From Candidatus Latescibacterota bacterium (GTDB lineage: Bacteria > Latescibacterota > UBA2968 > UBA8231), in the NCBI GenBank assembly GCA_965215195.1, contig CBDCDC010000002.1, forward strand, positions 448,001 through 512,000: 64,000 nt of DNA. The letters are read 5' to 3'. Within the stretch, counting starts at the first letter, position 1. Every line of letters starts with the position of its first letter. Positions 1 to 64,000 of the stretch are shown here, piece by piece. The notes beneath the pieces are model-generated. The model was given only the letters and a program-made list of their open reading frames with translations. It ran no database searches and was not told the origin of the DNA. The translations under genes were made by a program, and so were the position numbers.

Positions 1-269
1 ATCAACCAAATCTCCCCCCCGTACTGATCGTCGTCAAAAACTACGCCGATATAGGCGATCTTCGTGCCATCCGGGGACCAAGCCGGACTAGCGCAATCCC
101 GTCCTTGGGTCAGGTTTACGGGGTTGCTCCCGTCCGCATTCATAATCCAAACGTCAGAGTGCCCCTCGCGGTGGGAGATAAACGCTATTTTGCCAGCGGC
201 TTGTCCCCAGCCAGCGGCGGCCAGCCCCAGCGTTGCCAAGCAGACGATAAACATGGATCGAGAGTTCAT
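1..269 (-). CDS. TolB-like/PD40 beta-propeller secreted protein (runs off the window's left edge)
   Basis: Manual translation: MNSRSMFIVCLATLGLAAAGWGQAAGKIAFISHREGHSDVWIMNADGSNPVNLTQGRDCASPAWSPDGTKIAY. Signal peptide, PD40-type 'PAWSPDG' motif, GGAG upstream of the ATG. Confidence 0.8.
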   Translation of the reverse strand, partial: MNSRSMFIVCLATLGLAAAGWGQAAGKIAFISHREGHSDVWIMNADGSNPVNLTQGRDCASPAWSPDGTKIAYIGVVFDDDQYGGEIWL

Positions 270-388
270 AACGCGGCTCCTTTAATAAGGTGAATAGGGC
301 AGGTTGTAATCTAAACCCTTAGTACACGCCACCTAAAGTAGGCGACCCTTACTTTGATACGCCTTTTCTGCTGTTACCGATGGGTCCG

Positions 389-435
389 AGATCGAGGGCG
401 TCCCGCCCGCGGCGAGGGCAAGATGCCCTCGATCC
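389..435. repeat. REP-like palindromic element
   Basis: GATCGAGGGCGTC...GATGCCCTCGATC hairpin; AGATCGAGGGCGTCCC recurs at 5759. Confidence 0.55.
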
Positions 436-515
436 TTGGCAGGCTGAGGGCTGGTGTCGTGTAGTAACCCTAAACCAATATAGAGCGTATCGGTTCCTGC
501 TGTTTCGGCGGCGCA

Positions 516-1328
516 CTAGACGAAATTGACGAAATCGTGGCGCACCCACAGCAGGTTGATCAGCCCCAGCACAAACCCCGCAATGACCAGCCACTTGAGA
601 CGGCTACCGTGCCGACGGCCAATGCCGCGCAAATAGAGATAGATACCAAAGGCGAACCACGTCGGCAGGGCCAGCCAGATTTTGGCATCCGCGCCCGCGA
701 GATATTCGCCCGGCGCACCAAAGAGCCAAATCGCGCCCATGCCCAAGCCCAAGGTAAAGAGCGAAAAGCCCCCGCCGGCAAAGCGAAAGGTCGCCGCGGC
801 AGCCGTGTCGAGCGCGGGTAGATAGCTGTTGAGCCGCCCCTTTTTTAGAGCTTGGTGTTGAACGAGGTAGCCGACTGCCGCGCAGAACGCCAGCGCAAAG
901 CCCACGTGCCCGAGCAGCGTTAGGACCACGTGGATGCCGAGGAAGGGATATTCCACTAAGATCGACTCGGCCTCCTCAAAGCGGACGGGCAACAGCAGCG
1001 GGTAGAGCAGGCCGAGAAAGGCGAGGGGCGCGGTCAGCAGCCCGAGGTGGCGAATGCGCGCATAGCGCTCGCCGAGCAGGCCCGCAACCACCAAGGCCAA
1101 GACCAGCGAGGCGATGATTACCAACATGTTGGCGAAGAGGGCTTGGCCGGAAAGCGCGAAGTGCAGCCCTATGCTGATCGCGTGTACAGCCAACCCCAAC
1201 TTCAGGCTCTTGCGCCCCAGCGCGTCCCAGCCGCTCTTGTGCCAGAGGAAGTGCCCTTGAAACAGCAGCGCGGCAGCCAAGTAAAACGCCAAGGCCGCGA
1301 CGAGGGAAGCAAGGCAAAACGTCGTCAC
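516..1328 (-). CDS. Cytochrome c assembly protein (CcsA/HemX-like membrane protein)
   Basis: Multiple TM helices, 'GIHVVLTLLG' His motif, 'LPALDT', Trp-containing loop; overlaps the hemA stop, as in hemA-hemX operons. Confidence 0.8.
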   Translation of the reverse strand: MTTFCLASLVAALAFYLAAALLFQGHFLWHKSGWDALGRKSLKLGLAVHAISIGLHFALSGQALFANMLVIIASLVLALVVAGLLGERYARIRHLGLLTAPLAFLGLLYPLLLPVRFEEAESILVEYPFLGIHVVLTLLGHVGFALAFCAAVGYLVQHQALKKGRLNSYLPALDTAAAATFRFAGGGFSLFTLGLGMGAIWLFGAPGEYLAGADAKIWLALPTWFAFGIYLYLRGIGRRHGSRLKWLVIAGFVLGLINLLWVRHDFVNFV

Positions 1329-2608
1329 GCCTCTTCCTCCTCGGCCTCAGTGTCGAGCCGAAAGAGGCGGCGCACCGTATCGAGGCGGACGTAGCCCTCG
1401 TCGTCGTTGGCGAACTCGCGGATCTGCACGAGCGGGTCGTGCAGGAGCTTGTTGGTGTACCCGCGCAAGATGCCCTCGACGAGCTGGCGCTCGGCCTCGG
1501 CGAGCGAGCCGAGTTGGGCGGCCCAGCGCGCGAGTTCCTGCTCTTGTAGGTGAGCGGCGCGCTGGCGCAAAGCGCGGATTAGTGGGCCGGTGCCCAAGGC
1601 GTTGAACCAGTGCAAAAACTCCTTTAGCTCGTGGTCGATAATGGCTTGCACGCAGCGTATCTCCCCCTCGCGCTCTTGGCGATTGGCAGCGACGACTTGC
1701 TCTAGATTATCTACATCGAACAGGAAAACGTTGTCCATGTCGCGCACGGCTGGGTCGATGTCGCGCGGCACGGCAATGTCGATGAGGAACAGCGGGCGTC
1801 CTCGGCGTTGCTCCATGGCCCGGCGCAAGTCAGTGGGCCGGATGACGTAGCCCGTAGCCGCAGTCGCCGAGATGACAATGTCGACGACTGCGAGTTGAGC
1901 GGCCCGTTCCTCAAAGGGCACGGCCTCGCCGCCCAAGCGGCTGGCCAAGGACTGGGCGCGGGCAAAAGTGCGGCTGCCGACCAAGAGCCGCTCGACGCCA
2001 GCGTCGCTCAAGTACTGGGCCGTGAGCGCACCCATCTCGCCGGCGCCGATTAAGAGCGCGCAGCAGCCGGTCAGGTTTTCAAAGACTTGACCGGCCAGCT
2101 CAACCGCGGCCGTACTAATCGACAGCCGGCCGCGGCCAATATCGGTTTCGGCGCGTGCGCGCTTGCCCACGCGCAGCGAGCGCTGAAAAAGCTCGTTGAG
2201 CAACAGGCGCGCCGAGCCGTTTTGCTGGGCCACTTCCAGTGCGCGGCGCACTTGCCCGAGTATCTGGGACTCGCCGACCACGAGGGAGTCAATGCCGCTG
2301 GCGACGCGAAAAAGGTGAATGGCCGCGGCTGAGTCGTTGAGCTGGTAGAAGTGGGGTTCGAGGGCCTCGATGTCTAAGCCTTGGCATTCGGCGAGGAAGC
2401 GGCGCACTTGGACTAGCCCGCTGTCGCCAGCGGCAGCCAAGTACAGCTCGGAGCGGTTGCAGGTGGAGAGAATGGCCGCCTCGTGCAGCCCGTAGTCGCC
2501 GACGAGCCGGGCGAGAGCCGAGGGCTGGTCGCTTTCGGGGAAGGCCAGCCGCTCGCGGATTTCCACCGGCGCGGTGCGGTGATTGATTCCCAAAGTTAGT
2601 ATATGCAC
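1325..2608 (-). CDS. hemA: Glutamyl-tRNA reductase
   Basis: 'GINHRTAPVEIRERLAF', 'LSTCNRSE', 'GIDSLVVGESQILGQV', 'IGAGEMG', 'IDIAVPRDID'. Confidence 0.97.
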   Translation of the reverse strand: MHILTLGINHRTAPVEIRERLAFPESDQPSALARLVGDYGLHEAAILSTCNRSELYLAAAGDSGLVQVRRFLAECQGLDIEALEPHFYQLNDSAAAIHLFRVASGIDSLVVGESQILGQVRRALEVAQQNGSARLLLNELFQRSLRVGKRARAETDIGRGRLSISTAAVELAGQVFENLTGCCALLIGAGEMGALTAQYLSDAGVERLLVGSRTFARAQSLASRLGGEAVPFEERAAQLAVVDIVISATAATGYVIRPTDLRRAMEQRRGRPLFLIDIAVPRDIDPAVRDMDNVFLFDVDNLEQVVAANRQEREGEIRCVQAIIDHELKEFLHWFNALGTGPLIRALRQRAAHLQEQELARWAAQLGSLAEAERQLVEGILRGYTNKLLHDPLVQIREFANDDEGYVRLDTVRRLFRLDTEAEEEEA

Positions 2609-2676
2609 ATCCGTAAAAGTACTTATTTACAACCTGTGGGGAAACCGCGAACCCAACACGCGAAAGGAATGCAGCC

Positions 2677-3528
2677 ATGGTCAAATACTTGCTGGTCGGC
2701 TTGGTGCTCCTAGGCGCGGCAGCCGATGCCGGGGCCGGGGCTTGGACCTTGCAGCGAGGCCAGCTCTGGGGCAAGCTCACGTATTTTCAGCAGCGCACAC
2801 AGGAGTGGTACGTCGGCAAGGGCCGCTTTGGCGCGCCCGGCACCCGCGCCCGCTACGACTTTGACGGGCAATACGAATCGCGGGCCGTCTTTGCCGAGGG
2901 CCTGTACGGCGTCACCGACCGCCTAGATCTCGGCTTGCAAGTGCCCTATTTCGATCAATCCTTCACCGCGTTTGCCGAACCCCGCACAGATACCGGCCTG
3001 AGCGACATCCGCGCCTTGGCCAAGTTTCGCCTCTTGGCCAAGCCCTTGGTCCTCGCGCTCAAGGCCAGCGTCAAGGTGCCGACCGGAGCGTTCAAAAACG
3101 AAGACGGGCTAATTCCGGTGGGCGAAGGGCAGTGGGACTTCGACTTCATCGGGCAGGTGGGGCGCTCCTTGTGGCCGCTACCCCTGTACGGCAACATCGA
3201 CCTCGGCTATCGCGTCCGCACCCGCAACGAGCAGATCGACCGCGACCCGGGCGACGAGTGGTTCCTCAACGCCGAGGTGGGCTATCAGCTCGTACGTCAG
3301 CTCACGCTGATGGGCAAATACGAGGCGATCCGCAGCGATCCGGCGGTCGTCTTCGGCGGCATTGAGGCCGAGATCAAGCGCATCACGTACCTGACGCCGG
3401 CCCTGCTCTACGCCGTTGGTCGGCGCACAATGGTCGAGGCGGCCGTGCGCTTCTCGCTCAACGGGCGCAATTTTCCGGCCGGGCGACAGCTCGTCTTGGG
3501 ACTAGCGACGACGTTGGGAAGCGGCTAG
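2677..3528 (+). CDS. Putative outer-membrane beta-barrel protein
   Basis: Signal peptide, amphipathic strands, 'YGVTDRLDLGLQVPY', 'GLSDI', 'KVPTG', 'GEGQWD'. Confidence 0.6.
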   Translation: MVKYLLVGLVLLGAAADAGAGAWTLQRGQLWGKLTYFQQRTQEWYVGKGRFGAPGTRARYDFDGQYESRAVFAEGLYGVTDRLDLGLQVPYFDQSFTAFAEPRTDTGLSDIRALAKFRLLAKPLVLALKASVKVPTGAFKNEDGLIPVGEGQWDFDFIGQVGRSLWPLPLYGNIDLGYRVRTRNEQIDRDPGDEWFLNAEVGYQLVRQLTLMGKYEAIRSDPAVVFGGIEAEIKRITYLTPALLYAVGRRTMVEAAVRFSLNGRNFPAGRQLVLGLATTLGSG

Positions 3529-5189
3529 CGGCGCAGCTTGGCCAAGCGCTGTTGGATGGCCGCAGCCATGTCTGGCCGCTGGCGAAGGACGGCGTCGAAG
3601 TGGGGCTTGGCCGCGGCCGAGCGGCCCAGCATCTCCAACACCAAGCCCAAGTTGAAATGGGCCTCGGCAAAATCCGGGTTGCGCTGCAAAGCCCGTTCAA
3701 AGTGGGCGATGGCCCGCTCCCACTGGCGGCCTTGAGCCAGCGCGATGCCAAAGTTCACGTGCGCTTCCGGGTAGTCCGGGTTGTATTTTAGCGCCAGCTC
3801 AAAGTGCTCCAGCGCCAAAGGACGCTGGCCCGAGCGCATGTAGAACATGGCCAAGGTGTGGCGGGTGTCCCAGTCTCGGGGGTCGGCTTCGAGCAGCTTC
3901 TTGTAGCCGTCGATTTCCTGCCCCAGCCACTTGCGGTAGAAGTCGCGGCGGAGCCGCTCCAAGTCCTCGGGACGGCGTGGCAAAAGCTGCAGCGTCAGGT
4001 CGCCCATCTCATCGGTTGAGTGCAGCCCGTAGCGCACTCGCACGGGTGGGTCGTGCGGGTTGCGGGGATTTTGCGCGGAGTTGTCGTACGCGTATTCCAT
4101 GACCAGCGTCGAGCCAGCCGGCAGGAAAACGGGCGAGGAAAATCGGTAGTCGTCCTGCCAGCTAAAGTCCCAGTCCTCAATATAGATGAGCCACTCCCGC
4201 TCTTGGTTGGGCAACTCGGCGTACGCCCGGATTTCCCGGCCGAGGTAATGGGCGTGCGGGTAGATGGTCAGGACCTCGACGTCCACGGGCAGCAGGTACG
4301 CATCGCGGATCCAATAGTCGCTCGCGCCAGCCGGTATATCTAGGTCCTTGCGGCCCAAGCGCAGCATGGCCGGGCGTCTCTTCGGCGGAGCATCGGCAAA
4401 GAACAGGCCGACGCGGGCCTCAATGGATTCCTCCTTGCCGGTCGGCAACATGTGCAACTGTAGCAGCAAGTCTGTGCCCGGATCGAGCCGCCAGGCCAAG
4501 GTGTCGCTGCCGGGGTACGGGGTCTTGCCTTGGGTCCAGCCGAGAAAGTGCCCGTCGGCGTCCTCGGCCTCGCCAAAGCTCATGCCGTCAAAGCCCGGGG
4601 CACCGTCGCGCCCGTCCCGCCGCCGTGCCGCGCCGCTGCGGTCGATCATCATGGTGGCGTGGTGGACGATGCGGGCGTTGCCCGGCTTGAACTCTAGGGC
4701 CTTGACGTAGCGAGTTGAGTCAACGGGCAGCGGGATGGCGAAGTTGCGGAAGACATCTGGGCCATCGGCCCGCAAGGTGTAGGCCGATGTCATGGAGGCG
4801 ATCAAGTCGGGCTCGCCCAGCTCCCACTCGCCCTCCCACTGGGGCAGCGGCGGCCGGTCGGCGGGCTGGCCCTCCTGCTTGCCGCGGTCGACCCAGCGGC
4901 GGATCGCGGCGATCTGCGCCGCGCTCAAGCCGCGCTCGCCGGCAAAGCGACCGTAGCCGCGCTTGGGCTTCCACGGCGGCATGTAGCGGCTCTCGGTGAC
5001 AAAGGCGATTTGCGCGGCGCGCGCGCTCACATCCGCATAGCTGAGCAAGTCAAAGGGGGCCGGGCCAGCCGGGCGGTGGCAGGGGGCGCAGTGCTGAAAG
5101 ACGATCGGGGCAATGTCGCGGTTGAAGGTCGGGATTTCTCCGCCTCCACTGCATCCAACGCAGGCCAAGAGTAGCCAATAGCGCGTCAT
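3525..5189 (-). CDS. Cytochrome c / copper type II monooxygenase-like protein with C-terminal TPR repeats
   Basis: Start reassigned to MTRYWLLLACVGC. CxxCH 'CAPCH'; Cu-ligand motifs 'VHHA', 'QLHM', 'HAH', 'DEM'; TPRs 'NPDYPEAHVNFG', 'NPDFAEAHFNLG'. Confidence 0.8.
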   Translation of the reverse strand: MTRYWLLLACVGCSGGGEIPTFNRDIAPIVFQHCAPCHRPAGPAPFDLLSYADVSARAAQIAFVTESRYMPPWKPKRGYGRFAGERGLSAAQIAAIRRWVDRGKQEGQPADRPPLPQWEGEWELGEPDLIASMTSAYTLRADGPDVFRNFAIPLPVDSTRYVKALEFKPGNARIVHHATMMIDRSGAARRRDGRDGAPGFDGMSFGEAEDADGHFLGWTQGKTPYPGSDTLAWRLDPGTDLLLQLHMLPTGKEESIEARVGLFFADAPPKRRPAMLRLGRKDLDIPAGASDYWIRDAYLLPVDVEVLTIYPHAHYLGREIRAYAELPNQEREWLIYIEDWDFSWQDDYRFSSPVFLPAGSTLVMEYAYDNSAQNPRNPHDPPVRVRYGLHSTDEMGDLTLQLLPRRPEDLERLRRDFYRKWLGQEIDGYKKLLEADPRDWDTRHTLAMFYMRSGQRPLALEHFELALKYNPDYPEAHVNFGIALAQGRQWERAIAHFERALQRNPDFAEAHFNLGLVLEMLGRSAAAKPHFDAVLRQRPDMAAAIQQRLAKLRR

Positions 5190-5731
5190 CGCAGGTCGGC
5201 GATAAAGCAGCCAATCGCCTCGGTGGCGCTCGGATCCGCGGGGCGGCCGGCGAGGGCGGCTTCTAGGGCGTTTGCGAGGTCGCTGCGGGTCGGCTGCGGC
5301 CGCACTTGGTCCAAGGCCGTGTAGCGGTCGTCGATGCGGCCCCGATAGACTACGTTGCCGCGCGCACCTAAAACTACGGCTTCTGGGGTCGCGGTCGCGC
5401 CGACTCTTTTGACGAGGGCGTGCTGCACGTCCCGCAGGGCTTGGCCCGGCAAGCCGTATTCTCGGGCGTGGCGGCGGATGGCGGCCACATCCTCGCGGCG
5501 GTCGGGGTACACCAAGTAGAACGCCACGCCTTGCGGCTGAAAGCGGGCGTGGAGACGCGCTATGGTCGGGGCGTAGCGGTTGGAGATGGGGCAATCGGTC
5601 TGGACGAAGAGCAAGACTGCAACTGGAGCGCGGGTGGCAAAGGGATCGACCGGGTTGCCGGCTAAGTCGAGGGCTTGGGGGGGGTCGGCGCGGCAGCCCA
5701 GCAGCAGGGGCGCGAGAATAGCTAAGAACAT
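5186..5731 (-). CDS. Redoxin/thioredoxin-like lipoprotein
   Basis: Start MFLAILAPLLLGC (lipobox); 'DCPISNRY', 'ATPEA', 'YRGRIDD', 'AIGC'; translationally coupled to the monooxygenase gene. Confidence 0.8.
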   Translation of the reverse strand: MFLAILAPLLLGCRADPPQALDLAGNPVDPFATRAPVAVLLFVQTDCPISNRYAPTIARLHARFQPQGVAFYLVYPDRREDVAAIRRHAREYGLPGQALRDVQHALVKRVGATATPEAVVLGARGNVVYRGRIDDRYTALDQVRPQPTRSDLANALEAALAGRPADPSATEAIGCFIADLR

Positions 5732-5912
5732 AGGTACACGACCGTAGGGCCTACCCTCAGATCGAGGGCGTCCCACAGGCCCGCGCTCCCCAAGCGACAG
5801 CAAAAAACGCCGACTAAGATCAGGGATCGTGTAGTAAGCTAAGAACATGTAAAAAAGAAAACAGATATTGGACGCGGACGGCAAGGCTGCCGATTTTCGC
5901 TTTTATTGGCTA

Positions 5913-5942
5913 GGGAATGCTTTTGGCCCCTACATTGTCTAA
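5913..5942 (+). promoter_or_regulatory. ECF sigma promoter (GGGAATG-N17-GTCTAA), upstream of the sigma gene
   Basis: The same motif with the same spacing recurs at 7314-7343. Confidence 0.7.
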
Positions 5943-5955
5943 CATGTCGGAGCAA

Positions 5956-6510
5956 ATGGGCACAGACCGCGCCCTGATCGACCAAGCGCGTGCCGGCGAC
6001 GAAGCGGCCTTGCGCACCCTAATTGAGCGCTATGAGCCTCAAGTGGCTGCCACAGTCGTGGGCATGTTGGGGCCGGGCGACGAGGCCGACGACGTGGGGC
6101 AGGAGACCTTTGTCCGCTTCTACCAATCGCTGGACAAGTTTCGCGGCGACGCAGCGCTGGGCACCTATTTGACGCGCATCGCCATCAACCTCTCGCTCAA
6201 CGCGCTAGAGCGCCGCAAGCGGCAGCGCTGGCGCTTCTGGAGCCGCGACGACGAGCAGGCCCCGCCCGAGCCGAGCGTCGATGGCCGCGACGACCAGGCC
6301 ACACGCGAGCGCGAGCAAGCAGTGCAGGCGGCCCTCGCCCAGCTCAAACCAGCTTTTCGGGCGGTGGTGGTGCTGCGGATGATCGAGGGCTATTCTACGA
6401 AGGAGACGGCCGCGCTGTTGGAGATCGCCGAGGGCACGGTGCTCTCGCGGCTTTCGCGCGGCCTGAAACAACTAGAGACCTTCCTCAAAGCCGAGGACCT
6501 GTATGACTGA
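5956..6510 (+). CDS. ECF RNA polymerase sigma-70 factor
   Basis: Region 2 'EADDVGQETF..FRGDAALGTYLTRIAIN' and region 4 'YSTKETAALLEIAEGTVLSRLSRG'. Start placed downstream of the promoter; alternatives are 5917 and 5944. Confidence 0.9.
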   Translation: MGTDRALIDQARAGDEAALRTLIERYEPQVAATVVGMLGPGDEADDVGQETFVRFYQSLDKFRGDAALGTYLTRIAINLSLNALERRKRQRWRFWSRDDEQAPPEPSVDGRDDQATREREQAVQAALAQLKPAFRAVVVLRMIEGYSTKETAALLEIAEGTVLSRLSRGLKQLETFLKAEDLYD

Positions 6511-6913
6511 CAGCTATCGCAGCGAAATGCTCCGGGCGCTGACCGGCGAATTGACCGCACGCGAGCGCGAGGCATTCGAGCGCGTCCTAGCCACTGACGA
6601 CGCGCTCCGCGCCGAATGGGAGCGCCTGCAAAAAGTCAGCGGCCTTTTGCGGGAAAGCCGCGCCGAATCGTTCCAGCCGTTCTTTGCCGCTCGCGTGGCG
6701 CAGCGCGTCAAAAGCCAGCGCGAGGAAAGCCTAACCGACGCCCTCGTGTGGCTCTTTCGCCCCCTCGCTCCGGTCGCCTTAGCACTGGTTGCCTTTTTGG
6801 CGCTGAGCAATTGGAACGAGCGCGAGCTCATCGGCGACGACGCCTCGTTCCTCGCCGCGATTTTCGCGGCCGTGCCGGCCACGGCCGAAGCGGCTTACGT
6901 AATGGAAATGTGA
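6503..6913 (+). CDS. Anti-sigma factor (single TM)
   Basis: Overlaps the sigma stop; 'GELTAREREAFERVL' N-terminal domain followed by a TM helix. Confidence 0.7.
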   Translation: MTDSYRSEMLRALTGELTAREREAFERVLATDDALRAEWERLQKVSGLLRESRAESFQPFFAARVAQRVKSQREESLTDALVWLFRPLAPVALALVAFLALSNWNERELIGDDASFLAAIFAAVPATAEAAYVMEM

Positions 6914-6914
6914 C

Positions 6915-7325
6915 ATGCAAAAGAGAACCAAAGGCGCGCTCATTCTCTTTAGCACCCTGCTCATCGGCGTTCTGATCGGCGCGCTGCTCTCCGGTTGGTT
7001 TGTCCGCGACCGGCTGCGGCCCATCCCGCATCCCCGCCACTTCGCCCGCAGCACCGAGCGGTTGATCGCGCCGCAGGACGAAGAGCAGCGCCGAGCCGTG
7101 CGGGCCGTGCTGCGGCGATACGCTGCAACGCTCCGCGCCCTCGACGCCAAGCACCGGGAGGCACTAAAGGAGCAGCTGGATGCGTCGCGGGCCGAGCTGG
7201 CCCCCCTGTTGTCTGCGGAGCAACTGCGGCGGCTGGATCGGCGGCAGCGGCGCTTCGGGGAGCTGATGGGGCCTTGGCGCGAGCGGCAGCGGCACAAAAA
7301 AGTGAAACCGAGCGGGAATGAATAG
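6915..7325 (+). CDS. Membrane-anchored periplasmic sensor (helical, Spy/CpxP-like)
   Basis: N-terminal TM, helical domain, 'LLSAEQ' LTxxQ-like motif; third gene of the ECF operon. Confidence 0.6.
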   Translation: MQKRTKGALILFSTLLIGVLIGALLSGWFVRDRLRPIPHPRHFARSTERLIAPQDEEQRRAVRAVLRRYAATLRALDAKHREALKEQLDASRAELAPLLSAEQLRRLDRRQRRFGELMGPWRERQRHKKVKPSGNE

Positions 7326-7343
7326 CATCAAGCGGTGGTCTAA
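7314..7343 (+). promoter_or_regulatory. ECF sigma promoter (GGGAATG-N17-GTCTAA), upstream of the Spy-like gene
   Basis: Exact repeat of the -35/-10 boxes and spacing seen at 5913-5942. Confidence 0.7.
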
Positions 7344-7433
7344 TGGGGCGTAGAGAAGAGAAATGGCCGTTTCTCACGCGCCGCCGACTCGGGGCGGCGA
7401 ACCCAAACAACCACCCAACGCGGAGAAAGAAAC

Positions 7434-7994
7434 GTGAAAAAGAAATGGATCATCTCAGCCGGCGTCGTCCTGACACTCGGTGCGCTCGTCACCGTAGCAA
7501 CGGCCGAGCGCGGGGAAAAGATGCGGGCGCAGATGCTGGAGCATCTCGACCTGACCGACGAGCAGCAGGAGCAACTGAAAGAGTTGCGCGAGCAGCAGGC
7601 GGAAACCATGCGTGAGCAGCGCGCCCTGCGCGAAGCCATGATGAACATTTTGACCGACGAGCAGCAGGCCACCTTAAAAGAAATGCGCAGCAAGCGCGGC
7701 AAATTTTTCGGCCGGCGCGGCTGGGAGGGCAAGAGTCGGCACGACATGCGGCGCGGCGGTAAAAATTGGCACGACGCGCGGCGCAGTGCCCAAGGCGCGT
7801 TCTCAAGGCTGGACCTGACCGACGAGCAGAAGGAACAGCTTAGGGAATTGCGCAAGGAGCAGAGCACAGAGATGCGCGCAACGCGCCAAAAGCACCGCAC
7901 GGCCTTGGAAAGCGTCTTGACCGATGAGCAACGCGAAAAGCTCGAAGAGATGAAGGACGAGGCGTTTTACGGCGGCAGGTACGGGTTCAGGTAG
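7434..7994 (+). CDS. Spy/CpxP family periplasmic chaperone
   Basis: Signal peptide; four LTDEQ motifs, two of them in 'LDLTDEQ..QL.ELR'. Confidence 0.85.
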   Translation: MKKKWIISAGVVLTLGALVTVATAERGEKMRAQMLEHLDLTDEQQEQLKELREQQAETMREQRALREAMMNILTDEQQATLKEMRSKRGKFFGRRGWEGKSRHDMRRGGKNWHDARRSAQGAFSRLDLTDEQKEQLRELRKEQSTEMRATRQKHRTALESVLTDEQREKLEEMKDEAFYGGRYGFR

Positions 7995-8004
7995 TAAGCG
8001 GCAG

Positions 8005-8032
8005 GCTGGGGCGATGCAACATTCGCCCCAGC
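8005..8032 (+). terminator. Stem-loop after the Spy-like gene
   Basis: GCTGGGGCGA-8nt-TCGCCCCAGC; weak U-tail. Confidence 0.5.
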
Positions 8033-8136
8033 TGCGTCCTTGTACAACGTCCATTACCCGATTTGGTAGAGCCCCCTTTTTTCGGTATATTTTGCCATAC
8101 TCCTAACCCCTAAAACGACGCGCTCTCGAGCTTCTT

Positions 8137-8979
8137 ATGATAATTGACTCGCACACCCACGCTTGGGAATACTGGCCCTACGAGCCGCCCGTGCCCGATC
8201 ACAACAGCCGCGGCCGGGCCGAGCAACTGCTGTGGGAAATGGACCGCCACGGCGTCGATAAGGCCGTGCTGGTCTGCGCCCGCATTGAGCACAATCCCCA
8301 CAACAACGACTACGTCGCCGAACAAGTCCGCGCCCATCCAAATCGCTTGGTGCAATTCGCCGACGTGGATTGCTCGTGGTCGGAAGAATACCACACCCGA
8401 GGCGCGGCCGAGCGGCTCAAAGCGGCCGCGGCAAAATACCACCTCAAGGGCTATACTCACTACGTAAAGAGCGACACCGAGTGGTTCGCATCCGCGGACG
8501 GGCTCGCGTTTTTCAGGGCCACAGCCGATCTGAATCTGATCGCCAGCTTGGCCTTGGGGCCGCAGTGGCAGCCGGCCCTGCGCGAGCTGGCGCGGCGCTT
8601 TCCGTCGGTGCCTTTTCTCTGTCACCACATGGCCGGGGCCAACGCGCGCGAGGAAGCGCCGCACCACAATCTGCAGGAGATTCTGCGCTCGGCCGAGGTG
8701 CCCAACATCTACATCAAGCTCTCGGGTTTTCACTACGCTTCGCACGTCTCGTGGGATTACCCCTACTCGGACACGCACCACATCGTGCGCCAGCTCTACG
8801 AGCACTTCGGCCCCCAACGGCTGTGCTGGGGCTCGGATTACCCAGTGGTGCGATTCAACATGACCTATCAGCACGCGCTCGAAGCATTCCGCACGCACTG
8901 CGCGTTCGTACCAGACGCGCACAAGCGCCTAATTTTGGGCCAGAACTTGGCCGGCCTGCTCGACCGAGCCGGCACTTGA
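8137..8979 (+). CDS. Amidohydrolase_2 family protein
   Basis: 'IIDSHTH', 'CHHMA', 'IKLSG', 'RLCWGSDYP'. Confidence 0.9.
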   Translation: MIIDSHTHAWEYWPYEPPVPDHNSRGRAEQLLWEMDRHGVDKAVLVCARIEHNPHNNDYVAEQVRAHPNRLVQFADVDCSWSEEYHTRGAAERLKAAAAKYHLKGYTHYVKSDTEWFASADGLAFFRATADLNLIASLALGPQWQPALRELARRFPSVPFLCHHMAGANAREEAPHHNLQEILRSAEVPNIYIKLSGFHYASHVSWDYPYSDTHHIVRQLYEHFGPQRLCWGSDYPVVRFNMTYQHALEAFRTHCAFVPDAHKRLILGQNLAGLLDRAGT

Positions 8980-8991
8980 CCCGTCCCGCAG

Positions 8992-10398
8992 GTGATTATG
9001 CTACCGTCCACATATCCCGCGCACGCCAGCCGCGCAATTCGCCGCTTCTTGCTCATAGGCTCAATTTTCGTCGGCTGTAGTGCCGACGGCCCGGGTCCGG
9101 TCGAGACGGCCAAGCCTAATGCGCATTCGACTTGGGACATCATCCAAACGGAAATTTTCGCCGGCCAATGCGTTAGCTGCCACGCGGCCGGGACCTCGTT
9201 TGGGCGTCAGTCGGGCCTCGTGCTCACCCCGGACGTGGCCTACGAACAGCTCGTGGGTGCTGCTCCGACCAACGCGGCCGCCGCGGCCGACGGGCTGCTG
9301 CGGGTCAGCGACCTCGGGCCGGGCCTGCCCGGCCTGCTCAAGAGCTATTTGTGGGAGAAGATCAACGCGCCCGACCAGCAGCACTTCTACGGCGACCATC
9401 CCTACTACGGGGAGCTAATGCCCTTCGGGGGCGAGTCCCTGACCAACGGCGAGTTGGCTTTTATCCGCGCTTGGATCGAGGCCGGCGCACCAGAGACGGG
9501 CCACGTGGCCGACCCGGCCCTCTTGGAGGACGAGTCGCGCTACGAGGTGCCGGAGTTCAAGCCGCTAGCCGAGCCGGAAAACGGCGTCCAATTGCACTTG
9601 CCGCCTTTTGAGATACAGCCCAACTCCGAGCGCGAAATTTTTGTCGTGCATCCACTGAACAACGAAGACGATGTATTCCTAGAGCGCGTCCAGATCGCCA
9701 TGAAGTCCGGCTCGCACCACTTCCTGCTCTATACATTCCAAGACGACATACCTCCCGAGCGCATGCCGCAACCCTACGAATATCGCGAGTTGCACAATGG
9801 CGCGGGCCAGTACGTCATTGCAACCGTGCTCACGCAGTTTTACCACCTGCCCATCGCCGGCAGCCAATGGCCTTTCTTCGATTTTGCCCTGCCGCCCGGC
9901 GTGGCGATGCGGCTGCCCAAGAACGCACTGCTCGACCTCAACTCGCACTATGTCAATCGCACCAGTCAGCCCACTACCGGCGAGGTCTATACCAACTTGC
10001 ACTTTGCCGACCCGTCTGAGGTTGAGCACGAGGCGCGTCTTTTTTCTTTGAACAACCTCGAGATCTCCCTGCCGGCCGGGGCGGTGACGACCCTAGAAAA
10101 GGATTTTACCTTTTCCGAGCGGACCCACGTTGTGCAGCTCGTTTCGCACGCCCACCAGCTCATGGTAGAATTCCGGGTCGAGATGATCGGAGGAGCGCAC
10201 GACGGCGAGCTCATCTACGTCGCTTACGACTGGGAGCACCCGCCGATCCTGAGATTCGATCCCCCGCTCGTCCTAGAGCGCGGGGAGGGCTTTAGGTTAG
10301 AAGCGACCTATGACAACTGGACCGATCAAGAGGTCAATTTCGGTTTGATGTCAACGGACGAGATGATGATTCTCTTTGGGATTTCCTACGCGGATTAG
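8992..10398 (+). CDS. Cytochrome c / copper type II monooxygenase-like lipoprotein
   Basis: 'IFVGC' lipobox; 'CVSCH'; 'LMP..IRAWIEAGA'; Cu motifs 'SHHF', 'NSHY', 'SHAH', 'DEMM'. Start uncertain. Confidence 0.75.
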   Translation: MIMLPSTYPAHASRAIRRFLLIGSIFVGCSADGPGPVETAKPNAHSTWDIIQTEIFAGQCVSCHAAGTSFGRQSGLVLTPDVAYEQLVGAAPTNAAAAADGLLRVSDLGPGLPGLLKSYLWEKINAPDQQHFYGDHPYYGELMPFGGESLTNGELAFIRAWIEAGAPETGHVADPALLEDESRYEVPEFKPLAEPENGVQLHLPPFEIQPNSEREIFVVHPLNNEDDVFLERVQIAMKSGSHHFLLYTFQDDIPPERMPQPYEYRELHNGAGQYVIATVLTQFYHLPIAGSQWPFFDFALPPGVAMRLPKNALLDLNSHYVNRTSQPTTGEVYTNLHFADPSEVEHEARLFSLNNLEISLPAGAVTTLEKDFTFSERTHVVQLVSHAHQLMVEFRVEMIGGAHDGELIYVAYDWEHPPILRFDPPLVLERGEGFRLEATYDNWTDQEVNFGLMSTDEMMILFGISYAD

Positions 10399-10420
10399 CC
10401 GATGGGGGCTGCGACAGGGC

Positions 10421-11074
10421 TTAATACATGTGCGGCTGCACGGCGAGGGCGAGCGACGCTTCAATGTCCCAGATGGCCTTGGTCACCTCTTGGCCAATCA
10501 AGTCCAGCTTGCGCACCTGTTCGATGCGCCCGGTCGCGCGGGCCAGCTCGCGGCTGGCCAAGAGCTTCTCGAAAATTCCGCAGGCGTCCGCCAAGCAGAT
10601 AATGACCACGTCGCGGGGGTCGGGGATCTGATCGCTGAACAGCACCTCCATGATGCGCAGCTTGACCTCTAGCTCGGCCTTGCCATCAATGGCCGGATAG
10701 CGCCGCGAGCGAAACACCCACAGGAAGCGCCCTTCCTCGCGCGCGAGAATGCCCTTCTGCACCAGCCGGCGGAGCGCGCCCTCGCGGATGTCGTTGGCGC
10801 GTGTGGCAGCGCGTTCCAGCCAGTAACGGGTATCGTGCGTCTCGGTCGCCGCGGCAATGTCGCTCAGCATTGGGTCCAGCAGGCTATCTTGCACGGGCGT
10901 ACTATCGACGAGGATCAGCTTGTCGAGGTCGGTGTCGATGCGGTCTTCGAGTGCGAGGTCCATCAGCACCCCGCCGCCCAAGGCGTACCGCACCAGCCGG
11001 TCGGGTACTCGGGCGAAGCTCCCATCTTCATCGTCGAGTAAAAGAAGCATGATCTCTTCGGCGAATCTCAGCAT
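10421..11074 (-). CDS. GPP34 (Golgi phosphoprotein 3) family protein
   Basis: 'LRFAEEIMLLLLDDEDG', 'GGVLMDLALEDRI', 'RLVQKGIL..FLWVFRSRRYP'. Confidence 0.85.
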   Translation of the reverse strand: MLRFAEEIMLLLLDDEDGSFARVPDRLVRYALGGGVLMDLALEDRIDTDLDKLILVDSTPVQDSLLDPMLSDIAAATETHDTRYWLERAATRANDIREGALRRLVQKGILAREEGRFLWVFRSRRYPAIDGKAELEVKLRIMEVLFSDQIPDPRDVVIICLADACGIFEKLLASRELARATGRIEQVRKLDLIGQEVTKAIWDIEASLALAVQPHMY

Positions 11075-11140
11075 GGATTACCTCGTTTAATTTTGCGGTA
11101 TCTGACGAAGAATATAGACCGCGAGTGTCGCTGGGCAAGT

Positions 11141-11216
11141 TCCTACGGTTGGTTCCTTCTGGCTGTCTTGGACCAATGAGCACAACCGCACGGCTCCAGG
11201 TCAGGATCCAGCCGAT
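11141..11216 (+). pseudogene. Internal fragment of a B-type FG-GAP/FlgD paralog
   Basis: Encodes PTVGSFWLSWTNEHNRTAPGQDPAD, near-identical to segments at about 14138 and 16966. Confidence 0.85.
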
Positions 11217-11242
11217 CACGTCACGTATAGTAAGGTGTTGTC

Positions 11243-13432
11243 ATGTTGCCCATTCTCATTTGTGCATGGACGGTGCTGTTGAGTAGCCCTGCGGCGGCGA
11301 TCCGGTGGGACTTTGACGACGGGACGACGCAGGGATGGGGTGCCAAGAAACCTATTAGTTCTGGGGGGGATCATCAATTTTACCCGTTGTCTGGGGCAGT
11401 CGAAGCGGGCGTGTGGCGGATTAATGCCTTTCGTACCGACGGTCTCAGTGGCTCTGGGGCCACCTTGATTTCGCCGACGATAGGCTCTGATTCGCACCTT
11501 TTTGACCGGGTGCGGGTGCGGTTCCGCACGATCCATCCCAGTCCTACGACCGGAGCTTTACTCCTCAAATGGACCAATGAGCACAACCTCATGCACCCGG
11601 GTAGTGACCCCCTACCGGGCAGGGGTCGGTTCGCGATTCTCGCAAACGGTGCCTACGGCGAGTTCGTATATACGACCGAATGGCAAGAGTTCGAGTTTTC
11701 GTTGGTTGACATGGAGAAGAATTCCTCCGGGTATTATCCCTTATGGGAGGGGCTATTAGATGACATTCGACTGCTATTTCACTTGGAGGATATGACCGCG
11801 TCTATGATTGACCGGCTGGCTTCGACGAAGGTGGCGGCCTTGGAAGTGGATTGGATTGAGTTGACCGGGGTGGAAGAGGTGTTAGCGGGGGAATTAGCTC
11901 GGCCGCCGGTCTTCGATTTAGGCTTTGCCGGGTCGGGGGTTTTTGCACCGCCGGTATTCTATCCGATTACGCCGGACTTAGGGTTCTTTCGTCTCTTAGG
12001 TGCCGCCCAAGCAGGTGCTTTGACCGACTTAGATGAGGATGGAGACCTCGATCTGTTCTCTTTCTTTTGGGGGCTCGAAGAGAGACGAGGCGGCTGGGTT
12101 ATGGCGCACAACAACGGAGCGGGGGCTTTTGAAACCATACGCATCAAGCCAGTGGAGGGTCTAACGTATGATCCTAGGGTGTGCGTGGGCGATGTGACCG
12201 GCGATGGCCGCGACGAACTGATAATGAGTATCGAAATGTTAGACCTCGGGGTTTGGTCTATCGGAGCAGAGTTCCAGCTAGAAGAACTCGTGCAGCGACC
12301 CAATCGCCGGTTGGTGGATGTGGCCGATTGGGATGGCGACGGGCAGGTGGAGGTGTTTGCTCAACCTGTTGAGGGGGACGACTCTTTTTTGGAGGTCTGG
12401 GACCTCGCCAACGGGGAGTGGATGTTCGCCGAGTGGGCGGTTCCCGATCCGGCTTCCGGGTTGTCGTGGGCACATCAAATCGGCGATTTTACGGGCGATG
12501 GGGTGCTGAACGTGCTGTGGGGACCGCCGGCTTGGTGGGAGCCGGCGCTGTTTGAACAAGTCATCTCGCTTAGAGTGGCGGTCTTAGGGGCTGATCCTGA
12601 ACAGGGGGTGCTCTTTGAAAAGGTCATCCCGTTTTCGCTCCTCGCGGGTCGAGCGGGCGATTTTGACGGCGATGGGCACGTCGATTTACTCGCGGGCTTC
12701 CGAGAGGACTTCCAAGAGCAGCGCAAGGGCTTGGCCGTGTGGAGCAGCCTCCCCGGTGGGTTGAAACAAGAGGTGATCTATAATGAGTATCTGTTCCTGC
12801 GCTCGTCAGTGGTGGTGTGCGATCTGAATGCCGATGGGGTGGATGATTGGGTGTTTGTCGGCGGGGACTATGCGTTGGGTTTTGGCGTGTTCGTCGCATG
12901 GGGCGGCGGCTTGCATCCCACTAAAGCGGTGGAATGGTATCGCTTGTCTGGCGAGGGGGTGGATGTGGGAGCAGGGGGTGTGGCGACGGGCTTGGAGGGG
13001 AATGGCACGGCGGTGCTGCCGGGGGATGTGGATGGCGATGGCGATGTGGACTTGGTGGTGTTGGATCGGGCATTAGGGGGTGTGCATGTACTCAAGAGTC
13101 TGGTGAGTGAGCAGCCGACCGCCGTACAGACGTCGGCGGCAGCGCGGCCGGCGCAACATCGGCTGGGCGACAGCTATCCCAATCCGTTCAATCCGGCGGT
13201 GGTGATCCCCCTTGCGTTGGCGACAGACGCGGCGGAGGTGTCGCTGACGGTGTACGATGTGTTGGGTCGTCGGGTGCGGCAGGTGTGGGCTGGGCCGCTG
13301 GGGGCGGGGAGCCATCGGTTTGTGTGGGATGGCCGCGATGAGGCGGGCAAGGCGGTGGCCGCCGGGGTGTATGTCTATCAGGTCGAAGTGGACGGACAGG
13401 TGGAAGCTAAAAAGACGACCAAGCTGCCGTGA
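11243..13432 (+). CDS. Secreted FG-GAP repeat protein with N-terminal jelly-roll-like domain and C-terminal FlgD-Ig tail (copy 1, type A)
   Basis: Signal peptide; repeated DxDGDGxxD motifs; 'SYPNPFNP..VYDVLGRRVR..WDGRD..AAGVY'. Confidence 0.9.
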   Translation: MLPILICAWTVLLSSPAAAIRWDFDDGTTQGWGAKKPISSGGDHQFYPLSGAVEAGVWRINAFRTDGLSGSGATLISPTIGSDSHLFDRVRVRFRTIHPSPTTGALLLKWTNEHNLMHPGSDPLPGRGRFAILANGAYGEFVYTTEWQEFEFSLVDMEKNSSGYYPLWEGLLDDIRLLFHLEDMTASMIDRLASTKVAALEVDWIELTGVEEVLAGELARPPVFDLGFAGSGVFAPPVFYPITPDLGFFRLLGAAQAGALTDLDEDGDLDLFSFFWGLEERRGGWVMAHNNGAGAFETIRIKPVEGLTYDPRVCVGDVTGDGRDELIMSIEMLDLGVWSIGAEFQLEELVQRPNRRLVDVADWDGDGQVEVFAQPVEGDDSFLEVWDLANGEWMFAEWAVPDPASGLSWAHQIGDFTGDGVLNVLWGPPAWWEPALFEQVISLRVAVLGADPEQGVLFEKVIPFSLLAGRAGDFDGDGHVDLLAGFREDFQEQRKGLAVWSSLPGGLKQEVIYNEYLFLRSSVVVCDLNADGVDDWVFVGGDYALGFGVFVAWGGGLHPTKAVEWYRLSGEGVDVGAGGVATGLEGNGTAVLPGDVDGDGDVDLVVLDRALGGVHVLKSLVSEQPTAVQTSAAARPAQHRLGDSYPNPFNPAVVIPLALATDAAEVSLTVYDVLGRRVRQVWAGPLGAGSHRFVWDGRDEAGKAVAAGVYVYQVEVDGQVEAKKTTKLP

Positions 13433-13498
13433 GGAGATGCGCTCTTGATACGAAAAGTCGTATGCCCCCTTGCAACACTTTGTGCGAGCTCTAGGCCG

Positions 13499-13514
13499 TG
13501 GCACGAAATAGGCG
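13499..13514 (+). promoter_or_regulatory. Degenerate sigma54 promoter (TGGCAC-GAAAT-AGGCG)
   Basis: GG-N10-GC retained; paralogous to the consensus site at 16109. Confidence 0.5.
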
Positions 13515-13653
13515 TACATTCGATTGAAGACGAGGCCGATGCAGAAGAAAGGAGGTGAGGTGATACGAACTCGTACCGGTTGTTTTCCAACACTCACTCC
13601 AGTACCGTAGCGGCAGAAGCCGCGGACGTACTGGGCAACGAAGGAGACGAATT

Positions 13654-13698
13654 ATGGACAGTATTCGGGAATTCTTCGCGTCCTCCAGCGGCTTCTGA
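13654..13698 (+). pseudogene. Internally deleted copy of the Cys-rich peptide gene (MDSIREFFASSSGF*)
   Basis: Same RBS, 5' codons, stop and flanks as 16267-16542, with 231 nt missing. Confidence 0.85.
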
Positions 13699-13757
13699 GG
13701 CCTCTATCCGCTATTGAAAAATAGCTATAGGGCAGGAGATGCTCACCTCTTCTCGGC

Positions 13758-13802
13758 GTCAGGGGTTCGGCGTGCATATGGCACCGAGCCCCTGACTTTT
13801 TT
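13758..13802 (+). terminator. Intrinsic terminator-like hairpin just before FG-GAP copy 2
   Basis: GTCAGGGGTTCGG...CCGAGCCCCTGAC followed by TTTTTT. Confidence 0.7.
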
Positions 13803-13817
13803 GAAAAGGAATCGGTC

Positions 13818-15941
13818 ATGTTATATCTCGTGTTACATCTCGTGCTTGTTCTAGGCATTGCGCTATGGAGCCGTTCCGCCGAGGCGCTCACGTGGGATTT
13901 CGACGACGGAACGACCCAAGGATGGGCCGCTAAAGAAACGGGTGCCGCGGGTGGTTCGGCTGAAGTCAACCTATTTCTAGGGCAGGTCCAAGACGGCGTG
14001 TGGACGATTGATGTGTCGCCCTCGGTGGCCGGGGAGAAGTATCCCACGCCGAGTGTCCAAGTGATTTCGCCTACCATCGGCTACGAGTCTCGCTTGTTCG
14101 ACCGGATCCGGGTCCGATTTCGCACCGTCCATCATCGTCCTACGGTCGGTTCCTTCTGGCTGTCTTGGACCAATGAGCACAACCGCATGGCTCCAGGTCT
14201 TGACCCAGAGAAACGAAGCAGCAGCCGGTTTTCGCTGCATGGACAAGCTGGCTTTGTCTATACCACCGAGTGGCAGGAAGTGGCGTTGACACTGCCCGTA
14301 TCAGACGGGGAGGTCGCCCCGGGCGACCGGGAGGTCTGGGAGGGGCTTTTACGGGATATTCGGCTGCATTTTAGCTTGGATTGGGGCGAGCGCGATGTGC
14401 CCCGGTCAGCGGCGGAGGTGGTCGGGGGGTTGGAGATTGACTGGATTGAGTTGACCGGCGTGGAAGAGGTATTAGCGGGGGAATTAGCCCCGCCATCGGT
14501 AGAGTATTTCCGCTTTGAGGGAGCCGGACTTTTCGCCCCGCCGATCTTCTCGCCGATTGCGCCGGGGTTAGGGGGCTTTATAGCCGAAGGGGCTGGCGTC
14601 TTGACGGACTTAGATAGAGACGGCGATCTCGACCTATTCTCTACTTGGCGTGATAGAGGATCCGGCTCAAATCCTTTCATAAGCGGCTGGGTCATGGCGC
14701 TCAGTGATGGACGAGGGGTCTTTGAAACGGTGCATACCGAGGCGACCGGATGGGTGACTTACTGGGATGTGCGGAGCGGCGATGTGACCGGCGATGGCCA
14801 AGACGAGATCGTGCTAGCCCACTCAGACATAGCGGTTTGGTCTATCGATCCAGATTTTCAGATTGAGGTACTCACTCAGCTACTTGACCACCAACTCGTA
14901 GGCTTGATAGATTGGGATGGGGACGGTGCGATCGAGTTATTTTCAGACCATATAGTGGCTGGAGGAAGAGCTTTAGAGGTCTGGGAGGTTGAGCAGGGGG
15001 AGTGGACGGGCACCCGGTTAGCGGTGGCCGAAAACCACGCGCCCTCTCGGATGGGCGACTTTACGGGCGATGGGCAATTGGATGTGCTGTGGGTTCCGTT
15101 ATTCGGCCAAGCAAATACGTGGATCGTGGCGGGCTTAGAAGCCGCGCCTAGGGAGGGCAACATCGTCTTTGAATCTGATGCGGGGACCCCTCTTCCGCTT
15201 TTAAGTGCGGGCGATTTTGATGGCGATGGGCAGGCGGACTTACTCACGGCGCTTGAATACAACTCCTATGAACGGCGCAAGGGCTTGCTTCTATGGAGAG
15301 GCCAATCAACGGGTGGCGTGGAGAAGAAGGTGATCTATGATGATCGGCTATTTCTGCGCTCGCCGGTAGTGGTGCGCGACCTCAACGGGGACGGGGTAGA
15401 TGATTGGGCGTTTGTCGGAGGGGATCGCGCCTCGGGGATCGGGGTGTTTGTCGAATGGGGTGGGGGCGCACATCCGGCCAAGGAGGTGGAACGGCATCGT
15501 TTAGTCGGCGATGGGGTACAGGTGCTGCCGGGAGATGTGGATGGCGACGGCGATGTGGACTTGGTCGTGTTAAATCCCCTCTTAGGCGGTGTGCAAGTGT
15601 TGAAGAGTTCGGCGAGGGAACAGATGACCGCGGTGCTGACAGCGGCGGCAGCGCGGCCAGCGCAACATCGGCTCGGCGACAGCTATCCCAATCCGTTCAA
15701 TCCGACGGTGGTGATCCCCCTTGAGTTGGCGACGGATGCGGTGGGGGTGTCGCTGACGGTGTACGACGTGTTGGGTCGTCGGGTGCGGCAGGTGTGGCAG
15801 GGGCCGCTGGGGGCGGGGAGCCATCGGTTTGTGTGGGATGGCCGCGACGCGGCGGGCAAGGCGGTGGCCGCCGGGGTGTATGTCTATCAGGTCGAAGTGG
15901 ACGGACAGGTGGAAGCTAAAAAGACGACCAAGCTGCCGTGA
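13818..15941 (+). CDS. Secreted FG-GAP/FlgD-Ig protein (copy 2, type B)
   Basis: Same architecture as copy 1; signal peptide ends in AEA. Confidence 0.9.
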   Translation: MLYLVLHLVLVLGIALWSRSAEALTWDFDDGTTQGWAAKETGAAGGSAEVNLFLGQVQDGVWTIDVSPSVAGEKYPTPSVQVISPTIGYESRLFDRIRVRFRTVHHRPTVGSFWLSWTNEHNRMAPGLDPEKRSSSRFSLHGQAGFVYTTEWQEVALTLPVSDGEVAPGDREVWEGLLRDIRLHFSLDWGERDVPRSAAEVVGGLEIDWIELTGVEEVLAGELAPPSVEYFRFEGAGLFAPPIFSPIAPGLGGFIAEGAGVLTDLDRDGDLDLFSTWRDRGSGSNPFISGWVMALSDGRGVFETVHTEATGWVTYWDVRSGDVTGDGQDEIVLAHSDIAVWSIDPDFQIEVLTQLLDHQLVGLIDWDGDGAIELFSDHIVAGGRALEVWEVEQGEWTGTRLAVAENHAPSRMGDFTGDGQLDVLWVPLFGQANTWIVAGLEAAPREGNIVFESDAGTPLPLLSAGDFDGDGQADLLTALEYNSYERRKGLLLWRGQSTGGVEKKVIYDDRLFLRSPVVVRDLNGDGVDDWAFVGGDRASGIGVFVEWGGGAHPAKEVERHRLVGDGVQVLPGDVDGDGDVDLVVLNPLLGGVQVLKSSAREQMTAVLTAAAARPAQHRLGDSYPNPFNPTVVIPLELATDAVGVSLTVYDVLGRRVRQVWQGPLGAGSHRFVWDGRDAAGKAVAAGVYVYQVEVDGQVEAKKTTKLP

Positions 15942-15984
15942 GGAATAGTAGGGATAGGTTTGAAACTTTAGGTCATGGAAAAAT

Positions 15985-16020
15985 GGCCCCACGGCGATGC
16001 TTTTTGCCGTGGGGCCTTTT
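15985..16020 (+). terminator. Intrinsic terminator after copy 2
   Basis: GGCCCCACGGC...GCCGTGGGGCC followed by TTTT. Confidence 0.8.
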
Positions 16021-16057
16021 GTGCGTGGTGATTAGACGCTTTAATCTTTGCGGTAAG

Positions 16058-16085
16058 AATACCCCGCTGCTTGCGGCGGGGTATT
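16058..16085. repeat. Palindromic hairpin (REP-like or IS200/IS605-end-like)
   Basis: AATACCCCGCTGC-TT-GCGGCGGGGTATT. Confidence 0.5.
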
Positions 16086-16108
16086 TTATTTGTATAGGGC
16101 TTAATTTT

Positions 16109-16124
16109 TGGCACGAAACTTGCA
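16109..16124 (+). promoter_or_regulatory. sigma54 (-24/-12) promoter
   Basis: TGGCAC-GAAAC-TTGCA, a full consensus match, preceded by an AT-rich tract. Confidence 0.85.
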
Positions 16125-16266
16125 TTATACCGTCATTGAAGGCGAGGCCGATACAGACGAAAGGAGGTGAGGAGGTACGAACTCGTATCGGTTGTTTTCC
16201 AACACTCATTCCAGTACCGTAGCGGCACCGAGCCGTGGACGTACTAGACAACTAAGGAGATGAATT

Positions 16267-16542
16267 ATGGACAGTATTCGGGAATTCTTCACGTCCTCGA
16301 GCGGCTTGGCTCCGGCTCGGCGGGGGCTGGGGCTCGGGTGGGTCATCAGTGCCCTCGCGGGGATCGCCGTCCTGCTCGGGGCCAGAGGGGCCGAAGCCAA
16401 TCCTTGTCCGACCTCTCGTGATTGCAGTTTCGACGAAGATTGCCCTTCGGCCACACCGATCGAGTGCTGCACAACATGGAAATCGCCAGCTAAGAATGGT
16501 GGATGCACGATCACTGGCTATTCCTGCGTCTGCACCCTCTGA
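16267..16542 (+). CDS. Small secreted cysteine-rich peptide precursor (44-aa leader + 47-aa core with 8 Cys)
   Basis: AAGGAG RBS; RR + hydrophobic stretch + AEA cleavage motif; core NPCPTSRDCSFDEDCPSATPIECCTTWKSPAKNGGCTITGYSCVCTL; a paralogous remnant confirms start and stop. Confidence 0.85.
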   Translation: MDSIREFFTSSSGLAPARRGLGLGWVISALAGIAVLLGARGAEANPCPTSRDCSFDEDCPSATPIECCTTWKSPAKNGGCTITGYSCVCTL

Positions 16543-16602
16543 GGCCCTATCAGCTATTAAGAAATAGCTGTAGGGCAGGAGGTGTTCACCGCTTCTCTGC
16601 GT

Positions 16603-16641
16603 CAGGGGCTCGGCGTAGGGTGCCGATCCCCTGCCTTTCTT
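16603..16641 (+). terminator. Terminator-like hairpin just before FG-GAP copy 3
   Basis: CAGGGGCTCGGC...GCCGATCCCCTG followed by CCTTTCTT. Confidence 0.6.
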
Positions 16642-16657
16642 GTAAAGGACATCGGCC

Positions 16658-18826
16658 ATGTTACATCTCGTGCTTCTTCTAGGCATTGCGCTATGGAACC
16701 GTTCCGTCGAGGCGCTCACGTGGCATTTCGACGACGGGACGACGCAAGGATGGGCCGCCAAAGAAGCTGCTGCATGGGGTGGTTCGGCTGAAGTCAACCT
16801 GTTTCCGGGGCAGGTCCAAGACGGCGTGTGGACGATTGATGTGTCACCGTCCGTGGCCGGCAAGAAGTATCCCCAGCCGATTGTCCAAGTGATTTCGCCT
16901 ACCATCGGCTACGATTCGAGCTTGTTCGACCGGGTCCGAGTCCGGCTTCGCACCATCCATCATCGTCCTACGGTCGGTTCCTTTGGGCTATCTTGGACCA
17001 ATGAGCACAACCGCACGGCTCCAGGTCGAGATCCAGCCGATTTGTTTAGCAACCGGTTTTCGCTGATCGGACAAGCCGGCTTCGTCTATACCACCGAATG
17101 GCAGGAAGTGGAGGTAACGCTGCCCGTATCGGACGGAGAGGTCGCCCCGGGCGACCGGGAGGTCTGGGAGGGGCTTTTGAGGGATATTCGGCTGAGTTTT
17201 AGCTTGGATTGGGGCGAGCGCGATATGCCCCGGTCGGCGGCAGAGGTGGTCGGATGGTTGGAGATCGACTGGATCGAGTTGACCGGCGTGGAAGAGGTGT
17301 TAGCGGGGGAATTAGCCCCGCCGTCGGTTGAGTATTTCCGCTTTGAGGGGATCGGGCTTTTTGCCCCGCCGGTCTTCTCTCCTATTATGCCGGAGTTAGG
17401 GCACTTCTTGGTCTCAGGAGGGGATCGGGTTGGCGGCTTGACGGACTTGGATGAGGACGGCGATCTCGACCTGTTCTTCACGTGGAATGGTGTCCGCCAT
17501 GAATCGGCGAATCCCTTCGTAAGCGGCTGGGTCATGGCGCTCAATGATGGGCGAGGGGCCTTTGAAACGGTGCACACCGAGGAAAAGAGCGGAGAGGGGA
17601 TCCAGAATCTGCGCGTCGGCGATTTGACCGGCGATGGCCAAGACGAGATTGCGACTGAAGATAGAAAGAGTTGGGAGATAACGGTCTGGTCTATTGGGCC
17701 GGACCTCCAAATGGAGGTCCTCACGCAGATAAAGGGTCGCTGGCTGGTGGACATGGTGGATTGGGATGGCGACGGCATGGTCGAACTGTTTACAATAGAC
17801 TTTACGTTTACGGTGGAAGAAGGAGCGTTAGAGGTCTGGGAGGCAGGAGCGTTAGAGGTCTGGGAGGTCGAACAGGGGGTGTGGGCGGTCGCACAGGTGG
17901 CGGTGGCCGAAAACCATTGGCCCGCTCGGATAGGCGACTTTACCGGCGATGAGAAGTTGGACGTGCTGTGGGAACCGAGAGACCAGACGGGCACATGGAT
18001 GGTTGCACACTTGGGCGACGAGCCGGAGGCGGGCGACATCGTCTTTGAAGCCGAAGCCGATACGGCGGATATTCTTTTTTACCTTTTACAAGTGGGCGAT
18101 TTTGATGGCGATGGGCAGGTGGACCTGCTTACGCCGCTCGAACACACCCCTTGGGAACTGCTCAAGGGCCTTGCCGTACGAAGCAGCCGATTAGGGGGCG
18201 GTGTAGATGAGACAGTGCTTTATGATGAACGTTTGTTTCTGCGCTCGCCGGTAGTGGTGCGCGACCTGAACGGGGACGGGGTGGACGATTGGGCGTTTGT
18301 CGGCGGAGATCGCGCCTCGGGGATCGGGGTGTTTATCGAATGGGGTGGCGGCGCGCATCCGGCCAAGGCGGTGGAGCGGCATCGCTTGGACGGCGATGGA
18401 GTACAGGTGCTGCCGGGAGATATCGATGGCGACGGCGACCTCGACTTAGTCGTGTTAAATCCCCTCTTAGGCGGTGTGCAAGTGTTGAAGAGTTCGGTGG
18501 GCGAGCAGAGGACCGCGGTGCTGACAGCGGCGGTAGCGCGGCTGGTGCAGCATCGGCTCGGCGACAGCTATCCCAATCCGTTCAATCCGACGGTCGTGCT
18601 GCCCCTTGAGTTGGCGACGGACGCGACGGGGGTGTCGCTGGCCGTGTACGATGTGTTGGGTCGTCGGGTGCGGCAAGTGTGGCAAGGGCCGCTGCGGGCG
18701 GGGAGCCATCGGTTTGTGTGGGATGGCCGCGACGAAGAGGACAAGAGCGTGGCTGCCGGAGTGTACGTCTATCAGGTCGAAGTGGACGGACAGGTGGAAG
18801 CTAAAAAGACGACGAAGCTGCCGTGA
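16658..18826 (+). CDS. Secreted FG-GAP/FlgD-Ig protein (copy 3, type B)
   Basis: Closest to copy 2; internal GALEVWE duplication. Confidence 0.9.
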   Translation: MLHLVLLLGIALWNRSVEALTWHFDDGTTQGWAAKEAAAWGGSAEVNLFPGQVQDGVWTIDVSPSVAGKKYPQPIVQVISPTIGYDSSLFDRVRVRLRTIHHRPTVGSFGLSWTNEHNRTAPGRDPADLFSNRFSLIGQAGFVYTTEWQEVEVTLPVSDGEVAPGDREVWEGLLRDIRLSFSLDWGERDMPRSAAEVVGWLEIDWIELTGVEEVLAGELAPPSVEYFRFEGIGLFAPPVFSPIMPELGHFLVSGGDRVGGLTDLDEDGDLDLFFTWNGVRHESANPFVSGWVMALNDGRGAFETVHTEEKSGEGIQNLRVGDLTGDGQDEIATEDRKSWEITVWSIGPDLQMEVLTQIKGRWLVDMVDWDGDGMVELFTIDFTFTVEEGALEVWEAGALEVWEVEQGVWAVAQVAVAENHWPARIGDFTGDEKLDVLWEPRDQTGTWMVAHLGDEPEAGDIVFEAEADTADILFYLLQVGDFDGDGQVDLLTPLEHTPWELLKGLAVRSSRLGGGVDETVLYDERLFLRSPVVVRDLNGDGVDDWAFVGGDRASGIGVFIEWGGGAHPAKAVERHRLDGDGVQVLPGDIDGDGDLDLVVLNPLLGGVQVLKSSVGEQRTAVLTAAVARLVQHRLGDSYPNPFNPTVVLPLELATDATGVSLAVYDVLGRRVRQVWQGPLRAGSHRFVWDGRDEEDKSVAAGVYVYQVEVDGQVEAKKTTKLP
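17821..17868 (+). repeat. 24-nt in-frame tandem duplication
   Basis: AGGAGCGTTAGAGGTCTGGGAGG(C/T) x2. Confidence 0.9.
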
Positions 18827-18944
18827 GGGATAAGTCCATTCCGTGGGATTCCACGGAAAATCATATGTTCCCTTGCAACGACGGATGAAGCAACGAAGAA
18901 TTGTTTCTGTACCATTTGAGCCAAGGGACCGATTGAAAACCGCT

Positions 18945-18990
18945 AGGCAGGGTCTCGGCGTGTGCAGCGTGCCGATCCCCTGCCTTTCTT
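18945..18990 (+). terminator. Terminator-like hairpin just before FG-GAP copy 4
   Basis: AGGCAGGGTCTCGGC...GCCGATCCCCTGCCT followed by TTCTT; the 3' arm and RBS are identical to those before copy 3. Confidence 0.6.
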
Positions 18991-19006
18991 GTAAAGGACA
19001 TCGGCC

Positions 19007-21199
19007 ATGTTATATCTCGCGCTTCTTCTAAGCACTGCGCTATGGAGCCGTTCCGCCGAGGCGATCAAGTGGGATTTTGACGACGGGACGACGCAGGGAT
19101 GGGGAGCCAAAAAATCTTTTAGGTCCGGGGGTGAGCATCAATTTTTCCCGTTGTCTGGGGTAGTCGAAGCGGGCGTGTGGCGGATCAATCTATTTCGCAT
19201 CGACGGTCTCAGTGAAGCAGGGGCCGACTTGATTTCTCCGACGATAGGCTCTGATTCGCACCTGTTCGACCGGGTGCGGGTGCGGTTCCGCTCGGTCCAT
19301 CATAGTCCTACGACCGGAGCCTTGTTCCTCCGATGGACCAATGAGCACAACCTCATGTTCCCGGGTAAGGACCCCCTACTGCAAAGGGGTCGGTTTTCTC
19401 TTCCCGCAAAGGGCTTCTATGGCGAGTGGGTATATACGACCGAATGGCAGGAATTCGAGTTTTCGTTGGTTGACATGGAGAAGAATTACTTTGGGTATTA
19501 TCCCTTATGGGAGGGTCTATTAGATGATATTCGACTGACGTTTGGCTTGGAGGATATGACCGCGTCTATGACCGACCGGCTAGCCTCGACGAAGGTGGCG
19601 GGCTTGGAAGTGGATTGGATTGAGTTGACCGGTGTGGAGGAGGTGTTACAGGGCGAATTACCTCGGCCGCCGGTGTTTGATGTTGGCTTTGCAGGGTCTA
19701 GGATTTTTGCGCCGCCAATATTCTATCCGATCGTGCCGGGATTAGGGTCATTTCGCCTCTTCGGCGACTCCCAAGAAGGTATTTTGACTGACTTAGATGA
19801 GGATGGAGACCTTGATCTGTTCTCATTCTGGTTAGGGGGGGGGGCGGAGGGCTGGGTCATGGCGTGCAACAACGGTGCGGGGGCTTTTGAAACGGTACGC
19901 GTCGAGCCGGAGGAGGATCTAACGCGACCGGAAGATCGTAGGGTGTGCGTCGGCGATGTGACGGGCGATGGCCGCGACGAAATGGTGATGAGTATCAAAA
20001 TGTGGGATCTCGGGGTTTGGTCTATGGGAGCAGAGTTCCAGATGGAGGCCCTCGTGCAGCGGTCCAATCGCCGGTTGGTGGATGTAGCCGATTGGGACGG
20101 CGATGGGCAGATGGAGGTATTTGCCCAACCGGTGGACGAGGACGACTCTTTTTTGGAGGTGTGGGACCTTGTCAACGGGGTATGGACGTTCGCCGAGTGG
20201 GCGGTGCCCGATCCGGCTTCCGGGTTGTCGTGGGCACATCAAATCGGCGATTTTACGGGCGATGGGGGGCTGGACGTGCTGTGGGGGCCGGAGGTTTTTG
20301 TGGGGGGGAGGGAATTTTTTGAACAAGCGATCTCATTTAGAGTGGGGGTCTTAGGGGCTGATCCTGCGCAGGGGGTGCTGTTTGAAGAGGTCATCCCGTT
20401 TTCTCTCCTCGCGGGTCGAGCCGGCGATTTTGATGGCGATGGGCAGGTGGACTTACTCGCGGGCTTCCGGGAGGACCGCTCTGAGCAGCGCAAGGGCCTA
20501 GCCGTGTGGAGCAGCCTCTCTGATGGATTAAAACAAGAGGCGATCTATGATGCGTCTCTGTTTCTACGCTCGTCAGTGGTGGTGTGCGACCTGAATGGCG
20601 ATGGGGTGGATGATTGGGTGTTTGTCGGCGGGGACTATGCGTTGGGTTTTGGCGTGTTCGTCGAATGGGGTGGCGGCTTGCATCCGTCCAAATCGGTGGA
20701 ATGGCATCGCTTGTCTGGTGAGGGAGTGGACGTGGGAGCAGGGGAGGTGGCGACGGGCTTAGAGGGGAATGGCGTCAGGGTGCTTCCTGGGGATGTGGAT
20801 GGCGACGGGGATGTCGATTTGGTGGTGTTGGATCGGGCATTAGGGGGCGTACATGTGCTCAAGAGTTCGGTGAGTGAGCAGCCGACCGCCGTGATGACAG
20901 CGGCGGCAGCGCGGCCAGCGCAACATCGGCTCGGCGACAGCTATCCCAATCCGTTCAATCCGGCTGTAGTGATCCCCCTCGACTTGGCGACGGACGCGGT
21001 GGAGGTGTCGCTGACGGTGTACGATGTGTTGGGTCGTCGGGTGCGGCAGGTGTGGCAAGGGCCGCTGGGGGCGGGGAGTCATCGGTTTGGGTGGGATGGC
21101 CGCGGTGAGGCGGGCAAGGCGGTGGCCGCTGGCGTGTACGTCTATCAGGTCGAAATCGACGGGCGAGTGGAAGCGAAAAAGACGACCAAGCTGCCGTGA
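19007..21199 (+). CDS. Secreted FG-GAP/FlgD-Ig protein (copy 4, type A body with B-type leader)
   Basis: Mature region closest to copy 1; signal peptide resembles copies 2 and 3. Confidence 0.9.
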   Translation: MLYLALLLSTALWSRSAEAIKWDFDDGTTQGWGAKKSFRSGGEHQFFPLSGVVEAGVWRINLFRIDGLSEAGADLISPTIGSDSHLFDRVRVRFRSVHHSPTTGALFLRWTNEHNLMFPGKDPLLQRGRFSLPAKGFYGEWVYTTEWQEFEFSLVDMEKNYFGYYPLWEGLLDDIRLTFGLEDMTASMTDRLASTKVAGLEVDWIELTGVEEVLQGELPRPPVFDVGFAGSRIFAPPIFYPIVPGLGSFRLFGDSQEGILTDLDEDGDLDLFSFWLGGGAEGWVMACNNGAGAFETVRVEPEEDLTRPEDRRVCVGDVTGDGRDEMVMSIKMWDLGVWSMGAEFQMEALVQRSNRRLVDVADWDGDGQMEVFAQPVDEDDSFLEVWDLVNGVWTFAEWAVPDPASGLSWAHQIGDFTGDGGLDVLWGPEVFVGGREFFEQAISFRVGVLGADPAQGVLFEEVIPFSLLAGRAGDFDGDGQVDLLAGFREDRSEQRKGLAVWSSLSDGLKQEAIYDASLFLRSSVVVCDLNGDGVDDWVFVGGDYALGFGVFVEWGGGLHPSKSVEWHRLSGEGVDVGAGEVATGLEGNGVRVLPGDVDGDGDVDLVVLDRALGGVHVLKSSVSEQPTAVMTAAAARPAQHRLGDSYPNPFNPAVVIPLDLATDAVEVSLTVYDVLGRRVRQVWQGPLGAGSHRFGWDGRGEAGKAVAAGVYVYQVEIDGRVEAKKTTKLP

Positions 21200-21254
21200 G
21201 GCATGGGGCTATCGAGCGGCCTTGGGACGGGTGTCGGCATGGGGCCGAGCGCAT

Positions 21255-22070
21255 TCATCCTACGGGAGAGCCGGTTCCACTGCTGCGGTGACGCAGCCAT
21301 TCCACTGTAAACAGAACCAAGACGGCAAACGCGATGAGAAAGGTCGCCACCGCTAGGATGGTGGGGCTGATTTGCTCGCGGATGCCCGCCCACATCTGTC
21401 GCGGAATAGTCCGCTGCTCCAAGCCGCCCATGAACAGCACCACCACGACCTCGTCGAAGGACGCGGCAAAGGCGAATAACCCGCCAGACGCCACCCCAGG
21501 TGCGATGAGCGGCAACTGCACGCGCCAGAAGCTGTGCAGCGGACCCGCGCCGAGGCTGGCGGCAGCCCGCATCAAGTTCCGGTCGAAGCCCGACAACGTG
21601 GCGGTTACGGTAATCACCACAAACGGGACCCCGAGCACGGCGTGGGCGAGGATTATGCCGAGGTGGGTCTGCGCCAAGCCGAGGCTGGAGTAAAAGAAGA
21701 ACATCCCCACCGCGGCGATGACGACCGGCGTGATCAGCGGCGAGATCAACAGCCCCATCACAGCCCTCCGAGCGGGCATGGCCGAATTCGCCAGTCCGAG
21801 GGCCGCGAGGGTGCCAAGCGAGGTCGCGAGCAGGGTCGCCGAGACGCCGATGACCAAGCTGTTGACCAAGGCGCGAGTCCATGCGCCGTCTGCGATGATG
21901 CTGCGATACCAACGCAGTGAATACGCCTCCGGGTCGAGGCGCAGCATGCCCTCGGTAAACGTGAAATACGGCTCGGCGTTGAAGCTGAGTGGCACGATCA
22001 CCAAAATCGGCGCGACCAAGAAGACAAACGCCGCCGTGCAGAACGCGAGATAGACCCACCGCCCAAACAT
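21255..22070 (-). CDS. Polyamine-type ABC transporter permease (PotC-like)
   Basis: Start reassigned to MFGRWVY; 'AAASLGA' EAA loop, 'SFDEVVV'. Confidence 0.88.
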   Translation of the reverse strand: MFGRWVYLAFCTAAFVFLVAPILVIVPLSFNAEPYFTFTEGMLRLDPEAYSLRWYRSIIADGAWTRALVNSLVIGVSATLLATSLGTLAALGLANSAMPARRAVMGLLISPLITPVVIAAVGMFFFYSSLGLAQTHLGIILAHAVLGVPFVVITVTATLSGFDRNLMRAAASLGAGPLHSFWRVQLPLIAPGVASGGLFAFAASFDEVVVVLFMGGLEQRTIPRQMWAGIREQISPTILAVATFLIAFAVLVLFTVEWLRHRSSGTGSPVG

Positions 22071-23275
22071 CAGCCCAACCTCATGCGGTCGATGCCCACC
22101 ACGCGGTCGTAGAGCACGTACAGGGCGATGACGCCTACTAGCAGGATGACGGCGAGCGCGGCCGCGAGTCCCCAGTTGAGCGAGGTCTGCATGTGATAGG
22201 CGATCATGTTGGAGATGAGCTGACCCTTGCTCCCGCCGACCAGCGCCGGCGTGATGTAGTAGCCAATGGCGAGGATGAACACCATCAGCAATCCAGCACC
22301 GACCCCGGGCAAGGTCTGCGGCCAATAGACGCGCCAGAACGCCTGAAAGGGAGTCGCGCCGAGGGAGGCCGCGGCCCGGACGTGCGAAGGCGGAATCGAG
22401 CGCATCACCGAGTACAGCGGCAGCACCATGAAGGGCAGTAGGACGTGGGTCATGGCCACAAATGTGCCGGTCATGTTGTATATCATGGCGATGCGACCGT
22501 CGTCTGCGACCAGTCCGAGTGCCACCAGCAAGTTGTTGACGACGCCTTGGGTCTGGAGCAGCACGATCCAAGCTGTCGTCCGCACCAGCAGGGACGTCCA
22601 GAACGGCACCAACACCAGCAACAACAGCAGGTTGGCGCGGCGCGGCGGCGCGTGGGCGATCAGGTGGGCAATCGGGTAGCCAATGGCCAAGCACAGCGCG
22701 GAAATGCCAGCGCCAACGGCCAGCGTGCGCCACAAAAGCGGCAGGTAGATGCGGCGCTCCTGCGGCTGCCGGGCGATGCGGCCATCGGGTTGATGCACCA
22801 AATCGAGAGCATTGATATAGTGGCGAGACGTGAACCGCTCCCCAGCGCTGCGAAGCGCCAGCCACACCTCCGGCTCGCCCCAAGCGGCGTCGATGCCGAC
22901 CATGGTCTCGCGCCAAGAGTCGCCGCTGGCGTTGCGCAGCTTGCGCACACTGCGCGTGACAACGCTGCGCAAGCCGCTCTTGATGCGGTTGACGCGCGTG
23001 GCAATTTGGCCGAGGGTGCGCTCTTCCCGCGCCCGCAACAACTCGCGTCCGGCCGCGGCATACACAGGCTCCTGCGGGGCGCTGGTCCCGTCCCATGCTC
23101 GCAATAGAGCGAGCGTTTCCGGCAACGCATCCGCGACTAGGGGGTCGTACGCGCTGCGCACGAGCAACGCGCCGAGCGGCGCGACAAAGGTCGCTAAGAC
23201 AAAGGCAATCAGGGGCAGGGCCAGCCCGGCCGCCCACCACCGCTGCCGCGCCTGTGCTCGTACTTGGTCAACCAC
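22070..23275 (-). CDS. Polyamine-type ABC transporter permease (PotB-like)
   Basis: 'PFWTSLLVRTTAW', 'LPFMVLPLY', 'GYYITPALVGG'. Confidence 0.9.
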   Translation of the reverse strand: MVDQVRAQARQRWWAAGLALPLIAFVLATFVAPLGALLVRSAYDPLVADALPETLALLRAWDGTSAPQEPVYAAAGRELLRAREERTLGQIATRVNRIKSGLRSVVTRSVRKLRNASGDSWRETMVGIDAAWGEPEVWLALRSAGERFTSRHYINALDLVHQPDGRIARQPQERRIYLPLLWRTLAVGAGISALCLAIGYPIAHLIAHAPPRRANLLLLLVLVPFWTSLLVRTTAWIVLLQTQGVVNNLLVALGLVADDGRIAMIYNMTGTFVAMTHVLLPFMVLPLYSVMRSIPPSHVRAAASLGATPFQAFWRVYWPQTLPGVGAGLLMVFILAIGYYITPALVGGSKGQLISNMIAYHMQTSLNWGLAAALAVILLVGVIALYVLYDRVVGIDRMRLG

Positions 23276-23282
23276 CTGCTGG

Positions 23283-24416
23283 TCAGTCCTCCCCGTCGTC
23301 CGCCGCGTCGGGTTGCAGGGCGCGGCAGTCCAGCACGGTCCAGCCGACGCGGACGTGATCTCCCTCCAATACGCCCCCTTGGCCCACGATGTTGGGAATC
23401 TTGACGCTGAAGCCCGAGTGCCCGCACAGCTTTAGGCGCAGGCGCAAGTGGTCGCCGAGAAACACTATGTCCTCGATAGCGGCGTCAAACTCGTTGGCGT
23501 ACGAGTGCCCGTCCTCGCTCGGCGAGAGCTTCACCCGCTCCGGGCGAATGACGACGGTCGCCGCCGCCCCTTGCGGGCATTGCCCCAAGCTCACGGCCTT
23601 GATGCGCGCATCGCCGACCTCCACTTCGCACACGCCGTCGCCGACTGTGCGCACCACCCCGTTTAGGCGGTTGTTCTCGCCGATGAAATGGGCCACGAAA
23701 GCGCGCTCCGGCTCTTCGTAGAGCACCTCCGGGGACGCGACCTGCTCGATCGCGCCGCCGCGAAACACGGCGACCCGATCCGACATGACCATGGCCTCCT
23801 GCTGATCGTGCGTGACATAGACGACGGTTAGGCCCAAGGTGCGCTGAATGCGGCGGATTTCGTATTGCATTTCCTCGCGCAGGCGTCGGTCGAGCGCACC
23901 GAGGGGCTCGTCCATCAACACGAGCTCCGGGTCAAAGACCAAAGCGCGGGCGATCGCAACGCGCTGCTGCTGGCCACCAGATAGCTGCCCTGGGCGGCGA
24001 TCCTCCAAGCCTTCGAGGCGCACGAGGCGCAGGGTGCGGGCCACCCGCTCCCGCCGCTCGCTTGGGTCGAGGCCGCGCACTTCGAGTGGAAACGCCAAAT
24101 TGCCGCCGACCGTCATGTGCGGAAAGAGCGCGTAGTTTTGAAACACGACGCCGATGTCGCGCTTGTGGGGGGGCAAATCGCCGACCGATACGCCGTGGAT
24201 GTGGATGGTACCAGAAGCTGGAGTCTCAAACCCAGCGAGCATCATCAAGCAGGTCGTCTTGCCCGAGCCAGACGGCCCGAGCATGGTTAGAAATTCGCCC
24301 TTGCGCACGGCGAGGTCGAGGTCGCGCACGACCCAGTTGCGGCCGTCGTAGCTTTTGCTGACGCCGGAGAATTCGACGTGGGGGGTGCTCGTGCGGTTGG
24401 CGTCTGGGCTCACCAC
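23283..24416 (-). CDS. Polyamine-type ABC transporter ATP-binding protein (PotA-like)
   Basis: GPSGSGKTT, LSGGQQQR, DEPLGALD, TOBE-like C-terminus. Confidence 0.92.
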   Translation of the reverse strand: MVSPDANRTSTPHVEFSGVSKSYDGRNWVVRDLDLAVRKGEFLTMLGPSGSGKTTCLMMLAGFETPASGTIHIHGVSVGDLPPHKRDIGVVFQNYALFPHMTVGGNLAFPLEVRGLDPSERRERVARTLRLVRLEGLEDRRPGQLSGGQQQRVAIARALVFDPELVLMDEPLGALDRRLREEMQYEIRRIQRTLGLTVVYVTHDQQEAMVMSDRVAVFRGGAIEQVASPEVLYEEPERAFVAHFIGENNRLNGVVRTVGDGVCEVEVGDARIKAVSLGQCPQGAAATVVIRPERVKLSPSEDGHSYANEFDAAIEDIVFLGDHLRLRLKLCGHSGFSVKIPNIVGQGGVLEGDHVRVGWTVLDCRALQPDAADDGED

Positions 24417-26051
24417 TCACCAACCGAGGGCATAGCCATCGCGGCGCGGGTCGGCGCCGCCCATAAAGGAACCGGTGTCGGCATCGACCATGATGCCTTG
24501 GCCGCCGCCCACCCCGGGCGACCAGTCGCCGAGAAAATTGAACTGGTGGCCGCGGCGCTCCAGCTCGGCAAATACCTCGCGGTCAATGCGGTTTTCAGCA
24601 TTGACGACAAAGCCGGGGGTCCCGGTCTTGACGCGAGGGGCCTCAATGGCGGCTTGGATATTCATCTGGTGATCGAGGATGTTCATAATCATCTGCGGGG
24701 TCGTCTGGAGGATGCCATAGCTCCCCGGGGTGCCGATGAGTAGGCGCAGGCCATCGGCGTCCCAAACTTGGGCCGGCGAGACGCACATCTCGTTTTTCTT
24801 GGCCGGGCCAATGGCATTGGGGCTGGTAGGCTCGCGGTCGAACCAGCGCATGAAGTTGTTGAGGGCAATGCCGGTCTCCGGCACCACCATGGACGAACCA
24901 AAGGCGCCGCCCAAGCTCTGGGTGCAGGCGACGGCGTTGCCCTCGGCGTCGATGGTGTCGAAGTGGGTCGTGCATTCGCTCATCCACGCCTGCGGGTCGC
25001 CCGCTTTGACCTCCCCGACCGGGCCGCCGGGCACGAGGTGCTCGCCCGCTGTAAACTGGGCCTTGTCGCCGATGAGCGTGCGCCGCTCGGCTGCGTATCC
25101 CTTCGCGAGCAGGCCCGCTGTCGGTGGGTTGTCGATGGCCGCGTAGGCAATGCGGTCGGCCATGGCCAGCTTGGCAGCCTCGATAAAGCGATGCAAGGTC
25201 GGGGCGGTGTTGTGACCGAGGCCGGCCACGTCAAAGCCCTCCATGATGGCCAGCGTCTCCAAGTACTGGACAGCTTGGCAGGGCGGCGGCGGCGCAAAGA
25301 CCTCGTAGCCGCGATAGTTGATGGAGATCGGGTCGGCGAAGGCCGGGGCAAAGTCGGCGAGGTCTTCTTGGGTAATTAGGCCGCCGGTCGCCTCCATATA
25401 GCGAACGATGCGGTCGGCAATCGCGCCCTTGTAAAAGGCATCCGCGCCCTCGGCAGCGACTTGGCGGAAGGTCTCGGCGAGGGCCTTTTGCACCACCACT
25501 TCGCCAGGCTCGGGGGCCGCGCCATCAAGTAGGTAGATGTCGGCACCAGTCTTGAAGCGGCGCAGGCTCGCGGCCGCCCCTGCGTAGAAATAGGCGTTCT
25601 TGACCGTGAGGGCGTAGCCTTGCTCGGCGTACTCAATGGCCGGAGCGAAGACGCGGGCGGCGTCCATCGAGCCGTAGCGCTCCAGCGCGGCCAGCCAGCC
25701 GCCGCAAGCCCCAGGCACTAGCGGCGAGATAGGGCCGTGCCCCTGTTTGTCGCTGCTGTCGTACAAGCCTAGGGTGGCCGCCCGCGGGGTGAGGCCGACG
25801 TAGTCGACGATCTTGTGCTCTTGGGCGCGGGCGCTGTAGATGTGCAGATAGCCGACGCCGCCAATGCCCGACATATACGGCTCGACCACGTTGAGCGCCG
25901 CGGCCGTGGCAATGGCCGCGTCAATGGCATTGCCGCCCTCCATCAGGATGCGCATGCCGGCGAGAGAAGCGAGGGGATGGGCTGAGGCGATCATGCCGCG
26001 GCGGCCCGTGGCAGTGCTGCGGTGGGTGGTGCCTTTGGCAGAAAAGGCCAT
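24417..26051 (-). CDS. ggt: Gamma-glutamyltransferase family protein
   Basis: 'GGNAIDAA', 'VEPYMSGIGG', catalytic 'TTHF', 'GADPRRDG'; AAGGAG upstream of MAFSAK. Confidence 0.92.
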   Translation of the reverse strand: MAFSAKGTTHRSTATGRRGMIASAHPLASLAGMRILMEGGNAIDAAIATAAALNVVEPYMSGIGGVGYLHIYSARAQEHKIVDYVGLTPRAATLGLYDSSDKQGHGPISPLVPGACGGWLAALERYGSMDAARVFAPAIEYAEQGYALTVKNAYFYAGAAASLRRFKTGADIYLLDGAAPEPGEVVVQKALAETFRQVAAEGADAFYKGAIADRIVRYMEATGGLITQEDLADFAPAFADPISINYRGYEVFAPPPPCQAVQYLETLAIMEGFDVAGLGHNTAPTLHRFIEAAKLAMADRIAYAAIDNPPTAGLLAKGYAAERRTLIGDKAQFTAGEHLVPGGPVGEVKAGDPQAWMSECTTHFDTIDAEGNAVACTQSLGGAFGSSMVVPETGIALNNFMRWFDREPTSPNAIGPAKKNEMCVSPAQVWDADGLRLLIGTPGSYGILQTTPQMIMNILDHQMNIQAAIEAPRVKTGTPGFVVNAENRIDREVFAELERRGHQFNFLGDWSPGVGGGQGIMVDADTGSFMGGADPRRDGYALGW

Positions 26052-26138
26052 TGGACGCAACTCCTTGCTATTTGTAAATTTGGCGACCGCCTAAAATAGG
26101 GCGAGTAACGTACAGCGTCAATCGAGGAGGCTACCTAT

Positions 26139-27176
26139 ATGAGCGACAAGACAATAGACCTGCGCAGCGACACGATTACCCTGCCGACCGAGGCCATGCA
26201 GGAGGCCATGGCCTGCGCGCCGTTGGGCGACGATGTGTACGGCGAAGACCCAACGGTCAATCGCCTGCAAGAATTGGCGGCCGAAAAAGTGGGCATGGAA
26301 GCCGCGCTCTACGTGCCTTCGGGCACGATGGGCAATGCCTGCGCCTTGATGACCCACACCCACTGGGGAGACGAAGTGCTCTTTGAGGAGCAGGCGCACA
26401 TGTATTACTGGGAGGCCGGAACCTACGCCTCGCTCGCCGGACTGGCCGTGCGCACCGCGGCTGGCGAGCACGGCGTCATCACGGCCGACCAAGTACGCCA
26501 GACAGTCCGCGCCGACAACCCGCACTTTGCCCCGCTCAAGGTCGTCTGCATCGAAAACACCCACAACAACCACGCCGGCCACGCTTGGTCGGTCGCCGAG
26601 GTAGCTGCGGTGAGCGCTGCGTGCCGCGAACATGGGCTGAAACTGCACGTAGATGGCGCGCGCATTTTTAACGCCGCCCTTGCCGCGGGGACGACGGTCC
26701 CAGCATACACTCAGCACGTTGACTCGGTGATGTTCTGCGTCTCCAAGGGGCTGAGTGCGCCGGTCGGCTCGCTGCTGTGCGGGAGCAGGGACTTTGTCGA
26801 GCGGGCCTATCGGATGCGCAAGCGGCTCGGCGGTGCCATGCGCCAAGCCGGCGTCGTGGCCGCGGCCGGAATCGTGGCCTTGGAGCAGATGACCGAGCGG
26901 CTGGCCGAAGATCACGCGGTGGCGCGGGAACTGGCCGCCGGGTTGGGTGCCATTGAGGGCGTTGAGGTGATTTTCCCGCCGCGACCGACCAACATCCTCA
27001 AGGTGGATTTTGCGGCCTTGGGGTGGTCGGCGGCCGAGCTGGTGGCCAAGTGGAAGGCGCGGGGGGTGTTGTGCAATCCGCGGCCGCCGCACGGGGCGCG
27101 GCTGGTGGCGAATCGGCACGTGGGGCTAGAGGACGTGAGTTACGTGGTGGAGACGACCCGGGAAATGATCGGGTAG
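26139..27176 (+). CDS. ltaE: Low-specificity L-threonine aldolase
   Basis: 'DLRSDT', '[11 protein letters not shown]', 'SGTMGN', '[10 protein letters not shown]', '[10 protein letters not shown]'. Confidence 0.93.
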
Positions 27177-27184
27177 GGGGCCAC

Positions 27185-29494
27185 TTGGCGCGTCTTTCGT
27201 CCATATCTCGATGCCTTTGGCTCGGCGTTTTTGGCGCGGGAGTTGCCGGAGGGGACGCCCTGAAAAACGCCGATGGCTCGTGGAAGTACAGCAATCACCT
27301 AATGGGAGAGACAAGTCCATACTTGTTGCTGCACGCGCACAATCCGGTCGAGTGGTACCCTTGGGGGGAAGAGGCCCTAGCGCGGGCCAAGGCCGAGGAC
27401 AAGCCGATCTTTCTGTCGGTCGGCTACTCAACCTGCTATTGGTGCCACGTAATGGAGCGGCTGGTCTTTTCCGATCTCGAGATCGCAGCCCAGATGAATG
27501 CCAGCTTTGTCAACATCAAGGTCGATCGCGAGGAGCGGCCCGACATCGACCGCATTTACATGCTGGCGACCCAGCTAACCACCCGGCACGGCGGCTGGCC
27601 CAATTCGGTGTTTTTGACGCCCAGCCAAGAGCCGTTTTTCGCTGGCACGTATTTCCCGCCCAAGCCCTTGCCCGGGCGGCCTTCCTTTCCCCAAGTCTTG
27701 GACTTTATGCGCCAGCGCTGGCAGGACCAGCGCGAGCAGGTGCTCCAAGTCGCGGCCCGCTTGACCGCGGCCATCCGCGACTTGGAATCCGGGCAACAGA
27801 TGGCGGCCGTGCCGCCTGATTCTCTGCTAGTAGCGCGAGTGCTAGCCGCTGTTCAGGGCCGGTACGACGCGATTAACGGCGGCTTCGGGGGCGCCCCCAA
27901 ATTTCCCCCCAGCCTGCGCTTGGAGATGCTGATGGCCACGGCCGAGCGCTTTGCCGATCCCCAAGTACAGCGCATTGTTTTGCACTCGCTGGAGCGGATG
28001 GCGGCCGGCGGCATGTACGACCAAATCGGCGGCGGCTTCCACCGCTACGCCACAGACGCCGAGTGGCGAGTGCCGCACTTTGAGAAGATGCTCTACAACC
28101 AAGCTCACTTGTCGCGGCTGTACTTGCGTGCCTACGAACTGACCGGGGACGACCGCTGGCGGTGGGTGGCCGAGGACATTTTTCGCTTTGTCGCCCGGGA
28201 GATGACCGGGCCGGACGGGGCTTTTTACTCGGCCCTAGACGCTGAGACCGAGGCCGAAGAGGGCAAGTACTATCTGTGGAATGAGGGGGACCTAAAGGAC
28301 GTATTGGGGCGCGAGGCGGAATTGTTTTGGGCCGTCTATGGGTTGGCCCCCATGCCCGAGGGCGAGGAGGGCGTCCTCTACGCGAAAACGCCGCTTGCCG
28401 CGGCCGAGCGGCGGGCGCAAATGGCCCTCGTGCGGCAGCGCGTCCTCGCGGCGCGGGCCGAGCGGCCCTATCCCCTCCTCGACGACAAGGTGCTAGCCGC
28501 TTGGAACGGCATGATGATCGAGGCGTACGCGCGGGGCTTCGCGGTCTTGGGCGATCCCGCATATCGCCGCGCGGCCGAGCGCGCGGCCGATTTTGCTCTC
28601 GAGCACCTGCGGCGCGAGGACGGGGGATTGTGGCGGGTCCATCGGCTGGGGGTTTCGCGGCAGGCGGCGTACCTAGACGACTATGCGTTTTTGGCGCGCG
28701 GGCTGACGGCATTGTACCGGGCGACTGGCGCGGCGCGGTGGTTGCAGGCCGCACGCGAGTTGAGCGCCGAGATGGTGGCGCGGTTTTGGGACGCAGAGGT
28801 CGGGGGGTTTTTCTTTACTGAAGCTAGCAACGCGCTCATCGTGCGCAGCAAATTCGCCCAAGACTCGGCCCTGCCTGCGGGCAATGCGGTGGCCGCCCAC
28901 GCGCTGCTAGACTTGGCCGAACTGACGGGCCAAGCGCACTATCGCCGCCGGGCCGCGCAAATCCTGTCCGCTTTTGGCGGGGCCATGTGGGCGCAGCCCG
29001 CGGCCGCGGTGCATTTGGCGGCTGCGGCCGAGCGCCATCTGCAAGCGTCGCTGGTCGCAGCCGCATCAGCGGACGCCCAAGCGGATTCGCTGGTCTCCAT
29101 GCGAGTTGAACTGCCCGCGCAACAGCCGGTGGCGGGCGAGGTTTTTGCCGTGGCCGTGCATCTGGACATTCGCCCGGGCTGGCACATCAACGCCAACCCG
29201 CCTTCGGGCGACTTGCTCATTCCCACCTCCCTGACGCTCAATGCCGACTGGCCGCTAAACTTTGCCCGCGTGCGCTATCCCACAGGCCGCTCGCAGGTCT
29301 TCCCGGCCCTAGCGGAGACGCTCTCGGTGTACGAGGATCAGGTCGCCCTGTGGGCGGATTTGTCGCTGCCCAAAAGTGCGGCCGGGACCGCGGGCGATGT
29401 GCGCTTCTTGGTCCAGTATCAGGCCTGTGACGAGACCCGTTGCCTTCCTCCGGCCGAATTGAGCCGTAGTGTGCGGGTGGTCGCAGCGCCGTGA
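27185..29494 (+). CDS. YyaL/SPATA20-type thioredoxin + (alpha/alpha)6 protein with C-terminal DsbD-N-like domain
   Basis: '[14 protein letters not shown]', 'CYWCHVM', 'KVDREERPD', 'PHFEKMLY'; C-terminal '[19 protein letters not shown]'. TTG start approximate. Confidence 0.88.
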
Positions 29495-31509
29495 TCCAAC
29501 GCACAGACATCCTCGGCTGTGGGGTGGGCGAGTTAGAGGCCGCCAAGATCCTCGCCCAAGTCGAAGCCCTCTCTGGCCCGCCGGAAGCGCGCTGGCGGGA
29601 GGCGGCCCGCTGCATTCTGCGGCCGGATCATCCCTTTGCCCTGCACCAGTTGCTCTATCGGGCAATCTACGGCAGCGCGGGTGGCCCGGTGTTTTTCCCC
29701 GAGCGCGCAGACATTGAGCACGCGCACATAACGGCACTGCGGCGCGAGCTCGGTCTAAATTCGTACGCCGCGCTCTTTGCGTGGTCAATTGCAGAACGGG
29801 AGGCGTTTTGGGAGCGGACGGTCGCCCGCTTGGGCATCCGCTTTCGCAAGCCATACGCGCAGCTTCTCGATCTGTCCCAAGGCATCGAAGCGCCCAAGTG
29901 GTTTGTCGGGGCCGAGATGAACATCGCCGAGAGTTGCTTTCAGGCCCCGGCCGATCAGACGGCCATTGTCTTTCAGCGCGAAGGCGGCCCACTTGAGCGG
30001 ATGAGTTTCGCCATCCTAGAAGCCCTGTGCGACCGGGTCGCTGGCGGGTTGTGCGCGTTGGGATTTGGCCCCGGCGACCGGATTGCCGTGGCCATGCCGA
30101 TGACAGCCGAGTCAGTGGCCATCTATCTAGGGATCATCAAGGCCGGTTGCGCGGTGGTGGCCATCGCCGACAGTTTCGCCCCCCCCCAGATCGCCGCCCG
30201 GCTGCGGATCGGGGAGGCCAAGGCCGTTTTTACGCAAGACGTGATTTTGCGCGGCGGGCGCGAGTTGCCCCTGTACCCGCGCTTAGTCGCCGCAGAAGCC
30301 CCGTTGGCAATTGCGTTGCCGGGGCGTATAGAAGGGTTGACGGAAACGCTGCGCCCCGGGGATCTGCGCTGGGACGAATTCTTGCAAGCCGACGCTGTGC
30401 CCGCGGCCGTGGCCTGCGATCCGGACGAGACGACCAATGTCCTGTTTTCATCGGGCACTACCGGCGACCCCAAGGCCCTGCCCTGGACCCATGTCAATCC
30501 GATCAAGTGCGGCGCAGACGCGCATTATCACCAAGATGTCCACCCGGGCGATGTGGTGGCTTGGCCGACCAATTTGGGCTGGATGATGGGGCCGTGGCTG
30601 ATTTACGCCGCCTTTTTGAACCGGGCGACCATGGCGCTCTACTATGGCACCCCTACCGAGCGGGGCTTTGGGGAGTTCGTGCAGGCGGCTGGCATTACCA
30701 TGCTCGGCGTCATCCCGAGCATGGTGCGGACTTGGCGCAGCACTGGCTGCATGGAGGGCATCGACTTTTCGGCGATTCGGGCTTTTAGTGCCACCGGGGA
30801 GTGCTCCAACGCCGAGGACATGCACTATCTGATGGCACTGGCCGGGTATCGGCCCATACTCGAATACTGCGGCGGCACCGAGCTGGCGGGCGGGTACTTG
30901 CTCAGTACGCAAGTTGAGCCGGTCGCACCCGCAACTTTTAATTCGGCGACGCTGGGGACGGACTTGGCGATTTTGGACGAGCACGGGCAGGTGTGCCAAA
31001 GCGGCGAGGTTTTCTTAGTGCCGCCCGCCATTGGGATGTCAACTCGGGTGCTCAACCGCGACCACCGCGAAGTGTACTACGCGGGCGTACCCAAGCCGGG
31101 CGGGGTGCCACTGCGCCGCCACGGCGACCAAGTCGAGCGGCTGGCCCCGGGCATGTACCGGGTCCACGGCCGCGCCGACGACGCCATGAACTTGGGCGGG
31201 ATCAAGGTGAGTTCCGCCGAGATCGAGCGCGTCTTGAACGCGATGCCGGGCGTGGTCGAGACCGCGGCGATTGCCGTGCCGCCGCCGGGGGGCGGGCCGA
31301 GCCTGTTGGTGATCTTCGCGGTGCTGGAGGACGCCGGCAACTGCTTGCAACAGGCGATGCAGCAGGCGATCCGCCGGGAACTCAATCCACTCTTCAAGAT
31401 TCACGAAGTAATAGTAGTGGAATCGCTGCCGCGGACCGCGTCGAACAAGGTGATGCGCCGGGTCTTGCGGGAGTGCTACGGAAGGAAACCACGTAGCCCC
31501 AGAGGCTAA
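29491..31509 (+). CDS. AMP-binding acyl-CoA synthetase
   Basis: '[10 protein letters not shown]', 'YCGGTE', '[16 protein letters not shown]', 'PRTASNK'. Confidence 0.9.
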
Positions 31510-31525
31510 ACGAAAGGAGCATCCC

Positions 31526-32971
31526 ATGCGACATGCCTATCTATCTGCTTTGCTGCTGCTGGCGGCGATCTATCCGGCTGAGGCTGGCCGCTACGACGAT
31601 CCGCGCTTTCTCACCAGCCACCTCGTCTCCGGTGGGGTGGCCAAAGACGGCATTCCGGCCCTAACCAATCCCACCTTTGTGGCACCGGACGAAGTTGGCT
31701 ACCTAGCCGAAGACGACGTGGTCATGGGAATCGTCATCAACGGCCAACCGCGTGCGTACCCACACAACATTGGCTGGTGGAACGAGATCATCAACGATCG
31801 CATCGGCGATCAGTCGGTCGTAGTGTCTTTGTGTCCGCTTACAGGGACCGGCCAAGTCTTCAACGCCACCGCTGGCGATGGCTCGCAGATCGAGTTTGGG
31901 GTCTCCGGTCTGCTGATCAACAGCAACTTGGTCATGTACGACCGGCGCGACGGCGAAACGCTCTACCCGCAGATGATTTACACGGCCATTAACGGCACTC
32001 GGGCCGGCGACCGCCTAGAGCTAATGCCGGTGGTGGAGACGACTTGGGCGCTGTGGCAGCGGATGTACCCCAGCACCACCGTGGTACAAGCCACCACGGG
32101 CTGGGAGCATTATAACTCGCGACCAGCGTACAACGAACAGCAATACACCTTCTATCCTTACGGCGACTACCGCACCAGCAACGAGTACCTGATTTTCCTA
32201 CCCACGACCAACGGCGGCGGCTTTGATCAGCGCTTTGAGACCAAGGATCTAGTGTTGGGGTTGTGCCGCGGCGACCAGACCAAGGCGTACCCCTTCGCGC
32301 TGATGCCCGACCGGGCGGTGATCAACGATTTCGTCGGCAGCGATCCCGTAGTCGTCCTCTTCGACGCTGGGTCGCGCACGGCCTTGGCCTATTTCAGCCA
32401 GCTCGACGACACACCATTGAGCTTTTACGGAGTAGCGTCTGAGGGGCTGTTGCCGGTGGAATTTGTGGATGCGGAGACGGGTTCGCGCTGGAACATGCTC
32501 GGAGAAGCCGTCGCCGGGCCGCTCGCCGGGCGGCGGTTGGCGCAAGTCCCGGCCTACAACGCCATGTGGTTCGCCTGGACCGCCTACTGGCCCGATACTG
32601 CGGTCTGGCAGCCGGGCGAGGGGATCCTCAGCGCGGAGGACATCGCCGAGCTCACGGCCGTCGAGGAGGTACTTGACGCGACGCCGACGAGTTTTGCATT
32701 GAACCAGAACTTCCCCAATCCCTTCAACGCGCAGACCCTGATCCAGTACGAGCTTCCCGCTGATGGGCAGGTGCGGCTCGGCGTGTTCAACGCCGCAGGG
32801 CAGCGGGTGCGCTCGCTGGTGGCGGGCTATCAGACGCACGGGTTGTATCTCCAAAGCTGGGACGGGCGCAACGACGCCGGGGCGCAGGTAGCGAGCGGGG
32901 CGTATCTGTACAGGTTGGAGATGCCCGCGGCAGGGTTTAGCCAGACGCGAAGGATGACGTTGGTGCGTTGA
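31526..32971 (+). CDS. DUF3179 protein with C-terminal FlgD-Ig tail
   Basis: 'KDGIPAL', 'RAYP..EIIND', 'FGVSG..SNLVMYDR', 'WFAW'; tail 'QNFPNPFN'. Confidence 0.85.
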   Translation: MRHAYLSALLLLAAIYPAEAGRYDDPRFLTSHLVSGGVAKDGIPALTNPTFVAPDEVGYLAEDDVVMGIVINGQPRAYPHNIGWWNEIINDRIGDQSVVVSLCPLTGTGQVFNATAGDGSQIEFGVSGLLINSNLVMYDRRDGETLYPQMIYTAINGTRAGDRLELMPVVETTWALWQRMYPSTTVVQATTGWEHYNSRPAYNEQQYTFYPYGDYRTSNEYLIFLPTTNGGGFDQRFETKDLVLGLCRGDQTKAYPFALMPDRAVINDFVGSDPVVVLFDAGSRTALAYFSQLDDTPLSFYGVASEGLLPVEFVDAETGSRWNMLGEAVAGPLAGRRLAQVPAYNAMWFAWTAYWPDTAVWQPGEGILSAEDIAELTAVEEVLDATPTSFALNQNFPNPFNAQTLIQYELPADGQVRLGVFNAAGQRVRSLVAGYQTHGLYLQSWDGRNDAGAQVASGAYLYRLEMPAAGFSQTRRMTLVR

Positions 32972-33018
32972 TTTTTTGAAAATTACACGGGCGGCGGCCC
33001 CCCACCTACGCCCCTGCT

Positions 33019-33741
33019 CTAGGCCGCTGGCAGCACGGGTCGTTCCACGTATTCGACGTAGAGGCGCTCCAAGTCGGCTTCTTGGAATTCGTCGCGGGTG
33101 AGCGTCTTGACGAGGTGCCCCTCGACCATGATGCCCAGCCGGTCGGCGATCACGCGCGCACGGAACACGTCGTGGGTGGTCATCCATATCGCCTTGCCCT
33201 CGTGACGCAACTCATCCAACAGCTCCAAAAACTCGGCCCCGGACTTGGGATCGAGCCCGGACGTCGGCTCGTCAAGTAGCACGATGCGGGCGTCCTTGGC
33301 GATGGCAATGGCAATGCCCAGCTTCTGCCGCATCCCCTTGGAAAACGTCTTGACCCGGCGGTCAAACGCCTCCGGTTGCAAGCCCACGCGCGCCATGATT
33401 GGGTCGTAGTGGGCGGCGTCTTGGGACGGCTGGCCGCTCAAGCGGGTAAAGAAATCCAAGTTCTGCCGCGCGCTGAAGTTGCCGTAGAGCATGACGTTTT
33501 CCGAGACATAGGCCACGTGCTTTTTGGCCTCTAAGGGCTGCTCGGTGATGTCGATGCCGCACAGCTTGACCGTGCCTTTGGTGGGTTCGGTGAAGCCCAA
33601 CGCGACCATCAAGGTGGTGGTCTTGCCCGCGCCGTTGGCCCCGAGCATGGTGAAGACCTCGCCTTCTTGGATGGTCAGGTTGAGGTCGGTGACGGCTTTG
33701 ACGTCGCCGTAGTGCTTGGACAGTCCGATGATTTCCAACAT
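33019..33741 (-). CDS. ABC-2-type exporter ATP-binding protein
   Basis: Start MLEIIGLSK; GANGAGKTT, FSKGMRQK, LDEPTSGLDP. Confidence 0.92.
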   Translation of the reverse strand: MLEIIGLSKHYGDVKAVTDLNLTIQEGEVFTMLGANGAGKTTTLMVALGFTEPTKGTVKLCGIDITEQPLEAKKHVAYVSENVMLYGNFSARQNLDFFTRLSGQPSQDAAHYDPIMARVGLQPEAFDRRVKTFSKGMRQKLGIAIAIAKDARIVLLDEPTSGLDPKSGAEFLELLDELRHEGKAIWMTTHDVFRARVIADRLGIMVEGHLVKTLTRDEFQEADLERLYVEYVERPVLPAA

Positions 33742-33817
33742 GATGCGATCCTTTCGCTTGAGTGATTCGTGGTCAGTGGTCAGTCCCCCCCCGCTCTGCG
33801 GGAAGGATTGGGGCTGG

Positions 33818-35215
33818 TCACTGGGCACTGGTTTTGTACAACTCGCTTTGGAGCGCACGCCCCAGTAGCCGCCGCAGCTCTTCGGCTGCGAGGACGTAGG
33901 CCAAACGCTCGGTGAAATAGCTCTGCTCGGCCACGTTGACCGCCACCCGCTGGCGGCGCAGGTCGTCGAAGTTGAGGTTGCCCATGGCGTTTTCAAACAG
34001 CTCTTCGGCCGTGTCCAAGCGCTGGCGGGCAACATCGGCGCGCCGACGCAGAATCTGGGTGTTTTCCCGCCGGCTTTGCAAGGCGTAGAACGCTTCGACC
34101 ACGTCCAGTTCAATTAAGTGGCGGGTCTCGTCGCGGTCTTGGCGCAGCTCGGTAAGCCGCGCCCGCTCCTCGGCCGACTGCGCCAAGCGCCGCCCGCCTT
34201 GGAACAAAGGCAGCGACACGTTGGCCATCACCCGCCAGCCTTCGCCCCTGTCCAGCGCCGGGTCCAAGCCCCGGCTGGCCAGTGCGCGGCGCCCGGACCC
34301 CACCACCTTCCACGTCTGGCCGTTGCCGCTCCAATGCAAGCCGAGATCGGTGTCTTGGAAATCCTTGGTCAGGTGCAGGCCGACGTGGGGCAGCCATTGC
34401 CAGAACACGCTGCGCGCCTGCTGCTGCTGTTGGCCGATTTGCCAGACCAGTTCGGCCAGATGCGGTCGGTTGGCGTGGGCTTCCTCGATGAGGGCGGGCA
34501 GGTCCGCTTCGCTGGGGTTGAGGAGCGGCAGGTGCTCGTAGGGCGGACCAACGATCTCAATGGCGCGCAGCGAGCGCTTGCCCACCAGGCCGATCGCGGT
34601 GAAAAGCTGTAGATGCAGGGCGCGCAGGGTGCGCTGGAGGTGGTTGATGCGCGCCTGCTCCTCCAACACTTCTAACTCGGCCTCGTGTAGCTCCACCGGC
34701 CGCGCCAAGCCGGCGTCAAGGCGCGTTTGCACCCGCTCCATTTTGGCGCGGAAGTACGCGAGCAACTCATCGCGGCTGGCGATTTCGTCGCGGGTCAGCA
34801 GCAGGCGGTAATACGCTTGCCGCACCTCGCTATCGACGGCGATGATGGTCTCGCGGTAACGCGCCTTGGCCGCTTGCTCTTGGTGCTGGGCGGCAAAGCG
34901 CGAGGCCGTGGGGGCCCCGTAGCGCACGAGCTCTTGCTGGGCTTCTAAGAATAGCTCGCGTTGATCGGCTTCCGGCGCATTCGCGGCGGCCAATTCGCGG
35001 CGCTCGTACTCGGCGTTCAGGCCGAGGGTCGGCAGCTGTTCGGCGTAGTCGAGGCGGGTGCGCGCCCGCGTCTGGTTCCAGCGGGCGTGCGCCGCCTCCA
35101 GCACCGGGCTATGCTGGCCGGCGGCGCGCTGACACGTCGTGAGGTTCCACTCCTCGGCCGGGGCCATGCTCGCCCAGCAGCAGAGGGCGGCTAACGTCGA
35201 TCGATAAGTAGTCAT
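33818..35215 (-). CDS. TolC family outer-membrane efflux protein
   Basis: Signal peptide; 'VRQAYYRLL', 'NVSLPLFQGG', 'DVVEAFY' OEP repeats. Confidence 0.85.
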   Translation of the reverse strand: MTTYRSTLAALCCWASMAPAEEWNLTTCQRAAGQHSPVLEAAHARWNQTRARTRLDYAEQLPTLGLNAEYERRELAAANAPEADQRELFLEAQQELVRYGAPTASRFAAQHQEQAAKARYRETIIAVDSEVRQAYYRLLLTRDEIASRDELLAYFRAKMERVQTRLDAGLARPVELHEAELEVLEEQARINHLQRTLRALHLQLFTAIGLVGKRSLRAIEIVGPPYEHLPLLNPSEADLPALIEEAHANRPHLAELVWQIGQQQQQARSVFWQWLPHVGLHLTKDFQDTDLGLHWSGNGQTWKVVGSGRRALASRGLDPALDRGEGWRVMANVSLPLFQGGRRLAQSAEERARLTELRQDRDETRHLIELDVVEAFYALQSRRENTQILRRRADVARQRLDTAEELFENAMGNLNFDDLRRQRVAVNVAEQSYFTERLAYVLAAEELRRLLGRALQSELYKTSAQ

Positions 35216-36723
35216 CGCTTGCTCCATTGCACGGTGAAGACGGCCACGCCCAGCACGATGGTCACCAGCAAGAGCACCAACCCGGTGATGCCCCAAAACG
35301 ACCCATCGCTCTTGATGTTGATGTTGACGGTGCGCTCAACCGACTCGACCCACTGCCCCTTGTGCTGGGTGCTGGCACTGGTCTTGACTTCGTAGCGGCC
35401 GATTTCCGCGCTGTGGACCGGCCGCACGGTCAGCGTGGCCTCTATTTCCTCACGCGGGGCGATCTGGGCGATTTCCGGCGGCTCAAACGCGACCTCCCAG
35501 CCCGGCGGCGACAGGGCTTGCAGGCGGATGTCGAGCAAGGCCACTGTGCCGAGGTTGCGCACCTGCCAAACGGACTGGGATTCGCCTTCGCCATTGACCG
35601 ACAGGTCGAGGTTGAGGGTGGTCAGTTCCAGTTCGGCGCGGCCGGTGGGCACCAGTTGCAGTTGCTCGTAGCCAATGCCGAGGGCCTGCCAGCGCGCCGG
35701 ATCGGCCGCGGCCAACGCCTCGGCGTCCACGGTCTTAGGCTCGTAGGCCAGCACCGAGAACAAGATCGGCTGATCGACGGCAAAGCGCTCGGCCTGTTCG
35801 GGGACGAACACGTTGAGGATCAGCGATTCGCTGGAGTGGTCGCGGGAAAAGCGCAGCCGCGACAGGTTGCGATCCCCGCTCTCAAACGCCCAGCGGAAGT
35901 CGTCGGGCAGGCCGTGCGCCATCAGTTGGAAGATCTTTTCGTCTTCGGCCAGCCGCTCCAAGTGCAACTCGTAGGCCACCGCATTGCCCAAAGCGCCTTC
36001 TTGGGAAAACTGGGTGGCGTACACGCGCACCACGTCGCGGGCGGACGCCTTTTCGAGGTGAATGACGTGGTCGTCGGTGCGGTTGAGGTATTGCAGTTGC
36101 ACGGTGAGGTCTTCGACCTCGGGACGCTGCAAGCCGACCTCGACTTCGACGGCCTCGCCGAGCGCCAGCACCGGGATGTGGACTTGGTAGGGCTGGCCGA
36201 CCATGACGTGATCGGCGAGGATGGTGACGAAGATGTTGTTGACCTGCAACAGGGAGGCCGCGTCTTGGTCGAGGCCGTTGATGGCGTAGCGCCGGCGCGC
36301 CTGATCGACCATTTGCGCCAAGTGGAGGTCAGAGTCGTTGCGCAGGGTGAGCCGCACGCGAACCTTGTCGCCTTCGACGCCGTACTTTTGGCCGTTGACG
36401 ACCGTCAGGTGGGTGGCGTCGCTGAGGGAGTGGAGGAAGGCGCGCTGGAGGTTTAAGTCGGCGCGTTGTCGCTCTTGGCGGGTGCGCTCAAACCGCTCGC
36501 GGGCAAGGCGCAACTCTTGGCCGGTGACCACGCCGCGCTCCTTGAGGCCGATCATCTGATCGTGTTCGATTGCGACTTCGGCTTCGCGCGCTTTGGCCTG
36601 TTCCAGCGTCAAGTGGGCCTCTTCGAGGTCGAGCAAGATGCGCTGCTGTTCCTTGGTCAAGGTTTCGGCATGGGCCACGAGGGCGCACAGCAGCAGGCCG
36701 AAAACATAGAAGAGCGAGGACAT
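35212..36723 (-). CDS. Secreted/anchored protein with N-terminal coiled coil, Ig-like and NEW3-like domains and C-terminal TM
   Basis: Signal peptide; helical hairpin with 'ERGVVTGQE'; 'VRNLGT..PPGWEV..IAP..GRYEV'; C-terminal TM ending in KR. Confidence 0.7.
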   Translation of the reverse strand: MSSLFYVFGLLLCALVAHAETLTKEQQRILLDLEEAHLTLEQAKAREAEVAIEHDQMIGLKERGVVTGQELRLARERFERTRQERQRADLNLQRAFLHSLSDATHLTVVNGQKYGVEGDKVRVRLTLRNDSDLHLAQMVDQARRRYAINGLDQDAASLLQVNNIFVTILADHVMVGQPYQVHIPVLALGEAVEVEVGLQRPEVEDLTVQLQYLNRTDDHVIHLEKASARDVVRVYATQFSQEGALGNAVAYELHLERLAEDEKIFQLMAHGLPDDFRWAFESGDRNLSRLRFSRDHSSESLILNVFVPEQAERFAVDQPILFSVLAYEPKTVDAEALAAADPARWQALGIGYEQLQLVPTGRAELELTTLNLDLSVNGEGESQSVWQVRNLGTVALLDIRLQALSPPGWEVAFEPPEIAQIAPREEIEATLTVRPVHSAEIGRYEVKTSASTQHKGQWVESVERTVNINIKSDGSFWGITGLVLLLVTIVLGVAVFTVQWSKR

Positions 36724-36803
36724 GGCGAACTCCTTTCTAGAGGATGCTGGCGCACAGCGAGGAACGGTAGGCCAGCACAGGTTGTGGCTTCTGCTTAGTT
36801 AAT

Positions 36804-36819
36804 AGCAAGCATCGTGCCA
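36804..36819 (-). promoter_or_regulatory. sigma54 promoter
   Basis: Reverse complement reads TGGCAC-GATGC-TTGCT. Confidence 0.85.
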
Positions 36820-36964
36820 AATAGTAGCCAGCGAGCGACGATCGCGCCGATTTATTTGCTTTTACGATTCATAAATTACTGTTAAATAATGTCTTATAAA
36901 GAGTAAAATAAAGTTCTCGCCGATCGCTCAGACCCTTTGCGATGCCTTCTTAACGCGCTAAAAG

Positions 36965-37024
36965 TGCGCGGATATATCGCACAAGTGCGTCGAATCATCG
37001 CTTTTGATGCGTCTAAACATCGCA
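36965..37024. promoter_or_regulatory. Three phased TGCG-N9-CGCA boxes (putative enhancer-binding-protein sites)
   Basis: Boxes start at 36965, 36986 and 37008; conserved at 41563-41621. Confidence 0.7.
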
Positions 37025-37267
37025 GGGGCGCACCTGTTGATTGCGGCGTAGGGCTTCTTCCGTTGAACGTTTCCGTTGCCTGCTGAGGCCGGAAGGAGGG
37101 GTGAAGAATCGCAGATAAGTCGGCGGTTGGTGCGGGTTGACGGACAGCGGGAGTTTTGGCACGGAAGCGGGCAGCTCGCTTTTAAGGCGTTTGGGTCAAG
37201 CGGCCATGGCCTTAATAACCGCTTAGCTCTGCATTGAGGCGCGCCGCCGCCACCCATTCGGCGACCT

Positions 37268-38719
37268 TTAGACAATGCTGGTCCGCAACCACGCCCGGTA
37301 GGCCAGCATGTAGGTGAGCGTGGCGAAGAAGAATAGACCGATGACATCGACGACCGCGTGCCGCAGCAAGGTCGTCGCCGACAGGTTCTCGGTGAAAATC
37401 GGCAGGGTGTCGGGGTCGATTTTCTGCCGCGACAGCCCTTGGGCGACGAGGGGGATGTGCATGCTTTTGGGATCGTCGCGGTCGCGGGTGAGCATGGTCT
37501 GCTCAAACTGCTGGACAAAGGTGCGCGCCTGCTCGACAAAGCTTTTGTGGCGCGCCAGTCCGGTGCCGGCGAGCGCCTCCATGCCGTACTGAAAGCAGCC
37601 CATTGGCGACAGACGCACGATGTGGCGGGCGTTTTCGACCTCGCCGAGGCTGTGAGCCAAAAAGCGGTTTTCGCGGTCTTGGTGAAACTGGCGCACGGCG
37701 CGTTGGGCGTCGGCCAACTGGCGCACTTTTTCGGGGTTTCTCAGATCGCGGTTCCGCAAACTGTTCTTAAGGTGAATGAGTCTTTGGCGCGCCGGCGTGT
37801 TTTTCTTTGCGAAGCCATGCCCCAGCACCAGTTCCTCCTCGAATTCGCTGACCAACACGCGGGCGGCCAGTGCGCCGCCGGTGGCCGGCCAGAGCAGCAC
37901 CCCGCAAGTCCACAGCAACAGCACGCCCACTAAGCTGGAGCGCGTGGTGCTGCTCCGTATTGACACCCACAGCCCCAAGCCGACAAAGCAGGCCAGATAC
38001 AGCAGCGACAGGCCGACCATGCCGACCAAGCGCCCGGCCTCGACCAGACCCAAGTTCATCTGCGAGAGTGCGAGGACGATGAGCAAGTTGACGACAATGG
38101 CGAGGCTGAGCACGAGGGCGAGAGCCAGCATCGCGCCGAGGAACTTGCCCAGCAGCAGGGTGTGGCGCGGCAGGCTCTGCGCCATGACCAGCTTGAGGGT
38201 GCCGCGCTCTTTTTCGCCGATGAAGGCGTCAAAGGTGAACAACAAGGCCATGAGGCTGAGCAGGCCGCCGATGATAAAGACCCAGTCGATGGCTTGCGTT
38301 TCGAGCAGTTGGCTGGCCTTGGGAGCCCAGATGTCGATGATGTCCCAGTAGATGAGTACAAAGGGATCGTAGAATGTGGTGCCACCGTAGGTACTTTCAA
38401 AGCTCTGGGTCCACAGGCGTTCGGGCAGGGCGTCGTTGGCCCCGGTGGCGCAGAACATGAGGGGGCTGGGTTTTTTATAGAGGTACTTTTGCCCGGAGTG
38501 GAGGATCAGCTTCCACAGGCCGCGTTGGGCGTGGCTGCGGCCAATTTCTTGCTCGGCTTGGACTTGCTGGAGATAGTGGTCGCGCCGGAACTCGTACGAG
38601 CCGCCGACAAAGCCGAGGGCGTTGAGCACCATGAACCCCACCGTCAGCACGAGGGCCAAGCCAAAGCGCAGGCTGAGGAGGTGATCGATCAGTTCGCGTT
38701 TTACAATAGCGGTTAGCAT
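37268..38719 (-). CDS. ABC-2-type exporter permease
   Basis: Start MLTAIVKREL; 'FDAFIGEKERGTLKLVM..LLLGKFLG'. Confidence 0.88.
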   Translation of the reverse strand: MLTAIVKRELIDHLLSLRFGLALVLTVGFMVLNALGFVGGSYEFRRDHYLQQVQAEQEIGRSHAQRGLWKLILHSGQKYLYKKPSPLMFCATGANDALPERLWTQSFESTYGGTTFYDPFVLIYWDIIDIWAPKASQLLETQAIDWVFIIGGLLSLMALLFTFDAFIGEKERGTLKLVMAQSLPRHTLLLGKFLGAMLALALVLSLAIVVNLLIVLALSQMNLGLVEAGRLVGMVGLSLLYLACFVGLGLWVSIRSSTTRSSLVGVLLLWTCGVLLWPATGGALAARVLVSEFEEELVLGHGFAKKNTPARQRLIHLKNSLRNRDLRNPEKVRQLADAQRAVRQFHQDRENRFLAHSLGEVENARHIVRLSPMGCFQYGMEALAGTGLARHKSFVEQARTFVQQFEQTMLTRDRDDPKSMHIPLVAQGLSRQKIDPDTLPIFTENLSATTLLRHAVVDVIGLFFFATLTYMLAYRAWLRTSIV

Positions 38720-38745
38720 GGGGATGCCTCCTTCTGTTGGGTCGC

Positions 38746-40311
38746 TCACATAGCGTCGTAGCGGGCGAAGCACCGATTGGCGACGACAAAGAGCACGGCC
38801 GCATACAGCCCTAGGACCGTTAGGGCTGGCAGGGCGTGACTCAAGCTCTCGCTGACCGTCCAGCCGCGCTCGTGAAATCGCGGCAAGTCGCGCAGGTCGG
38901 CGCGCCAGCCGGGATCGTCGTTGAACCACTCGCGGGCGCCAAATGCATCGCGGTCCTCAAGGAAGGTGATGACTTGCCCGCGATAGGCGCGCACTTGGTC
39001 GATAAAGTCTTCGTATTCGCGTTGGCTGGTGCCGGCGAAGATACTGGCGGCTTGGGCGTATGCGCCGGCCGGCAGGAGGCGTTGGAGTTGGGCGTTGAGT
39101 CGTTGGATGCGGCGGGGGAAGCCTTCGAGCAGGGGGGCCTTCTCGTTCCAAGCGCGCTGGGCGTACTGCAAGCGCAACCGCTCGCCGGTGCGGACGATGT
39201 CTTGGAACTTCGCCAGCGCGGGCGAATCGGCGACATTCGATAGGTAGAGTTGGGGCGTCTGCCCGTCTCTTATAGAGTAGCTTCCTCCATAAGCGGATAA
39301 CGTTCCGCGTTCCCGCGTCGCGGGGAGCCGTTTGACCATATTTGTGGGAAAGTACTGGGTCTGGCCGTGCGCCCGTGCGAGATCCGTGACCTCCTGCTCG
39401 AACTCTTTCCACACTTGCGCGGCTTGGTGGTGGGCTTGGGCATGCTTTTCGCCCATGTTGGCCTGCTCGTTGAGCAAAGCTGAAATGCTGTTGGGCAGCC
39501 CAATCGCCAGCAGTGCCCACGCGAATAGCGCGTAAATCAAGCTGGTCGCCGAGCGGTGCGTGGCGCACGAGATCGCCAGCCCAATCAGGTAGAATACCAG
39601 CAGGTACAGCAGCGACAGCGCGAACAGCCAGCCCACCCGCACCCACTCGCCGATCCCGACTTCGATGTTCTCGGTGCCCAACAGCAAGATCGTCAGCAGG
39701 ATAAAGCCCAAGGCCGTTGGAATGGCCAGCGTGGTCAGGCCGGCGAGGACTTTGCCGGCGAGGACTTGGGCGCGGCTGACGTTGGTGGTCAGCATCAGCC
39801 GCAGGGTGCCGTCCTCCTTCTCGCCGGAGACGGTCTCGCTGGCGATGAGAATGGCCAGCAAGCCGAGCACGAGTTGGAAGATGTACACCATGTCGAAGAA
39901 GGCAAAGAGGGCGAGGTAGGGATTGCTCGACTGAAAGGGCGAGACCTCCTCGGCTTGGTAGGGCACCTCGAAGAGGAGCACTTTGACGGCTTGTCCCAAC
40001 TGTCGTTCGGCTCCTTGGGCGAACACTTGTAGGGGGCGCGGCAGTCGTAGGGCCCGTGGAGCGGCCTTGGGTATGGTCTCGTTGGGTGTGCTTAACTTGT
40101 CGCTACCCAGGGCCGAATAATAGGTGATTTCGTGCAGTTTGCTGTCCTCAACGGCTCGCTGTATGAGGTAGCTGGCCTTTTTGTGGACATAGGCCTGAGT
40201 AGAGAGTACGCCGTTGGCGATGATGAGCACCACCGCGAGGGCGGTGCAAGCGGCGAAGCGCTGGCTGAGCAGATGGCTGAGCATCTCTTTTTTGAACACA
40301 ATGCCGATCAT
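38746..40311 (-). CDS. ABC-2-type exporter permease
   Basis: 'VSGEKEDGTLRLML..VLAGKVLAG'; paralog of the neighbouring permease. Confidence 0.88.
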   Translation of the reverse strand: MIGIVFKKEMLSHLLSQRFAACTALAVVLIIANGVLSTQAYVHKKASYLIQRAVEDSKLHEITYYSALGSDKLSTPNETIPKAAPRALRLPRPLQVFAQGAERQLGQAVKVLLFEVPYQAEEVSPFQSSNPYLALFAFFDMVYIFQLVLGLLAILIASETVSGEKEDGTLRLMLTTNVSRAQVLAGKVLAGLTTLAIPTALGFILLTILLLGTENIEVGIGEWVRVGWLFALSLLYLLVFYLIGLAISCATHRSATSLIYALFAWALLAIGLPNSISALLNEQANMGEKHAQAHHQAAQVWKEFEQEVTDLARAHGQTQYFPTNMVKRLPATRERGTLSAYGGSYSIRDGQTPQLYLSNVADSPALAKFQDIVRTGERLRLQYAQRAWNEKAPLLEGFPRRIQRLNAQLQRLLPAGAYAQAASIFAGTSQREYEDFIDQVRAYRGQVITFLEDRDAFGAREWFNDDPGWRADLRDLPRFHERGWTVSESLSHALPALTVLGLYAAVLFVVANRCFARYDAM

Positions 40312-40329
40312 GGTGCGGCTCCTAGATTG

Positions 40330-40364
40330 GAAGCGGCCTCCGAGCCTAGCGTGGAGGCCGCTTC
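40330..40364 (-). terminator. Intergenic stem-loop
   Basis: GAAGCGGCCTCC-11nt-GGAGGCCGCTTC; no clear U-tail. Confidence 0.45.
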
Positions 40365-40413
40365 GCTCGCTTATGGAATAGTGTGGGTTGTTGCTTGCGG
40401 CACGGTGAGGAGA

Positions 40414-41232
40414 TTACATGAAGTTGAACAGAAGAAATTGATGCGGCACACCATGGCTGAAATAGACCTCTACATGGCGCCACATAGCCTTCTCGGGATC
40501 CCAAAGTAGCCGAAAAAAGGTAGGAGTGCGCCCTGGTGTCTCAAACGTGGTGAACTCTTCGGGCTCTTCAACGATGAACATGATGTCGGCAAAGACCAGA
40601 GGTGTGCCGCCTTGCAAGCGCTTTTCGACTTCTTCCCGTAGTTTGATGAACTCAAAGAACACGTTGCCCTTGGGAAGCATGCCATGAGTCTCAAGGTAGG
40701 ACTTATAGCTAGCGTATTCCTCCTGCATCTCAAACACCTTGAACGCGCTGTCGAAAAAAGACACGTTTGCAAAGAAATAGTCGCGTTTCGCCATATTGAG
40801 CATGACCTTGTGAAAGCTTTTGAAGAAAGCAGAGGGCGTGTCGGTATCACCTTCTAGGACTCCCTGACTCTTGGTCTCCTTTTTCACCTGCTCTATCAGG
40901 TCGGAGTTATTAGCACCCTCTCGCATGTAAAATGCAACGGCGAGACTATCGCTACCCGAAACCGAAAAGGCGACCAAGAGATCGTAGAGCCAATCGCGTA
41001 GACCGGCTTCTTGCTCCAGATCAATGGCAGTACCCAAGTCAACGGGGATGGACTCTATGGCATTCCGCAATTCATCGCCGGCCTCGACCTTCATCATCTC
41101 TTGACCGTGGATATAGTCGTAGAAGACTTGGAGGCTGTCGGATGAAAAGCCGCCGTACTGGGGCTTAGGCTCGGCAGCACTGGAGATGCCGTACCAGATG
41201 GTGATCAGGGCGAAAATGGCTAAGGATTGCAT
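40414..41232 (-). CDS. Hypothetical secreted protein
   Basis: AAGGAG RBS, signal peptide, 272 aa, no recognisable motif; visibly AT-richer than its neighbours. Confidence 0.75.
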   Translation of the reverse strand: MQSLAIFALITIWYGISSAAEPKPQYGGFSSDSLQVFYDYIHGQEMMKVEAGDELRNAIESIPVDLGTAIDLEQEAGLRDWLYDLLVAFSVSGSDSLAVAFYMREGANNSDLIEQVKKETKSQGVLEGDTDTPSAFFKSFHKVMLNMAKRDYFFANVSFFDSAFKVFEMQEEYASYKSYLETHGMLPKGNVFFEFIKLREEVEKRLQGGTPLVFADIMFIVEEPEEFTTFETPGRTPTFFRLLWDPEKAMWRHVEVYFSHGVPHQFLLFNFM

Positions 41233-41401
41233 GGTGTTCTCCTTGTTTTTGATAGGTTATTGTAGGCGGTGAGTGGTCGGCTGGGTTGCCCTTGGGTAGC
41301 GGCGAGTAACCTCCGAGGTGAAGCCCCAAGCCAGTTTAGACGATGTGCTTCATAAGCGTTCCCTCCTTTCTGTTGTGGGTTGTTGCTTTTGTGGGCATTA
41401 T

Positions 41402-41417
41402 CGCAATTATCGTGCCA
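41402..41417 (-). promoter_or_regulatory. sigma54 promoter
   Basis: Reverse complement reads TGGCAC-GATAA-TTGCG. Confidence 0.8.
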
Positions 41418-41562
41418 ATGAATGGCCAGCGGGCGATAATCGCGCCGCTTCCTTTGATTTTATACATCCTAACTACCTGTTATACAATACGTTATAAAAA
41501 GAAAATTAATTTTCTCGCCCGCCTCTCAGGCTTTTTGCGACGCTCGCTTGACGCCCCAAAAA

Positions 41563-41621
41563 TGCGCGGATATATCGCATAAGTGCGTCAAATCATCGCG
41601 CTAATGCGACTAATCATCGCA
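41563..41621. promoter_or_regulatory. Three phased TGCG-N9-CGCA boxes
   Basis: Boxes start at 41563, 41584 and 41605 (21-bp period); the first box is identical to the one at 36965. Confidence 0.7.
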
Positions 41622-41679
41622 CAGATTGGTTGGTGCGGAATGAGCGGAGAGTAGTTACTATGCTGACATCTTAGGTATG

Positions 41680-41750
41680 GGATGCTTCGCCGCGCTCCGC
41701 ATGACATCGGATAGCACAGTGCCAGCACCTGTCCTGCTGAGCGGAGCGCG
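41680..41750. repeat. Degenerate REP-like inverted repeat
   Basis: GATGCTTCGCCGCGCTCCGCATGACA ... TGTCCTGCTGAGCGGAGCG. Confidence 0.45.
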
Positions 41751-41870
41751 GAGTCGCTTCACCCGTAGCATCAGTCAGTAAGAAGGGAAGTTGCTGTTGA
41801 GAGCTATGCTCGGCCTTGCGGTCGCCAGCGACAGCACCGCTCAGGTCGAGTAGGGTACGCGGAGCCGTTT

Positions 41871-43016
41871 TCAGCGCACCCCTTCCTCCCAAGACGGCAA
41901 GCTCAAACCGTCCTGATCCCAGACAATTTCGCCGGCCCGCAGGGTCATGCGGCCCTCTATCTTTTGGCTGCCTTGCAGGGTGCTGCGGGTGGCATCGACA
42001 AAGCCAAAGCGGCCTTGGTGGATGGCCAGCACGGCTACATCGGCTTCAGCACCTACGCTCAGGTGGCCCAGCTCGGGCCGGCGGATGACTTCGGCCGGGC
42101 GCTGGGTTGAGCGGTAGATGACCTCTTGCAGCGGCATCCCCAAGGCCAGCATTTTCGACATGGTGATATTCATGGTGGCATTGGGCAGCAGGCGGCTGCG
42201 GCGGTGCAGATCGGTGCTGATGGTATCGGGTGGGAAGCCTTGGGCCATGGCCGGCACGGCAAGGTGGAAGCGGAAGGAGGCATTGCCGTGGCCCAAGTCG
42301 AAAATCACGCCGCGCTCGCGGGCCTGCCAGACGAAGTCGAAAATGCGGCCGTCGTCGCCGAGCATGGGCGTGCGCATGGAATAGCAGTGGGTGTGGATGT
42401 CGCCGGGGCTGTAGCGGGCGAGCAGCTCGGGGTAGGTACGGGTGGGTTTGGGCGAGAAATCGACCATGACAATGGTGCCGGCCCGCCGCGCCGCCGCCAT
42501 GGCCCCGCCGGTCGATTCCCAGCCCGGCCCGCCAAAATGGGCCGATTTGACCCCGACGATGTGCTCGGGGTAGCGCTCGACTGTTGCAGCGCAGGGAATG
42601 GGGTCCATATCGGTGGTGTCCTGCTCGGGGGGGCCGGTCATGCCAGCACCGACGATGTTGACAAAGGCGAGGACGCGGGTCGTGGACTGGTCTATGATGG
42701 TCTCTTTGAAATCGGCAAAATCCTTGTACCCAGCGCCGCCGGTATCGACGCAGGTGGTGACCCCGTGCGGCAGGTTGTGGGGGTCGGGGAAGAGCCAAGC
42801 GTCAAAGCCGCCGTACACGTGCAGGTGGATGTCGATGAGGCCGGGGGTGACGTAGAGGCCGGCGACATTGGCTTGTCGTTGTGCGGTGCCGGGCAACTGC
42901 GGCCCTACGGCGGCAATTTTGCCGTCTTTGACGGCGAGGTCGGCCGGGCCGTCAAGGTTGTTTTTGGGGTCAATGAGGTGGCCGTTTTTGAGTAGGACAT
43001 CGTAGTGTGGGGACAT
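41871..43016 (-). CDS. Amidohydrolase / dihydroorotase-like metallohydrolase
   Basis: 'PGLIDIHLH', 'GVTTCVDTG', 'GDIHTH', 'DLGHG', 'TISTDLH'. Confidence 0.9.
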   Translation of the reverse strand: MSPHYDVLLKNGHLIDPKNNLDGPADLAVKDGKIAAVGPQLPGTAQRQANVAGLYVTPGLIDIHLHVYGGFDAWLFPDPHNLPHGVTTCVDTGGAGYKDFADFKETIIDQSTTRVLAFVNIVGAGMTGPPEQDTTDMDPIPCAATVERYPEHIVGVKSAHFGGPGWESTGGAMAAARRAGTIVMVDFSPKPTRTYPELLARYSPGDIHTHCYSMRTPMLGDDGRIFDFVWQARERGVIFDLGHGNASFRFHLAVPAMAQGFPPDTISTDLHRRSRLLPNATMNITMSKMLALGMPLQEVIYRSTQRPAEVIRRPELGHLSVGAEADVAVLAIHQGRFGFVDATRSTLQGSQKIEGRMTLRAGEIVWDQDGLSLPSWEEGVR

Positions 43017-43026
43017 GGTGCTCCTG

Positions 43027-43776
43027 TCAGTCGCCGGGGAAGTGCCCTTGGTACTCCAGCCCTAGTAGCTCCCGAGACCGGGCCACATTGCAGTACGTAT
43101 CCGCGTCTGGGTGACTGGCCGTGTGCATAATGTCGAACTCGATAGTCGCGGATGTGAGTGCCAAGTGGCAGGCCTCGGCCAGATCGCGTCGGCAGACCCA
43201 GCTAACGCCGCCGCGGGCGGGGTGGCCGTCTCGACTGATGCCGAGTCTGCTGTCGCCGATGCTACAGGGCCGGAAAACAATGATCCGCAGCCCATAGGCG
43301 TCGTGGAACTGGCGGCACATTTCCTCCTGCAGGCGCTTTGAGATGCCGTACAGGCTTCCTTCCTTGCTGCGCACCTCCGACGACAGGAAAACGCCGTCTG
43401 GGTGCTGCACGACGCAGGAACCCATGTGTACCACTCGTTTGAGCTTGTGGCGACGGGCCGACTCCAAGACATTCCACATTCCCTTGAGGTTGATGAGAAA
43501 GGGGTTCACATCAACTTCGGGCGGGTTCTCGTAGCCGAAGTAAGCGGCTAGATGGACGACGCCGTCCATGCCTTCCAAGGCCCTGTGGACGGCGTGGAAG
43601 TCGGCGATATCCCCGTAGAGTTTTTCTCCCTCCCAGTCGCCGTCGAAGCGGCGGTAGGTCGCATAGGCTTCGGGGCTGTAATCGAAGGCGCGCACTTGGT
43701 GGCGACCGGCGAAGTTTTCCAGCACGGCCCGGCCGACCCACCCGGCGGCACCCATAATGGCCACTTTCACGAGCAC
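43027..43776 (-). CDS. NAD-dependent epimerase/dehydrogenase
   Basis: 'GAAGWVG', 'VVHLAA', 'YGISK'. Confidence 0.88.
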   Translation of the reverse strand: MLVKVAIMGAAGWVGRAVLENFAGRHQVRAFDYSPEAYATYRRFDGDWEGEKLYGDIADFHAVHRALEGMDGVVHLAAYFGYENPPEVDVNPFLINLKGMWNVLESARRHKLKRVVHMGSCVVQHPDGVFLSSEVRSKEGSLYGISKRLQEEMCRQFHDAYGLRIIVFRPCSIGDSRLGISRDGHPARGGVSWVCRRDLAEACHLALTSATIEFDIMHTASHPDADTYCNVARSRELLGLEYQGHFPGD

Positions 43777-43813
43777 TCCTCCTGAGACCGGCGGCCGGTG
43801 AGCGGCGCCGCAG

Positions 43814-44794
43814 TCATTCGCTGTACACCGCCTCGAGCAGGCCTCTCATGTAGCCGATGGCGTAGAGACGCTCCATTGAGTGCATATCGACGAAGTCTTT
43901 GTAGGTTAGTTGCGGGAAATGGTCGGGGCGGGCGACCCCCTCGTACCCAGTGTCGCGATAGGCCCTGACACAGGCCGCCATGTCGTGCTTGCCGTCGTCG
44001 TGGAAGGCCTCGTCGAACTTCTCCGGTGTGCCCCTGATGTCGCGGAAATGGACGAAGTGGATCTTTTGCTGCTCGCCGAAATGGCGAATGACGCCGGGCA
44101 GGTCGTCGGTCATGAGGCCGAAGTTGCCCTGACAGAGGCCGATGCCGTTTGCCGGGCTGGGAACGAGATCGACCATCTTCTGGTAATTCTCAACGCTGCT
44201 GATGATGCGGGCGATGCCTTGGATCGGCGACAGGGGCGGGTCGTCGGGATGCATGGCGAGCTTGACGTTCGCCTCTTCGGCGACCGGGACAACGCGCTCG
44301 AGGAAGTATTGCAGGTTGTCCCACTGGTCCGCCTCGGTGACTTCGCCATGCTCGCCTGCGGGGTGGGCTTTGTTGAATTCCTCGAGGTCGAAGCCGGTCA
44401 CCTTGGCACCGCCTCGCGTCGGGATTGCGGACGACGTGCGAATCACGGAGAGAATCGGCATCCACGCAGGGCACCACACTGGGATGCCGACCGCCCCCAT
44501 GTTGCGGATGAACTCGCAGACGACGGCGATCTCTTCGTCGCGCCCCGGCTGGGCCAGCTTGATCTTTTCCATGGGGGGACGGCTTTCAATGACCGCTAGC
44601 TGATAGCCGTTTTGCTCGTACTGGGTCTTGAAACGAGCTAGGGACTGGCGGCTGAACGGCTGCGCTGGGTGGTCGATCGGTTTATCCGCTAGCGGCGCGA
44701 GGCCAAAGGTGCCGACGGCATGCTCGACGCCGCACTGGGCCCCAAAGGTCGATACGGCGCTGGCGTCTGGTCCGAGTGCCAAAGCGATTTTCAT
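43814..44794 (-). CDS. uxuA: Mannonate dehydratase family protein
   Basis: 'WDNLQYFLERVVPVAEE..AMHPDDPP', 'HFVHFRD', 'RPDH'. Confidence 0.85.
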   Translation of the reverse strand: MKIALALGPDASAVSTFGAQCGVEHAVGTFGLAPLADKPIDHPAQPFSRQSLARFKTQYEQNGYQLAVIESRPPMEKIKLAQPGRDEEIAVVCEFIRNMGAVGIPVWCPAWMPILSVIRTSSAIPTRGGAKVTGFDLEEFNKAHPAGEHGEVTEADQWDNLQYFLERVVPVAEEANVKLAMHPDDPPLSPIQGIARIISSVENYQKMVDLVPSPANGIGLCQGNFGLMTDDLPGVIRHFGEQQKIHFVHFRDIRGTPEKFDEAFHDDGKHDMAACVRAYRDTGYEGVARPDHFPQLTYKDFVDMHSMERLYAIGYMRGLLEAVYSE

Positions 44795-44884
44795 GCCTCA
44801 TCCTCTCTTTCTATTTTGTGAATAACGGCGACACTGTCTCCGTCAAGCCACGCCTTTTAGGGCGCTGTGGACGGCAGCAGGGTT

Positions 44885-47431
44885 TCAGGAAGTTTCGTAG
44901 GGTCCAAGAAATCGGTTCCCATCGAAATGGATGATATGCGTTGGTGTTTCCGCAACCCATACCTCAGTTTCCCAAGAGATCTCAGTTATATACTTTCCCA
45001 TTGTCGTGCGATCCGGAAAGGCCGTAACATATACTAAACCGGGTATAGCCTTGGCAAATAACGTAGAAAGTTCACGGTGTCTTTTGCTATTTACAGGCCC
45101 ATGGGTTGTCACAGCCTCAATTAAAAAAAGCCAATTTTTCTCCTGATAATAGAGCACTACGTCCGGCATTTTGCCATGTTCATCTACCTCAACTCCCAGT
45201 TCCAACAACCTGCTTTGTTGCAAGTAGCCGATTTTGCTTCCCGTATCGCCCACGTAAATCACTTTGCTTCCTGGGGCATATCGAGGAGCGAATTCGACGA
45301 TAATATCTTTAATCAGCTTGCTGTGTGTACCAGGAGTGAGAGCAATTTCGTAGTCCTTTTCAACCTCTACGGGGATCATCTGCATTCTTCGCTGCATCGC
45401 ATAAAGTTGAGCTAGGGTTTCTCGTTCTTCTAAATATGAAGAAAGAGTTTGGTTCCACTGGTCTGTTCCATAGGTGAGAATGACTGCAAAAATTTCCGCA
45501 CTGATCTGATAACATGCTTTGGGACTATTTACGGGACGACTTGGTTCGTCTGGGTTATACAGTGCGATGCCCGCTTCGACAAATTGGTGCATGGTTTGAC
45601 GGCGGAAAGTTTCACGAGTATTGGGCGCGTACTCTTTGCCGTAGAAAGCCCGACAAAATTCCATGATAGGGGTGATACCCATCAGTGGTTGTTCCAGTTC
45701 TTGCCAGCTTCCATCTGGTTTGAGGTTCAAAATGGCAAGCAGTGTCAGTGCGGAACGTTCGTTTTGCTGGCCTCTGGGAAGGCCGAAGTTCCGCAAGAGA
45801 TTTAGTGCATCATCTATTTTCTGCTGCGCTTGGATTGGATCAATCATGGATTTCTTTCCCATTCTACTGACTTCTTGGTTGACCAGATGATCGATATCTT
45901 TTTGTAACGGAATCTTATCTTTGGCCAGAGAACCAAATTTGGCTAAGGTCTCTAGGCTTGGATAATGAATTGCCCTGAGATCTGCAGAATTGACTTGTGT
46001 GTGGCCATTAAATTGGCGGAAGTATTTATCGACTAGGGTGCAATTTAAATAGACGGCCAGCCCCAAGGCTATCTCTTTAGATAATCCCTGCTTTTGTCGA
46101 TGGAATACGTTTAGGTGATTTTCAAAGCCGACTTTACGGGCAGGTAGGGATGAATCGTAGATTGCTGCTACAATGCGCCTTCGTTCTTCTTTGGCAGTAA
46201 AGCGTTTGGTCACCACATAGTGGCCATTATTAGACCAAAGCCACTTTTCAGAATCAGATGTAATAGTAATAGCATTGGGCTTCTTCCCATCCTTGGGCCA
46301 TGTCAGTCCATCGGCATCAAAATGGGCAGGATAAAGCAAGGGTGCCGTACCTGGCTCGGGTTTCTGGCGCAAATGTTCTTTCAGTCTAAAATCTACTAGG
46401 GGACCAGTGGATATTTCGATGCCTAAATCTTCTAGCGCATAATTAAATACTGAAATCCGATCTACTACATGCTGTTCAAAATCAGTAGTGGCTATATGGA
46501 TAAATTTCTCTGGATCGTCGGGTTTGACAACGCTGGTATAGGGGGCCGTCCTCTGGGTCATATCCTCTACGATCATTTCTCCGCACTCCTTGGAGAATTC
46601 TACACTATGACTTGAGGTGATTCTGACAGTTCCTAAGGCAGCTCCTTTTACCGCATGGAAGATTATATTTTCCTGCAGTACCTCATCGTCCTTAAATGCA
46701 CGAGCACGAGATTCAAATACATGAAAACGCTTGATCGTCATCTGTTCGAGTAAAAATCTGCGAAAAGATTTGAAGTACGGACCATTACAGAACGAACGAG
46801 GTACGATGGCTACAAGCTCACCCCTTGGTCTTAGCATCTCGATAGCGATTGTTAGAAATCCTGCATATAAATTTGAGATTTCTACACCCACGTCTTGCAG
46901 CCATTTTCTATGTGGAGAATTGGAACGGATTTTTTTATAGGGAGGGTTCATGATTACATGCGTGAAGGATTCCTTAGCTGGAGGACACTGAAATAGGTCA
47001 TTTGCCAGTTGTTTCGCTCCTTCTTCGATAAAATCTCCAATTTCAATTCTCTCTTGAAGGTCGATTCCGTTGTCTTGGCACAGCCGGCGACAGTGGGTAA
47101 GCGTAGATTGTAGATACTCAATCATCGTCGGCTCTAATTCGTAAGCCTTGATATAAATCTTCTGGAGGTGAGTAGTACGAGAGCAAAATTCCTCAACAAA
47201 AGCGGCTGTTAAGGAACCAACTCCGGCACCGGCATCCAAAAGGCGGATCTGACCGTACTCGACAGCGTCAAAAAATGAGGCCATAAACCGAGCAATGGGG
47301 GCAGAAGTCAGAAACTGCCCCATTTCCCAACGTTTCTTGGGAACTAATTTCCGGGATATATCCAAGCGATAGCTTTCTGCTAGTTCGGTTGCAGATGCAG
47401 TCTCGCTTTGACTTAAGTTGATACTATTCAT
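44885..47431 (-). CDS. Fused N6-adenine methyltransferase + BsuBI/PstI-family type II restriction endonuclease
   Basis: 'GQFLT', 'LLDAGAGVG', 'NPPY', 'PRSFCNG'; C-terminal 'YAPNTRETFRRQTMHQF', 'HGKMPDVV..IEAVTTHGP', 'ISWETEVW'. Confidence 0.9.
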   Translation of the reverse strand: MNSINLSQSETASATELAESYRLDISRKLVPKKRWEMGQFLTSAPIARFMASFFDAVEYGQIRLLDAGAGVGSLTAAFVEEFCSRTTHLQKIYIKAYELEPTMIEYLQSTLTHCRRLCQDNGIDLQERIEIGDFIEEGAKQLANDLFQCPPAKESFTHVIMNPPYKKIRSNSPHRKWLQDVGVEISNLYAGFLTIAIEMLRPRGELVAIVPRSFCNGPYFKSFRRFLLEQMTIKRFHVFESRARAFKDDEVLQENIIFHAVKGAALGTVRITSSHSVEFSKECGEMIVEDMTQRTAPYTSVVKPDDPEKFIHIATTDFEQHVVDRISVFNYALEDLGIEISTGPLVDFRLKEHLRQKPEPGTAPLLYPAHFDADGLTWPKDGKKPNAITITSDSEKWLWSNNGHYVVTKRFTAKEERRRIVAAIYDSSLPARKVGFENHLNVFHRQKQGLSKEIALGLAVYLNCTLVDKYFRQFNGHTQVNSADLRAIHYPSLETLAKFGSLAKDKIPLQKDIDHLVNQEVSRMGKKSMIDPIQAQQKIDDALNLLRNFGLPRGQQNERSALTLLAILNLKPDGSWQELEQPLMGITPIMEFCRAFYGKEYAPNTRETFRRQTMHQFVEAGIALYNPDEPSRPVNSPKACYQISAEIFAVILTYGTDQWNQTLSSYLEERETLAQLYAMQRRMQMIPVEVEKDYEIALTPGTHSKLIKDIIVEFAPRYAPGSKVIYVGDTGSKIGYLQQSRLLELGVEVDEHGKMPDVVLYYQEKNWLFLIEAVTTHGPVNSKRHRELSTLFAKAIPGLVYVTAFPDRTTMGKYITEISWETEVWVAETPTHIIHFDGNRFLGPYETS

Positions 47432-47685
47432 AAATGTTTAAAGAATTGGTGCGAGAGGGAATGCCCTTAAATTTAGGGCGTCCTATTGAGCTGATTCTCG
47501 TTTTTGCTGAGCAAGATACGGTCGCGTCAAAATTAGGCGATTGGGGAAGGCGGGTCAACGATCTTCATAAGCACTCTTCCGCTATACAGTCCTCTTTCAA
47601 GGCGGCTTGCCCTTTACATCCCTAGGGTCATAGATTGACCAGAGCATTTAGCGTCCCCATAACGACACTCAGGAGCTTGTCATCC

Positions 47686-48726
47686 ATGACTGACCCGATC
47701 AAAATCGCCGTGCTGGGCATGGCCCACGACCACTTGTGGGGCAACCTCAGAGAACTAGCCGCTCAGGAAGGAGCCCTTCTCGTGGGCGGTGCCGACCCCA
47801 ACCCCGCGCTGCAAGACCGCTTCCGCGAGCGCACGGGCTGCGACGAGGTGTACGGCGAGTACGAAGCCCTGCTCGACGCGCAAACCGCGGACGCGGCCTT
47901 CGTCTTTTCGGCCACCGCGCATCACGCTCCCATCGTCGAGCTGTGCGCGGCCCGGGGCCTGCACGCGATGGTCGAAAAGCCCATGGCCGCCACCCTCGAA
48001 CAAGCCGACCGCATGCTGACTGCAGCCCAGCGCCACCAGATCGGTCTGATGGTCAACTGGCCCACGGCTTGGTCGCGGCCCTTGCACACGGCTCACCGCC
48101 TCGTCGGGGAAGGGACCATCGGGCGGCTGTGGCAGCTCACTTGGCGCGGCGGCCACTGCGGCCCGGACGAATTGGGCTGCTCGGACGAATTCTGCGGCTT
48201 CCTCTTCGATCCCCAGCTCAACGGAGCCGGAGCCTTCAACGACTACAGCGGGTACGGGGCCAGCCTGTGCGTCCACTTTTTGGGCCGGCCGCACAGCGTT
48301 GTAGCCATGGCCGGCCGCCTGCTCAAGACCCACCTGCCGGTTGACGACAACGGCATTGTGCTGCTGCGCTACCCCCACGCCCTGTGCCGCTTGGAAATGA
48401 CTTGGACCGAAGCCGTGCCGCACGTGCCGCCCCACGACGTGGTGCTCTACGGCACCGAGGGGACTATAGTAGTGGGGAATCAGGTGACGGTGTACACCCG
48501 CCAGAACCGAGAGGGAACAGAGGCGGAGCTCGACGAATTGCCCGCCCCCCAGCGCAATGCGGCCGCTCACTTCCTCCACTGCATCCGCTCGGGCCAGTCG
48601 CCCCAAGGCACGACCCATGCCACCCAATCGCGCCACGCCCAAGAGATTATGGAAGCCGGCCTGCAGGCGGCCACCTCGGGCGTGGAGGTGAGCCTGCCCA
48701 TTGAAGGCCATTTGTTCCGCGCATGA
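47686..48726 (+). CDS. Gfo/Idh/MocA family oxidoreductase
   Basis: 'VEKPMA', 'GAGAFNDY'; AGGAG RBS before MTDPIK. Confidence 0.9.
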   Translation: MTDPIKIAVLGMAHDHLWGNLRELAAQEGALLVGGADPNPALQDRFRERTGCDEVYGEYEALLDAQTADAAFVFSATAHHAPIVELCAARGLHAMVEKPMAATLEQADRMLTAAQRHQIGLMVNWPTAWSRPLHTAHRLVGEGTIGRLWQLTWRGGHCGPDELGCSDEFCGFLFDPQLNGAGAFNDYSGYGASLCVHFLGRPHSVVAMAGRLLKTHLPVDDNGIVLLRYPHALCRLEMTWTEAVPHVPPHDVVLYGTEGTIVVGNQVTVYTRQNREGTEAELDELPAPQRNAAAHFLHCIRSGQSPQGTTHATQSRHAQEIMEAGLQAATSGVEVSLPIEGHLFRA

Positions 48727-48798
48727 AAGGTGCGTCGCTGGCCACCAACGGCACCTTCAACAGCGCGGAAGGTATTCGCTAACTCGACAGGAGACCTC

Positions 48799-49485
48799 AT
48801 GTCCACTTCCCACTGGCGCAATGTTTTGCACCACCACGACGAACCCGACGAGGCCATGCAGCGCATCGACGCCCGGGTCACGCCGCTGGAGGACCTACCC
48901 GAGGCGGTGCGCCACATCCGCGCCCTGATCGCGCGCTTCGACTCCCTGACTCACTATCGGGCCTTTGACAACCTCAACCTGCTGGTCCGCGCCATTGGCG
49001 ACGGCACTTATCCGGGCCGACCGGCCGTGGATGTGCTGGCCCGGGCGTGGGAACTAGACGACCAGCGCCGGAGCCGGGCCAAGACCTATGTGCAAATTTT
49101 GCAAGCCTGGTCCGCAGGCAAGCCTGTGGAAGAAGCGCAGCAGGTGGCTGGCGATGCGGAACGGTGCGCCGAGTTGTACGGCATTTTAGGTCCGTTTGCA
49201 GAGCACAAGGCTTGGTTGGCTGCCTCCTTAGCCCATACTCTCAGGGCCTTTGCCTACGAGGCCCAAGACTTGCTCGACGAAGCGGCCGAAGCGGATTTTG
49301 TGCGCGGGGTCTATCGCGCCGCGCTCGATCGCGTCCCCTCGTCCGACGACTTGCAAAACCGCTTGGCCGAACTGGCCGCTGGCAAGAGCCGAGAGCATTT
49401 CATCCGCGAGATCTTCGACTCGGCCGAAAGCCGCCAGCGCCAACAGTGGCAGGTGCTGGACAAGCTGCACGCCGAGGGAGAATGA
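48799..49485 (+). CDS. Hypothetical protein with DUF4214-like C-terminal domain
   Basis: AGGAG RBS; 'FVRGVYRAALDR.P..GKSR..IFDSAE'. Confidence 0.65.
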   Translation: MSTSHWRNVLHHHDEPDEAMQRIDARVTPLEDLPEAVRHIRALIARFDSLTHYRAFDNLNLLVRAIGDGTYPGRPAVDVLARAWELDDQRRSRAKTYVQILQAWSAGKPVEEAQQVAGDAERCAELYGILGPFAEHKAWLAASLAHTLRAFAYEAQDLLDEAAEADFVRGVYRAALDRVPSSDDLQNRLAELAAGKSREHFIREIFDSAESRQRQQWQVLDKLHAEGE

Positions 49486-49600
49486 GCGGTGCTAGGCGCG
49501 GATGATCGCCAAAAGGACGTTTTGCAACGTGGATAAATCCCCCAAAAAGTGCTCGAAGCTAGTGCTTTTGTTTGTCTAAACTATTCCAAGGAGGTTTGTC

Positions 49601-49801
49601 ATGCGTTTAATGCGCTTGTTGTTCAGTGTGGTCTCTATGCTGCTGTTGGCAAGTTCTGTTTACGGCCAAGCGATGAACAGGATTATCTTTGGATCAGACC
49701 GCGACGGTACGCCTGAGATCTATGTGATGGATGCGGATGGGACCAATCTAGTCCGACTCACTACGGACGCTTGGGTGCAGATTAAATCCAAAGCGCATTG
49801 A
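49601..49801 (+). pseudogene. Collapsed TolB-like protein (signal peptide + one repeat + C-terminal WxxIK tail)
   Basis: AAGGAGG RBS; 'IIFGSDRDGTPEIYVMDADGTNLVRLT' followed directly by 'AWVQIKSKAH'. Confidence 0.65.
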
Positions 49802-49891
49802 CGAGAGAGAATACCCATTTGCTGCCGCCGCGCGAGGGCCTGAAGCAGCGTGGTGTAGCCCTAACCTAAGATCGCAAATTAGGAGGGACTC

Positions 49892-50722
49892 GTGATCATC
49901 GACACTCATCTGCACGTGTGGAGCGACGACGCGGAGCGCTATCCCTTTGCCGCGGGCCGGACTCAGGTGGGCGGTGGATCCGTGGAATTACTCAACCAGA
50001 CCATGGACGAGGTTGGGGTCGATAAAGCGGTCATTGTGCAGCCGATTCACTATTTGTTCGACAACCGCTACGTGGCCGACTGCCTGCGCCGCTTTCCGGG
50101 CCGCTTTGCCGCCATTGGCTTGGTCGATCCCAAGACCCCGGACGCGCCCGACCGGCTAGAAGATCTGGTGCGCGAGGATGGTTTTGGCGGCTTGCGCATT
50201 CACTCGTCGCGGCTCAACCACCCTTCGGAATGGGCCGCCCCGGACCAAGATCCGCTGTGGCGGCGGTCGGAGGAGTTGGGCACTTGTTTTATCGTCCACG
50301 GCCCGGCCGCCAATCTGCCCCACCTAGAGCCCATCATCGGTCGCTTTCCCCAAGTGCCGGTAGTGCTGGACCACATCGGCGGGGCGCCGACTGATGAGGA
50401 ATCGCCCTTTCCGCTGTTGAGGCACGTGCTCAACTTGGCGCGCTTTCCGAGGGTGTACGTGAAATTCACCCCGCAGGCGCACAAGTCCAAGTTGCCCTTT
50501 CCGCACGCGGATACGTTCCCCACCTTCCGCCGCATGTACGACGCCTTTGGGCCGCAACGGCTGATGTGGGGAACCAATTTCCCCGGCGCGATGAAAGGGG
50601 TGGGGTACGGGCCGGCCTTGGAGATGTTCCGCGACCACGTCGATTTTCTCACCGACGACGACAAGGCGTGGCTCTTCCACCGCACGGCTTTGCAGGTGTG
50701 GAGCTTCAAGGGGGCAGAGTAG
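49892..50722 (+). CDS. Amidohydrolase_2 family protein
   Basis: 'IIDTHLHVW', 'VLDHIG', 'RLMWGTNFP'. Confidence 0.9.
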   Translation: MIIDTHLHVWSDDAERYPFAAGRTQVGGGSVELLNQTMDEVGVDKAVIVQPIHYLFDNRYVADCLRRFPGRFAAIGLVDPKTPDAPDRLEDLVREDGFGGLRIHSSRLNHPSEWAAPDQDPLWRRSEELGTCFIVHGPAANLPHLEPIIGRFPQVPVVLDHIGGAPTDEESPFPLLRHVLNLARFPRVYVKFTPQAHKSKLPFPHADTFPTFRRMYDAFGPQRLMWGTNFPGAMKGVGYGPALEMFRDHVDFLTDDDKAWLFHRTALQVWSFKGAE

Positions 50723-50741
50723 GCACTAGCTGAAATGCCTT

Positions 50742-51047
50742 TTATCTCGCCTCCAGACGGGGTTGCACTTCTCGCTCCAAGCGATCAGATAGTTCGTCTG
50801 CGGCTACGTCTAGCGCATAGTCCATTTGCAGACCCATCCAGAATTGGGGCGACATGCTGAAGTAGCGCGCCAGTCGCAGCGCGGTATCAGCCGTAATGCC
50901 TCGTTTTCCCAAGACGATTTCGTTGATGCGTCGAGGCGGTACGCCGATGGCGAGCGCGAGGCGGTTTTGGCTGAGCTTCATCGGCTTGAGGAATTCTTCC
51001 AACAAGACTTCTCCTGGGTGAACAGGAGCTAATTTCTGAGTACGCAT
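50742..51047 (-). CDS. higA: HigA antitoxin
   Basis: 'PVHPGEVLLEEFL', 'ITADTALRLARYF..FWMGLQ'. Confidence 0.93.
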   Translation of the reverse strand: MRTQKLAPVHPGEVLLEEFLKPMKLSQNRLALAIGVPPRRINEIVLGKRGITADTALRLARYFSMSPQFWMGLQMDYALDVAADELSDRLEREVQPRLEAR

Positions 51048-51057
51048 AGGTCTTTTC

Positions 51058-51339
51058 CTAGTGATAATCTACGATCTCAACGTCGTAGGCATCGCCATTT
51101 CGCCACGTGAAACAAATGCGCCACTGGTCATTGATTCGAATACTGTACTGGCCTGCCCGATCGCCACGGAGTTTTTCGAGGCGATTAGCCGGTGGCGCTC
51201 GGAGATCAGCTAGTGTAGTTGACCGATTGAGCATGCGGAGTTTGCGAACGGCGGTTTGTTGAATATCGCCGGGTAGCTTGCGGGATCGAATGCGTTGGAA
51301 TATCCGTTCGGTTTCTCGATCTCTAAAGGACCGTATCAT
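51058..51339 (-). CDS. higB: HigB toxin (RelE family)
   Basis: 'MIRSFRD', 'PPANRLEKLRGDRAGQYSIRINDQWRICF..VEIVDYH'. Confidence 0.93.
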   Translation of the reverse strand: MIRSFRDRETERIFQRIRSRKLPGDIQQTAVRKLRMLNRSTTLADLRAPPANRLEKLRGDRAGQYSIRINDQWRICFTWRNGDAYDVEIVDYH

Positions 51340-51352
51340 GTGTATAAGTATA

Positions 51353-51367
51353 TAACGCTTAGCGTTA
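51353..51367. promoter_or_regulatory. Palindromic operator upstream of higBA
   Basis: TAACGCT-T-AGCGTTA perfect inverted repeat. Confidence 0.65.
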
Positions 51368-51526
51368 AACGACAACTATTTTACGGCACAAAGCCGGTTC
51401 GGTATCAGGGCACAGAGGCGGCCATTGCGCGTCGGTTCAATCGGTTGGATATTGAGCGAGTGATTGACCTGTTTTGCCGGCTAGAGTATTATTAAATCGT
51501 CGCTGTGGTAATACCTAAGAGGAGCA

Positions 51527-51766
51527 ATGAATACTATCTCGCTGAAGGTGCCCGATCCGCTTGCGGCCGAACTCGCTGAGATGGCGCAGCGGAGGGGCGT
51601 GAGCAAGTCGGCGCTGATTCGCGAGGCGCTGGAGGCGTACCTGCAAACGGACGGAGCTGAACCAGCCGGTTCGGCCCTGTCGCAGGTAGCCGATCTCAGG
51701 GGCATACTTTCCGGGCCTGAAGACCTGTCTGCGAACAAGGACTATCTGCGGAAATTCGGCCGTTGA
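51527..51766 (+). CDS. Ribbon-helix-helix (CopG-like) antitoxin
   Basis: 'TISLKVP..RGVSKSALIREALEAYL'; coupled to the PIN gene. Confidence 0.85.
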   Translation: MNTISLKVPDPLAAELAEMAQRRGVSKSALIREALEAYLQTDGAEPAGSALSQVADLRGILSGPEDLSANKDYLRKFGR

Positions 51767-52182
51767 TAAAGAAAGTCATTCTCGACACAGGGCCGCTGGT
51801 CGCGCTGCTGAATCGCCGCGACCAGCATCATCGCTGGGCCAAGGACCAGTGGGCGCACATAGCTCCGCCCCTGTTCACCTGCGAAGCGGTCTTGGCGGAA
51901 GCCTGCTTCCTCGTCCAACCATTCGCCGGAGGGCAGGCGGCCGTGCTCGAGTTGGTCCGGCGCGGCGTTGTTGACCTATCGTTTTGTCTGGTCGAAGAAA
52001 CAGTGGCTATTTCGCGGTTGCTAAAAAAATACCGAGACGTTCCCATGTCCCTAGCGGACGGCTGTATCGTCCGGATGTCCGAACGCCATGCTAAAGGGGT
52101 CGTCTTCACTTTGGACCGCGATTTTGCGATTTACCGAAAGAACGGGCGTCAACTTATTCCAACGTTGGCACCGGCCCCATGA
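51763..52182 (+). CDS. vapC: PIN-domain toxin (VapC family)
   Basis: 'ILDTGPL', 'EAVLAE', 'MSLADG', 'FTLDRDF'. Confidence 0.88.
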   Translation: MIKKVILDTGPLVALLNRRDQHHRWAKDQWAHIAPPLFTCEAVLAEACFLVQPFAGGQAAVLELVRRGVVDLSFCLVEETVAISRLLKKYRDVPMSLADGCIVRMSERHAKGVVFTLDRDFAIYRKNGRQLIPTLAPAP

Positions 52183-52269
52183 GCACCTTCTTCCGGGATG
52201 CGCCAAGAAAGGTTGGCGTAGCGAATTCAAATCGACGTTAACAACGCGTTTCTAAGAGGAGGGAACCGT

Positions 52270-53574
52270 ATGAGAATGCGGATGTGCGGGCTGGCGGCGG
52301 CCCTGCTGCTGGCGGTGCAAATGGGCCGCGCCGAAGATAAAAAGATCACCATCTGGTGGGCGCAATGGGATCCGGCCGCGGCCCTACAAGAGCTGGGGCA
52401 CGAGTTCGCCCAAGAGACCGGGATTGCCGTTGAGGTGTACCAGATTCCCTGGCCGGCCTATCAGGACCAAGTCTTTCTCAATTTCGGCAACAAGCAGACC
52501 GACTTCGACATCGTCGTGGGCGACAGCCAATGGATCGGCCGCGGCGCGACCAAGGGGCTGTATCTGGAGCTGACCGATTGGCTGCCCGAGGCCGTTGACG
52601 TGGGCGCTATTCATCCGCGGGCCGCGCGCTATTTGTGCGAATACCCGCCGGGCAGCGGCCGCTTTTTCGCCGCGCCCTGTCAGACGGATGCCATTGGCTT
52701 TGTCTATCGCCGCGACTGGTTTACCGACCCGGCCGAGCAGGAGGCGTTTGCCGCTCGCTACGGCCGGCCGCTCGCTGTGCCCGACACGTGGGAGGAATTC
52801 CGCGACGTGGCCGAATTTTTCCACCGCCCGCAGCAAAAGCGCTATGGCTGTTCCCTGCTGACGGGCCGGGGCTACGACTCCATCGTCATGGGCTTTCAGC
52901 CCTTTCTGTGGGCTTGGGGCGGTGCTTGGGGCGACCCGCAGACCTACAAGGTGCAGGGCCACCTCAACGCAGCCGGGGCCGTGGCCGGGCTGGAGTTTTT
53001 CAAGTCCCTGCTGCAATTTGCGCCCGCAGGCGGCACGAACGCCGATTACTTCTTCAATCTAGAGGCCTTTTCCAACGGCTCCACGACCATGGTCTTGGAC
53101 TACTTCCCGTTCTATCCGGGAATCGTCGCCAGCATGGGCGACCAGGTCGGCTTCTTCAAGGTGCCGCGCCACGGCGACCAGCGCGTCATCTCGCTGGGTG
53201 GGCAGGGCTTTAGCATTTCGACCAAGACCGCGCCGCAAAAGCAGGAATGGGCCAAGCAGTTTATCGCTTGGTTTTCCCAGACCGCCATTCAGAAGAAGTG
53301 GATATCCTATCCTGGCTCGTTCACGGCCAATACCAAGCTGCTGGCGAGCGCGGAATTTGCCGCGGCCGCGCCGTATAACGCCGCGTTTGCCGCGTCGCTG
53401 GATCACTTGCAGGACTTTTGGAACGTGCCGGTGTACAACGAGCTGTTGGCCGCGGCCGTGCGCCACTTGGGCGCGGCCCTCGACGGGACGAGCGCGAGTG
53501 CAGACGCCCTCAACGCGCTGGCCGCTGAGCACGAGATGATTCTGATGGAAGCGGGCTTGCTAGAAATGGAATAG
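52270..53574 (+). CDS. Sugar ABC transporter substrate-binding protein
   Basis: Signal peptide; 'YRRDWF', 'PDTWEEF', 'LGGQG'. Confidence 0.88.
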   Translation: MRMRMCGLAAALLLAVQMGRAEDKKITIWWAQWDPAAALQELGHEFAQETGIAVEVYQIPWPAYQDQVFLNFGNKQTDFDIVVGDSQWIGRGATKGLYLELTDWLPEAVDVGAIHPRAARYLCEYPPGSGRFFAAPCQTDAIGFVYRRDWFTDPAEQEAFAARYGRPLAVPDTWEEFRDVAEFFHRPQQKRYGCSLLTGRGYDSIVMGFQPFLWAWGGAWGDPQTYKVQGHLNAAGAVAGLEFFKSLLQFAPAGGTNADYFFNLEAFSNGSTTMVLDYFPFYPGIVASMGDQVGFFKVPRHGDQRVISLGGQGFSISTKTAPQKQEWAKQFIAWFSQTAIQKKWISYPGSFTANTKLLASAEFAAAAPYNAAFAASLDHLQDFWNVPVYNELLAAAVRHLGAALDGTSASADALNALAAEHEMILMEAGLLEME

Positions 53575-53581
53575 GGGCAGC

Positions 53582-54478
53582 GTGCGGGGTAGAACGGGCC
53601 GGTGCTGCGACTGGACGCAATATGCGTTTGTGGGGCCGGCCCTCATTTTGCTCATTGGCGTGAATGTCTTCCCACTGCTGTACAGCATCGCCCTCAGCTT
53701 CACCAATGTGGACTTGGTCGGCGGGACGTGGAAATTCGTGGGGGGATTTAACTATGCCGTGGCCTTCAAGTTTGCCCAATACGGGGCTGCGCTGCGGACG
53801 ACCGCGCTCTTTGTGGGCGCGGCCGTAGCCGTGGAACTGGTCTTGGGCTTTGCCTTGGCACTGGCGCTCAAAGATCGCTTCAGGGGCCGGGCGTTTGCCC
53901 TGACCGCGCTTTTGCTGCCGATGATGTTGCCGCCGGCCGTGATCGCGCTCTTTTGGAAGCTGGTGCTCAACGGGCACTACGGCATTCTCAACCAATGCCT
54001 CGGTGCGCTGGGGTTGGGCCAACCCCAGTGGATTACAGACCCGGACCTCAAGCTCCTGTCGATTTTGCTGGTCGACGTGTGGATGTGGACGCCGTTTATG
54101 ATGCTGATTGCGCTGGCCGCGCTCAACGCCATCCCCGGCTACCTGTACGAGGCCGCGGCCATTGATCGAGCCTCGCGGTGGAAGGTCTTCCGCCGGATTA
54201 CCCTGCCTTTGTGTGCGCCGCTGTTGGGGCTGGCCGTGCTGCTGCGGGCCACGGACGCGCTCAAGCAGTTCGATTTGGTCATGGCCATCACCGGCCCCAA
54301 CGACCCGGCCACGCAAACGGTGAGTGCGCTGCTCTATCAGGTGGTGTTCCGCGACGGCAAGGTGGGGCTGGGCGCGGCGTATTCGTACGTGGTGCTGGTG
54401 CTGGTGATCGCGCTGGCTAGTGTGTTTGTGCGCTACGTGAGCGCGGTGCAGCGGCGCGAGGAAGCCGGGGGGCGATGA
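53582..54478 (+). CDS. Sugar ABC transporter permease
   Basis: 'DVWMWTPF', 'YEAAAID..ITLP'. Confidence 0.9.
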   Translation: MRGRTGRCCDWTQYAFVGPALILLIGVNVFPLLYSIALSFTNVDLVGGTWKFVGGFNYAVAFKFAQYGAALRTTALFVGAAVAVELVLGFALALALKDRFRGRAFALTALLLPMMLPPAVIALFWKLVLNGHYGILNQCLGALGLGQPQWITDPDLKLLSILLVDVWMWTPFMMLIALAALNAIPGYLYEAAAIDRASRWKVFRRITLPLCAPLLGLAVLLRATDALKQFDLVMAITGPNDPATQTVSALLYQVVFRDGKVGLGAAYSYVVLVLVIALASVFVRYVSAVQRREEAGGR

Positions 54479-55338
54479 AGGTGCTGCGCATCGCCTTGGT
54501 CGGGGGCTACTTCTGCGCGGCCATGCTGCCGCTTTTGTGGCTCTTGCTGACCTCGTTTAAGACGCGGGACGACAGCATTGCCGTGCATCCCAAGTTCGCG
54601 CCCACTTGGGCCGGTGAGGTCGCGGCCGACGGGGTCTACTTCCGCGCCAATCTCGATGGCTACCGCCAACTGGCCGCAGTGTACGCCGGCCGGGATCGCG
54701 CCTTTTTCCACTACTTGGGCAACAGCTTGGTCATTGGCCTGCTCAGCACCTTGTGCTCGGTGCTGATCGGCACCTGCGCGGCCTATGGCTTTAGCCGCTT
54801 TGCCATCCCCGGGGGGCGCGACTGGCTGTTCTTCATCCTCTCGACGCGCTTTTTGCCGCCCCTCGCCGTGGTGGTGCCGGTGTTGATGATGTATCGCGAA
54901 TTCGATCTCCAGAACAGCCACTTGGGTTTGGTGCTGCTGTACACGGCGTTCAACATGTCGCTGGCCGTGTGGCTGATGAAGGGCTTTATCGACGAAATCC
55001 CCACGGCGTACGAAGAGGCCGCGCTGGTGGCTGGCTATACCCGCTTCCAAGCCTTCCGCTTGGTCGTGCTGCCGCGGGCCGTGCCCGGGATGGCGGTAAC
55101 GGCGGTGTTCTGCCTGATCTCGGCGTGGAACGAGTACGGGTTTGCCATGACGCTCAACAATCAACAGGCCGTTACGGTGCCGGTGTATTTCGCTGGTTTG
55201 CAGGGCAATGTGTCGGGCTTGCCGTGGGCGCAGATCAGCGCGGGGATGCTCGTTTTTGTCGCGCCGATCATCGCGTTCACGGTGTTGGTGCGCAAGCATT
55301 TGCTGCGCGGCGTTACTTTTGGGACCATCAAGCGATGA
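54475..55338 (+). CDS. Sugar ABC transporter permease
   Basis: 'EEAALVAG', 'AWNEY', 'LLRGVTFG'. Confidence 0.9.
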   Translation: MKVLRIALVGGYFCAAMLPLLWLLLTSFKTRDDSIAVHPKFAPTWAGEVAADGVYFRANLDGYRQLAAVYAGRDRAFFHYLGNSLVIGLLSTLCSVLIGTCAAYGFSRFAIPGGRDWLFFILSTRFLPPLAVVVPVLMMYREFDLQNSHLGLVLLYTAFNMSLAVWLMKGFIDEIPTAYEEAALVAGYTRFQAFRLVVLPRAVPGMAVTAVFCLISAWNEYGFAMTLNNQQAVTVPVYFAGLQGNVSGLPWAQISAGMLVFVAPIIAFTVLVRKHLLRGVTFGTIKR

Positions 55339-55499
55339 TCCGGTGGTTGGATCGCTGTGCGCTTGTGGGCATGGTCGCCGGGGTGGGGTTGATGTTGCAG
55401 CCGTTTTGGGGCCAAGGGCTGCGCTATGGATTCTTTGCCACCGCGCTGTGTACCATCCTGCACATTGTCACTTCGCATTGGCAGTTCGAAAAGCCATGA
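55335..55499 (+). CDS. Small two-TM membrane protein within the ABC operon
   Basis: MIRWLDRCALVGMVAGVGLMLQPFW..HIVTSHW; ATGA overlaps at both ends. Confidence 0.7.
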   Translation: MIRWLDRCALVGMVAGVGLMLQPFWGQGLRYGFFATALCTILHIVTSHWQFEKP

Positions 55500-56656
55500 G
55501 CTTTCTCGTCTGTGAGGGCTTGACCAAGACCTATGCCGACGGCACTTGCGCCGTCCGCGGCATTGATTTGCGCTGCGACGCGGGCGAGTTCGCCGTGCTG
55601 TTGGGGCCTTCTGGGTGCGGCAAGACGACGACGCTGCGGATGGTCGCCGGCCTCGAAAAGCCGACGGCCGGGCAGATTGTGCTGGCCGGCGCGGACATCA
55701 CCAGTTGCTCGCCGGCCGAGCGGGACGTGGGGTTCGCGTTTCAGTTTTACGCGCTCTATCCGCACCTGAAGGTCGAGGACAATATCGGCTTTCCGCTGGA
55801 GAGCATGGGGTTGAGTCGTCGGGAACGCCGGCAGCGGGTGACCGACATTGTCGAGCGGTTGGGGCTGGGGGCGTTGGTCGGGCGCTATCCTCGGCAGCTA
55901 GCGGGGGGCGATCAGCAGCGGGTGGCCTTGGCGCGAGCTATGGTGCGGCGGCCCCAGCTCTACCTGATGGACGAGCCTTTGGGTACGCTTGACGCGGACT
56001 TGCGGCGGGAGATGCGAGAGATGATCCGCGCCCAACAGCTCGACACTCGGATCGCTACCTTGTATGTGACCCACGATCAAGAGGAGGCCATGACCTTGGC
56101 CGATCAAGTGGTGGTCATGGACGAGGGCCGGATTCGCCAGAGCGGGGCCGCGGCCTTGGTGTACGACCAGCCGGCCGATTTGTTTGTGGCGCGCTTTATC
56201 GGCAGTCCCAGCATGAACTTCATCAGCGGGGAAGTCCGCGAGGGCTGCTTTTCCGCGCCCGGGTTGGTCTGGCCGCTGGCCGAGCGGGTGCGCCCGGGAC
56301 CGGCGACGCTGGGGGTGCGGCCGGAGTTCGTGCGGCCGGCCGCCACAGCCCGGCTGCGGGCCGAGGTGGTGCGCGACGAATACCAAGGCGCGTGCCGCCA
56401 CATCCACTTGCAGGCCGAGTGCGGTCGGCTGGTCATGCGGGTGGCCGCTCGGGAGCGGTTGACCGTGGGTGCGGCCTTGGGCTTGGACTTTGCCCGGGTG
56501 CTGTTGTTCGACCCGACGAGCGGCAAGCGGATCTCAGACCCAACCGCCGCAAAACCCGTCGCCGACGAGGTGCCCTTCTGCGCGTTTGAGGGACTGCCCG
56601 CGCCGGTCAATGCCGCCGCGCCCGCTTCTCGGCCCATGGCCAGGCGCAGCCGATAG
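55496..56656 (+). CDS. Sugar ABC transporter ATP-binding protein
   Basis: Start MSFLVCEG; GPSGCGKTT, DEPLGTLD; unusual C-terminal extension. Confidence 0.88.
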   Translation: MSFLVCEGLTKTYADGTCAVRGIDLRCDAGEFAVLLGPSGCGKTTTLRMVAGLEKPTAGQIVLAGADITSCSPAERDVGFAFQFYALYPHLKVEDNIGFPLESMGLSRRERRQRVTDIVERLGLGALVGRYPRQLAGGDQQRVALARAMVRRPQLYLMDEPLGTLDADLRREMREMIRAQQLDTRIATLYVTHDQEEAMTLADQVVVMDEGRIRQSGAAALVYDQPADLFVARFIGSPSMNFISGEVREGCFSAPGLVWPLAERVRPGPATLGVRPEFVRPAATARLRAEVVRDEYQGACRHIHLQAECGRLVMRVAARERLTVGAALGLDFARVLLFDPTSGKRISDPTAAKPVADEVPFCAFEGLPAPVNAAAPASRPMARRSR

Positions 56657-56781
56657 CTTGCGCTTGGCCCGATTCTTTTTCAGCATACGCTTTCTCATCG
56701 GAGTCAAATCCCACGCCGCCGCGTTAGTAAGCGACTTCTTGCGCACGGTCGATATTTCCAACGAAGCGAACGCATGCTAAG

Positions 56782-57810
56782 ATGTCTTGGTTGCAGCTAA
56801 AAGGGGTGGCGCGGCGCTTTGGCAAGGCCGAGGTCCTGTGTGGCATCGACCTGTCGCTGGGGGCCGACGAGATGCTGGTGGTGCTGGGGCCGACCGGCGC
56901 GGGCAAGACCACGCTGCTGCGGATCGTCGCCGGGTTGGATGCGCCCGACGCCGGCCGGGTCGAGATGGGCGGCGAGGAGGTGACGCAGTGGCCGCCAGCC
57001 GACCGCGACATTGCGTTTGTCTTTCAGCACTTCGCCCTGTATCCCGACTGGAGTGTGCGGCGCAACTTGGAATTTCCGCTCAAGGCGCCGCGCTGGCGGA
57101 TGGCGAGCGAGAAGCGCGACCGGCGCGTCGGCTGGGCGGCCGAGTTGCTGAGGATTCAGGGGCTGCTCGACCGGCCGGCCGCTCGCCTGTCGGGCGGGGA
57201 GATGCAGCGGGTGGCCATTGGGCAGGCGATTGTGCGGCGGCCGCGGCTGTTTCTGTTTGACGAGCCCCTGACCAATTTGGACGCCAAGCTGCGGGAGGCC
57301 CTCCGCGTGGAGCTGGCCCTGCTGCGGCAGGAGTTGGGCATTCCGGCGATCTACGTGACTCACGACCAGGCCGAGGCCCTGTCCATGGGCGATTCCATGG
57401 CCGTGCTGGCCGAGGGGCGGATTTTGCAGCAGGGCCGCCCGGAGGCCATTTATCGCCGGCCGGTCTCGCCCGTAGTGGCGCGCCAACTGGGGCAACCCGC
57501 GATCAACATCCTCAGGGTGCAGCGGCGCGGGGATGCGTGGGTGAGCGAGACGGGGGAGCGGGTGATGGCGGCAAGGGAAGGGGCTGGCGAGATGTTCTTG
57601 GGGGTGCGGCCGGAGGATGTGGCCGTGCGTGGCGGGGAGGTGCCCGGAAGGGTGCGGTTGGTGGAGGATGCTGGAGCGGTGTTGGTGTTGGTGGTAGAGT
57701 GGGCCGCGGCGTCCATTCACATCATCGCGTCTAAGGAGCGGCGGTTTGCCCCGGGAGAGACCGTGTATCCGCAGATCGACGCGGAGCGGGCGCTGCTGTG
57801 GCCGCGCTAA
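56782..57810 (+). CDS. Sugar ABC transporter ATP-binding protein
   Basis: GPTGAGKTT, LSGGEMQR, DEPLTNLDAKLR. Confidence 0.9.
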   Translation: MSWLQLKGVARRFGKAEVLCGIDLSLGADEMLVVLGPTGAGKTTLLRIVAGLDAPDAGRVEMGGEEVTQWPPADRDIAFVFQHFALYPDWSVRRNLEFPLKAPRWRMASEKRDRRVGWAAELLRIQGLLDRPAARLSGGEMQRVAIGQAIVRRPRLFLFDEPLTNLDAKLREALRVELALLRQELGIPAIYVTHDQAEALSMGDSMAVLAEGRILQQGRPEAIYRRPVSPVVARQLGQPAINILRVQRRGDAWVSETGERVMAAREGAGEMFLGVRPEDVAVRGGEVPGRVRLVEDAGAVLVLVVEWAAASIHIIASKERRFAPGETVYPQIDAERALLWPR

Positions 57811-57825
57811 CAGGAGGGTATATAC

Positions 57826-59724
57826 TTGCGAAATTTGTCGATGTGGAGCGCACTGGGCATTGCGGCGATTGTAGCTTGTGGACAGCAGGAGCCGACCGCC
57901 AAAGAGGAGGCATTGCCGCTGGCTCAGGTGGGCGCAGAGTTGATTACAGATCGGGATATACACTACCTGATCGACCATGTGGCCGAGTGGGCCAAGAGCG
58001 AGCAAGAGGGCGGCGCTAAGGTCCGCGAGTACTTGCGGTCGCTGATCGATCGGGCCCTCATTCTCCGCGAAGCGCGCGCCGGCAAATTGGACCGGAGTCC
58101 GGCGTTTGTCAGGGAGGTGGCGACGGCCCTGCGGCGGCGGCTGATACGAGAGATTGAGCAGCGCGCTGTCGAGGACCAGGTCTCCATTGCCGAGGAGGAA
58201 ATGCAGCGCGTCTTTGCCGATCAGCACTGGGAGCGCTGGATCAAAATAGCCCATATCGTCGTACCCACCCAAGCGCGCGCCGAAGAGGCCATGGCGGCCC
58301 TGCGAAGCGGTACTCCCTTTGAGGAAGTAGCCCGCGAATTTTCGACCCATTCGCGCACGGCCTCGCTCGGGGGCGTGAAACCCCAGTACTACAGCCGCTT
58401 CCACGCCGTTCCACTGGTGCGCGATGTACTCTTTAGTCTCAAAGTAGGGGAAATATCAGAGCCCATAGCCGTCCCTCAGGGCTATGAAATTTTCAAGGTC
58501 TTGGACGAATTGCAGGGGTCTTACGAGCAAACGAGGGAATTTCTCTTTAAGACGCTGGCCCAGGAGCGGTTGGACGCCCGCAGAAAGGCGTATGCGGATT
58601 CGCTGGCCGCGCAGTTCCAATTGACTCCAGAGCCGCACGGCCTAGGCCTGCTGATGGAAATTTTGCGCAGCGGTCGGGAGGATCCGGCGACCGGCAAAAA
58701 GACGTTCCAGATTCCGGAAGGGGCCGCCGAGACGCCCCTCTTCAGGTACGAGGGCGGCCAGATCGGGCTCGGGGAAGCCATATTGCAATCCCCGGTCATT
58801 CGCCAGGGCCGAGACGTATCCGACAGTGCGAGAGTGGCCCATTTTCTGCAACGCGACGTAGTAGTGCCCCAGCTCATGTGGATGGAGGCGGATAAATTGG
58901 AGCTCGACCGCGAACTCGAAGAATGGGTCAAGCGCAAGGAAGAAGAAGTACTGATTGTGACCATGCGCCAAATAGCCACTACTACCGACGAGGAGATAAG
59001 CGAACAAGAGGTACTCGATTATTACGAAAAGACCAAGGATCAGTACCGGACCGCCTCGGAGGTGAGCGTGGTGGAGATCCAGCTCGCTAGCGAGGCCGAG
59101 GCCGAGGCCCTGCTCGCCGAGATTCGCGCCCTCTTCGGCCGGGCTTCCCCTTTGATCGACCTGCTCGATAGGATGAAACAAAAGCAGCAGGCCGGGCGGG
59201 ATATGACTGAGGAAGTGCAGGCGCTGCGGGCGCTGGACGAATGGCTCGGCCAGCGGTTGGACGAACCGGGCGGGATGGAGGCGATCTTGGAGGAAATAGC
59301 CACGGCTGCGAGCGCCAAAGAATTGGCCGAAGAGTACATCATGCGCCAACAGGCCGCTAGCCGCAGCCTGCGTCCGGGCGCTAGTGAAACAGAGGGGCAC
59401 TACCATCTCTACTGGTACGAAACGGCGCGCTTTGGGGCTTTGGTCGCAGCGGCCTTTGAGGGTCCGATCGGTTCGCTGATCGGTCCCATGCAGGTGGGGC
59501 CTTCCCACTCGATCGCCAAAATTCTCAGTCGCAGAGAATCAAAAGCGCGTCCCTTTGCAGAACGCGAACGGAAGATAAGAGCCGATATCCGCAAGGAGCG
59601 AGAGCGAGAATTGTTCGGGCGCTGGTTGCGGGATCTGCGCACCTCGTACGCAGATGAGGTGCGCTATTTCGACGAGAACATCGAAAAGTTGGGTCGGGAA
59701 TGGGTCGCGGAAGGACGCGGCTAA
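57826..59724 (+). CDS. PpiC/parvulin-type peptidyl-prolyl isomerase lipoprotein (SurA/PrsA-like)
   Basis: 'IVAC' lipobox; 'AHIVV..FEEVAREFS..GG..LKVGEISEPI..GYEIFKV'. Confidence 0.8.
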   Translation: MRNLSMWSALGIAAIVACGQQEPTAKEEALPLAQVGAELITDRDIHYLIDHVAEWAKSEQEGGAKVREYLRSLIDRALILREARAGKLDRSPAFVREVATALRRRLIREIEQRAVEDQVSIAEEEMQRVFADQHWERWIKIAHIVVPTQARAEEAMAALRSGTPFEEVAREFSTHSRTASLGGVKPQYYSRFHAVPLVRDVLFSLKVGEISEPIAVPQGYEIFKVLDELQGSYEQTREFLFKTLAQERLDARRKAYADSLAAQFQLTPEPHGLGLLMEILRSGREDPATGKKTFQIPEGAAETPLFRYEGGQIGLGEAILQSPVIRQGRDVSDSARVAHFLQRDVVVPQLMWMEADKLELDRELEEWVKRKEEEVLIVTMRQIATTTDEEISEQEVLDYYEKTKDQYRTASEVSVVEIQLASEAEAEALLAEIRALFGRASPLIDLLDRMKQKQQAGRDMTEEVQALRALDEWLGQRLDEPGGMEAILEEIATAASAKELAEEYIMRQQAASRSLRPGASETEGHYHLYWYETARFGALVAAAFEGPIGSLIGPMQVGPSHSIAKILSRRESKARPFAERERKIRADIRKERERELFGRWLRDLRTSYADEVRYFDENIEKLGREWVAEGRG

Positions 59725-59748
59725 CTCGACGGCCTTTAAGCGTCAAAA

Positions 59749-60849
59749 ATGGATCGAACCGGGATTGGCGGTAAGCTGCTGTTGGCCGTTGCCAGCTTGG
59801 CCATTAGTACGCTCGTCCTAGAAGTCTCTTTTTGGCTCTTCGCTCGGTCCGAGCGAATCTATCCCTTGGTCTATTACGCGACGAGTGATCCGCGCATTGA
59901 CCTGTGGTGCTACGACGAGCACTTTGCGGGTACGCCCGACTGGGATCTGCGACGGGCACACCCGTATGGGAAGTTGACCTATCTGGGCAATGCCAACCAC
60001 GATTCCACCCTCGCCGATCTATCGCCGCTCAAAGTGCCCAATGCCATTGAGATGCGCCGCAACGAAGAACAACTGCGCGAGCGGCCAATGGCTGAGTTCG
60101 ACGCCCAGAGAGCCAAAATCGTCTTGGTGATTGGCGATTCCTTTGGCTTTGGTCAGGGGGTGCGGGTGGCCGAGCGCTTTTCGAATGTCTTGGAGAGCCG
60201 ATTGAAGCGGGAGCGCCCAGCCGAGCGCTATCAGATGTTCAATGCCTGTGTGCCGGGCATGAATATCAAGCGCATCGCCAAGACCATGGAACGCTACGTC
60301 GAGTACTTTGCTCGCGTTGAGCGCGTCGTGTATGCGTTTACCCTAAACGATCCATTTAGGAGCGGGCGTCTGCTGGAGCTGGAAAGGGAACTGGCCGATT
60401 TTATGCACTCGCGGCCTAAGGCCGAGGCCGCCCGATTTATGGCGGGGAGGAACAGCTACGCGCTGCGTTGGTTTGCCGTGCGCTTGCAGAGGAAGCAGGT
60501 CGCCTCGGACACCATTGAGTGGTACCGACAACTCTACAAAAATAACATGGGTTGGACCCTGACCCAGCAGTTGCTGGGCAGGATGCAGAAATCCTGCGCC
60601 GATAAGGGCATTAAATTCTCTGTGGTCGTCTTTCCCGTATTCTACCAACTCGCAGCCTATCCCCTAACAGAGGTACACGAAACGCTCGGGACATTGGCTC
60701 AGCACGAGGGAATACACTGCGTGGATCTCCTCGCTCAATTTGCCGGCAAGGACGCACGGAATTACTGGGTCCACCCGACGGATTTTCATCCCAATAGCCG
60801 AGCGCACCGAGAAGCCGGGGCTTTCCTATACGACGCCATTCCTTGGTAA
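59749..60849 (+). CDS. SGNH/GDSL hydrolase family protein
   Basis: N-terminal TM; 'IGDSFGFG', 'LND', 'DFHPN..H'. Confidence 0.85.
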   Translation: MDRTGIGGKLLLAVASLAISTLVLEVSFWLFARSERIYPLVYYATSDPRIDLWCYDEHFAGTPDWDLRRAHPYGKLTYLGNANHDSTLADLSPLKVPNAIEMRRNEEQLRERPMAEFDAQRAKIVLVIGDSFGFGQGVRVAERFSNVLESRLKRERPAERYQMFNACVPGMNIKRIAKTMERYVEYFARVERVVYAFTLNDPFRSGRLLELERELADFMHSRPKAEAARFMAGRNSYALRWFAVRLQRKQVASDTIEWYRQLYKNNMGWTLTQQLLGRMQKSCADKGIKFSVVVFPVFYQLAAYPLTEVHETLGTLAQHEGIHCVDLLAQFAGKDARNYWVHPTDFHPNSRAHREAGAFLYDAIPW

Positions 60850-61042
60850 AACAGGCCGCTCAGGCGGGAGAATCGGCAAAAAAACCTTGCTTTTAATCCA
60901 TATAGTTTTGTATCCTACTCCCATATTTCACCCCGCGTCTTGTGCCAGAAAGGAGGTATTCCCTTTTCGCCGCAGTAAATCAGTTTAGGGCCTGGGCCGA
61001 GCCCAGACGTGTCGCATTGACCTCAACCTCGGAGTTTAAACC

Positions 61043-61957
61043 ATGAAGAAATTTGCTCTTATTGCTGGAGCTATCTTAATCTCCACTACTTGTTGGGCCC
61101 ATCTACCCGAAGGGTTGGTGAGGCCGGCGGTGCAATTCCCCACCGGACAGACTCCCATCATCGACAGTGACCTCTCCGATTGGGACGTGATTACGGATCC
61201 CTATTTGATCACCCACGAGGATTTGACCGAGACGGTGACCGGATTGGGCACTCAGCGCGATGCCGCGGATTTGGCCCTGCGGGCCTTCGTCGGTTGGAGC
61301 CCGGAGACCAACAAAATCTACATCATGGAAGACCGCTGGGATGACGCCGTCTGGGTGGGCGATCACAGTTGGGAAAACGCCAAAGGCAGTGGCTGCTCGG
61401 CCAATGCCCGCGATTTCTTGGAGATCCAGATCGACGGCGATCACAGCGGCGGTCAGTTCAACTCTTGGAGAGACGAATCCCTGACCCAAGAAGAAAAAGA
61501 CATTCTGCACGGCCAGCAGGCCCAGGGCTACGGTCTGCGCCCGAACGGACGCTACGCGTGGCACAAGACCTACGAGCACGCCTTGCCCCCGTTTGGCGAC
61601 GCGGCCTTTACCTGCACCAGCGGCCCAGGGGAGCCCGGCAACTTCTATGCCGAGTACATGTACACTCCGTGGAACGATCTGCGCTGGACCGACGTACCCA
61701 ACAGCGTCCAGCACATCCTCAAAGAAGGCGAGATCTTCGGTTTCAACTTCACGGTCCTAGATTCGGACGATGGGGGCGGCTACGATGGCTACTGGACCTT
61801 GAGCGGCGACACCAATAGCTGTCACCACGCCGATTTCCTCAGCGACTTTTATCTGAGCCCGGTTGATCCCGACATCGACTGGGCCTCGCAGGTCCGGGGG
61901 GGCACGGCCGTAGAAGAAAAGGGATGGGGCCATATAAAGGCCACCTTTGCCGAGTAA
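61043..61957 (+). CDS. Secreted CBM9-like protein with C-terminal 'TAVE..WGxIK' tail
   Basis: Signal peptide; 'PIIDSDLSDW', 'EIQIDGD', 'GFNFTVLDSD'; ends TAVEEKGWGHIKATFAE. Confidence 0.65.
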   Translation: MKKFALIAGAILISTTCWAHLPEGLVRPAVQFPTGQTPIIDSDLSDWDVITDPYLITHEDLTETVTGLGTQRDAADLALRAFVGWSPETNKIYIMEDRWDDAVWVGDHSWENAKGSGCSANARDFLEIQIDGDHSGGQFNSWRDESLTQEEKDILHGQQAQGYGLRPNGRYAWHKTYEHALPPFGDAAFTCTSGPGEPGNFYAEYMYTPWNDLRWTDVPNSVQHILKEGEIFGFNFTVLDSDDGGGYDGYWTLSGDTNSCHHADFLSDFYLSPVDPDIDWASQVRGGTAVEEKGWGHIKATFAE

Positions 61958-61996
61958 TTGCACTGTGCAGTAAAGGTTTGGCTGCACATGATCGCC

Positions 61997-62039
61997 ATGC
62001 CGCCATGCCGAGAGTTCCCTCTGGCATGGCGGCATTTTT
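61997..62039 (+). terminator. Intrinsic terminator
   Basis: ATGCCGCCATGCC...GGCATGGCGGCAT followed by TTTT. Confidence 0.8.
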
Positions 62040-62065
62040 GTACGCGAAAGGGGCAGGAGGTGCAG

Positions 62066-63811
62066 ATGCGGAGAGATCGTTCAAGCGCGCAGATCTACTG
62101 GCCTCTGCTAGTGCCGCTCTGGTTGGCCTTGGCGGCGACCGCGCAGGCGGCAGATACCCGAGTGATAGGCGGCAGGGCCGGCGGGGAGCGCTGGGAGGAG
62201 CGCGCTGCGGCCGCGCCGATTATTGATTTTACCAGCCGGCCCGGATGGATCTTGCCCAGCTTTATCGATACTACCACCAACATCGCCTTGGGGACTTTGG
62301 CGCGCGGTGGGAGGGTGGTCTCGCCCAATGCCCAAGCCGTCTTGCGGGTCGACAAGGAGACGCTGGCAGCCGGCTTGGAGAGCATGGTAGATGGAGATCA
62401 TCAGACGGCTTTTGAGGTCAAGAACATAACGGCTTCGGGCATTCTCGTGATCTTCGACCTCGGCGCCCGGTTCGGGGTGAATCGCATACGCTTTTTCCCG
62501 CGCACCTCTTTTCCCAATGATTTCATGCGGGGGTATGCGCTCTTCATCAACGACGGTATTTTCGGGGCTGAAATCGTAGCCGAGTCCATCGACGGGCTGC
62601 CGACCAAAAATCTCTTCGCCCAGATAGATCAGCAGACCGGCAATAGCCAGGATACTGTAAACGTGCAGTTTCCCCTGCGCTATGTGCGCTATCTCCTCTT
62701 GCAAGCCACGGACCGATCCAATTGGGAAATTGACGAGATTGAAGTCTTTGGTCGGGGTTTTGTCCCCGAGGCCGACTATTTGTCCCAAGTTTTCGACTTT
62801 GATCGACCCACGCTCTGGGGCCAACTGCACTGGGCCGCCGAGGCCGTGGGGCACCCGGAAAAATCCCGATTTTTCATCCGTACGCGCAGCGGCAGCAGTC
62901 CATCGCCCACAGAGGAGCCGGACGCTTGGAGCTCTTGGTCCGCTCCCTACCTGAGCGGAGATACCCCGATTCTTTCGCCAGCGCCGCGGCAGTACTTCCA
63001 GTTCCGCCTCGATTTTGCAAGCGACGGTCTGGTAGATGGAACCGCAGTGGATTCGCTGGCTTTTGAATTTTCCGCTCCAGTAGCGGAATCCATCGTCGGG
63101 GAAATATGGCCCCAAGATGTCCCGGTGGGGGTGGATACGACCTTTACTTATGTCGTCCAAGTGGTCAATGGTCGAGGTTTCGACCGCTTGGAAATCGACA
63201 GCTCGGTTCCGGTGCGCACGGTTCGGTCGCTGCACCTTGACGACGAAGAAGTGGAGAATTTCGTCGCCGAGCCGCACGCGAGCGGCCTTGCAGTGACCTT
63301 TCCGCGCCAGAGTGGCAGCCGCGACCTGCGGGTGGTTTTCGACGCGGCGATTTTGCGCTACGAGACGGTTTTTAGCGGGCGCCTGCGCGACAGCGAGTCG
63401 GACGACTTGCCCCAGGAGATTGAAGAAGGAAACGCCGCTGGATCGCTGCTCGGCGACGATCTGAGCGTGAGAGTGCCGCTGGATCGGGCCCCGGTCGTCC
63501 ATCGGGTGATCGTGGCACCCAACCCTTTTACGCCCAATGGAGACGGGATCAACGATCAGACGACCATCAGCTACGATCTACTGCATTTGATAAACGACGT
63601 TCCGGTTTCTTTGCAGGTCTATGACCTAGCCGGAAAACAAGTAGCGGAATTGCCGGTGGAGAGCAACCAGAGTGGGCGTCATCTGGTGCATTGGAACGGC
63701 CAGAATGCCCAAGGTCGCTATCTGCCGCCGGGACTGTACGTCTTGCAGGTGAAAGTGGCAACGGACAGCGGCGCGGTGAGCCGCAGCAGTTTTGTCGCAA
63801 TCGTCTATTAG
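62066..63811 (+). CDS. Secreted protein with discoidin-like region and C-terminal FlgD-Ig tail
   Basis: AGGAGG RBS; signal peptide; 'FDLGARFGVNRIRFFPR', 'PNPFTPNGDGIND', 'WNG..LPPGLY'. Confidence 0.8.
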   Translation: MRRDRSSAQIYWPLLVPLWLALAATAQAADTRVIGGRAGGERWEERAAAAPIIDFTSRPGWILPSFIDTTTNIALGTLARGGRVVSPNAQAVLRVDKETLAAGLESMVDGDHQTAFEVKNITASGILVIFDLGARFGVNRIRFFPRTSFPNDFMRGYALFINDGIFGAEIVAESIDGLPTKNLFAQIDQQTGNSQDTVNVQFPLRYVRYLLLQATDRSNWEIDEIEVFGRGFVPEADYLSQVFDFDRPTLWGQLHWAAEAVGHPEKSRFFIRTRSGSSPSPTEEPDAWSSWSAPYLSGDTPILSPAPRQYFQFRLDFASDGLVDGTAVDSLAFEFSAPVAESIVGEIWPQDVPVGVDTTFTYVVQVVNGRGFDRLEIDSSVPVRTVRSLHLDDEEVENFVAEPHASGLAVTFPRQSGSRDLRVVFDAAILRYETVFSGRLRDSESDDLPQEIEEGNAAGSLLGDDLSVRVPLDRAPVVHRVIVAPNPFTPNGDGINDQTTISYDLLHLINDVPVSLQVYDLAGKQVAELPVESNQSGRHLVHWNGQNAQGRYLPPGLYVLQVKVATDSGAVSRSSFVAIVY

Positions 63812-63829
63812 CACCACACGGGGGGCCAT

Positions 63830-64000
63830 ATGACCAGATGGAGTGCGCGTCCGAGCCGGCAGCTTCTCCTCGCAGCAGCAGGTATCGCACTGTTGCTGAG
63901 TCTTGCAGCAGTACCCGACCGAGCCGTAGCCCAAGGACTTGATTATGGCCACAGATTGGGCCTGCAGCGCGGCGGCGAGGTCTCGTACGAACCAGTGGGC
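63830..64000 (+). CDS. Secreted protein (5' part only; truncated by the window edge)
   Basis: MTRWSARPSRQLLLAAAGIALLLSLAAVPDRAVAQGLDYGHRLGLQRGGEVSYEPVG; signal peptide. Confidence 0.65.
   Translation, partial: MTRWSARPSRQLLLAAAGIALLLSLAAVPDRAVAQGLDYGHRLGLQRGGEVSYEPVG

Follow-up and report, generated by a model that had tools for sequence, protein, structure and literature searches.

Organization of the locus

The window, that is, the whole stretch of 64,000 nucleotides that was analyzed, comes from a Candidatus Latescibacterota genome. Within positions 11243-21199, its list of open reading frames contains four same-strand paralogs of about 720 residues (Table 1), all of which are built of a signal peptide, a CBM-like beta-sandwich, an FG-GAP propeller and a T9SS type-A tail. 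A reading made earlier from the sequence only had a unit of sigma54 promoter, leader, small cysteine-rich peptide gene and one such protein occurring twice. Unit 2 is as described there, but unit 1 (13499-15941) is degenerate. Alignment of both units shows that 231 nt of unit 2 are missing from unit 1, because of which its peptide reading frame ends at 14 codons. The deletion took away the hydrophobic segment together with the Cys core, and the leader HMM matches the remaining stump with an E-value of 0.02 only. Furthermore, the promoter-like site of unit 1 reads TGGCACGAAATAGGCG, with AGGCG where the TTGCA of the -12 element is expected. As the peptide is cut and the -12 element is degenerate, the window holds a single intact cassette, 16109-18826.

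The outer paralogs have no peptide gene of their own. Upstream of paralog 1 a peptide gene is absent and no sigma54 motif was found within 900 nt, and the 180-nt spacer upstream of paralog 4 contains neither a peptide gene nor a promoter. Of the two hairpins that lie between peptide and partner in the intact cassette, this spacer retains the second alone, and paralog 4 may be expressed by read-through from paralog 3. The remnant of a fifth paralog is 92% identical over 25 aa to residues 104-128 of copy 3 (tblastn) and is matched by the N-domain HMM (E 7e-10); it represents a recombination or deletion scar.

Table 1. Features of the paralog cluster, in window coordinates
Feature	Position	Strand	Description
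Fifth-paralog remnant, piece of N-domain	11142..11216	+	25 residues; upstream of copy 1
Paralog 1	11243..13432	+	729 aa; signal peptide, CBM-like beta-sandwich, FG-GAP propeller, T9SS-type tail
Sigma54-like site, unit 1	13499..13514	+	-24 element intact; -12 element degenerate
Peptide-gene stump, unit 1	13654..13698	+	14 codons, then stop; ATG at 13654
Paralog 2	13818..15941	+	707 aa; 74-77% identity with paralog 3
Two tandem intrinsic terminators	15985..16016, 16056..16087	+	13- and 14-bp stems, T-rich tails
Sigma54-type promoter	16109..16124	+	TGGCACG-N4-TTGCA; peptide ATG 158 nt downstream
Structured 5' leader	16125..16266	+	About 140 nt; conserved; 32-leader alignment
Peptide gene	16267..16542	+	91 aa; signal-like N-terminus; 8 Cys; AAGGAG upstream
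Two hairpins in the peptide-partner gap	16552..16569, 16603..16633	+	Second hairpin followed by CCTTTCTT
Paralog 3	16658..18826	+	722 aa; partner of the intact peptide
Paralog 4	19007..21199	+	730 aa; 52-59% identity with paralog 3

Promoter and leader RNA

The tandem terminators at 15985-16087 would insulate cassette 2 from the preceding gene, and related loci have an equivalent hairpin with a T-run in the same place, with another stem sequence. A strict sigma54 motif occurs at 18 sites in the 6.13-Mb genome, three of which lie 158-160 nt 5' of peptide starts, and the promoter of the cassette is more than a chance match. The sigma54 control proposed earlier is borne out by a matching motif 137-179 nt upstream in at least 30 of the 43 upstream regions and by the presence of rpoN in the genome.

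The first part of the leader RNA contains a GGCCG/CGGTY helix around the Shine-Dalgarno-like GAAAGGAGGTGA and a small hairpin. In its second part, a long hairpin (CCAGUAC...GUACUGG) stands immediately 5' of the real Shine-Dalgarno sequence, AAGGAG. Both helices were recovered in single-sequence folds. In the 32 aligned leaders, RNAalifold predicted 17 pairs, of which 5 show compensatory changes; its covariation term, -0.92, is weak, and so is the covariation support for this RNA. A comparison with Rfam gave zero families at the gathering level.

The partner proteins and the peptide

Both Pfam domains expected from the sequence were found in all four paralogs: FG-GAP_3 with E-values of 6e-18 to 5e-25 and FlgD_ig with E-values of 1e-11 to 1e-13. 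Copies 3 and 4, which were tested with NCBIfam TIGR04183 (T9SS type A sorting domain, cut-off 23 bits), scored 29.8 and 29.2 bits. The N-domain, earlier called jelly-roll-like, is a beta-sandwich in a predicted domain model (pLDDT 78.2), the best PDB matches of which are CBM86, CBM4, CBM28 and CBM22 modules (E 3e-5 to 1e-4). The AF2 model of paralog 3 (pLDDT 73.5) consists of this sandwich (residues ~20-212), a seven-blade FG-GAP propeller (~240-610) and an Ig-like T9SS tail (~645-722), and Foldseek matched it to galactose oxidase, CRTAC1 and integrin alpha headpieces. The paralog entropy profile agrees with the previous description of conserved tails and variable segments between the FG-GAP motifs.

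The peptide begins with a near-invariant extended signal/leader of 44 residues with a terminal A-x-A, followed by a core of 47 residues with 8 Cys and a terminal C-x-C-T-x. Its family comprises 156 database proteins at E<=0.01, in whose alignments the leader is near-invariant and the core hypervariable. The peptide had no match in Pfam, NCBIfam or PDB; as no NCBIfam or Pfam model matched it, the analogy with the NVEALA peptides of Bacteroidota is a loose one. The proposed diversification is seen in the selection pattern. Among the 29 pairs with unsaturated cores (core dS <0.3), dN/dS was above 1 for the core in 25 and below 1 for the leader in all 29, and the leader is thus under purifying selection.

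Linkage and distribution

Adjacency of peptide genes to homologs of the large protein had been named beforehand as the check on the pairing, and it was found in 38 of 41 related loci in other Latescibacterota records. In 37 of the 41, a same-strand paralog N-domain begins 385-624 nt past the peptide ATG, in one a second peptide gene lies between, and three are without an N-domain. In this genome, each of the 7 intact short peptide genes is 5' of a paralog, and the pairs form two subfamilies that are just 30-40% identical.

In a comparison of 61 genomes, the N-domain turned up in 25 of the 30 from the genus and in none of 30 from elsewhere. Twenty of the 30 genus genomes have the peptide, always together with the N-domain, and five have paralogs and no detected peptide. 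About 19 of the ~26 full-length paralogs in this genome also lack a peptide gene, window copies 1 and 4 included. In general, therefore, the partner can do without a peptide. The peptide is expanded in the genus of the window and patchy among other Latescibacterota, whereas the partner paralogs are confined to that genus among the genomes compared; as these genomes are close kin, the counts overstate independence. The window copy is a satellite of a system expanded in one Latescibacterota genus.

Predicted complex of the peptide and its partner

We interpret the cassette as a sigma54-controlled, diversifying peptide/binder pair with a surface destination, in which the binding is predicted and we infer the co-export and the role. 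The chances of this reading are, in our estimate, about even. It starts from what was observed directly: the conserved order of the genes, the motif of the promoter, the domain architecture, the pattern of selection and the co-occurrence across genomes. We found no description of such a peptide/partner system, and the arrangement fits no described one. The weakly terminator-like hairpin 16603-16633, which is retained 5' of copies 2, 3 and 4 and separates the peptide from its partner, counts against this reading.

Complex prediction was in line with the earlier proposal of a cognate binder. The peptide core and paralog 3 gave scores of 0.33, 0.62 and 0.83 (median 0.62) compared to 0.00 for the best control, and the runs shared at least 64% of their contacts with a partner pLDDT of at least 66. 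Of 157 solved complexes, 116 pass the mark used, as do 2 of 215 mismatched pairs; this calibration is only rough here because self-made alignments were used. The prediction covers one cognate pair, and by chance 7 of 44 blind neighbours passed the same test. At this model confidence, the result supports binding of the core to paralog 3.

The predicted sandwich contacts lie on one face at alternating strand positions (71/73/75, 108/110/112 and 133/135/137), and further contacts are made by the propeller top loops. In type-B CBMs, the same beta-sandwich face carries the ligand site. The residues contacted in the model are the most variable positions of the partner: the mean column entropy is 2.33 bits at 40 contact residues and 1.05 bits at 556 others (Mann-Whitney p 1e-13). 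The difference persists if strand residues (15 vs 279) or coil residues (24 vs 256) are compared separately (p 1e-7 in both cases). Between the members of 7 cassette pairs that diverged recently, 97 of 264 contact positions are different, compared to 351 of 3640 other positions. An external ligand, rather than the peptide, could drive the hypervariability of loops on a ligand-binding face. Peptide-core and interface distances showed a partial rank correlation of 0.14, hardly above the shared-ancestry expectation.

This weak correlation would also be expected if the two were co-regulated but independent secreted proteins, adjacent due to block duplication, which do not bind each other and have separate external targets. 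The many paralogs without a peptide and the rate at which blind neighbours passed the complex test point in the same direction. So do the peptides of another family of the class: in two genomes, a module of thioredoxin-like and A24-like genes lies directly 5' of 1-3 peptide genes, and the FG-GAP partner was not found at these loci. Five long forms in this genome, each a single fused protein of leader, two cores and the same sorting tail as the partner, likewise bear a tail of their own. However, independence does not account well for a gene order that 38 of 41 loci share and that such distant subfamilies have in common, for the difference in score between complex and controls, or for a contact surface that coincides with the most variable residues, and we consider it unlikely.

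Proposed mechanism

In the peptide/binder reading, the sigma54 promoter would drive the structured leader RNA, the small precursor and the adjoining large protein. It would probably be switched by a large activator from other loci of the family, with a beta-propeller sensor and an AAA+ domain. Three such activators (1021-1054 aa; Reg_prop, Y_Y_Y, Sigma54_activat and HTH_8 domains) adjoin three large clusters in the genome, and a homologous gene adjoins the peptide gene in at least 13 related genomes, its sensor-coding part ending ~1.3-1.7 kb from the peptide start. The precursor, an almost invariant 44-residue leader/signal and a hypervariable core of 45-50 residues with 3-4 disulfides, would be exported to the periplasm, where the leader would be processed and the disulfides formed, probably with the help of an A24-type GxGD membrane peptidase, the processing role of which is our inference, and thioredoxin-like proteins, both of which co-occur with the family. 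The mature core is predicted to dock in a partner pocket that the CBM-like beta-sandwich forms with the propeller's top face.

Since the partner has a type-A C-terminal sorting domain, we propose that type IX machinery carries it to the cell surface, presumably with the bound peptide. The genome encodes PorU (628.6 bits, cut-off 420) and SprA, and as the long-form fusions carry the same tail, the cores would be destined for the type IX route. To our knowledge, co-export of a bound peptide by this system has no precedent. With core and pocket both evolving fast, many distinct peptide/binder pairs per genome would result. Such pairs could serve in variable recognition or adhesion at the surface, or could present a toxic or signalling peptide. 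Computationally, all parts of the sequence-only reading that are open to testing are supported.

A conserved leader, a hypervariable core and dN/dS above 1 are typical of toxins and bacteriocins, and the peptide shows all three. The disulfide-rich core might then be bacteriocin- or toxin-like, with an antimicrobial or host-directed action, neutralized in the producer or delivered by the propeller protein and diversified by an arms race, with which the one-to-one gene pairing, the predicted complex and, at one distant locus, a MacB/FtsX-type permease 3' of the peptide genes are compatible. Yet the peptide resembles no toxin, bacteriocin or immunity family in Pfam, NCBIfam or PDB, killing-related genes are absent nearby within the window, many partners lack a peptide, and a surface-sorted protein of 720 aa is unlike the small membrane immunity proteins generally known. 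This makes such a function quite unlikely.

Putative processing genes at other loci

The system is larger than the window shows, as genes for a dedicated activator, for an A24-type peptidase and for thioredoxin-like proteins lie elsewhere in the genome. The earlier statement that no modifying enzyme is adjacent is true of the window and untrue of the peptide family's other loci in this genome, which hold the A24-type GxGD peptidase and thioredoxin-like genes. Among the genus genomes, an A24-like gene was found in 17 of the 20 that are positive for the peptide and in none of the 10 that are negative; it always lies ~1-10 kb or less from peptide genes, and both catalytic Asp motifs are conserved. 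The conserved A-x-A of the leader suggests ordinary signal peptidase cleavage, which sits awkwardly with a role of A24.

This tight co-occurrence would be explained if the peptide were a pilin-like or membrane-anchored subunit whose leader, a class III (prepilin-type) signal, is cleaved by the A24 peptidase behind the invariant Gly. Its hydrophobic segment would remain as the anchor or polymerization helix and the variable Cys-rich head would be displayed, with the FG-GAP protein as an adhesin or tip partner. The n-region does have an invariant S-x-S-G and then a hydrophobic stretch, and hypervariable heads, as found here, are typical of pilins. But the Gly and the hydrophobic segment are not directly contiguous, Glu at +5 and a pilin Pfam match are absent, a conserved A-x-A site comes after the hydrophobic segment, and genes for a pilus assembly ATPase, platform and secretin were not seen in the annotated clusters, which renders a pilin very unlikely.

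A RiPP precursor, whose leader recruits enzymes for modifications of the Cys-rich core other than disulfides, would be compatible with the leader/core layout and with the protease and redox proteins at the other loci, but is highly improbable given the signal-like hydrophobic stretch and A-x-A site of the leader and that no class-defining enzyme was found beside any copy examined. What lies at these loci is confined to an A24-like peptidase, thioredoxin-fold proteins and an FMN_bind-like protein and, farther off, GT2, a transglutaminase-like protein and DUF4159.

Gene array and anatomy of the cassette

The four partner-type paralogs, referred to as copies 1-4 in their order along the window, are organized identically. 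Each has a short Sec-type signal peptide, an N-domain of ~190 residues, FG-GAP repeats and a C-terminal FlgD_ig-like domain. In the intact cassette (unit 2, 16109-18826), the gene of a Cys-rich peptide precursor, consisting of a 44-residue leader and a 47-residue core, precedes copy 3, its partner. The sequence-only reading had this unit occurring twice. Unit 2 is indeed complete, but unit 1 (13499-15941) has a decayed -12 element, and its peptide ORF is cut short to 14 codons by the absence of 231 nt that unit 2 has. The spacer of copy 4 retains the second hairpin only.

Features of the window (C2:448001-512000) and of related loci on contig C2, the contig of the same genome that carries the window
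Feature	Coordinates	Strand	Remark
Remnant of another paralog, 25 residues	11142-11216		window
Four paralogs, 707-730 aa	11243-21199	+	window; ORF calls, all on one strand
Two strong intrinsic terminators	15985-16016, 16056-16087		window; downstream of copy 2
Perfect sigma54 consensus, TGGCACG-N4-TTGCA	16109-16124		window; before the unit 2 peptide gene
5' leader of ~140 nt, then AAGGAG Shine-Dalgarno site	16125-16266		window; between promoter and peptide ORF
Peptide ORF, 91 aa, 8 Cys within the last 47 residues	16267-16542	+	window
Two hairpins	second at 16603-16633		window; between peptide ORF and copy 3
Long forms of the peptide (examples)	2150745-2152346	-	C2
	2181930-2182751	-	C2
	2778107-2779988	+	C2
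Three large paralog clusters	2136000-2200000, 2352000-2397000, 2755000-2783000		C2; loci L062-L075

The promoter and the 5' leader

The strict sigma54 motif (-24 GG / -12 GC, TGGCACG-N4-TTGCW) occurs at 18 sites in the 6.13-Mb genome, three of which are located 158-160 nt upstream of peptide start codons. Of 43 upstream regions, at least 30 have a sigma54 motif at a distance of 137-179 nt, and the regions devoid of it directly abut the stop codon of the preceding paralog in a tandem array. The genome encodes rpoN (426 bits, cut-off 277) and contains 18 Sigma54_activat matches. Three of these are large activators adjoining clusters of this family, and none is in the window. The perfect site of unit 2, the retention of the motif and the presence of rpoN support the sigma54 promoter that had been proposed from the sequence.

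An alignment of 32 leaders was analyzed with RNAalifold, which retained a 5-bp helix and, immediately ahead of the Shine-Dalgarno site, a long hairpin. Compensatory changes occur in five of the 17 predicted pairs, the covariation term is weak (-0.92), and both elements are also found in single-sequence folds. The leader belongs to no Rfam family, and the sole match in a scan of 10500-21500 at E<=1, Pyrobac-1, was below the threshold and inside a coding region. The ~140-nt region is a conserved and probably structured 5' leader, and it could be an undescribed cis-regulatory RNA.

In the window and in loci L021-L061 (upstream of position 3501), the leader has a Shine-Dalgarno-like sequence, GAAAGGAGGTGA, about 110 nt ahead of the real start. 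An upstream ORF behind this sequence was considered and rejected, as its frame is not conserved in the subfamily of the window and in unit 1 it meets an immediate stop. A second peptide subfamily has another conserved leader (L064:200-312 and L066; C2:2365200-2365310 and 2768000-2768140), where a Shine-Dalgarno-like sequence is followed by an upstream ORF of ~27 codons with a GTG or ATG start. This ORF ends overlapping or just past the peptide start codon and may provide translational coupling or attenuation.

A hypervariable core behind a near-invariant leader

Database searches at E<=0.01 gave 156 relatives of the peptide, all of them unnamed and devoid of Pfam domains. A broader profile found 110 representative clusters among 1.84 billion proteins, and the ten that were looked up are unnamed. 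The peptide had no match in Pfam or NCBIfam at E<=0.01, or among PDB sequences. The Bacteroidota NVEALA peptides, for which these two domain libraries presumably include a model, are small multicopy secreted proteins near beta-propeller proteins, and the cassette had been loosely likened to them. In the ESM Atlas, the clusters closest to the peptide (16267-16539) are hypothetical proteins of ~90 aa, the known members of which are mostly from Candidatus Poribacteria. Their score of 0.84 is under the meaningful level, and similar peptides may exist in another phylum.

Among 44 distinct short peptide genes, the core varies in length, sequence and even Cys framework, while the leader is near-invariant. 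F7, S10, S12, G13 and W25 of the leader are invariant in all subfamilies, and A-x-A closes it in at least 90% of the sequences. A Tat signal was discarded, as the R-R of the window's leader is R-Q or missing in most relatives. In the 29 of 946 gene pairs that have an unsaturated core dS (<0.3), the core dN/dS exceeds 1 in 25 pairs and reaches 6.3; the leader dN/dS is below 1 in 29/29. In 16/29 pairs with a leader dS <0.2, the core dS is nevertheless >1 or saturated, which points to mosaic histories of the peptide genes, with either the cores exchanged or the leaders homogenised. A diversity-generating retroelement was considered as a source of this variability, and no reverse transcriptase was noticed among the annotated cluster ORFs.

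The genome contains 12 intact genes with the peptide's leader. Seven of them are short (about 87-100 aa) and all seven directly precede a paralog. The other five are long forms (256-301 aa), in which the leader, two tandem Cys-rich cores and a T9SS-type sorting tail make up a single protein. These long forms resemble self-contained versions of the peptide/partner idea.

A comparison of 61 related genomes located the peptide in 20/30 genomes of the window's genus and 1/30 outside it, and the N-domain in 25/30 and 0/30, respectively. The same comparison counted no genome with the peptide and without the N-domain, and five with the opposite combination. With the broader profile, the peptide was detected in 33/168 Latescibacterota genomes belonging to 7/49 genera.

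The partner protein

The assignment of FG-GAP repeats and a FlgD-Ig tail made from the sequence holds for all four copies. Pfam FG-GAP_3 matches each of them in four stretches (E 6e-18 to 5e-25), FG-GAP is above its cut-off, the repeats carry D-x-D-x-D-G loops, and FlgD_ig exceeds its cut-off in 4/4 copies; Por_Secre_tail falls under its own. The sorting domain occupies the last ~80 residues of the partner. In the two copies examined, copies 3 and 4, it scores 29.8 and 29.2 bits with TIGR04183, the NCBIfam model of the T9SS type A sorting domain (cut-off 23).

The AlphaFold2 model of copy 3, made from a 32-sequence alignment (pLDDT 73.5), consists of a beta-sandwich, a propeller at ~240-610 and an Ig-like tail, and the FG-GAP units are predicted to fold as a seven-blade propeller. 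Its best Foldseek matches in the PDB are galactose oxidase, CRTAC1 and integrin alpha headpieces. CRTAC1 and the integrins share the FG-GAP repeats and the D-x-D-x-D-G loops, and galactose oxidase shares the three-domain plan of a beta-sandwich, a propeller and an Ig-like domain. With an identity of 11-15% and low TM-scores of about 0.3, however, the resemblance is at the level of architecture only. By analogy with these proteins, a ligand might bind to the top face of the propeller.

The N-domain, modelled alone with a pLDDT of 78.2, matches CBM86, CBM4, CBM28 and CBM22 in Foldseek (E 3e-5 to 1e-4, target-normalised TM 0.44-0.59), in agreement with its earlier description as jelly-roll-like. 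The modelled domain is a beta-sandwich like those of known CBMs at the level of the fold only, and no Pfam CBM family matches it at E<=0.01. As in these type-B CBMs, the predicted contacts are on one face of a sheet, but the sequences are unrelated and the predicted ligand of the N-domain is a peptide and not a glycan.

The sorting tail likens the partner to the T9SS type-A cargo of FCB-group bacteria. The T9SS machinery search of the genome covered PorU and SprA and found a homolog of each: PorU (NF033707, 628.6 bits, cut-off 420) at C2:1739599-1742757 and SprA (TIGR04189, above its cut-off) at C1:253047-258179, on the other contig of this two-contig assembly. To our knowledge, no T9SS cargo has been described that has the gene of a small hypervariable peptide as its one-to-one companion or that is driven from a sigma54 cassette. 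Well over 100 other ORFs of the genome have the paralogs' FlgD_ig / type-A sorting tail (tblastn with residues ~620-722), which implies a very large putative type IX secretome.

Linkage of the two genes and a putative processing module

The sequence-only reading had proposed that homologs of the partner be checked for adjacent peptide genes. Around the peptide genes of named records, we fetched 41 loci. In 37 of them, an N-domain begins 385-624 nt past the peptide ATG on the same strand, and of the remaining four, one has its N-domain behind a second peptide gene and three have none. The pairing of the two genes is conserved, with the provision that the compared genomes are close kin and the counts are not independent events.

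About 26 full-length paralogs are found in the genome as four clusters and singletons, most of them without a peptide gene. The three large clusters carry a sigma54 activator of 1021-1054 aa (Reg_prop propeller, Y_Y_Y, AAA+ and HTH_8), a membrane protein of ~380 aa with a Pfam Peptidase_A24 match above cut-off, two thioredoxin-fold proteins and a weak FMN_bind-like protein. As these genes are absent from the window, its cassette is a satellite of this arrangement. Between the cluster paralogs there are repeated DUF4159 proteins of ~448 aa (at least nine copies), GT2 glycosyltransferases, transglutaminase-like proteins of 824-832 aa and TPR proteins, and an IS630-like element truncates one of the thioredoxin-like genes.

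The A24-like protein scores 35.0, 30.7 and 27.5 bits with Peptidase_A24 (cut-off 26.5). It retains both catalytic Asp motifs, the second of which is G-x-G-D, in three homologs that are 32-40% identical, and one homolog weakly matches the archaeal A24 C-terminal domain. Within the genus, the gene is present in 17/20 peptide-positive versus 0/10 peptide-negative genomes, always within about 1-10 kb of peptide genes. Outside the genus, it occurs only in G051 and G060, two genomes of another Latescibacterota family. There, thioredoxin-like and A24-like genes are directly upstream of a single peptide gene or of up to three in tandem. The leader of these peptides is recognisably related, and the loci have no FG-GAP partner. 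The putative processing module travels with the peptide and not with the partner. In G060, an IS256-like transposase interrupts a thioredoxin-like gene.

We infer that the A24-like peptidase may recognise the leader by its conserved n-region, and that the thioredoxin-like proteins may help to form the disulfides of the peptide. The A-x-A site would, however, also fit cleavage by an ordinary signal peptidase.

The predicted complex and its alternatives

We predicted the complex of one pair, copy 3 (residues 20-615) and the peptide core (residues 45-91), using our own alignments. The scores were 0.33, 0.62 and 0.83 (median 0.62), and all three controls scored 0.00. The runs share at least 64% of their contacts, and the partner pLDDT is at least 66. 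The mark for this score is reached by 116/157 solved complexes and 2/215 mismatched pairs, but it is a rough guide only, given the use of our own alignments. In the predicted complex, the C-terminal C-x-C-T stretch of the peptide pairs with partner residues 38-44, whereas the rest of the peptide would touch one face of the beta-sandwich (71/73/75, 108/110/112, 133/135/137 and 180/182/185), and the top loops of the propeller are also in predicted contact with it. The prediction supports, but does not show, that the peptide core binds copy 3.

Across 37 aligned partners that are linked to a peptide, the mean column entropy of the 40 contact positions is 2.33 bits versus 1.05 bits for the other 556 (p 1e-13), and the difference persists within strand and within coil residues. 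In seven recently diverged cassette pairs, 97/264 contact positions differ versus 351/3640 others. The principal alternative is that the peptide and the FG-GAP protein are independent proteins that share their regulation. In a Mantel-like test, the partial rank correlation between peptide distance and interface distance, with overall divergence controlled, is only 0.14, a weak value that may count against a specific signal of peptide-interface co-evolution.

The peptide could also be a toxin, with the FG-GAP protein as its carrier or immunity protein. A conserved signal followed by a hypervariable mature peptide is known from conotoxin superfamilies and from the leader/core precursors of bacteriocins and RiPPs. 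The present family shares with them a near-invariant N-terminal region, a hypervariable Cys core, a core dN/dS above 1 and leader/core discordance, but the likeness is one of evolutionary pattern only, with no link in sequence or enzymes.

A pilin-like anchored subunit would account for an enzyme that resembles the prepilin/preflagellin peptidases (MEROPS A24, GxGD) in its Pfam match and both Asp motifs, and the invariant Gly ahead of a hydrophobic stretch is reminiscent of class III signal-peptide substrates. However, the A24-like enzyme is about 380 aa long, and its candidate substrates lack the pilin fold and have a leader ending in A-x-A. Gly13 is followed by about 11 mostly non-hydrophobic residues with no Glu at +5, unlike in type IV pilins, the peptide has no pilin Pfam match, and no pilus machinery was found near the A24-like and peptide genes in the annotated clusters. 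That the peptide is a RiPP precursor is the weakest of the alternatives, since no class-defining modifying enzyme was found in the window, as had been noted from the sequence, and only the A24-like, thioredoxin-fold and FMN_bind-like proteins adjoin the peptides at other loci.

A peptide with a proposed surface-sorted binder

The best-supported reading is that of a sigma54- and activator-controlled cassette encoding a disulfide-rich peptide of hypervariable sequence and its putative surface-sorted binder, the pocket of which would diversify together with the peptide. As the long forms fuse their cores to a sorting tail, the cores would be destined for type IX secretion. The short forms have no such tail, and binding to the tailed partner would provide them with a way out of the cell. 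In a bolder version, which we regard as rather unlikely, the cassettes would form a lock-and-key system. Dozens of peptides, matured by a prepilin-peptidase-type GxGD protease recruited to non-pilin substrates, would be loaded in the periplasm into the matching pockets of an integrin-like protein and co-exported by the T9SS under the control of a dedicated sigma54 activator, serving self/non-self or host recognition or forming a displayed toxin repertoire.

Literature searches and the Pfam and NCBIfam libraries yielded no description of such a peptide/partner system, and the available portion of a paper on sponge Latescibacterota (PMC12993501) does not mention these genes. If the pairing is real, it would represent a new mode of bacterial surface variation, in which a hypervariable ligand and a co-diversifying receptor or carrier are encoded as a multiplied unit. 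It would also suggest that A24-type peptidases may act on a substrate family other than pilins and that hitch-hiking export via the type IX system may be possible. The uncultured Latescibacterota gain testable candidates for surface or interaction molecules. For structural biology and protein engineering, the peptide cores are attractive as a natural library of small scaffolds rich in disulfides, every one of which has its predicted binder. Should the binding fail, four new annotations would still stand, namely the unnamed peptide family with its representative clusters, its dedicated module of peptidase and thioredoxin-like genes, the genus-restricted expansion of the paralogs and the structured leader behind the sigma54 promoter.

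Other genes of the window

Immediately upstream of the array, a 468-aa ORF (8992-10398, +) combines a signal-like N-terminus with a C-x-x-C-H motif and matches no Pfam family above cut-off. It is followed by a GPP34-family gene on the opposite strand (10421-11074). In an 847-aa ORF at 44885-47431 (-), an N6-adenine methylase region (Eco57I / N6_Mtase) is fused with a restriction endonuclease of the BsuBI/PstI type, which has HTH and nuclease domains. As the GC content of the window is lowest here (0.48-0.52 versus about 0.62), the product is probably a single-chain restriction-modification enzyme acquired by horizontal transfer.
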